DNA of 32,395 nucleotides from an uncultured Parabacteroides sp. (lineage in GTDB: Bacteria > Bacteroidota > Bacteroidia > Bacteroidales > Tannerellaceae), in contig CAMTPG010000001.1 in assembly GCA_947074335.1 (NCBI GenBank), positions 1 to 32,395 of the forward strand, in the 5' to 3' direction. Below the pieces are notes generated by a model. That model made no database searches and was not told where the DNA came from. It was given only the letters and a program-made list of their open reading frames with translations. A program made the translations under genes and the position numbers. Positions 1 through 32,395 of this stretch are shown here, in pieces (positions within the stretch are counted from its first letter, which is position 1; each line of letters opens with the position of its first letter).

Positions 1-51
1 AGCATCTGCCTTACAAGCAGAGGGTCGGCGGTTCGAATCCGTCAACGCCCA
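1..51 (+). tRNA. tRNA-Val(TAC), 5' end truncated by window edge
   Basis: Anticodon arm tctgc-cttacaa-gcaga (anticodon TAC), T-arm ggcgg-TTCGAAT-ccgtc, acceptor 3' strand aacgccc plus discriminator A; CCA not encoded. Confidence 0.95.
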
Positions 52-60
52 CTTTATTTT

Positions 61-93
61 AAGACTGTCCGATATCTTCGGATGGTCTTTTTT
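61..93 (+). terminator. Intrinsic terminator after tRNA-Val
   Basis: aagactgtccga / tcggatggtctt stem (with G-U pairs) followed by a T run. Confidence 0.8.
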
Positions 94-223
94 GTTTTTA
101 TATCACCCTGATAAAAATTCCTTCTCCGGACAGAATCAACTCCGATTCATTTTTATTCTTTCGCTAACCCGGATGAAATTTTCCGGTACACTTATTTTAT
201 CGGCATCGGATTTCATTTTTAAT

Positions 224-296
224 AGTTGAAATCCCCTTGCAAGGGGATTAAAATCCCTTTGTAAAGCAGTTGAAATCCCTTTGCAAGGGAATTTCA
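224..296. repeat. Three tandem 22-bp palindromic repeat units
   Basis: agttgaaatccccttgcaaggg (224-245), gattaaaatccctttgtaaagc (246-267), agttgaaatccctttgcaaggg (268-289); perfect 18-bp palindrome atccccttgcaaggggat at 231-248. Confidence 0.85.
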
Positions 297-361
297 GTTA
301 TTTTTCAGTCCATTTTATCAGGTAGTTATGCCGGTTTTCCATAACGATCGGAGTAAAAAAG

Positions 362-398
362 AAAAAAACCGTTATAATCTGCTGATTATAACGGTTTT
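362..398 (-). terminator. Intrinsic terminator for tRNA-Arg (possibly bidirectional)
   Basis: Perfect 15-bp stem aaaaccgttataatc (365-379) / gattataacggtttt (384-398); the A tract on + reads as a U tract on -. Confidence 0.8.
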
Positions 399-405
399 AT
401 ATTTG

Positions 406-478
406 TGATCCGGGTGGGATTCAAACCCACGACCTTCAGAACCGGAATCTGACGCTCTATTCACTAAGCTACCGAACC
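406..478 (-). tRNA. tRNA-Arg(CCG)
   Basis: Reverse complement GGTTCGGTAGCTTAGTGAATAGAGCGTCAGATTCCGGTTCTGAAGGTCGTGGGTTTGAATCCCACCCGGATCA folds as a cloverleaf with anticodon CCG. Confidence 0.93.
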
Positions 479-492
479 TCTTTTAACGGTTG

Positions 493-524
493 CAAAAGTA
501 TGCAATCCATGGCAGTAAAACAAA
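493..524 (-). promoter_or_regulatory. Bacteroidetes sigma70 promoter for tRNA-Arg
   Basis: -7 TACTTTTG (493-500, reverse strand) and -33 TTTG (521-524, reverse strand) with a 20-bp spacer. Confidence 0.75.
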
Positions 525-608
525 TATTTCTTAAAAAATAGCATATACAGATTAAAAAGAAATCAGCCGCAGAACCGGCAGCATGAGGCAAATGTCTGCC
601 GGATTCTT

Positions 609-616
609 TATCTTTG
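609..616 (+). promoter_or_regulatory. -7 promoter element for ung
   Basis: TATCTTTG matches TAnnTTTG, ending about 55 bp upstream of the ATG. Confidence 0.6.
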
Positions 617-670
617 TCCGAAATAAACAGATTAACAACATTCGGTTATCCGAAATTTATAGCATAATCC

Positions 671-1333
671 ATGGAGGTAAAAATAGAAGAAAGCTGGAAA
701 AAAGTACTTGCCGGTGAATTTGAAAAACCCTATTTCGAAGAGCTTACCCGGTTTGTCAGAAATGAATACAGAAACCAGACGGTCTATCCTGCGGGAGGCG
801 ATATCTTCAATGCCTTTGCCCATTGTCCGTTCGACCGGGTTAAAGTGGTTATTTTAGGACAGGACCCCTATCACGAACCGGGCCAGGCTCACGGTCTGTG
901 CTTCTCGGTGCAGGATGGCGTTCAGATTCCGCCTTCGCTGGTCAATATCTATAAAGAGATTGAAAATGATCTCGGACAGAAACCACCGACCACCGGTAAT
1001 TTAATGCGCTGGGCCGATCAGGGTGTTCTTTTACTAAATGCCACACTTACGGTGCAGGCACACCGGGCCGGATCGCATCAGAATAAAGGATGGGAGACAT
1101 TTACCGATGCTGTTATTCATAAACTGAATGAGAAGCGGGAACATGTAGTTTATCTGTTGTGGGGATCATACGCGCAGCGCAAAGGTGCATTTATTGATTC
1201 GGAAAAGAACCTGATATTAAAATCGCCTCACCCCTCGCCGCTTTCTGCCTATCGCGGATTTTTCGGCAACCGGCATTTCAGCAAAACCAATGCTTATCTG
1301 GAAGAAACAAAACAAACGCCCGTTCAATGGTAA
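671..1333 (+). CDS. ung: Uracil-DNA glycosylase (family 1)
   Basis: GQDPYH, PPSL, VLLLN and HPSPLS motifs. Confidence 0.98.
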   Translation: MEVKIEESWKKVLAGEFEKPYFEELTRFVRNEYRNQTVYPAGGDIFNAFAHCPFDRVKVVILGQDPYHEPGQAHGLCFSVQDGVQIPPSLVNIYKEIENDLGQKPPTTGNLMRWADQGVLLLNATLTVQAHRAGSHQNKGWETFTDAVIHKLNEKREHVVYLLWGSYAQRKGAFIDSEKNLILKSPHPSPLSAYRGFFGNRHFSKTNAYLEETKQTPVQW

Positions 1334-1356
1334 TACTGAACGGGCGTTTTATTTTT
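1314..1356. terminator. Terminator between convergent ung and lptD-like genes
   Basis: 13-bp stem aaacgcccgttca (1314-1326) / tgaacgggcgttt (1337-1349) with the ung stop codon in the loop; A-rich before and T-rich after. Confidence 0.7.
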
Positions 1357-1377
1357 ATCTGAAATGCGGCCGGCCGG

Positions 1378-4125
1378 TTAATACCAGGTCTGACCGTCAC
1401 GATAGTTACTACTTTTCCTCCATTTCAAGTCCTTGAGCAGCGACGAAGTTACCGCCACATTGAAAGTATACGATTTGTAAGGTCCCACGGGTACAAAACT
1501 GGCAGTCATCTGCCAACAGTGCAGATCGCGGGTAATATTACAGGTCATATACGAAATCTTCTTCGCATCACAATCATAGGTCGCATTAAAATTAAAACGC
1601 CAATTCTTGGTAGGCTGAATATTTCCGTTGAAATTGAGCGAATGGGTTAAACGATAATCATATTCCATTTTATTGGGATTAAAATCACCATATCCTAAAG
1701 TCAGACCATAATTAAAAGTAAGACTCCACGGAATGTTGTTTATCATATACCCGTCATCATCATAATCACCCGAACTTTTTTTAGCCCCGCGTATTCGGCC
1801 TCCCTGCTTTTCGGGAGCCTCTTCAGGTCCGTTTGTGCCGTCGGAGAGCTGTTCGAACACCGGTTCGTACGGCGAATTCGGATCATTTGCCAAAGGCCCG
1901 TCATCTCCGCCTCCGCCACCCAGACCAAACCAGTTTTTAAACATATCGTTGGTGAAGGTATAGGAGAAACTGGTTCCGGTAGACCGCAGACGACCTAATC
2001 CCTTACGGGCTTTCCAGCGGGGCACATCCACACGGTAAGGACGTCCTGTCACTTCATTGTATCCGTAAGTATAGGTATCAAATACCCCGTTCAGATTCAA
2101 TGTATAGTTCTTTGAAAGTTTCAGACGCAAACCTACATTCAGATCACTCCATTTAAATGAGTCGGCTGCCATATTGTAAGTCATCCCGAGTGAAAGCTTA
2201 TCAATCAGACTGATCTTTTTCACGCCGGTTGAATCTTTATCGGACTTCACCTTCATTTCAATATTATTATCCAGCTGAAAACTGACACTTCCGTTTTTAC
2301 CGGAAGGAACCGAACCGAATAAACCACTTTCGAAAGGTGAATAATAGACATCCTGCATGATACCGTATTGATCTTCGTACTGGAAGCTTTTCCAGAAACC
2401 AAAACTTGATTTTCCGAAATCGGGCGAATAACTCAGCGTTACCGAAGGTTCCATACGATGCCGGATCATTTCAATCTTATCGCCAAACATTGAAAAGGGT
2501 TTGTAAAAACCATAGAGTGTGGTAGAAGCCGAAACCGATGTATTGAAATTATACAATCGGTAGAAACCATAGGTGGTATCGCGGTTCACTACTGTCTTAT
2601 TCTGGAAATCATATCCTTTTTCAATCTTATTGGTATACCATTTCTCCGTATAATTAAAAGAGGGAGAAATGTTGAAATACTTAAAGATATTAAATGTGGC
2701 ACTGATCGGGATCTGATGCTGGAAAGCATTCTGCCAGTCTTTGATCAGATTCGATTTAAACAGATGTCCCTCTTTAGCTACGATACTATTTCTGAAATAA
2801 CCGTTATAACTCATCGAAATCTTTTCGTACCAGCGCTCTTTAGTCAGGGCGTTTTTACGTTTGAAAGGATAGATACGACTCATATTCACGGTTAAATCGG
2901 GAAGAGTAACCGCAATGGTGGAGTCTCGCGTACGCTGATTAATCGTCATCGTTGCAGAAAGACTGAACGGACTATTGGGAAAGCGTTGTGTAAAGTTTAT
3001 ACTCGATCCTTTTGTATTTTGAACACGGTCACTGTTATAGTAACTGTTTATATCATTTACATCGTAACTGCTGGTGGCAAAATTCACACTGGCAGAGAAC
3101 GACTGATAGGGATTAGCCTTCGGATCCTGCGTGTGTGTCCATACAATTTTAAAGTCTTTTGAAACACTGTGATCCGGCAAGCCTTTATCGCCCAGTTTGG
3201 TTACCAGATAAGAGGCATTGAAATTACCGTTAAACATATATCGTTTGCGGTAAGACGACCGGGCAGCCAGTCCCCACGATCCTTTTGTATAAATTTCGCC
3301 CGTGGCAGCCAGGTCCATATAATCGCTAAGAGCAAAATAATAACCACCGTCGCGTAAATAAAATCCACGCACACTTTCATCACCGAATGTGGGCATGATA
3401 ATACCCGACGAATAGCTACTTGAAAAGGGGAAGAAACAAAAAGGCAGACCAATGGGATAAAGCGGCACATCCTCGAAAACCATATAGACCGGTCCGGTTA
3501 CAATATTTTTGCCCGGACGTACCTTGGCTTTCGTCATATGGATATAAAAGTGCGGATGATCATGCTCATCACAGGTGGTATATCGCCCGCCGGCCATATT
3601 CATTACATCATCATCCATTTTTTTGGTCTGACCGGCTGTAACATACCCTTCACCCTGCTGGGTAATCACATCTGTAATGTATCCTTTCTTGGTGCCAAAA
3701 TTATATCGCATGGTTTTCGATTCATATTCTTCGGCTCCATCCTTGAACAACGGATAACCAAACTCATCACCAATCGAATCGAGGCCGAACTTGGCAAAAA
3801 CAATGCTGCTGTCCATATTCATTTCGATGATTTCGGATTGAAGTTCAATCTGTTGATACTTCACATCACTTTCACCAAACAGGTAGGCCCAGTTACCCTG
3901 GGTAAGAATCATGGAGTCTTTTGCCTGATAAGTAACGGGAGCATCGAGTCCGGCCGGACGCTTGGGAACCGTATCGAGTGCCAGTATGCTGCTGTCCTGA
4001 CTAACAGGCACAATCGTATCACCTACAACAAGCAATGTTGTATCCGTAGGAGTTATGTCTTGTGCTTGAGCCAACCCGTTCACTGCGAAAAGAATCAGGA
4101 GGATAATCAGGCATTTGTATTTCAT
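1378..4125 (-). CDS. Putative LPS-assembly protein LptD-like outer-membrane protein (Bacteroidetes type); start probably 4125 (MKYK), ORF extends to 4152
   Basis: Signal peptide, N-terminal OstA-like region ending in YTTC, GFYLRDGGYY motif, long amphipathic beta-strand C-terminus with RDLHCW. Confidence 0.8.
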   Translation of the reverse strand: MKYKCLIILLILFAVNGLAQAQDITPTDTTLLVVGDTIVPVSQDSSILALDTVPKRPAGLDAPVTYQAKDSMILTQGNWAYLFGESDVKYQQIELQSEIIEMNMDSSIVFAKFGLDSIGDEFGYPLFKDGAEEYESKTMRYNFGTKKGYITDVITQQGEGYVTAGQTKKMDDDVMNMAGGRYTTCDEHDHPHFYIHMTKAKVRPGKNIVTGPVYMVFEDVPLYPIGLPFCFFPFSSSYSSGIIMPTFGDESVRGFYLRDGGYYFALSDYMDLAATGEIYTKGSWGLAARSSYRKRYMFNGNFNASYLVTKLGDKGLPDHSVSKDFKIVWTHTQDPKANPYQSFSASVNFATSSYDVNDINSYYNSDRVQNTKGSSINFTQRFPNSPFSLSATMTINQRTRDSTIAVTLPDLTVNMSRIYPFKRKNALTKERWYEKISMSYNGYFRNSIVAKEGHLFKSNLIKDWQNAFQHQIPISATFNIFKYFNISPSFNYTEKWYTNKIEKGYDFQNKTVVNRDTTYGFYRLYNFNTSVSASTTLYGFYKPFSMFGDKIEMIRHRMEPSVTLSYSPDFGKSSFGFWKSFQYEDQYGIMQDVYYSPFESGLFGSVPSGKNGSVSFQLDNNIEMKVKSDKDSTGVKKISLIDKLSLGMTYNMAADSFKWSDLNVGLRLKLSKNYTLNLNGVFDTYTYGYNEVTGRPYRVDVPRWKARKGLGRLRSTGTSFSYTFTNDMFKNWFGLGGGGGDDGPLANDPNSPYEPVFEQLSDGTNGPEEAPEKQGGRIRGAKKSSGDYDDDGYMINNIPWSLTFNYGLTLGYGDFNPNKMEYDYRLTHSLNFNGNIQPTKNWRFNFNATYDCDAKKISYMTCNITRDLHCWQMTASFVPVGPYKSYTFNVAVTSSLLKDLKWRKSSNYRDGQTWY

Positions 4126-4222
4126 ATTCAGTTGAGAATTGATCATATACAATTAACAAGAGAATAATATATACCACCGGCACAGAAAACGTCTTTCATG
4201 TTAATTGCAGAGTTACAAGGCA

Positions 4223-4230
4223 CAAAGATA
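4223..4230 (-). promoter_or_regulatory. -7 element for lptD-like gene
   Basis: caaagata reads TATCTTTG on the minus strand. Confidence 0.55.
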
Positions 4231-4256
4231 CAACATTTCAACATGACCATACTGTT

Positions 4257-4799
4257 TTATTTCCCTAAAAAGAGTTTACACCAGTTATCAAACCGCTCAA
4301 CCGTTTCATTTCCATGCTTCTGCAGTCCGGCGCGTACCTTTTCGACGGATTTTTCTTTTCCCGGTTTTGTCTTGCTGAAAAACTTATCTGCAAAACAAAT
4401 CAGCTGTTCTTCCAGCGTCTCGGGAACATAATCACCGGGAGGTAAAGGCAATTGTTCCGTTTCAATCATCTCACGGGTAATGCCTGTCCCGGTGTGCCGC
4501 TCACAAACACGTGCATGTTTCGGATAACCGGCTTTACGTAACAATTCGGCTCCCTGATAACCGTGACAGATATACGGCGAATCGCCGTGACAATCAATGG
4601 ATGGTGCATTACAGCAAAATACACCCAGATCATGCAAGAGTGCCGCTTCTTCTATAAATTGAAGGTCAAGATTCATTTCGGGATGCTGTTTTGCAAGCTC
4701 CAGCGCCTTATCGGCCACACTGCGACTATGATTTACCAGAATATGATAAGCCTCACTATCGGGCGAATAATATTCGGAAATTATCTGTAATGGATCCAT
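4257..4799 (-). CDS. HD (HDIG-type) metal-dependent phosphohydrolase
   Basis: H...LLHDLG...HG...RHTG...FADKFFSK motif spacing. Confidence 0.9.
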   Translation of the reverse strand: MDPLQIISEYYSPDSEAYHILVNHSRSVADKALELAKQHPEMNLDLQFIEEAALLHDLGVFCCNAPSIDCHGDSPYICHGYQGAELLRKAGYPKHARVCERHTGTGITREMIETEQLPLPPGDYVPETLEEQLICFADKFFSKTKPGKEKSVEKVRAGLQKHGNETVERFDNWCKLFLGK

Positions 4800-4986
4800 A
4801 TTTGTGTGTTAAAAGACTGACAAAGATAATGAATAAAGCTTAACCTGCAAAGATAACAGACAATGAGCATACAAAACAACCTGCATCACCCTGCAAAAAA
4901 TAAGGTAGTTAAAAAGCGCACTAAAATTAGGCCGAGAAAAAAGTTTACTTATTTTTGTGAAACGGAAAAATCAATTTTAATTTTTT

Positions 4987-6186
4987 ATGAGTAAACGATT
5001 CATTAATGTCTGCCTGACGCTTTGTTTCATTTTTGCCTCTGCATTATCTGCAACTACACAAACAAAAGATCCGCTGGTGCTGGGTGCCGAACGAATGGAT
5101 GAGATTGTACGTCTCTTAAACGGAAAACGCGTAGGTTTAATTGTAAACCAGACATCGATTCTTGAACATCAGGATCAACAACATGTACTGGATGCATTAC
5201 TGGATAATGGCATTGAGGTTGTTAAAGTATTTGCTCCCGAACACGGCTTCCGGGGTACAGCCGATGCCGGTGCCACGGTAAAAGACAGTCGTGATCAAAA
5301 AACAGGCATTCCCATTATCTCATTATATGGAAAAAACAAAAAGCCCACAGCCGAACAGCTGGCAGATCTGGATGTGGTGGTTTTCGATATTCAGGATGTG
5401 GGTGCCCGCTTTTATACCTACATCAGCACCATGCAATATGCCATGGAGGCCTGTGCTGCCAATAAAAAACCTTTCGTGGTATTGGACCGTCCCAATCCGA
5501 ACGATTTTGTAGATGGCCCGGTACGTCAAAAAGGATTCGAATCGTTTGTAGGTGTTGCTCCTATTCCGGTTTTGCACGGACTCACTGTTGGCGAACTGGC
5601 ACAAATGATCAATGGCGAAGGATGGCTCAATGCGAATCCGGACACCTGCGAGCTTACGGTAATTACGTTGGAAAACTGGAACCACGGTGACCCCTACTGG
5701 CTGCCTGTTAAACCTTCTCCCAATTTACCAAATGATCAATCAATACGCCTGTATCCTTCACTTTGTTTTTTTGAAGGCACAAATATCAGTGTGGGGCGCG
5801 GCACCTATTCGCCTTTTCAAATCCTGGGGGCACCCGATTCGCGCTATGGTAATTTCACATTTACACCGGTTTCGTTACCGGGCTTTGATACCAAGCCGCT
5901 CCATATGGATAAAGTATGTTATGGTGTAGATTTACGCGAACTGCCCTTCGAAGGCGGATTAACCTTGAAATTTCTGATGGATTTTTATGAGAAAGCAGGA
6001 AAGGATCAGGCCTTTTTCTTTTCTCGGGCTAACTGGTTTGATTTACTGGCAGGCACAAAAGAGCTGCGATATCAGATGGTAAGGGGCATGAGTGAAAAAG
6101 AAATTCGCGATAGCTGGAAGCCTGACTTGGATAAGTATAAAAAGATGAGAAAAAAATATTTATTATATCCCGATTATAAGGATTGA
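4987..6186 (+). CDS. namZ: Exo-beta-N-acetylmuramidase NamZ family (DUF1343, GH171)
   Basis: Signal peptide; NQTS, FAPEHGFRG, SLYG, FDIQDVGARFYTY, LDRPNP, PSPNL, SVGRGT motifs; upstream TATTTTTG at 4950-4957. Confidence 0.92.
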   Translation: MSKRFINVCLTLCFIFASALSATTQTKDPLVLGAERMDEIVRLLNGKRVGLIVNQTSILEHQDQQHVLDALLDNGIEVVKVFAPEHGFRGTADAGATVKDSRDQKTGIPIISLYGKNKKPTAEQLADLDVVVFDIQDVGARFYTYISTMQYAMEACAANKKPFVVLDRPNPNDFVDGPVRQKGFESFVGVAPIPVLHGLTVGELAQMINGEGWLNANPDTCELTVITLENWNHGDPYWLPVKPSPNLPNDQSIRLYPSLCFFEGTNISVGRGTYSPFQILGAPDSRYGNFTFTPVSLPGFDTKPLHMDKVCYGVDLRELPFEGGLTLKFLMDFYEKAGKDQAFFFSRANWFDLLAGTKELRYQMVRGMSEKEIRDSWKPDLDKYKKMRKKYLLYPDYKD

Positions 6187-6189
6187 TAC

Positions 6190-6225
6190 AAAAAAACATT
6201 AACCGGTTTCGGTTAATGTTTTTTT
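6190..6225. terminator. Bidirectional intrinsic terminator
   Basis: aaaaaaacattaaccg-gttt-cggttaatgttttttt between convergent genes. Confidence 0.9.
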
Positions 6226-6265
6226 ATGCGTTTAAATCCGTCAGGTTTATATTAAACAGCTTTGT

Positions 6266-6706
6266 TTATTGTTTCTGCAGCACAAAAAGTTTTGTATTGT
6301 TTGCACTAAAAAAAACAATCCGGTCAACAGTCCCCTCTTCCGGCGCAAAGCGAACGGCCTGCTTTAAAGCCTCCAGTAAAGCCTGCTCCTCCTCCATATC
6401 GGGACAAGCCATGCGGGTTGTAGAAATATCCAGAAAACGGATGATGGATTTTCGTTCGGGATTGTATTCAACCTTTCCCATCATCCGGTTGCATCCGGCA
6501 TTTCCGGAAATGGTATGCCGCGGGATATCCAATTCGACAAAAGGTTGCGAACGGGTATTATTTAACTTTTTTGAATTGAGTTCCGTTACAGACCATTTGC
6601 CATTTAAATCATCAAATGATACCGTCAGCTCTTTTTGTGTTTTACAGGAGACCAGTAAACCGGCAATCAGAATAAAACTGAAACAGATTAGTTTTTGTAA
6701 CTTCAT
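6266..6706 (-). CDS. META/HslJ-domain lipoprotein
   Basis: Lipobox LVSC; L.GKW, GNAGCN, STTRMAC motifs. Confidence 0.88.
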   Translation of the reverse strand: MKLQKLICFSFILIAGLLVSCKTQKELTVSFDDLNGKWSVTELNSKKLNNTRSQPFVELDIPRHTISGNAGCNRMMGKVEYNPERKSIIRFLDISTTRMACPDMEEEQALLEALKQAVRFAPEEGTVDRIVFFSANNTKLFVLQKQ

Positions 6707-6716
6707 AATTTATAAA

Positions 6717-7193
6717 TCAGGGTTGAACTAAAATCAAAACAGGATTTCCGTTTTCATCAATCAGCCATACTTCATTATCAGCATTTCCGTTTTTAACACC
6801 TTTTACCTGTGGAATAGCCTGCAAAATCTGTTGTTCAATATCCATACCCGGACAAGCCATCATGGTTACCTGACCTGGCTCGATCGACAAAAATGCAGCA
6901 TCTTCATCAGAAAGCAGAATGGAAGCATTCATTATATTGCAGCCCACATTGGCATGCAACCGTTTATCATTTACATTAAAATCCATAAATGGCATCTCTT
7001 CGAGCGCTATTTCCTGATTGCCCACTTTTACAATATTCCATTTCCCCTGCAAATCGGTTGCATTTTTCGAAACTGCAGCAACCGGCACTTCCGTTTTAAC
7101 CGATTCAGTCTCTTTTTTTTGTACGCCCGAACAGGAACTGCAAGCAAAAATAAACATCGGCAATGCTCCGATTAATAAGATCATCTTTTTCAT
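6717..7193 (-). CDS. META/HslJ-domain lipoprotein
   Basis: Lipobox IFAC; LQGKW, VGCN, TMMAC, EQ motifs. Confidence 0.88.
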   Translation of the reverse strand: MKKMILLIGALPMFIFACSSCSGVQKKETESVKTEVPVAAVSKNATDLQGKWNIVKVGNQEIALEEMPFMDFNVNDKRLHANVGCNIMNASILLSDEDAAFLSIEPGQVTMMACPGMDIEQQILQAIPQVKGVKNGNADNEVWLIDENGNPVLILVQP

Positions 7194-7384
7194 ACGCGGA
7201 TAAAAATTACAAGTATATATATGTTAGATGTAAAGGAAAGAATAAAAGTTGTACGCTTATCGAATATTTATTCTACATTAACATTTAGAAAGTATCATTA
7301 TAATAGTATATATTCCGTTTTAATTCCGTAAGTTTGTGGCTGAAAAACAAATAACGCCCTTAATACGAAAAGCTAACTTATATT

Positions 7385-8647
7385 GTGAATAACAAATTAA
7401 CATATTACATACTTCTATTTTTCATCTTTATCATCTGTCCGGGATGTAATCGGGAAAAACATGATTTAAATGAAGATCTTGATTCGGAATGGGTCGACGA
7501 AGGTCAGCACATTTACCAGTTCGGAATCTGCATAGACTCACTGGATGTCAATGAATATTTGATAAAAAACGGAGATCATCCGGCTGCTATATTTTCAAGA
7601 CTCGGTTTTTCGGCTTCACAGGCTGATCAAATCTCAAAATCAGCTATCCATGTGCTGGATCCGACTAAGTTGCGTGCCGGCATGAATTTTTATACATTTA
7701 CCACACAAGATAGTCTGGCTACTATTCAATATCTTGCTTTTGCCAAATCATTAATTGATTATGCCGTGATTGATTTTACAGCCGACAGTCTGTTGGCTTA
7801 CGAATTCAACAAACCCGTTACAATAAAAAAAGAATATACCGAAGGCATTATTCAATCCTCTTTATGGAATGTAATTAAAGCAAACGGAGCTGATCCTCTT
7901 TTAGCACTTAAACTATCGGATGTTTATGCCTGGCAGATCGATTTTTTCGATATCAAAGAGGGCGACTCTTTCCAGACAGTATATAATGTGGCTTATATTG
8001 ATGACACCACGGCTCTGAATATTACCTCGATAGAAGGCGCTGTCTTTTCGCATCAGGGTAAAGAGTTTGTTGCTATTCCTTTCACACAGGATAGTATTCG
8101 CGAATACTTTGATCTGGAAGGAGCCAGCTTGAGAAAAGCTTTTTTAAAGGCGCCTTTAGACTTTTTCAGAATTACCTCCCGCTTCTCAAATGCCCGCTTC
8201 CATCCGATACTTAAAAAATACAGAGCTCATCACGGCGTGGATTATGCTGCCCCTGTAGGTACGGAAGTAAAAAGTATCGGTGCCGGCACAGTCGTATCCA
8301 AAGGTTACACAAATGGCGGTGGCCATACGCTGAAGGTTAAACATAATTCGGTTTACACAACATCGTATATGCATCTGAGTAAATATGCCAAAGGTATTGA
8401 AACCGGAAAACAAGTACAACAGGGTCAGATAATTGGCTATGTGGGATCGAGCGGACTTTCTACCGGACCACATCTCGATTTCCGTGTTTATAAAAACGGT
8501 CAGCCGATTAATCCGTTAGAAATGGAAGCACCGCCATCCGAACCGGTTAAGCCGGAACTGGCCGATAGTTTTATAATAACCCGACAAGTAATATTGGCCG
8601 AACTGGATAGTTTAAAACAAATACATCCCTTAAAAAAAGAACAATAA
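7385..8647 (+). CDS. M23 family peptidoglycan DD-endopeptidase (MepM/Csd3-like)
   Basis: RFHPILK, HHGVDYAA, YMHLS, STGPHLDF zinc-binding motifs; GTG start; upstream -7 TAAGTTTG at 7329-7336. Confidence 0.92.
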   Translation: MNNKLTYYILLFFIFIICPGCNREKHDLNEDLDSEWVDEGQHIYQFGICIDSLDVNEYLIKNGDHPAAIFSRLGFSASQADQISKSAIHVLDPTKLRAGMNFYTFTTQDSLATIQYLAFAKSLIDYAVIDFTADSLLAYEFNKPVTIKKEYTEGIIQSSLWNVIKANGADPLLALKLSDVYAWQIDFFDIKEGDSFQTVYNVAYIDDTTALNITSIEGAVFSHQGKEFVAIPFTQDSIREYFDLEGASLRKAFLKAPLDFFRITSRFSNARFHPILKKYRAHHGVDYAAPVGTEVKSIGAGTVVSKGYTNGGGHTLKVKHNSVYTTSYMHLSKYAKGIETGKQVQQGQIIGYVGSSGLSTGPHLDFRVYKNGQPINPLEMEAPPSEPVKPELADSFIITRQVILAELDSLKQIHPLKKEQ

Positions 8648-8796
8648 TTTTTTAACATTATTTTTTTAAAAGATTATTGGCCAATATCTCTTTTTATTGA
8701 TATCTTGCACCCGATTTAAAGCTTACTGTAAGTAAGACGTTAAACAAATACTGACTTTTTACTTTTAGTTGAATCTATCTAACCATGAAATAGTGT

Positions 8797-9690
8797 ATGA
8801 GTATTACTAACAGTCATATCATCCATGAAATGACACCCTTATCAGAGAAGGACTGTTTTTATGTGGTCGATCGCCATAAAACGGAATTTACCTATCCGAT
8901 ACATTGTCATGCCGAATTTGAATTAAATTTCATCGAACATGCAAATGGCGTAAAACGTACCGTGGGCGATTCGAGTGAGATTATTGGTGATTATGATCTG
9001 GTATTAATAACAGGCAAAGAACTCGAACATGTTTGGGAACAACACGAATGCACCTCTCCGCTGATTCGCGAAATCACGATTCAATTTTCATCGAACTTAT
9101 TGGGGCAAAGTGAGCTGATCGGTAAAAATCAGTTCGACAGCATCCGTAAAATGTTTGATCGCGCCCAATGTGGGATCAGCTTTCCGCTTTCAGCTATTCT
9201 GAAAGTCTATCATTTGCTCGATAAACAAACCCGGGAAGAGCAGGGATTTTATTCGGTAATCAATTTCCTGACACTTCTGCACGAATTATCATTAGTTGAA
9301 GATTATAAGACACTGGCCAGTTCCTCATTCGCCAAGATTAACACACAATCTGAAAGCAGAAGAATTCAGAAAGTGCAAAATCATATCAATGAGAACTATA
9401 AAAATAATATAAGACTGGAAAAATTATCAGAAATGGTAAATATGACTCCCACGGCCTTCAGCCGTTTCTTTAAACTACGCACCGGAAGAACACTTTCTGA
9501 TTACATCACCGATATCCGTATCGGTCATGCAAGCCGGATGCTTGTGGATACACAGCATTCGATCGCAGAAATTTGCTACGATTGCGGTTTTAACAATTTA
9601 TCAAACTTTAATCGAATTTTTAAGAAGAAAAAAGAATGTTCACCTAAAGAATTCAGAGACAACTATAAGAAAACCAGGATCATTGTGTGA
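8797..9690 (+). CDS. AraC-family transcriptional regulator (cupin sensor plus double HTH); probable PUL regulator
   Basis: N-terminal PIHCHAEFEL cupin motif; C-terminal FSRFFK...IAEICYDCGFNNLSNFNRIFKKKKECSPKEFR. Confidence 0.95.
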   Translation: MSITNSHIIHEMTPLSEKDCFYVVDRHKTEFTYPIHCHAEFELNFIEHANGVKRTVGDSSEIIGDYDLVLITGKELEHVWEQHECTSPLIREITIQFSSNLLGQSELIGKNQFDSIRKMFDRAQCGISFPLSAILKVYHLLDKQTREEQGFYSVINFLTLLHELSLVEDYKTLASSSFAKINTQSESRRIQKVQNHINENYKNNIRLEKLSEMVNMTPTAFSRFFKLRTGRTLSDYITDIRIGHASRMLVDTQHSIAEICYDCGFNNLSNFNRIFKKKKECSPKEFRDNYKKTRIIV

Positions 9691-9756
9691 TCCGTGTATG
9701 ATATATATAGCACTGACCCGAAGCGGAATTTTGCATTCATTTTATATAATTTTGTA

Positions 9757-9816
9757 AAGAGTATTATTTTTAGATAAAATAGTATTTGAATGCCTATTCC
9801 GTATCCTCTATTTTTG
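9757..9816 (+). promoter_or_regulatory. susC promoter with overlapping putative activator site
   Basis: -33 TTTG 9785-9788, -7 TATTTTTG 9809-9816; AGTATT direct repeat at 9760 and 9781 (21-bp period); motif shared with 25427-25458. Confidence 0.75.
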
Positions 9817-9964
9817 CAACATAAGAATTAAGTACTAACAATTTAAAAACACTGCCTATGGGGAAGGATCCCTTAACTCTAAGGTTTTAAAAGTTAACCC
9901 TTTAATACCAAATTAAAAGTAAATATAGATTTAAGTTTAGCCTTATAAGATTAATAGAATAAAA

Positions 9965-12900
9965 ATGAATTCAAGGATTATTAGAACAACGCTTTGTTTA
10001 GGCGCATGTATGATTTTCCCGCTTGGAGAACTACCCTTAGCAATGGCTGCACCAGGCACTACAATGGAAATAGTACAACAAACAAGAAAGATCACAGGTA
10101 CAGTTATCGACGAATTCGGCGATGCAGTTATCGGCGCCAATGTGATTGAAAAAGGAACAACAAACGGAGTAATGACCGACTTAGATGGCGGTTTTTCTCT
10201 CGAAGTACCGCAGGGATCCACAATCGAAGTTTCGTACATCGGTTACCTGACTCAGGAAATCCCTGTTACCAACCAGACAGCACCGCTGCGCATCGTCTTA
10301 AAAGAAGATTCCCAGAGTCTTGACGAAGTAGTAGTAGTGGGTTATGGTGTTCAGAAAAAGAAATTAGTAACCGGAGCAACTGTTCAGGTGAAAGGTGACA
10401 ACATCCAGAAACTCAATACCACAAACGTATTGGGAGCGCTTCAGAGCCAGACTCCGGGTGTAAACATCACAGCCGCTTCAGGACAACCCGGCGAAGGTTA
10501 TAAAATTAACATCCGTGGTGCCGGTACAAACGGCTCAACAACGCCGCTTTATATTATCGACGGTGTACCGGGTGATATTAATGCTTTAAGCCCTGCCGAT
10601 ATTGAGAGCGTAGACGTATTGAAAGATGCTGCTTCGGCTGCCATCTATGGTGCACGTGCTGCCAACGGTGTAATCATCGTGACCACAAAACAGGGTAAAG
10701 CCGGCAAAATCATGGTATCGTTCGACGGTTATATCGGCTGGCAGAATGTGGCTAAGATGCCTGAATTGCTTGATGCAAGACAGTACATGGGTATTATGGA
10801 TCAGTTGAACTTCAATACTGGTGCACAACCTTACAACTGGTTAAACTACATGTCGCAGGAGCAATACAACCGTTATATGAGCGGTGAAGATAAAGGAACA
10901 AACTGGCTGGATGAGATCAGAAATAAAAATGCACTCACTATGAACTATGCATTAAACCTGACAGGTGGTTCTGATTTCTCTAAATTCTCTACCGGTGTTT
11001 CTTATACCAAACAGGATGGTATCCTGGGTAAACCCTGTAACTCTGAATTCCAGCGTTTCACAATCCGTATGAACTCGGAGCATGTATTGTGGCGTAAAAA
11101 TGATCTGGATATCATTACATTCGGAGAAAACTTCTTCTATAATCACAATGAGAGATCTGGTATCTCTACAGGAAACCAGTATAGTAATAACCTCTCGAAC
11201 ATGTTGCGTGCCAATCCGTTGATTCCGGTATACAACGAAAACGGTGATTATTATATGTATGATGATCTGGTAAGAGATGGTTGGTTTAACTACAACTCAT
11301 ACACTTCGAACCCGATTGCCAGCATGGTAAATAAAGATCAGGGTAATAACAAATCGAAAAACTATGGCATGACCATGGTGGGCTGGTTGAAAATTCAGCC
11401 GATTAAAGGTTTGACATACCGCGGTCAGGTAGGTTACAAGCAGAATTCAAGCAGCTACAGAAGCTATAACTATGCTTATAAAATCAATGATTCGGGTGAT
11501 CAGAATACAACTGATAATGTACACCAGAATATGAGTATCGGCTGGAGCTGGTCTGTTGAAAATACAATCAATTACAATTTTGATGTGGCTGAGAAAAACC
11601 ACTTCGATGTATTGGTTGGTCAGACTTTCGAACGCAGCGGTTACGGCATGGGCGAAGAGATCGGTGTTACCGCATCAAACACGCTGTTTGGAAGCTGGGA
11701 TAAAGCTTACATCAGCAACAGCCTTGAATCGCAGCCTACTTCTGCTTACGGCAGACCCTGGGGTGACAACTCGCTGGCTTCTTTCTTTGGTCGTGTTACT
11801 TACGACTATAATGAAAAATACCTGGCCAGTGTGATTATGCGTGCCGACGGTTCTTCAAACTTTGCCCGCGGACATCGCTGGGGTTATTTCCCTTCGGTAG
11901 CAGCAGGTTGGGTAATGAGCAACGAATCGTTCATGGAAAGTACCCAGAGCTGGATGGACTTCCTGAAATTGCGTGCCAGCTGGGGTCGTAACGGTAACTG
12001 TAACATCAACAACTTCCAGTATAGCGCTACCGTAGGTTTCGATGCATTCGGTCAGTATTCGTTTGGCAACAACAAAGATGCAGCAACACAGGGTGGTTAT
12101 GCAAACATTTTGCCGAATAAAGATGTAACCTGGGAAACTTCTGAACAGTTAAACGTAGGTTTGGATGCACGCTTCATCAGCAACCGTTTGAATTTAATGT
12201 TCGACTGGTACAACAAGAAAACTAAAGACTTGTTGATCCAGGCTCCTATTCTTGACTCATACGGTACAAACGCACCTTTCATCAACGGTGGTGATGTAAC
12301 AAACAAAGGGGTTGAAATTGGTTTATCATGGATGGATCAGGTTGGCGAATTCAACTATGGTGCAAGTGTGAACCTGGCTCATAACAAGAATAAAGTAACT
12401 AAGATCAACAATAACGACGGTTATATCTTAGGTGCATCTAATGTGCTTTCTGAAAACACACGTCCCGTTTATCGTATGCAGGAAGGAATGCCGATCGGTT
12501 ATTTCTGGGGATACAAAACAGAAGGTGTAATGCAGAATGATGCCGATGTTCAGGATTATCTGAATAAAAACTGTAACGGCAATGCTTCAAACTCTTTGCA
12601 GGGTAATTCTATCCAGGCAGGTGATCTGAAATTTGTAGATACAAACGGCGACGGTATTATCGATGAAAACGATAAAGTAATGATTGGTAATCCGCATCCG
12701 AAAATGACAATGGGTATCTCGCTGAACTTTACTTATAAAGGTTTAGATTTTGCAGTAACAGGATTCGGTGCTTTCGGTCATCAGAATGTTCGTTCATACC
12801 GCAAATTCACTGACGGTCAGTATGAAAACTACACTACCGAAGTATATGACTACTGGCATGGCGAAGGAACATCTAACAGATTCCCGCGTTTGATCCCGGG

Positions 12901-13198
12901 TAACTCAGGTGTTAACTTCCAGCAGATCTCGGATATCTATGTTGAAAATGCAGACTATTTCCGTCTTCAGAACTTAACAGTAGGTTACAACATTCAGAAC
13001 ATCTGGAAAACATGTCCGCTGAACCAGTTACGTGTTTACTTCACAGCACAAAATTTATTCACTATTACCAAATATAAAGGTATGGACCCGGAAATCGGAT
13101 CTGACGGTGGAACCAGCGATCCTTGGGCATCAGGAATTGACTTAGGTTATTATCCTTCTCCGAGAACTTATATGTTTGGTGTTAATATTAAATTCTAA
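9965..13198 (+). CDS. susC: SusC/RagA TonB-dependent transporter
   Basis: N-terminal extension domain, LDEVVVVGYG, DIESVDVLKDAASAAIYGARAANGVIIVTTK plug motif, RADGSSNF, C-terminal YPSPRTYMFGVNIKF. Confidence 0.98.
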   Translation: MNSRIIRTTLCLGACMIFPLGELPLAMAAPGTTMEIVQQTRKITGTVIDEFGDAVIGANVIEKGTTNGVMTDLDGGFSLEVPQGSTIEVSYIGYLTQEIPVTNQTAPLRIVLKEDSQSLDEVVVVGYGVQKKKLVTGATVQVKGDNIQKLNTTNVLGALQSQTPGVNITAASGQPGEGYKINIRGAGTNGSTTPLYIIDGVPGDINALSPADIESVDVLKDAASAAIYGARAANGVIIVTTKQGKAGKIMVSFDGYIGWQNVAKMPELLDARQYMGIMDQLNFNTGAQPYNWLNYMSQEQYNRYMSGEDKGTNWLDEIRNKNALTMNYALNLTGGSDFSKFSTGVSYTKQDGILGKPCNSEFQRFTIRMNSEHVLWRKNDLDIITFGENFFYNHNERSGISTGNQYSNNLSNMLRANPLIPVYNENGDYYMYDDLVRDGWFNYNSYTSNPIASMVNKDQGNNKSKNYGMTMVGWLKIQPIKGLTYRGQVGYKQNSSSYRSYNYAYKINDSGDQNTTDNVHQNMSIGWSWSVENTINYNFDVAEKNHFDVLVGQTFERSGYGMGEEIGVTASNTLFGSWDKAYISNSLESQPTSAYGRPWGDNSLASFFGRVTYDYNEKYLASVIMRADGSSNFARGHRWGYFPSVAAGWVMSNESFMESTQSWMDFLKLRASWGRNGNCNINNFQYSATVGFDAFGQYSFGNNKDAATQGGYANILPNKDVTWETSEQLNVGLDARFISNRLNLMFDWYNKKTKDLLIQAPILDSYGTNAPFINGGDVTNKGVEIGLSWMDQVGEFNYGASVNLAHNKNKVTKINNNDGYILGASNVLSENTRPVYRMQEGMPIGYFWGYKTEGVMQNDADVQDYLNKNCNGNASNSLQGNSIQAGDLKFVDTNGDGIIDENDKVMIGNPHPKMTMGISLNFTYKGLDFAVTGFGAFGHQNVRSYRKFTDGQYENYTTEVYDYWHGEGTSNRFPRLIPGNSGVNFQQISDIYVENADYFRLQNLTVGYNIQNIWKTCPLNQLRVYFTAQNLFTITKYKGMDPEIGSDGGTSDPWASGIDLGYYPSPRTYMFGVNIKF

Positions 13199-13213
13199 TA
13201 ATAAACAGACATC

Positions 13214-14989
13214 ATGAAAAAGATAATATATGCAGCTTTAGGACTGGCTGCCATTTTCACCTCGTGTGAAAATGCACTCGATACAACAAATTATTTGGAA
13301 AAAACGACGGATACATATCCCGAGACATATGTAGATGCGCAGCAGATGGTTACTGCTATCTATCAGAACCTGAACCTGGTTTGTGCAAATCCGCAAATGT
13401 CGTTCTTCTATATTTCTATGCTGGCCAGTGATGACAACCTCGGTGGCGGCGGTGGAAATGATAAACTCATGCAGGCTTTAGACCTGCTGGGTAACTATCA
13501 GACAGATATGACCCGCGAATTCTGGAAAGCCCGCTATGAAGGTATCTTCCGCGCGAATAACCTGATTGCAACACTGGACAACTGCCAGAACTTCCCTTCA
13601 GTGGAAGCACGCAATCAAATCATGGGTGAAGCGCTCTTTTTGCGCGCATTCTTCTACTATGAATTGTGTTCACAGTATGGCAATGTACCTTTGCTGACAG
13701 CTACTGACCCGGTTGACTATCCGAATGCTTCGGCTGAAGAATTGTGGGGACAGATTCTGTTAGATCTGAAAACAGCTGCTGATCTTATGCCGAACTGGAG
13801 AGCCGGTTCAGCGATCCTGGAAACAGGACACGTAGACAAATATTGTGCACAGGCCATGTTAGGCAGAGCCTGGTTGTTCTACACAGGTATGTATGGTAAC
13901 GGTTCTGAATTATCGCAACTGGTAAGCGAAAGCTACAGTCCGCTTACTTCGGTAACTTTACCCGACGGTTCAACTCTGACAAAACAGGAAGTAATCGGTT
14001 ATATCGATGATTGTGTAAACAACTCAGGATATTCACTGGTTCCGGATTATCGTAACCTGTGGGCTTATACAAACCGTCTTACTGTTGATGATTATGAATA
14101 TACAGCAGGTCAGGGTCTGAAATGGGTTGAAAATGACAATGCAATCAATCCGGAAGCCATGTTTATGATTAAATTCAACAAACTGGCAGACTGGCAGACA
14201 ACAATTGGTTATGCTAACAGTTATGCACTGCACTTCGGTATGCGTGGTGGCCAGGCTTACGAAAACACATTCCCGTTTGGTCAGGGATGGGGTGCCGGTC
14301 CGGTAGCTCCGAACCTGGTAAACGACTGGACTGTGGCAGAACCTAATGATGCACGTCGTGAAGCTTCTGTATGTAATGTAAACGAACTGCCTGCTTATAC
14401 CAGAGGTGGTTGGGCCGATTTCGTTCAGGAAACAGATTATTATGGTAAAAAACTTTCTCCGATTTCTTGTAAAACTACAGAAACAGAGTCAGGCTATTAC
14501 AGTTGTTTCGAAAATGCAATGTATGGTACTTCTAACTGGATTCAGGGTTCTGACAATATGCAGCTGAACAACATTCACGACTTGGTACTGATTCGTTTCG
14601 CCGATGTATTGTTGATGCAGTCTGAGTTGAAAGAAGATGCAACAGGTATGAATCAGGTTCGTTCACGTGCCGGTTTGCCCGCAACCTCTTACTCACTCGA
14701 AAACATCCAGAGAGAACGTCGTTGGGAACTTGCTTTCGAAGGTGTACGCTGGAATGATATCCGTCGCTGGCACATCGCTGCAAAAGCACTCGAGAAACAA
14801 ACGAATGTAAATGTCTACTATTGCGGTGCTCCCGGTACAAACCAGTCACACATCGGCGGTTATGCAGCCCGTTACAACGCAACAGCAGGTTTCTTCAAAA
14901 TTCCTGAAAGTCAGATTTCTCTTTCTACTGCTCTGCAGCAAAACCCGGGTTGGGGTTCTGATGCCGAATACAACGGATGGGGAATGTAA
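13214..14989 (+). CDS. susD: SusD/RagB glycan-binding lipoprotein
   Basis: Lipobox FTSC; GEALFLRAFFY, IRFADVLLM, ERRWELAFEGVRWNDIRRW, QNPGW motifs. Confidence 0.97.
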   Translation: MKKIIYAALGLAAIFTSCENALDTTNYLEKTTDTYPETYVDAQQMVTAIYQNLNLVCANPQMSFFYISMLASDDNLGGGGGNDKLMQALDLLGNYQTDMTREFWKARYEGIFRANNLIATLDNCQNFPSVEARNQIMGEALFLRAFFYYELCSQYGNVPLLTATDPVDYPNASAEELWGQILLDLKTAADLMPNWRAGSAILETGHVDKYCAQAMLGRAWLFYTGMYGNGSELSQLVSESYSPLTSVTLPDGSTLTKQEVIGYIDDCVNNSGYSLVPDYRNLWAYTNRLTVDDYEYTAGQGLKWVENDNAINPEAMFMIKFNKLADWQTTIGYANSYALHFGMRGGQAYENTFPFGQGWGAGPVAPNLVNDWTVAEPNDARREASVCNVNELPAYTRGGWADFVQETDYYGKKLSPISCKTTETESGYYSCFENAMYGTSNWIQGSDNMQLNNIHDLVLIRFADVLLMQSELKEDATGMNQVRSRAGLPATSYSLENIQRERRWELAFEGVRWNDIRRWHIAAKALEKQTNVNVYYCGAPGTNQSHIGGYAARYNATAGFFKIPESQISLSTALQQNPGWGSDAEYNGWGM

Positions 14990-15015
14990 TAACCTTTTAA
15001 TTGGATTAAATAATC

Positions 15016-15846
15016 ATGAAAAAGAATATATATTTAGCATTAGCACTGGCTTCTGGTTTATTGATGTCTTGTACTAGCACAGATGACGGCCCAAAGCCTT
15101 CAACTGATTTAACAGCCGAAAAATTACAAAACATTGTTTCAGTAAACCAGACTGTAGCCAATCAGAATAAATTTACCTTTTCTACCAATCCTGCATTGAC
15201 AGTACAGATTCTGGATCAGGATGGCAGCATCTTAGCAACCGGTACAAGCGGCGAAATTATCGGAGTTCCTCCTTTAACACAGCTTACCGTGCGCGGCATG
15301 AATCAGGACGGTTCTATCGTTTCTTATTCGAACGACGTAACAATCACAGATTATGTGGATGTACCCGAAATTTATAAATATCTGTTTGGTGATTCTTATT
15401 CATCACAAACATGGACATGGGATACTGAAGCATCTGACGGTGTTTGGGGTAACGGCGGTTACTTAAGCAACAGCGGTCCGGGCTGGTGGGTTGTTCAGGC
15501 AGCCGACATCGACGAACAATGCGAAGGCAAAGGCTTACCGCATGACGGGTTGAACGGTTGGATGACTTTCACACTCGCCGGTAAAAAAGTAGATACCAGC
15601 CGCGGCGAATCAGGAAGTCTTTCATGGGATCAGTCTTCGATCGCAAAAGAGGGTTGGGATTTAGGTAAACTGATCTTCAGTGGTACTGTTCCTTTGATGG
15701 GTATTCAGGTAAATGAGGATAACAGACGCGAATACAACTATCACATTCTGTTGATGGATGGCGAACACCTCCGTTTATGTGCTCCCGAAACAGGTTCAGG
15801 CGAAGGCGGAACAGCCTGGTTCTACAACTTCAAAGTAAAGAATTAA
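15016..15846 (+). CDS. Putative surface glycan-binding lipoprotein (SusE-positioned)
   Basis: Lipobox LMSC followed by acidic TSTDD; directly after susD; Trp-rich C-terminal domain (WTWD, WGNGGY, PGWW, AWFY). Confidence 0.7.
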   Translation: MKKNIYLALALASGLLMSCTSTDDGPKPSTDLTAEKLQNIVSVNQTVANQNKFTFSTNPALTVQILDQDGSILATGTSGEIIGVPPLTQLTVRGMNQDGSIVSYSNDVTITDYVDVPEIYKYLFGDSYSSQTWTWDTEASDGVWGNGGYLSNSGPGWWVVQAADIDEQCEGKGLPHDGLNGWMTFTLAGKKVDTSRGESGSLSWDQSSIAKEGWDLGKLIFSGTVPLMGIQVNEDNRREYNYHILLMDGEHLRLCAPETGSGEGGTAWFYNFKVKN

Positions 15847-15905
15847 TGGTTTTTTAGATATCGGTTTATTACTTTGCATTCTTTGTTCATAAAGAACATT
15901 TTGTT

Positions 15906-15938
15906 AAAAAGGTGAACTTCTATAGTTCACCTTTTTTT
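15906..15938 (+). terminator. Intrinsic terminator after susC-susD-lipoprotein
   Basis: aaaaaggtgaact-tctat-agttcaccttttttt. Confidence 0.85.
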
Positions 15939-16021
15939 ACCCGATATAGTTATGTAATTGTAAAGCAGAAAAACGCTCCTTGCACGGAGTTTGAAATTAA
16001 ATTTAATAACAAACAGAAAAA

Positions 16022-18205
16022 ATGAAACGTTTCTATTTATCCCTTTTCATGTGTCTGGGCCTCAGCGGATCGCTGATGGCGCAAACCAATGAGGTGCTGA
16101 TCTCGACAGAAAACACTTCATTACTCCTCGATGCCCCGATGGGCGGCGTTCCGAAAATCATGTATTATGGTGCGCGTATCAACGAAAACGAAGCAAAACA
16201 AATTGAAGAAAACGGACTCTCGTACGGAAAAGAGGCCTATCCGGTTTTCGGCATCAACTGTGTTACCGAACCGGCACTGATGGTGAGTCATGCCGATGGC
16301 AACATGTCGCTCGACATGGAAATCACCGGCATCAAAGAAGAAAAAACAAACGATGCCACATTGTACACAATCACACTGAAAGATAAAGTTTATCCTTTTA
16401 CAGTCGATTTGGTTTACAAAGCTTACGACAACTCGGATGTAATCGAGCTCTGGAGCGAAATTGCGCATCAGGAAAAGAAATCGGTTACTCTGAAACAATA
16501 TGCATCGGGCTATATGCCGATTCGCCGCGGCGATGTGTGGATGTCGCACCTGCATGGCGACTGGGCAGCCGAAGGTGAAGTAACTACCGAACCGGTTACG
16601 CCGGGCATGAAAATCATCAAAAACAAAGATGGTGCCCGCAACTCGCATACCGATCATGCCGAAATTATGTTCTCGCTCGACGGTCGGCCGCAGGAAAACA
16701 GCGGTCAGGTAATCGGTGCCGCTCTGTGCTGGAACGGCAATTACAAATTGCGTGTGGATACGGATAATAACCGTTATCATCACTTCTTTGCCGGAATCAA
16801 CGAAGAGGCCTCGGATTATAAACTGGAGCCGAAAGAAATTTTTGTAACGCCCGAACTGGCCTTTACATACAGCCCGGAGGGTTTAAGCGGTGTAAGCAGG
16901 AATTTCCACAAATGGGCACGTAACAGCAAACTGTATGCCGGCACCAAACAACGCGACATCCTGCTGAACAGCTGGGAAGGCGTATATTTCGATATTAACG
17001 AAGCCGGCATGGATCAGATGATGGAAGATATCGCATCGATGGGTGGCGAACTGTTTGTGATGGATGACGGCTGGTTTGGCGATAAATATCCGCGTAAGAA
17101 TGACAGTTCGTCGTTAGGCGACTGGATGGTAGATACCGAAAAACTGCCTAACGGCGTGCCCGGTCTGGTAAAAACCGCACAGAAACACGGCATTAAATTT
17201 GGTATCTGGATCGAACCGGAGATGACAAATACCGTGAGCGAACTGTATGAGAAATATCCCGACTGGATTATCTCGCAAAGCAATCGCCCGCTGGCACCCG
17301 GACGCGGAGGTACCCAGCTAGTACTGGATGTATCGAATCCGAAAGTGCAGGATTTCATTTTCAAAGTAGTGGACGATCTGATGACAGAAAATCCGGAAAT
17401 CGATTATATCAAATGGGATGCCAACATGTACATTGCCAATTACGGTTCGCATTATCTCACTGCCGATAAACAATCGCATCTTTACGTGGATTATCATAAA
17501 GGATTGATGGATGTAATGAAACGCATCCGCCTGAAATATCCCGATCTGGTAATTCAGGCCTGCGCCAGTGGTGGCGGACGTGCAAACTACGGCATTCTTC
17601 CCTACTTCGACGAATTCTGGGTGAGCGATAATACCGATGCACTTCAACGTGTGTATATGCAATGGGGAACTTCTTATTTCTTCCCGGCAGTGGCCATGGG
17701 CTCGCATGTAAGTGCAACCAAAAATCACCAGACCGGACGCATCATGCCTCTCAAATTCAGATTCGACGTAGCCATGAGCGGTCGCCTCGGCATGGAAATC
17801 CAGCCCAAAGATATGACAGCGGATGAAAAAGAGTTTGCCCGCAAAGCCATTGCATCGTATAAAAACATCCGTCCCGTTGTACAGCAGGGCGATCTGTATC
17901 GCCTCATCTCGCCGTACGACAAAAAAGGTGTCGCTTCGTTGATGTATGTATCACCCGATAAAGATCAGGCCGTATTCTATGCCTACAAAATGGAGCACTT
18001 TGTAAATCAGGTAATCCCGCGTTTCCGCATGGCCGGTCTGAATCCCGACAAACAATATCGTTTAACCGAATTGAATGTGGAGGGAGAACCGATCGACCTG
18101 AATGGCAAAGTAATTTCGGGTGCCGTACTGATGAACGAAGGCATTGAACTGCCTCTGCGCACAGAATATGCCAGTCGTGTAATCGAACTGAACAGCATCG
18201 ATTGA
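16022..18205 (+). CDS. Alpha-galactosidase, GH36
   Basis: LNSWE, FVMDDGWFG, FGIWIEPE, YIKWDAN (nucleophile), CASGGGR, WVSDNTD (acid/base); signal peptide. Confidence 0.96.
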   Translation: MKRFYLSLFMCLGLSGSLMAQTNEVLISTENTSLLLDAPMGGVPKIMYYGARINENEAKQIEENGLSYGKEAYPVFGINCVTEPALMVSHADGNMSLDMEITGIKEEKTNDATLYTITLKDKVYPFTVDLVYKAYDNSDVIELWSEIAHQEKKSVTLKQYASGYMPIRRGDVWMSHLHGDWAAEGEVTTEPVTPGMKIIKNKDGARNSHTDHAEIMFSLDGRPQENSGQVIGAALCWNGNYKLRVDTDNNRYHHFFAGINEEASDYKLEPKEIFVTPELAFTYSPEGLSGVSRNFHKWARNSKLYAGTKQRDILLNSWEGVYFDINEAGMDQMMEDIASMGGELFVMDDGWFGDKYPRKNDSSSLGDWMVDTEKLPNGVPGLVKTAQKHGIKFGIWIEPEMTNTVSELYEKYPDWIISQSNRPLAPGRGGTQLVLDVSNPKVQDFIFKVVDDLMTENPEIDYIKWDANMYIANYGSHYLTADKQSHLYVDYHKGLMDVMKRIRLKYPDLVIQACASGGGRANYGILPYFDEFWVSDNTDALQRVYMQWGTSYFFPAVAMGSHVSATKNHQTGRIMPLKFRFDVAMSGRLGMEIQPKDMTADEKEFARKAIASYKNIRPVVQQGDLYRLISPYDKKGVASLMYVSPDKDQAVFYAYKMEHFVNQVIPRFRMAGLNPDKQYRLTELNVEGEPIDLNGKVISGAVLMNEGIELPLRTEYASRVIELNSID

Positions 18206-18241
18206 TATTTTATAGACAACCGGCTGCCCGACCGGCTGTAT

Positions 18242-18322
18242 GGGATTGTCGGACTGACATCAGTTGAACAAGGGGCCGACCGAAGTCGGCCTATGGATGA
18301 CTAAAGTCGGCCCGACAATTCT
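18242..18322. repeat. GC-rich REP-like nested inverted repeat
   Basis: Outer arms gggattgtcggactgacatcagtt (18242-18265) / gactaaagtcggcccgacaattct (18299-18322); inner hairpin ggccgac-cgaa-gtcggcc (18274-18291). Confidence 0.7.
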
Positions 18323-18524
18323 TTATCATCCGATCTTCAATTTTTTGAGACGGAGAATAAAATACAGATTCGGTTTTACAAAATCCGGCACCTCTTCACC
18401 GGAAAAAGCTTCGATTTCCGACTTCTTCTTATGTGGATAAGAAAACTCATTATACCGGATATGCTATATAACAATAACTTCGATAAAAACCAACCAGTTA
18501 AGCCACGAATCCGGACAAAATGAT

Positions 18525-18532
18525 TATTTTTG
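18525..18532 (+). promoter_or_regulatory. -7 element for the five-gene cassette
   Basis: TATTTTTG ending 48 bp before ATG 18581; no clear -33 box. Confidence 0.5.
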
Positions 18533-18580
18533 TATCTCGCAAATAATAATATTCGCTAACTCAATTAATACCATTAACAC

Positions 18581-19189
18581 ATGTTTCCCGTTAAACCGCT
18601 GTTTTTAATTATACTCCTGTTTATTACAGCCTCAGCCTGCCAGACCGACAAACCGGTTTATACCATTCAGGGCACACTGCCTTCGTCCGAATATGACGGC
18701 GAATGGATCTATCTGGCTCCGCTTGTTAATGCAACCACCGAAACGATCGATTCGGTAAAAATAGAAAACAGTCAGTTCACCTTCGAAGGCATGAACGAAG
18801 AGATGCGCGTAATCCGTATGCGCATGATGCTTCGCCATAAATTTCAGGAACTGCTGGTGGTTACCGAACCGGGACTTACCACGGTCATCATCGATTCGGT
18901 CAGCTCGGCTTCCGGTACGCCTCAGAATGAGGCACTTCAACTGTGGAAAGAGGAAAAAGCCGGCTACGACAGCTACAGTTATCAGCACTTTCAAAAGCTG
19001 AAAACGGCCACACCGGCCGACTCGGCATTCCTGTCAGCCGGATTAGAAGCGATAAAAAACGATTTCCAACTCTTCAATTTTAACTTCATGAACGAGAATT
19101 GGAATAATACGGCAGGGCGATTTCTCTATCCGTTAATTAAACCCACCTTAAGTGTGGAGCAACAAGAGGCACTGCATGAGCTTGATTAA
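18581..19189 (+). CDS. DUF4369-like lipoprotein without a thioredoxin domain
   Basis: Lipobox ASAC; YTIQG..DGEWIYL...IDSVKIENSQFTFEG...EPG...GTPQNE pattern; no CxxC. Confidence 0.75.
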   Translation: MFPVKPLFLIILLFITASACQTDKPVYTIQGTLPSSEYDGEWIYLAPLVNATTETIDSVKIENSQFTFEGMNEEMRVIRMRMMLRHKFQELLVVTEPGLTTVIIDSVSSASGTPQNEALQLWKEEKAGYDSYSYQHFQKLKTATPADSAFLSAGLEAIKNDFQLFNFNFMNENWNNTAGRFLYPLIKPTLSVEQQEALHELD

Positions 19190-20711
19190 ACGCAACCTGT
19201 CGGGCATTTGTTTAGCGGCGGCCACACTGGCCTGTTTTCTGTTTTTCTTTTTCCGCTATCCAAATCATCTGTTCCACAAAGAACAGATGCTGCTCTTCAT
19301 GTATGCACCGGCATTTCTGGAAACTTATCTGCAGAAACCGGCCGGAATCTCGCTGCTGATCGGCGATTTCCTGACTCAGTTTTATTATTTCAGAGCCGGC
19401 GGCCCGCTAATCCTCTCGGTCTTACTTATGCTGACCGGATTAGCAAGCTACCGCATACTCCGCAAATGGCTGCCGCCAATGATCGCCCTGATCGCCATTC
19501 CGGTAATCATGTGTTGGGAAGCCGGTCGTAATTGTATTTTAATCTATCCACTGGCATCGACCGTGTCGCTACTTGTCGGCATGAGTCTGTTTCTGCTCTG
19601 GCAAAAAATCCGGGTTCGCACACTCCGCCTGGTACTCAGTGCGCTCTTTCTGGCAATAGCCTGGTTCGGGTTTGGCTATGCCGCTTGGGTTTGTCTGCTG
19701 CTGATGATCATTCACGAACTGTACAAAAAAGAATGGGCAGGAGCCGCACTGCTATGCATGGCATTTTTCATCTTGCCTGCACAATCCATTCCGGCTACTA
19801 CCTTTTGGGGCAGGCCCAGTTTCGATCGCGAACATATATTCGCTCTCGACAAAGCGCTGCTCGACAATGATAAAACAGCGCTCAATGCACTGCTTGAAAC
19901 CGATTATCAGATGAACTGGAACAGCTTCTTTCATAACCTGCATCGGGCAACCGAAAACCGGCTACCCGACGAGCTGATGCAATTTTATCAGCCGGCATCG
20001 CAGGCGCTGATCCTGTCCGTAGGGCCCGAATCATCCTATCTATCGATACTCTTTGCCAACGAATTCTGGTTCAGAGCCGGCGATATGACCATGGCCGAAC
20101 ACTGCGCCATGCTGAGTATGATCTTTTCGCCCGATCATGCGGGCACACGTAATCTCAGGCGACTGGCCGAGATCAACCTCATCAACGATGATTCTGCGGC
20201 TGCTTTGAAATACCTGCGTATGCTGGACAAAACAGCCTTTCATAAAAACTGGGCCCGCCGGCAAATGGCGCTGCTGGAACAACAGGAGTCGGATCCGGCA
20301 CAGATGCAGATTCGCAAACGCATACCCGATTCCGATTATCTGCGTAAATCGGGCGATGTTACCGGTTCACTGCGTCATCTCTTGCAATGCAATCCCGATA
20401 ATCCGATCGCTTATCAGTATCTGCTGAGTTATGCCCTGCTGAATAAAGATTTGACTAATTTCTTTGCCGATTACCGCCCCGATTATATGCCCGGACGTGT
20501 TTTTGCCGAAGCGGCACTGATTGTGCTGGCGCAGCAACAACAGCTTACACCCGAAAATCTGCGGAAATATCAGATTCCGCCCTATCTGGTGCAACAGTTT
20601 ATGCAATATAACGAAATGTACAATCGTGATCCCGAAGATATTGAAGCGCTGCAGGCTGACTTCTGCAACAGTTACTGGATTTATTATCATTTTGCCGTTT
20701 TGCCGTCATGA
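19176..20711 (+). CDS. DUF6057-like polytopic membrane protein with TPR-like C-terminus (copy 1); ATG 19176 preferred over GTG 19152
   Basis: EQ..LF, GIS..I.DFLTQFYY, RRLAE.NLIN, KYLR.L, C-terminal YW.YY; several hydrophobic helices in the first ~210 aa; paralog of 22171-23940. Confidence 0.75.
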   Translation: MSLIKRNLSGICLAAATLACFLFFFFRYPNHLFHKEQMLLFMYAPAFLETYLQKPAGISLLIGDFLTQFYYFRAGGPLILSVLLMLTGLASYRILRKWLPPMIALIAIPVIMCWEAGRNCILIYPLASTVSLLVGMSLFLLWQKIRVRTLRLVLSALFLAIAWFGFGYAAWVCLLLMIIHELYKKEWAGAALLCMAFFILPAQSIPATTFWGRPSFDREHIFALDKALLDNDKTALNALLETDYQMNWNSFFHNLHRATENRLPDELMQFYQPASQALILSVGPESSYLSILFANEFWFRAGDMTMAEHCAMLSMIFSPDHAGTRNLRRLAEINLINDDSAAALKYLRMLDKTAFHKNWARRQMALLEQQESDPAQMQIRKRIPDSDYLRKSGDVTGSLRHLLQCNPDNPIAYQYLLSYALLNKDLTNFFADYRPDYMPGRVFAEAALIVLAQQQQLTPENLRKYQIPPYLVQQFMQYNEMYNRDPEDIEALQADFCNSYWIYYHFAVLPS

Positions 20712-22162
20712 GAAAGATCCTGCTATATCCTGTCATTACAGCATTTCTGGTGTTGTGCAGCTGCCGGCCCGAACCGGCTATCCGCATCGATATGCAGCAA
20801 CCGGCGCCGATCTATCCCGATTATACCGATATTGCCATTCCCTGCAACATTGCTCCGCTTAATTTCGGCGTACGCGAGCATGTCTCGGAAGTACAGGTTT
20901 TACTGCAGGGTGAAACAACCCATCTGCAGGCATCGGGTAAAAATAAAATACAGTTTTCGCTGAAGAGCTGGAAAAAATTTATGCAGCAGGAAACGGGCAA
21001 CCGTGTTGCCGTGCATTTCTCCATGCAGCAGGGCGACTCGTTGCTGAACTATCCGCCCTTCTACTGGCAGATCATGCCCGATTCTATAGACAGTTACCTG
21101 AGTTACCGGCTTATCGAACCCGGTTTTGAGGTGTGGAATCATCTGCAGCTGGAAGAGCGCAACCTGGAGAATTTCGAAACGCGCCTCATTGCCGACAACA
21201 GCGAGCTGGATCGCTCCTGCATGAACTGCCACATCTATGGCAACAACGACGGATCGCTTTCGCTCTTTCATATCCGTGGCAAACAGGGCGGAACCGTGCT
21301 GAACCGGAATGGCGAGTTGCGAAAACTGCAGCTGCGCAATGAGGAGTTTCCCGCGGGAGCCGTGTATGGCAGTATTCACCCTTCCGGTCGTTATGCCGCC
21401 TTTTCGGGTAATCATATTATACCCGAATTTCATGCGCATCAAAACAAACGACTGGAAGTTTATGATGAATACAGTTATTTACTTATTGCCGAATTTGATG
21501 AGAACCGGCTGGCATCAATCCCGGCGCTGACCGACAAAAGTAAACAATATACCTTTCCGGCCTTTTCGGCCGACGGCACGCAGCTCTATTTCTGCATGGC
21601 GCCGGCACTGGAGCTGCCCGAAAATATAGATTCGCTCTTTTATTCGATTGCACGTATCAATTTTGATGCTGCAACCGGCATGCCGCAGGGCGAAATCGAA
21701 ATCATCTGGCAGGGCAGTCGCGAAACCGGCTCGGCTTCGCACCCCGGATTATCACCGGATGGAAAATATTTACTATTTTGCGTGGCCGGCTACGGCACCT
21801 TCCCAATCTGGCACCGCGAAACCGATTTGTATCTGATGCACCTTGCTGACGGAGAAGTTGAGTTGCCGGCGGCGGTAAATTCGGATCGTTCGGATACCTA
21901 TCACAGCTGGTCGTCGAACAGTCGCTGGTTTGTATTTGCCAGCAAGCGCGACGACGGATTATATGGTAAACCCTACTTTGCCTACATTGACAGCACAGGC
22001 AAAACGTACAAACCGTTTGTTTTGCCTCAAAAAGATCCGGAGTGGTATGATCTTACCCTAAAATCATACAATATTCCGGAACTGGCCGGTTCTGCGCTTC
22101 CGTTCGATCGCAGGAAACTGGAAAAAGTATATCATCAAACTCAGTCTGAAACATTTAAGTAG
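20708..22162 (+). CDS. TolB/PD40-like beta-propeller lipoprotein with CxxCH motif (copy 1)
   Basis: Lipobox LCSC; CMNCH (21218-21232); PD40-like repeats HPSGRYAAF, PAFSADG, SPDGKYLLF, WSSNSRWFVF; ATGA overlap with the upstream gene. Confidence 0.8.
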   Translation: MRKILLYPVITAFLVLCSCRPEPAIRIDMQQPAPIYPDYTDIAIPCNIAPLNFGVREHVSEVQVLLQGETTHLQASGKNKIQFSLKSWKKFMQQETGNRVAVHFSMQQGDSLLNYPPFYWQIMPDSIDSYLSYRLIEPGFEVWNHLQLEERNLENFETRLIADNSELDRSCMNCHIYGNNDGSLSLFHIRGKQGGTVLNRNGELRKLQLRNEEFPAGAVYGSIHPSGRYAAFSGNHIIPEFHAHQNKRLEVYDEYSYLLIAEFDENRLASIPALTDKSKQYTFPAFSADGTQLYFCMAPALELPENIDSLFYSIARINFDAATGMPQGEIEIIWQGSRETGSASHPGLSPDGKYLLFCVAGYGTFPIWHRETDLYLMHLADGEVELPAAVNSDRSDTYHSWSSNSRWFVFASKRDDGLYGKPYFAYIDSTGKTYKPFVLPQKDPEWYDLTLKSYNIPELAGSALPFDRRKLEKVYHQTQSETFK

Positions 22163-22170
22163 TACTATAT

Positions 22171-23940
22171 ATGAAACATTCGAATGTTTATTCATCCGTA
22201 AACCGGATAGCTCCGATACTCTTTGCACTGGCCGCTCTGTTGTGGTGGGGTCTTGCCAATAAATACCTGTTGTATTATCAGGAACAGTTCCAGCTGTTTC
22301 AGTTTACGTTCGATTATCTGAAATCGCGCTGCCTTGTTCCCGGCGGCATAAGTTTCTATATCGCTGATTTTCTGACTCAGTTCTATTATTATCCCTGGAT
22401 CGGCGCGGCGATTATTGCACTGCTGCTCGTAATTATCCGGCAACTGGTATTCCGACTGGGGCGCCTGCTAAAGGCAGATGCAACCTACGGATTACTCTCG
22501 TTTTTGCCTTCGATTGCCTTCTGGGCCTTTTTGTGCGACGAAAATGCATTGTCGGGATTGCTGATTGGTACGATTTTCTCACTGGCTGCCTGTTGCATTT
22601 ATATGCGCTTTCCTGGAAATTTAACCAATCGGGTGATTTGCATTCTGGTTTCGTTGCCTGTATTATATGTAGTGGCAGGCAGTGTCTATTTTTTGTTCAT
22701 TGCCTGGGCTGTGATTTATGAATTTCGTGAAGCGATGCGTCGCAAAGAAGTAGCTCACGCCCTGCTCCGTCTGGGATTGCTGGTGCTGGCCGGTATTTTG
22801 ATTCCGTTACTGGCACAGTTGGTTACGCAATATGCTTTTGCCGGATTACTCAGTGGCATCGGTTATTACCGGTTTCCGCAACTTTATACCTTTACCGGGC
22901 TGGCAGCAGTTGCGCTCTGTGTGGCAACTCCCTGGCTGATGCGCGGATTCAGTCTGCTGAAATCGCCCGAAAAAAGAGGATTCATCCTCACCCTGACAGC
23001 CGTGGCAGGCATCGGCTTTGTCTGGATTTACAAGGCTGCCGATCCGATGAAAGAGGAGATCATGAGATACGATTACCTGACTAAAACAGGACAATGGAAT
23101 GCCGTTATCGCAGAGGCGGAGAAAAAATCGCCGACATCGCCATTAAGTGTAGCCTGTCTGAATCTGGCACTGGCCAAAAATAATCAGCTGGGTGACCGGA
23201 TGTTCGAGTTTTATCAGAATGGTCCCGAAGGGTTGATCCCGTCGTTCAAACGCGATTTCTATGCACCGCTGGTGAGTAATGAAATCTATTATCAGCTGGG
23301 CATGATCAATACGGCACAACGCTTTACGTTCGAGGCGATGGAGGCCATTCCCGATTACCGCAAAAGTAGTCGTGCCTTCCGGCGACTGGCCGAAACAAAC
23401 CTCATCAACGGACAATATAAAGTAGCCGAAAAATACCTCCGCGCCCTGCAACATACCCTGTTTCATAAAAAATGGGCCGATACGATGCTGAAATATGCCG
23501 GCAACGAGTCGGCCATAGCCGGTAATCCCGAAATGGCGCGCCTGCGCAAATCGCGTTACATCAACGATTTTCTGTATAGTGATACCGAAATGGAGGATAT
23601 GCTGGGATTGCTGCTGGCACAAAATCCGGAGAACAGGCTGGCTTTTGAATATTTACTGGGATACACATTACAAAATAAGGATCTGGAGCGGTTTATGACT
23701 TATTATCCGCTGGGACGCACCATGAATTACACGCATATCCCGAAATCATATCAGGAGGCATTGATCTATATGTGGACGCAACAAAATCCGAATTTTAACG
23801 GATTGCCCTGGAGTATCTCGCGCAATGTGCTGGATGGTGTATCCGAGTTTGCACATATCTATATGAAACAAAAGCAACCCGAAGCGATCCTGAAAGAAAA
23901 GTATGGTAAAACATACTGGTATTATTTATTATTTGTTTAA
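22171..23940 (+). CDS. DUF6057-like polytopic membrane protein with TPR-like C-terminus (copy 2)
   Basis: YQEQFQLF, PGGISFYIADFLTQFYY, RRLAETNLINGQYKVAEKYLRAL, YGKTYWYYL; multiple TM helices in the first ~290 aa. Confidence 0.8.
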   Translation: MKHSNVYSSVNRIAPILFALAALLWWGLANKYLLYYQEQFQLFQFTFDYLKSRCLVPGGISFYIADFLTQFYYYPWIGAAIIALLLVIIRQLVFRLGRLLKADATYGLLSFLPSIAFWAFLCDENALSGLLIGTIFSLAACCIYMRFPGNLTNRVICILVSLPVLYVVAGSVYFLFIAWAVIYEFREAMRRKEVAHALLRLGLLVLAGILIPLLAQLVTQYAFAGLLSGIGYYRFPQLYTFTGLAAVALCVATPWLMRGFSLLKSPEKRGFILTLTAVAGIGFVWIYKAADPMKEEIMRYDYLTKTGQWNAVIAEAEKKSPTSPLSVACLNLALAKNNQLGDRMFEFYQNGPEGLIPSFKRDFYAPLVSNEIYYQLGMINTAQRFTFEAMEAIPDYRKSSRAFRRLAETNLINGQYKVAEKYLRALQHTLFHKKWADTMLKYAGNESAIAGNPEMARLRKSRYINDFLYSDTEMEDMLGLLLAQNPENRLAFEYLLGYTLQNKDLERFMTYYPLGRTMNYTHIPKSYQEALIYMWTQQNPNFNGLPWSISRNVLDGVSEFAHIYMKQKQPEAILKEKYGKTYWYYLLFV

Positions 23941-23951
23941 TTCTGACCCGC

Positions 23952-25427
23952 ATGAAGACATCAATTATACAAACGCTTGCCTGCTGCCTGCTGCTGCTTA
24001 GCGCCTGTAGCGAACAGATTAATTCGCCTGAAGAAATCGCCGCTTATCCGCCGATCTATCCCGATTATATCGGTGTTACGATTCCGCGCAACATAGCGCC
24101 GCTGAATTTTAATATGGAAACGGACGACTGCGAGCGAATGGATATCCGCATTTTCGCAAACAACAGGGAATTGTATCACCAACAGGGAAAAATCATGGAT
24201 ATCCCGGTGAAACAATGGCAAAAAATATTGGAAGAGGCCAATCATTGCGACAGCCTGATGATTACCGTTCAGGCAAAAGAAGATGGTAAATGGAAAAATT
24301 ATCGCTCTTTTCCGGTCTATTTAAGTAATTATCCGGTAGATTATGGTTTGGTTTACCGCAAAATTGCGCCGGGTTACGAAGTATATAGTAAAATGGGAAT
24401 TTATCAGCGTGATCTTTCTTCCTTCGAAGAAACCGCACTGGTGGAAAATACGCTGGTGAAAGGTATGTGTGTAAATTGTCACACATTTAATCAGACCAAC
24501 CCCGAACAATTCAGTCTGCACATACGCGGAGATCACGGAGCTACTTATCTGAAAAGAGGTACCGATACCGAATATCTCAATACGAAGACAGATCAGACAC
24601 TGGCATCGTGCGTTTATCCCTATTGGCATCCGGATGGCAGTTATATTGCCTATTCAACCAACAATACCCGTCAGTCGTTTCATGTAAACAGTGAAGAGCG
24701 CATCGAGGTTATTGATCTGGCTTCCGATATTGTGGTGTATCATCCCGAATCACACCGGCTCTTACATTGTGATCTGCTTGAAGGAGATGAATACTTTGAA
24801 ACATATCCCGCTTTTTCGCCCGACGGTAAGACACTTTATTTCTGTCAGGCTTCGGTACAAGAGATACCGGCCGGCTATAAAGAGATCCGGTATAATTTAT
24901 GCAGCATTGCATTCGAACCCGATGCGGGAACCTTTGGTAATAAGATCGATACGCTTATTTTAGCCGATACATTATCGAAAAGTATTACTTTTCCCCGTCC
25001 TTCGTACGACGGGAAATATATTTTGTTCACAATGGCCGATTACGGGAACTTCCCAATTTGGCATAAAGAGGCCGATCTGGGTTTGCTGGATTTAACCACA
25101 AATCAATTTAGAATGCTATCAGAAGTGAATAGCAATGATACCGAAAGTTTCCACAATTGGACAAAAAATTCGCGTTGGTTTGTATTTAGCAGTCGCCGGG
25201 ATGATGGCCTGTACACCCGATTGTATCTGGCTTCCGTAGATGATGATGGTCAGGTAAGCAAACCCTTTATGCTTCCGCAGCGCGATCCGAAAACCTTTTA
25301 TGACAGAGATATTTACTCGTATAATGTGCCCGATTTCACAGACAGACCCATTGATTTTGAGCGTCGGATTTTTGAAAAAAAGATTGTTTCGGACGAAAGA
25401 ATTCAGGTAAAATCAGCAAAAAAATGA
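23952..25427 (+). CDS. TolB/PD40-like beta-propeller lipoprotein with CxxCH motif (copy 2)
   Basis: Lipobox LSAC; CVNCH (24468-24482); WHPDGSYIAY, PAFSPDGKTLYF, SYDGKYILF, NSRWFVFSSRRDDGLY. Confidence 0.8.
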   Translation: MKTSIIQTLACCLLLLSACSEQINSPEEIAAYPPIYPDYIGVTIPRNIAPLNFNMETDDCERMDIRIFANNRELYHQQGKIMDIPVKQWQKILEEANHCDSLMITVQAKEDGKWKNYRSFPVYLSNYPVDYGLVYRKIAPGYEVYSKMGIYQRDLSSFEETALVENTLVKGMCVNCHTFNQTNPEQFSLHIRGDHGATYLKRGTDTEYLNTKTDQTLASCVYPYWHPDGSYIAYSTNNTRQSFHVNSEERIEVIDLASDIVVYHPESHRLLHCDLLEGDEYFETYPAFSPDGKTLYFCQASVQEIPAGYKEIRYNLCSIAFEPDAGTFGNKIDTLILADTLSKSITFPRPSYDGKYILFTMADYGNFPIWHKEADLGLLDLTTNQFRMLSEVNSNDTESFHNWTKNSRWFVFSSRRDDGLYTRLYLASVDDDGQVSKPFMLPQRDPKTFYDRDIYSYNVPDFTDRPIDFERRIFEKKIVSDERIQVKSAKK

Positions 25428-25499
25428 ATAATACATTTTTAAGATAACATTGTATTAGTAAATTGATTTTTTAGCCTGTACTTTTGCTAAAAAATCAAT
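25427..25499 (+). promoter_or_regulatory. Internal promoter of the GH26-GH130-symporter-epimerase-esterase unit, with operator-like motif and 14-bp inverted repeat
   Basis: -7 TACTTTTG 25479-25486; AGATAACATTGTATT starts 37 bp upstream, as at susC; IR attgattttttagc / gctaaaaaatcaat. Confidence 0.7.
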
Positions 25500-25500
25500 C

Positions 25501-26616
25501 ATGAAAAACGTAACACTGTTAACACTGCTCAGTGCAGGCTTACTCACAGCTTGTAATCCTGCCAAAAATAATGAGGCGACAAATAAGGATAGTCGTTCTT
25601 CGAAAGAAATTCTGCGCGACAATTTGCGCGCTACTACTCCTAAAGGCGTAATGTTCGGTCATCACGATGACACCGTTTACGGCAAAGACTGGGAATTTGT
25701 GGAAGATGGTTCGGATGTACTGGCCGTTTGCGGCGATTATCCGGCAGTAGTCAGTTTTGATCTGGGACACCTAGAGTTGGGTGATTCTTTAAGTATTGAC
25801 AAGGTGCCTTTTGATCTGATCAGACAGGAGGCTGTTAAACAATATCAACGCGGCGGATTGGTTTCGTTCAGCTGGCATCCGCGTAATCCGAAAACCGGAG
25901 GCGACTCATGGGATGTAAGTGATAAAACCGTGGTTACCTCGATTCTGCCCGGCGGAGAAAACTATGAGAAATTCCAGCAATGGCTGAATAATCTGAACCG
26001 GTTTATCTGCTCTTTGCAAACTGAAGACGGCACAAAAGTACCCGTACTGCTCCGCCCCTGGCACGAACATACAGGCAGTTGGTTCTGGTGGGGACAGGAT
26101 CTGTGTACTACCGACGAATACAAACAACTCTGGCGCATGACTACCGATTATCTGGAACAAAACGGTGCAGCCGATCAGATTTTATATGCCTACTCTACCG
26201 GTACCGAACCGAAAGATACAGCTGCTTATCTGGAGCGTTACCCCGGAGATGACATCATCGAAGTAATCGGTTTCGACGGTTATCAGCGCGAAGACAAAAA
26301 TTTATACCTGAATGATATGGCCGTATGCCTGGCTGTTGTGGATTCGATCGCTAAAGCACATGACAAAATTCTGGCTATCACAGAAACCGGATACGAAGCA
26401 ATACCCGATTCAGTATGGTGGACAGAAACCCTGCTGCCTTTAATGGGAGATTATCCCGTATCGTATGTTTTGTTGTGGCGTAATGCCCGCGAATATGATA
26501 CCCATTTCTTCGGACCATATCCGGGACATGCATCAGCAAATGATTTTATTAAATTTCATCAGCATCCTAAAACTTTATTTTCAAAAGACGTAAACCTGTA
26601 CGAAAACAATAAATAA
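25501..26616 (+). CDS. Beta-mannanase, GH26 (lipoprotein; similar to B. fragilis ManA type)
   Basis: FGHHDD, SWH..NP, RPWHE (acid/base), WFWWG, YPGDD, GFD.Y, AITETG (nucleophile), WRN; lipobox LTAC. Confidence 0.95.
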   Translation: MKNVTLLTLLSAGLLTACNPAKNNEATNKDSRSSKEILRDNLRATTPKGVMFGHHDDTVYGKDWEFVEDGSDVLAVCGDYPAVVSFDLGHLELGDSLSIDKVPFDLIRQEAVKQYQRGGLVSFSWHPRNPKTGGDSWDVSDKTVVTSILPGGENYEKFQQWLNNLNRFICSLQTEDGTKVPVLLRPWHEHTGSWFWWGQDLCTTDEYKQLWRMTTDYLEQNGAADQILYAYSTGTEPKDTAAYLERYPGDDIIEVIGFDGYQREDKNLYLNDMAVCLAVVDSIAKAHDKILAITETGYEAIPDSVWWTETLLPLMGDYPVSYVLLWRNAREYDTHFFGPYPGHASANDFIKFHQHPKTLFSKDVNLYENNK

Positions 26617-26651
26617 AATAAATAATTAACAGATATATTTAGTGATACATT

Positions 26652-27836
26652 ATGGAACAGTTTAATGATAAAGTCGCAGCCCTTTTCGAAAATTACGAAG
26701 CACTGATTACACGCAAAAATACACCGGTAGAAAAAACAAATGGTGTTTATACACGCTATGAATACCCGATTTTAACAGCCGATCACACGCCTGTATTCTG
26801 GCGTTATGATCTGAGTGAAGCACGTAACCCCTTTCTGATGGAGCGCATTGGCATGAATGCAACCATGAATTCGGGTGCAATCAAATGGAATGGTAAATAT
26901 CTTTTGATGGTCCGTGTGGAAGGTGACGATCGTAAATCATTCTTTGCCGTGGCTGAAAGTCCGAACGGCATCGATAACTTCCGCTTTTGGGACTATCCCG
27001 TAACCATGCCGGATGATCTGATTCCTGCTACCAATATCTATGATATGCGCCTGACTGCACACGAAGACGGCTGGATTTACGGAATCTTCTGTGCCGAACG
27101 TAAAGATCCCAATGCGGCACCCGGCGATTTATCATCGGCTACGGCAACAGCAGGCATCGCCCGTACAAAAGATTTGAAAACATGGGAGCGTCTACCTGAT
27201 CTGAAAACTGCCAGCCAGCAGCGCAATGTCGTGTTGCATCCTGAATTTGTAGATGGCAAATATGCCTTGTATACCCGTCCGCAGGATGGATTTATTGATG
27301 CCGGCAATGGTGGCGGTATCGGCTGGGCATTGATCGATGATATCACCAATGCCGAGGTAAAAGAGGAAAGCATTATCGATTCACGTAATTATCATACTAT
27401 AAAAGAGGTAAAGAATGGCGAAGGACCACATCCGATTAAAACCGATAAAGGCTGGTTACATCTGGCTCACGGTGTGCGCGGCTGTGCTGCAGGGCTTCGC
27501 TATGTACTTTATCTGTACATGACATCATTAGAGGATCCTACACGCCCTATTGCCACTCCCGGTGGTTACTTCATGGCTCCCGAAGGTGAAGAACGTATCG
27601 GCGACGTATCGAACGTGCTCTTTACTAACGGCTGGATTGCCGATGAAGACGGAACAGTTTATATCTATTATGCATCATCAGATACACGTATGCATGTGGC
27701 AGTTTCATCAATCGATAAACTGACTGATTACTGTTTCAATACACCGCAGGATGGTCTGACTACTTCTGCTTCGGTAGAAACTTTGAAACGTTTAATTGAT
27801 AATAACAAACCATTTATCCCTGCAGATAAAGCATAA
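26652..27836 (+). CDS. mgp: 4-O-beta-D-mannosyl-D-glucose phosphorylase, GH130
   Basis: [71 protein letters not shown]; no signal peptide. Confidence 0.95.
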
Positions 27837-27850
27837 ATGAGGATACTATT

Positions 27851-29239
27851 ATGATTAAATTTTCCGAGAAGATAGGATACGGTTTCGGGGACATGGCATC
27901 GTCCATGTTCTGGAAACTGTTCGGAGCCTATCTGATGATATTCTATACCGATGTATTCGGTCTGCCTGCGGCAGCCGTAGGTACCATGTTTCTGGTTACC
28001 CGCATCTGGGATTCTCTTTTCGATCCGATTGTCGGGGTTGTAGCAGACAGAACAAATACACGTTGGGGTAAATTCCGTCCCTATATTCTTTGGCTTTGTG
28101 TTCCGTTTGGAGCAATCGGGATCATGACTTTTTTCACTCCTTCATTCGGTACAACGGGTAATTTGATCTATGCTTATATTACCTATTCGCTGATGATGAT
28201 GATTTATTCGGCTATTAATGTGCCGTATGCTTCCTTACTGGGTGTAATCAGTCCGCTGCCGGATGATCGAAATACATTATCAACCTATCGTATGGTATTT
28301 GCCTATATCGGCAGTTTTGTGGCATTGCTGCTTTTTATGCCCATGATTAATCTTTTCAGCGGAAATGATAAGGCTATGGAAGCACAACAGCATGGCTGGT
28401 TCTGTGCCGTGGGAGTCATTGCCATTATGTGTATCCTCTTGTTCTACGGATGTTTTGCCTTGACCCGCGAACGTGTTAAACCGCTGAAAGAACAGCAAAA
28501 TGCACTTAAAGATGATATTAAAGATCTGTTCCACAACGGTCCCTGGTGGATTTTATTGGGCGCCGGCATATCAGCATTGATTTTTAATTCGATACGTGAT
28601 GGGGCTACGGTTTATTATTTTAAATATTATATAGACGAAGATCAATTCAGGGATATCTCATTATTGGGAATTCCATTTGTATTAAGCGGCCTGTATCTGG
28701 CTGTAGGTCAGATTGCCAATATTATCGGTGTGATCCTTGCCGCTCCGCTAAGTAACAGCATCGGCAAAAAGAAAACGTATATGTCGGCCATGGTTGTAGC
28801 AACAGTATTAAGTATTATTTTTTATTGGTTCGACAAAACAAACTTAACTATTATATTTATATTTCAAGTGCTGATCAGCATATGTGCCGGCAGTATCTTC
28901 CCCCTTTTATGGTCTATGTATGCCGATTGTACGGATTATTCGGAGCTGAAAACCGGCAACCGGGCTACAGGATTAATATTTAGCTCATCCTCTATGAGTC
29001 AGAAATTCGGATGGGCTATCGGTACTGCCATAACAGGCTGGTTACTGGGTTACTTCGGATTCCAGGCCAATATGGTGCAAAGTACCGAAACGATTAACGG
29101 TATTAAAATGTTCTTGAGCTTTTTACCGGCAGTCGGTACCATTTTATCCGTAATCTTCATCAGCGCTTATCCGCTGACAGAAAAACGGATGAAAGAGATA
29201 ACTTTAGAATTGCAACACAAAAGAGATGAAAAACTATGA
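27851..29239 (+). CDS. GPH-family (MFS) sugar:cation symporter, probably mannobiose importer
   Basis: EKIGYGFGD, FYTDV, RIWD..FDP, DRT.TRWGKFRPY, NVPY motifs; about 12 TM helices; position between mgp and the epimerase. Confidence 0.93.
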   Translation: MIKFSEKIGYGFGDMASSMFWKLFGAYLMIFYTDVFGLPAAAVGTMFLVTRIWDSLFDPIVGVVADRTNTRWGKFRPYILWLCVPFGAIGIMTFFTPSFGTTGNLIYAYITYSLMMMIYSAINVPYASLLGVISPLPDDRNTLSTYRMVFAYIGSFVALLLFMPMINLFSGNDKAMEAQQHGWFCAVGVIAIMCILLFYGCFALTRERVKPLKEQQNALKDDIKDLFHNGPWWILLGAGISALIFNSIRDGATVYYFKYYIDEDQFRDISLLGIPFVLSGLYLAVGQIANIIGVILAAPLSNSIGKKKTYMSAMVVATVLSIIFYWFDKTNLTIIFIFQVLISICAGSIFPLLWSMYADCTDYSELKTGNRATGLIFSSSSMSQKFGWAIGTAITGWLLGYFGFQANMVQSTETINGIKMFLSFLPAVGTILSVIFISAYPLTEKRMKEITLELQHKRDEKL

Positions 29240-30426
29240 ACGACATTTTAAAACTCAAAGATGAAGTCCGGCTGGAACTCGAAAATAATATCCTGAGTTT
29301 CTGGATCGAAAAAATGACGGACATTGAACATGGTGGTTTTTACGGCCGGATCGACGGCGATGACCAGCTGCATGAACAGGCACCCAAAGGTGCCATTCTG
29401 CATGCCCGCATCTTATGGACATTCTCGGCAGCATTTCGCTTACTGAAAAAGCCGGCTTACCTGAAGACTGCAAAACGTGCAAAAGAATATCTGATCGAAA
29501 AATTCTATGATCAGGAAAACGGTGGTATCTATTGGGAAGTGGATTATCTGGGTAATCCTACACAAACGAAAAAACAGATCTACGCGCTCGGATTCGCCAT
29601 TTACGGATTAAGCGAGTACCATCGGGCTACTGGAGATCAGGAAGCACTGGATTATGCCGTTAAATTATTTGAAACGATCGAAGAACACAGCTTCGATCTG
29701 GAGTTTAACGGATATATGGAGGCCTTCACCCGAAATTGGGAACTCATCGAAGATATGCGACTGAGCGATAAAGACGAAAACGAAAAGAAAACCATGAATA
29801 CGCATTTGCATATTCTGGAACCCTATACAAATCTGTACCGGGTATGGAAAGATGACCGGTTAAAGAAAAAGCTGGAAAATCTGATCGAATTATTTATCGG
29901 TCCGATTCTGGATAAGAACACCGGACATCTGCTTTTATTCTTCGACGAACACTGGAATGCCAAATCAACAGCATTCTCGTTTGGTCATGATATTGAAGCC
30001 TCCTGGCTGATTCATGAAGCAGCACTGGTGTTGGGCGATGAAGCATTACTGGCTCGTGTCAATAAACAGATTTATCGGATTGCCGATGCCGCAAGCGAAG
30101 GATTAATGGAAAACGGCGGATTGATTTATGAATATTTCCCCGAAACAAGAGAGACAGATGCCGAATTCCACTGGTGGGTGCAGGCCGAAAATGTAGTAGG
30201 CAATGTAAACTTATACCAGCATTTTAATGACCAGGTGGCTCTTGAGAGAGCCGTGAAAGGCTGGGAATTTATCAAGCAGCATTTGATTGATCATCGCCAT
30301 GGCGAATGGTTCTGGGGCAGTTATCTGGATCATACAACTAACCGGCAGGATGATAAAGCCGGCTTCTGGAAATGTCCTTATCACAATGGCCGTATGTGCA
30401 TGGAAATTATAGAACGTTATTCCTGA
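29236..30426 (+). CDS. Cellobiose/mannobiose 2-epimerase (AGE family)
   Basis: ARILWTFS, KTMNTHLHILE, SFGHDIE.SWL, WWVQAE, WKCPYHNGR motifs; ATGA overlap with the symporter. Confidence 0.95.
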   Translation: MNDILKLKDEVRLELENNILSFWIEKMTDIEHGGFYGRIDGDDQLHEQAPKGAILHARILWTFSAAFRLLKKPAYLKTAKRAKEYLIEKFYDQENGGIYWEVDYLGNPTQTKKQIYALGFAIYGLSEYHRATGDQEALDYAVKLFETIEEHSFDLEFNGYMEAFTRNWELIEDMRLSDKDENEKKTMNTHLHILEPYTNLYRVWKDDRLKKKLENLIELFIGPILDKNTGHLLLFFDEHWNAKSTAFSFGHDIEASWLIHEAALVLGDEALLARVNKQIYRIADAASEGLMENGGLIYEYFPETRETDAEFHWWVQAENVVGNVNLYQHFNDQVALERAVKGWEFIKQHLIDHRHGEWFWGSYLDHTTNRQDDKAGFWKCPYHNGRMCMEIIERYS

Positions 30427-30441
30427 TTTCTATAGATTAAA

Positions 30442-31881
30442 ATGAAAAAGTTATTTACATATTCGTTTATTATAGGTTTGTGTGTATTGAGGGCATTGCC
30501 CTCAATCGCACAGTTAAAATTACCGCCTCTGATGAGTGACGGCATGGTGCTGCAACAAAATTCGGATGTACGGATTTGGGGAGAAGGTATGCCTGACAGT
30601 GAGGTTACTTTAACAACAAGCTGGACAAAGGATGTTTATTCAGCGAGAGTAAACCCCGAAGGAGACTGGGAAATCCGGATTTCTACACCGGATGCCGGTT
30701 TTGAACCGCAACAAATAAGTATCGTAAATCTCAACGATCAGCAAATTATAGAAAACATATTAATCGGTGAAGTGTGGTTTTGTTCGGGTCAATCCAATAT
30801 GGAAATGCCTTTAAGAGGATTTCATAACTGCCCGATCGAAGGAGCCAACCGGACAATTGCCACATCAGGACAATATGCCGAGCGGCTTCGCTATGCTACA
30901 ATTGGCAAAGCTGCTCCTTTGACGCCTGCTAAAACAACGACAGGTGGCGAATGGAAAACAAGCAATCCGATGCATGCAGCCGAGTTTGGCGCAACAGCTT
31001 ACCATTTCGGTACTTTATTAAGCGATGTATTAAATGTACCCGTGGGAATTATCAATTGCAGCTGGGGCGGATCGAGAGTAGAAGGCTGGTTACCCAAAGA
31101 AACTGTGGATTTATTTGATGATATAGATTATTCAATGATCGTTAATGACGATTTAGCCAACCCTTGGCTAAAACCAATGATTATGTATAATGGATTGTTT
31201 AAGCCCGCCAGCAGATATACCGTAAAAGGTATACTCTGGTATCAGGGCGAATCGAATGTAGGCAAACCTGATTATGCAGAACGGCTGGCCATGATGGCAG
31301 CACAATGGCGATCTGATTTCGAAGATGATGATTTGCCTTTTTATCAGGTCGAAATAGCACCTTATGCATATAGTAACAACAGAAATGAAACAGACGGTGC
31401 TTTGCTGCGTGAACAACAATATAAAGCTTCACAGATCATTCCCAACAGCGGAATAATCTCAACGAATGATTTGGTTGAGCCGTATGAGGTAAATCAAATT
31501 CATCCGAAAGATAAGAAAAATGTGGGTGAGCGTTTAGCGTATCTCGTATTGAATGATACTTATGATTATTCCACAATAGCCTGTAAAGGCCCGGAATTTG
31601 ATTCAATGGAGAGTCGCGACGATCAGCTTATTCTTCATTTCAAAAATGCAACAAACGGTTATAACCGTTTTGATGGCATAACCGGGTTTGAAATAGCCGG
31701 TGAGGATCTGATTTTTAAACCGGCTGATGCAAGAATAGACGGACAAGCCATGACAGTCATTGTCAGTTCACCTGAAGTTACGGCTCCGAAGGCTGCCCGG
31801 TATTGTTTCAGAAATTTTCAAATTGGCAATTTAACAAATATAGAGGGATTACCCGTAATCCCGTTTCGCACAGACAACTAA
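30442..31881 (+). CDS. SASA/sialate O-acetylesterase-family SGNH esterase, probably a mannan deacetylase
   Basis: MVLQQ, GEVWFCSGQSNM, WGGS.VE.W, WYQGESN, IHP.DK, PFRTD motifs; signal peptide. Confidence 0.88.
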   Translation: MKKLFTYSFIIGLCVLRALPSIAQLKLPPLMSDGMVLQQNSDVRIWGEGMPDSEVTLTTSWTKDVYSARVNPEGDWEIRISTPDAGFEPQQISIVNLNDQQIIENILIGEVWFCSGQSNMEMPLRGFHNCPIEGANRTIATSGQYAERLRYATIGKAAPLTPAKTTTGGEWKTSNPMHAAEFGATAYHFGTLLSDVLNVPVGIINCSWGGSRVEGWLPKETVDLFDDIDYSMIVNDDLANPWLKPMIMYNGLFKPASRYTVKGILWYQGESNVGKPDYAERLAMMAAQWRSDFEDDDLPFYQVEIAPYAYSNNRNETDGALLREQQYKASQIIPNSGIISTNDLVEPYEVNQIHPKDKKNVGERLAYLVLNDTYDYSTIACKGPEFDSMESRDDQLILHFKNATNGYNRFDGITGFEIAGEDLIFKPADARIDGQAMTVIVSSPEVTAPKAARYCFRNFQIGNLTNIEGLPVIPFRTDN

Positions 31882-32005
31882 CTCTTTAACTTTAATTGTT
31901 TGGTATTTTTAAGAGACTAACCCGCATTATAATAGGTATTTATATAAGGAAAGTTATAAGGTTTTTTAGGTTTTCAATGAAGAGAGATACATTTTATTGT
32001 ATCGG

Positions 32006-32038
32006 GAGGCTGCTTAAATCTTTAAGCAGCCTCTTTTT
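32006..32038 (+). terminator. Intrinsic terminator at the end of the PUL
   Basis: gaggctgcttaaa-tc-tttaagcagcctc followed by ttttt. Confidence 0.88.
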
Positions 32039-32286
32039 ATGTTTCTCATAAAAATATAAAATGTTATATTAGGGGTATATTATGAACTGATAAATTGAAT
32101 CCCGAAAACGATCTATGTATTAAAACTGAGCTTACAGTGTTACCGGTAATTTTTAAGCGGTTTTTTGGCACGATAACTGGAATTAATCGGGTAAAAAAAG
32201 AGATATCACTTATAATGAAACAGATCTGTACAAATAAACTTTATAATTTGTATCTTTGAATCTATTAACAGCTAATTATTCTCATT

Positions 32287-32395
32287 ATGAAATTTTTAGG
32301 CAACATTATCTGGTTAATTTTCGGAGGTTTGCTTATTGCCGTCGAATATTTTATTGCAAGTATTGTATTGATGATCACGATCATCGGAATTCCTT
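32287..32395 (+). CDS. yccF: YccF-domain inner membrane protein, 3' truncated
   Basis: Manual translation MKFLGNIIWLIFGGLLIAVEYFIASIVLMITIIGIP matches the N.IW..FGG...TIIGIP pattern; -7 TATCTTTG at 32251-32258. Confidence 0.85.
   Translation, partial: MKFLGNIIWLIFGGLLIAVEYFIASIVLMITIIGIP

Follow-up and report, generated by a model that had tools for sequence, protein, structure and literature searches.

The window analysed here, a stretch of 32,395 nt from an uncultured Parabacteroides sp. (GCA_947074335.1, contig CAMTPG010000001.1), contains five intact ORFs in one orientation, arranged as X-A1-B1-A2-B2 (Table 1). X and A1 overlap by 14 nt and A1 and B1 by an ATGA, and gaps of 8 and 11 nt separate B1 from A2 and A2 from B2, respectively. 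Genes for SusC, SusD and GH36 lie upstream of this block, and those for GH26, GH130, a symporter, an epimerase-like protein and an esterase lie downstream. The sequence bears out the preliminary description of the region in all of these respects: the gene order and junctions, the intact but diverged state of both A-B pairs, the mannan-PUL flanks, and nine motifs (DFLTQFYY, RRLAE.NLIN and NKDL in A; PIYPDY, NIAPLNF, HIRG, YG.FPIWH.E.DL, RDDGLY and LPQ.DP in B), every one of which is present in both copies. As A1 and A2 are only 25% identical, and B1 and B2 34%, the two pairs are old paralogues.

Table 1. Features of the five-gene block and its flanks, in window coordinates
Feature	Position	Strand	Description
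SusC, SusD and 276-aa unannotated gene	9965..15846	+	
X	18581..19189	+	202-aa predicted lipoprotein (Cys20); Pfam DUF4369, E 2e-13
A1	19176..20711	+	511 aa, short-form DUF6057, predicted membrane domain and TPR; PF19529, E 1e-119
A1 Glu36	19281..19283	+	Equivalent of A2 Glu38 by alignment; first periplasmic helix
B1	20708..22162	+	484-aa predicted lipoprotein (Cys19); small N-terminal beta domain and TolB-like propeller; CMNCH; PD40
B1 CxxCH codons	21218..21232	+	C171-H175, CMNCH
A2	22171..23940	+	589 aa, DUF6057; PF19529, E 5e-183
A2 Glu38	22282..22284	+	Near the GT-C acidic motif position by alignment; helix after TM1
B2	23952..25427	+	491-aa predicted lipoprotein (Cys19); TolB-like propeller; CVNCH; conserved His/Arg/Tyr set; PD40
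B2 CxxCH codons	24468..24482	+	C173-H177, CVNCH
GH26, GH130, GPH symporter, cellobiose-epimerase-like protein, SASA esterase	25501..31881	+	Mannan pathway

The start of A1 is placed at the ATG at 19176, with an in-frame GTG at 19152. Promoter and terminator scans of the region did not rise above chance level; the promoter consensus TAnnTTTG has single matches before X (18525) and before GH26 (25479), with 28 expected by chance. X has no thioredoxin domain, and a full-length paralogue combining DUF4369 with AhpC/TSA is encoded on another contig (C59) of the same genome. Homologues of X occur in 17 of 80 B-centred loci, which were taken from named genomes and many of which are short contigs, and we regard X as an optional partner of A-B.

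The proposal that A and B constitute an obligate module is strongly supported by three observations. The two genes have an identical genome profile, being found in the same 17 of 151 genomes drawn evenly across the order; in the A+B genomes besides that of the window, 16 in number, 40 of 42 A loci have B next to them (37 directly downstream, two in the order B-A and one divergent), a count that omits a 281-aa match to the membrane part only and a fragment at a contig end; and natural A-B fusion proteins exist (P0004, P0013 and P0075, the P0013 cluster having 35 members). Gene linkage, fusion, co-occurrence and motif conservation are directly observed. The window genome itself has five DUF6057 genes above the family cut-off, each followed by B, although contig ends truncate two of the five, and three further A-B pairs are located on its other contigs. 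A was found in all 18 same-genus genomes sampled and in none of 12 genomes from other families, and across the phylum PF19529 exceeds its cut-off in 6 of 301 genomes, sub-cut-off matches (21 genomes of the phylum survey, and C250 in the window genome) being left out of these counts. A-B is multi-copy in Bacteroidales of gut, rumen and sediment, where matches with E values up to 1e-30 fall into 836 clusters at a 50% identity threshold. B. thetaiotaomicron has no DUF6057 protein at the family cut-off.

The position of the block invites the view, taken in the preliminary description, that the module is linked to mannan use. SusC or SusD is encoded within 10 kb in 42 of the 80 B loci, and the neighbouring glycosidases vary widely (GH9/31/2, GH10/5/3, GH92, GH28/106, GH18, GH95/78 and GH88). 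A SusC with 47-64% identity to that of the window precedes A-B in 16 of the 80 loci, and the SusC/D importer of the window therefore belongs to a recurrent unit; the more constant arrangement is this SusC clade followed by a small gene, X and a tandem A-B, with the GH26/GH130 pathway as a variable neighbour and not a core part. The same tandem does precede GH26 in five other cases (G001, G012, L050, L102 and L257) and is flanked on both sides by GH26 in another (G376), as would be expected if the module belonged specifically to the GH26/GH130 mannan pathway. Set against this, GH26 is present in only 3 of the 80 B loci, 10 of the 17 A+B genomes do not have it, three same-genus genomes with the tandem pair show no GH26 (albeit two of these are 86-89% complete), and the three additional pairs of the window genome lie elsewhere. 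GH26 occurs in 7 of the 17 A+B genomes versus 25 of the 134 others, so that 25 of 32 GH26 genomes do without A+B. Near-constant adjacency of B was found in DUF6057 neighbourhoods, and enrichment for, or restriction to, GH26/GH130 was not; at the family level a mannan-specific role is largely refuted and highly improbable, and the mannan link holds only for the subclade of the window.

The A proteins score 401 (A1) and 610 bits (A2) against PF19529, for which the Pfam gathering cut-off is 29.8, and their AF2 models have a helical TPR-like C-terminus, in keeping with their initial designation as DUF6057-like. Residues 1-297 of A2 are predicted to form a GT-C-fold membrane domain of about nine TM helices, followed by TPR-like repeats from about residue 300 to 589; in A1 the later part of the transmembrane region is some 70 residues shorter than in A2. 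Among the 50 best structural matches of A, all of those spanning the membrane domain are GT-C enzymes, and the predicted fold includes the GT-C N-terminal module of TM1, outer-loop helices and the following TM bundle. Profile comparison by hhalign, which for A rests on smaller alignments, relates A to PMT_2 at 78.5% (E 1.7e-5, 219 collinear columns), compared with 0.1% for the negative controls with MFS and CcsA and 89% for the positive control, PMT_2 with TMEM260. Direct searches were less informative: at the sequence level A matches no GT-C family of Pfam and no GT-C structure of the PDB, a sequence search of the PDB returned nothing useful, the Foldseek matches were TPR proteins only, none of them reaching E 0.001, and the ESM Atlas, queried with a homologue, gave only TPR clusters (scores 0.80-0.81), which is a lead at best.

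If the GT-C domain is active, A could be a glycosyltransferase that transfers sugar from a polyprenyl phosphate to B, to PUL lipoproteins or to imported oligosaccharide, and B would be the subunit that binds the acceptor. TMTC proteins consist of a GT-C domain followed by TPR, and A resembles the TMTC and TMEM260 O-mannosyltransferases in its predicted layout of a GT-C membrane domain and then extracytoplasmic TPR, a likeness that for TMTC is one of general architecture. In addition to the fold, Glu38 points this way: all 30 same-genus A sequences compared (30 of 30) have it, as do both window copies, and at the sequence level it aligns next to the DE motif of PMT_2. The second outer loop has a recurring D-x-N-Y motif, and the activity of the GT-C enzyme DPY19 depends on a single acidic residue (PMC10154233). 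However, among 37 members from across the order and phylum the alignment retains Glu38 in 22; 4 have it one position away and the other 11 lack it. No column is invariant, whereas D31, E34, E139 and E141 are invariant in TMEM260-like proteins. The latter, found in 40 of 41 phylum genomes, are better candidates for general glycosylation, and those of Bacteroidota have no profile similarity to A, which is patchily distributed, multi-copy and located in glycan loci. More broadly, A differs from known GT-C enzymes (Pmt1/2/4, STT3/PglB/AglB, AftA/AftD, ALG3 and the bacterial PMT_2/ArnT-like proteins) in not having a universally kept acidic residue, in its obligate CxxCH propeller partner, in its lack of sequence-level matches and in its neighbours, since neither a donor synthase nor a flippase recurs in the 80 loci (GT2 is found in three). 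An active transferase would also leave both the CxxCH motif and the chorismatase link described below unexplained, and we consider it rather unlikely. A appears instead to be a predicted GT-C-fold protein with a partly eroded transferase site.

The propeller lipoprotein with CxNCH anticipated for B is likewise supported, by PD40 matches, by a signal peptide ending in Cys19 in both copies and by the AF2 models. Of 142 B representatives, 138 have CxxCH, and conservation is 97% for each of C173, C176 and H177, so that B has the conserved extracytoplasmic motif of a c-type cytochrome. The motif lies within a strand (residues 172-180) of the propeller model, a non-canonical structural context, and neither a canonical helical cytochrome c fold around it nor a Cytochrom_C Pfam match was found. 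The genome encodes System II cytochrome c maturation (ResB-like and CcsA, on C199) beside nrfHA-like multihaem genes; PF01578 is present in all 17 A+B genomes, although it is also common in genomes without A-B. B has a likely haem site. The rows labelled 'cytochrome c family protein' in supplement 2 of PMC11107044 (X. ruminicola KHP1 expression data) could not be linked to B sequences and do not enter into the argument.

Closer comparisons set B apart from known propellers. A sequence search of the PDB with B returned only TolB (E 0.63), to which B is 12-14% identical; B differs from TolB in being a lipoprotein with CxxCH, scores 24.7 bits against the TIGR02800 cut-off of 343, and is not accompanied by tol-pal genes (tolQRA/pal) in its neighbourhoods. 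The hydrazine-synthase-like cytochromes of Bacteroidales HZS_alpha/CCP_MauG loci share with B the combination of a propeller and c-type haem motifs, and a common neighbour, R (see below); PMC12758564 describes HZS alpha as a six-bladed propeller with haem c sites. B differs from these proteins in that it has neither an HZS_alpha nor a peroxidase domain and carries a single CxxCH within the propeller itself, and no counterpart of A is found there. We also considered that A-B could be a non-catalytic periplasmic scaffold or sugar shuttle, running from SusC to the inner membrane in the manner of TolB with a TPR partner, in which CxxCH would be a disulfide or zinc site. Such a role fits poorly with the polar set of B (His, Arg, Tyr and Asp conserved at 90-99%), the density of which is more like that of a typical active site. 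Bacteroidales generally have SusC/D systems and yet 134 of the 151 genomes manage without A-B, and a scaffold does not account for co-inheritance with the cytoplasmic enzyme R; we find it distinctly unlikely.

R, a cytoplasmic protein of about 375 aa, is the commonest non-Sus neighbour, present in 19 of the 80 B loci and abutting A or B in 18. It lies beside A-B in records from Prevotella, Bacteroides, Tannerella, Dysgonomonas, Proteiniphilum and Prolixibacteraceae, and in all four A-B loci from outside the class. Fifteen of the 17 A+B genomes encode R compared with 6 of the 134 others (Fisher p 4e-14, a value overstated by kinship); it is not encoded in the window, and two copies are found elsewhere in the genome. 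The R profile matches 5AG3 (E 1e-34) and FkbO 4BPS (2e-25), and C347 and E354, aligned to 5AG3, are invariant in 14 of 14 sequences, so that R retains equivalents of the catalytic Glu (Glu334 of Hyg5; PMC7170507) and the Hyg5-type Cys of the Hyg5/FkbO/XanB2 chorismatases. It differs from these in that its scores of 22-150 bits are below the TIGR04444 cut-off of 325 and that its context is of cytochrome and glycan loci and not polyketide clusters. We regard R as a relative of the Hyg5/FkbO chorismatases with a putative activity of this type.

Away from A-B, CxxCH cytochrome genes are present in 14 of 19 regions around R copies: five have a DHOR di-haem protein with a porin and a CxxCH lipoprotein, and nine a CCP_MauG-type di-haem protein, mostly with HZS_alpha and several with CcsBA; the other five show no cytochrome. 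By comparison, only nine other CxxCH ORFs were found in about 200 A/B loci. An assignment of these contexts as 'nrf' or 'hmu' loci was rejected, the Pfam matches being DHOR and CCP_MauG/HZS_alpha. R thus marks c-type cytochrome loci, and this is the best indirect evidence that the CxxCH of B binds haem. Of the roles offered in the preliminary description, those of a haem- or metal-dependent enzyme and of lipid-linked glycan transfer consequently gain some support, the one from the cytochrome-linked R and the other from the predicted GT-C fold.

The association of R with many cytochrome loci could also mean that A is a dedicated maturation chaperone of its own B, akin to CcmI/NrfG, holding apo-B so that CcsBA can attach haem to the beta-strand CxxCH; B alone would then be functional, and X and R would be further maturation aids. 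The strict 1:1 co-duplication of A and B, the predicted periplasmic TPR domain, the unusual setting of the motif and the fusion of full-length DUF4369 proteins to a thioredoxin domain are all in its favour. Stable A-B fusions, however, better fit a permanent subunit, the DHOR and HZS-like cytochrome loci showed no A nearby, no ccm genes lie beside A-B, and the TPR_CcmH_CycH and CcmH/CcmI families have no Pfam match in 30 A members at E values up to 1. CcmI/NrfG proteins have, to our knowledge, nothing comparable to the large GT-C-like membrane domain of A, and we think this explanation quite unlikely.

The interpretation that we tentatively prefer is that A-B is a 1:1, inner-membrane-anchored and periplasm-facing haem-c enzyme module acting on sugars from many glycans, and not only mannan. 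We infer the binding of A to B, haem attachment, lipid binding, substrate and chemistry as follows. The neighbouring SusC/D would bring in the sugars on which the module acts; the CxxCH of B would bind haem covalently at the propeller mouth, close to the conserved His177, His190, His401, Arg192, Arg416 and Tyr222, and B would also hold the substrate pocket; the periplasmic TPR domain of A would dock B; and the GT-C lipid groove of A could present a polyprenyl-linked partner, either a quinone or a lipid-linked sugar. R may contribute a maturation step or provide a hydroxybenzoate, a function that would be common to other c-type cytochrome loci of Bacteroidales, and so may serve haem-protein loci generally. 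It is possible, if doubtful, that the whole is an undescribed three-part Bacteroidales system, in which a repurposed GT-C protein, a haem-c propeller lipoprotein and a chorismatase-like enzyme couple periplasmic haem redox on imported glycans to an inner-membrane polyprenyl carrier.

We know of no described system with the combination of A, B and R, although each part falls within a known superfamily. The term 'DUF6057' is absent from some 8.4 million full texts, while closed-access papers or supplements may cover A-B under locus tags; the papers listed by further literature searches include none on the pair, and the main text and one supplement of PMC11784079 do not mention these genes. The absence of A-B, at the family cut-off, from the model organism B. 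thetaiotaomicron may explain why the module has been overlooked.

In summary, A-B points to a likely haem-dependent step in fibre use, and the fold assignment and the third gene, R, make a domain of unknown function directly testable. The standard PUL model, as we know it, consists of binding, import, hydrolysis and regulation, and includes neither a haem enzyme nor a GT-C protein. Both main outcomes would be novel, whether fibre use proves to include a haem-dependent step or A to represent a new bacterial GT-C family; if the three-part reading is true, PULs would gain an oxidative or lipid-linked step that is absent from current models, and the GT-C fold would be used outside glycosyl transfer.

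In the tandem pairs of three loci (L014, L015 and L016), where two copies of A (a DUF6057 membrane protein with a TPR-like C-terminal part) and the adjacent B (a CxxCH beta-propeller lipoprotein) stand in series, the first-copy B has lost both the CxxCH motif and parts of two blades, and the second copy is intact. These first-copy paralogues are possibly pseudo-enzyme subunits. A gene of 276 aa that follows SusD in the window is kept across the unit formed by the importer genes SusC and SusD, the DUF4369 lipoprotein gene X and A-B; its product, which gave no match in a Pfam and NCBIfam search, is probably a surface lipoprotein. Stand-alone proteins of 281 aa match the membrane part of DUF6057 only, with neither TPR nor an adjacent B.

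Convergent arrays of two to three A-B pairs each are found in Prevotella-type loci (L038, L047, L067, L072, L076 and L085). In L038, L047 and L072 the array is followed by R, which encodes a Hyg5/FkbO chorismatase-like enzyme, together with genes for a carbamoyltransferase and an aldehyde dehydrogenase. In eight divergent-clade loci, a TPR protein of 550-800 aa that is anchored in the membrane is encoded close to A-B.

R also clusters with a DHOR di-haem protein, porin O/P and a mono-haem lipoprotein, followed by LuxR genes or CcsBA. This cluster looks like an iron-uptake-type locus to which a chorismatase-like gene has been added. Hydrazine-synthase-like cytochrome genes are present in the Parabacteroides genome itself (G000). 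There, an HZS_alpha-domain protein gene lies about 10 kb from a further A-B pair, and a cluster of di-haem protein, R, lipoprotein, HZS_alpha/FGE protein and CcsBA recurs in other Bacteroidales, often accompanied by Dak1/Dak2 and a DeoC-type aldolase.

TMEM260-like (DUF2723) proteins were not found in G000, a 76% complete genome. They occur, with invariant acidic residues, in 40 of the 41 Bacteroidota genomes of the phylum sample, and are candidate transferases for general protein O-glycosylation.

Locations of features discussed in the text
Feature	Location
CxxCH-less first-copy B paralogues	L014:31-1323; L015:3267-4571; L016:152-1474
276-aa gene after SusD	window 15016-15846
Membrane-only 281-aa DUF6057 matches	G437:C79:105709; G006:C1:5685320; G008:C31:52590
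R cluster with DHOR di-haem protein	L146; L148; L155; L161; L163
Hydrazine-synthase-like cytochrome genes	G000:C10:1255-3573 (L348); G000:C117 (L164)
Membrane-anchored 550-800-aa TPR protein	L203; L208; L213; L218; L219; L237; L271; L284
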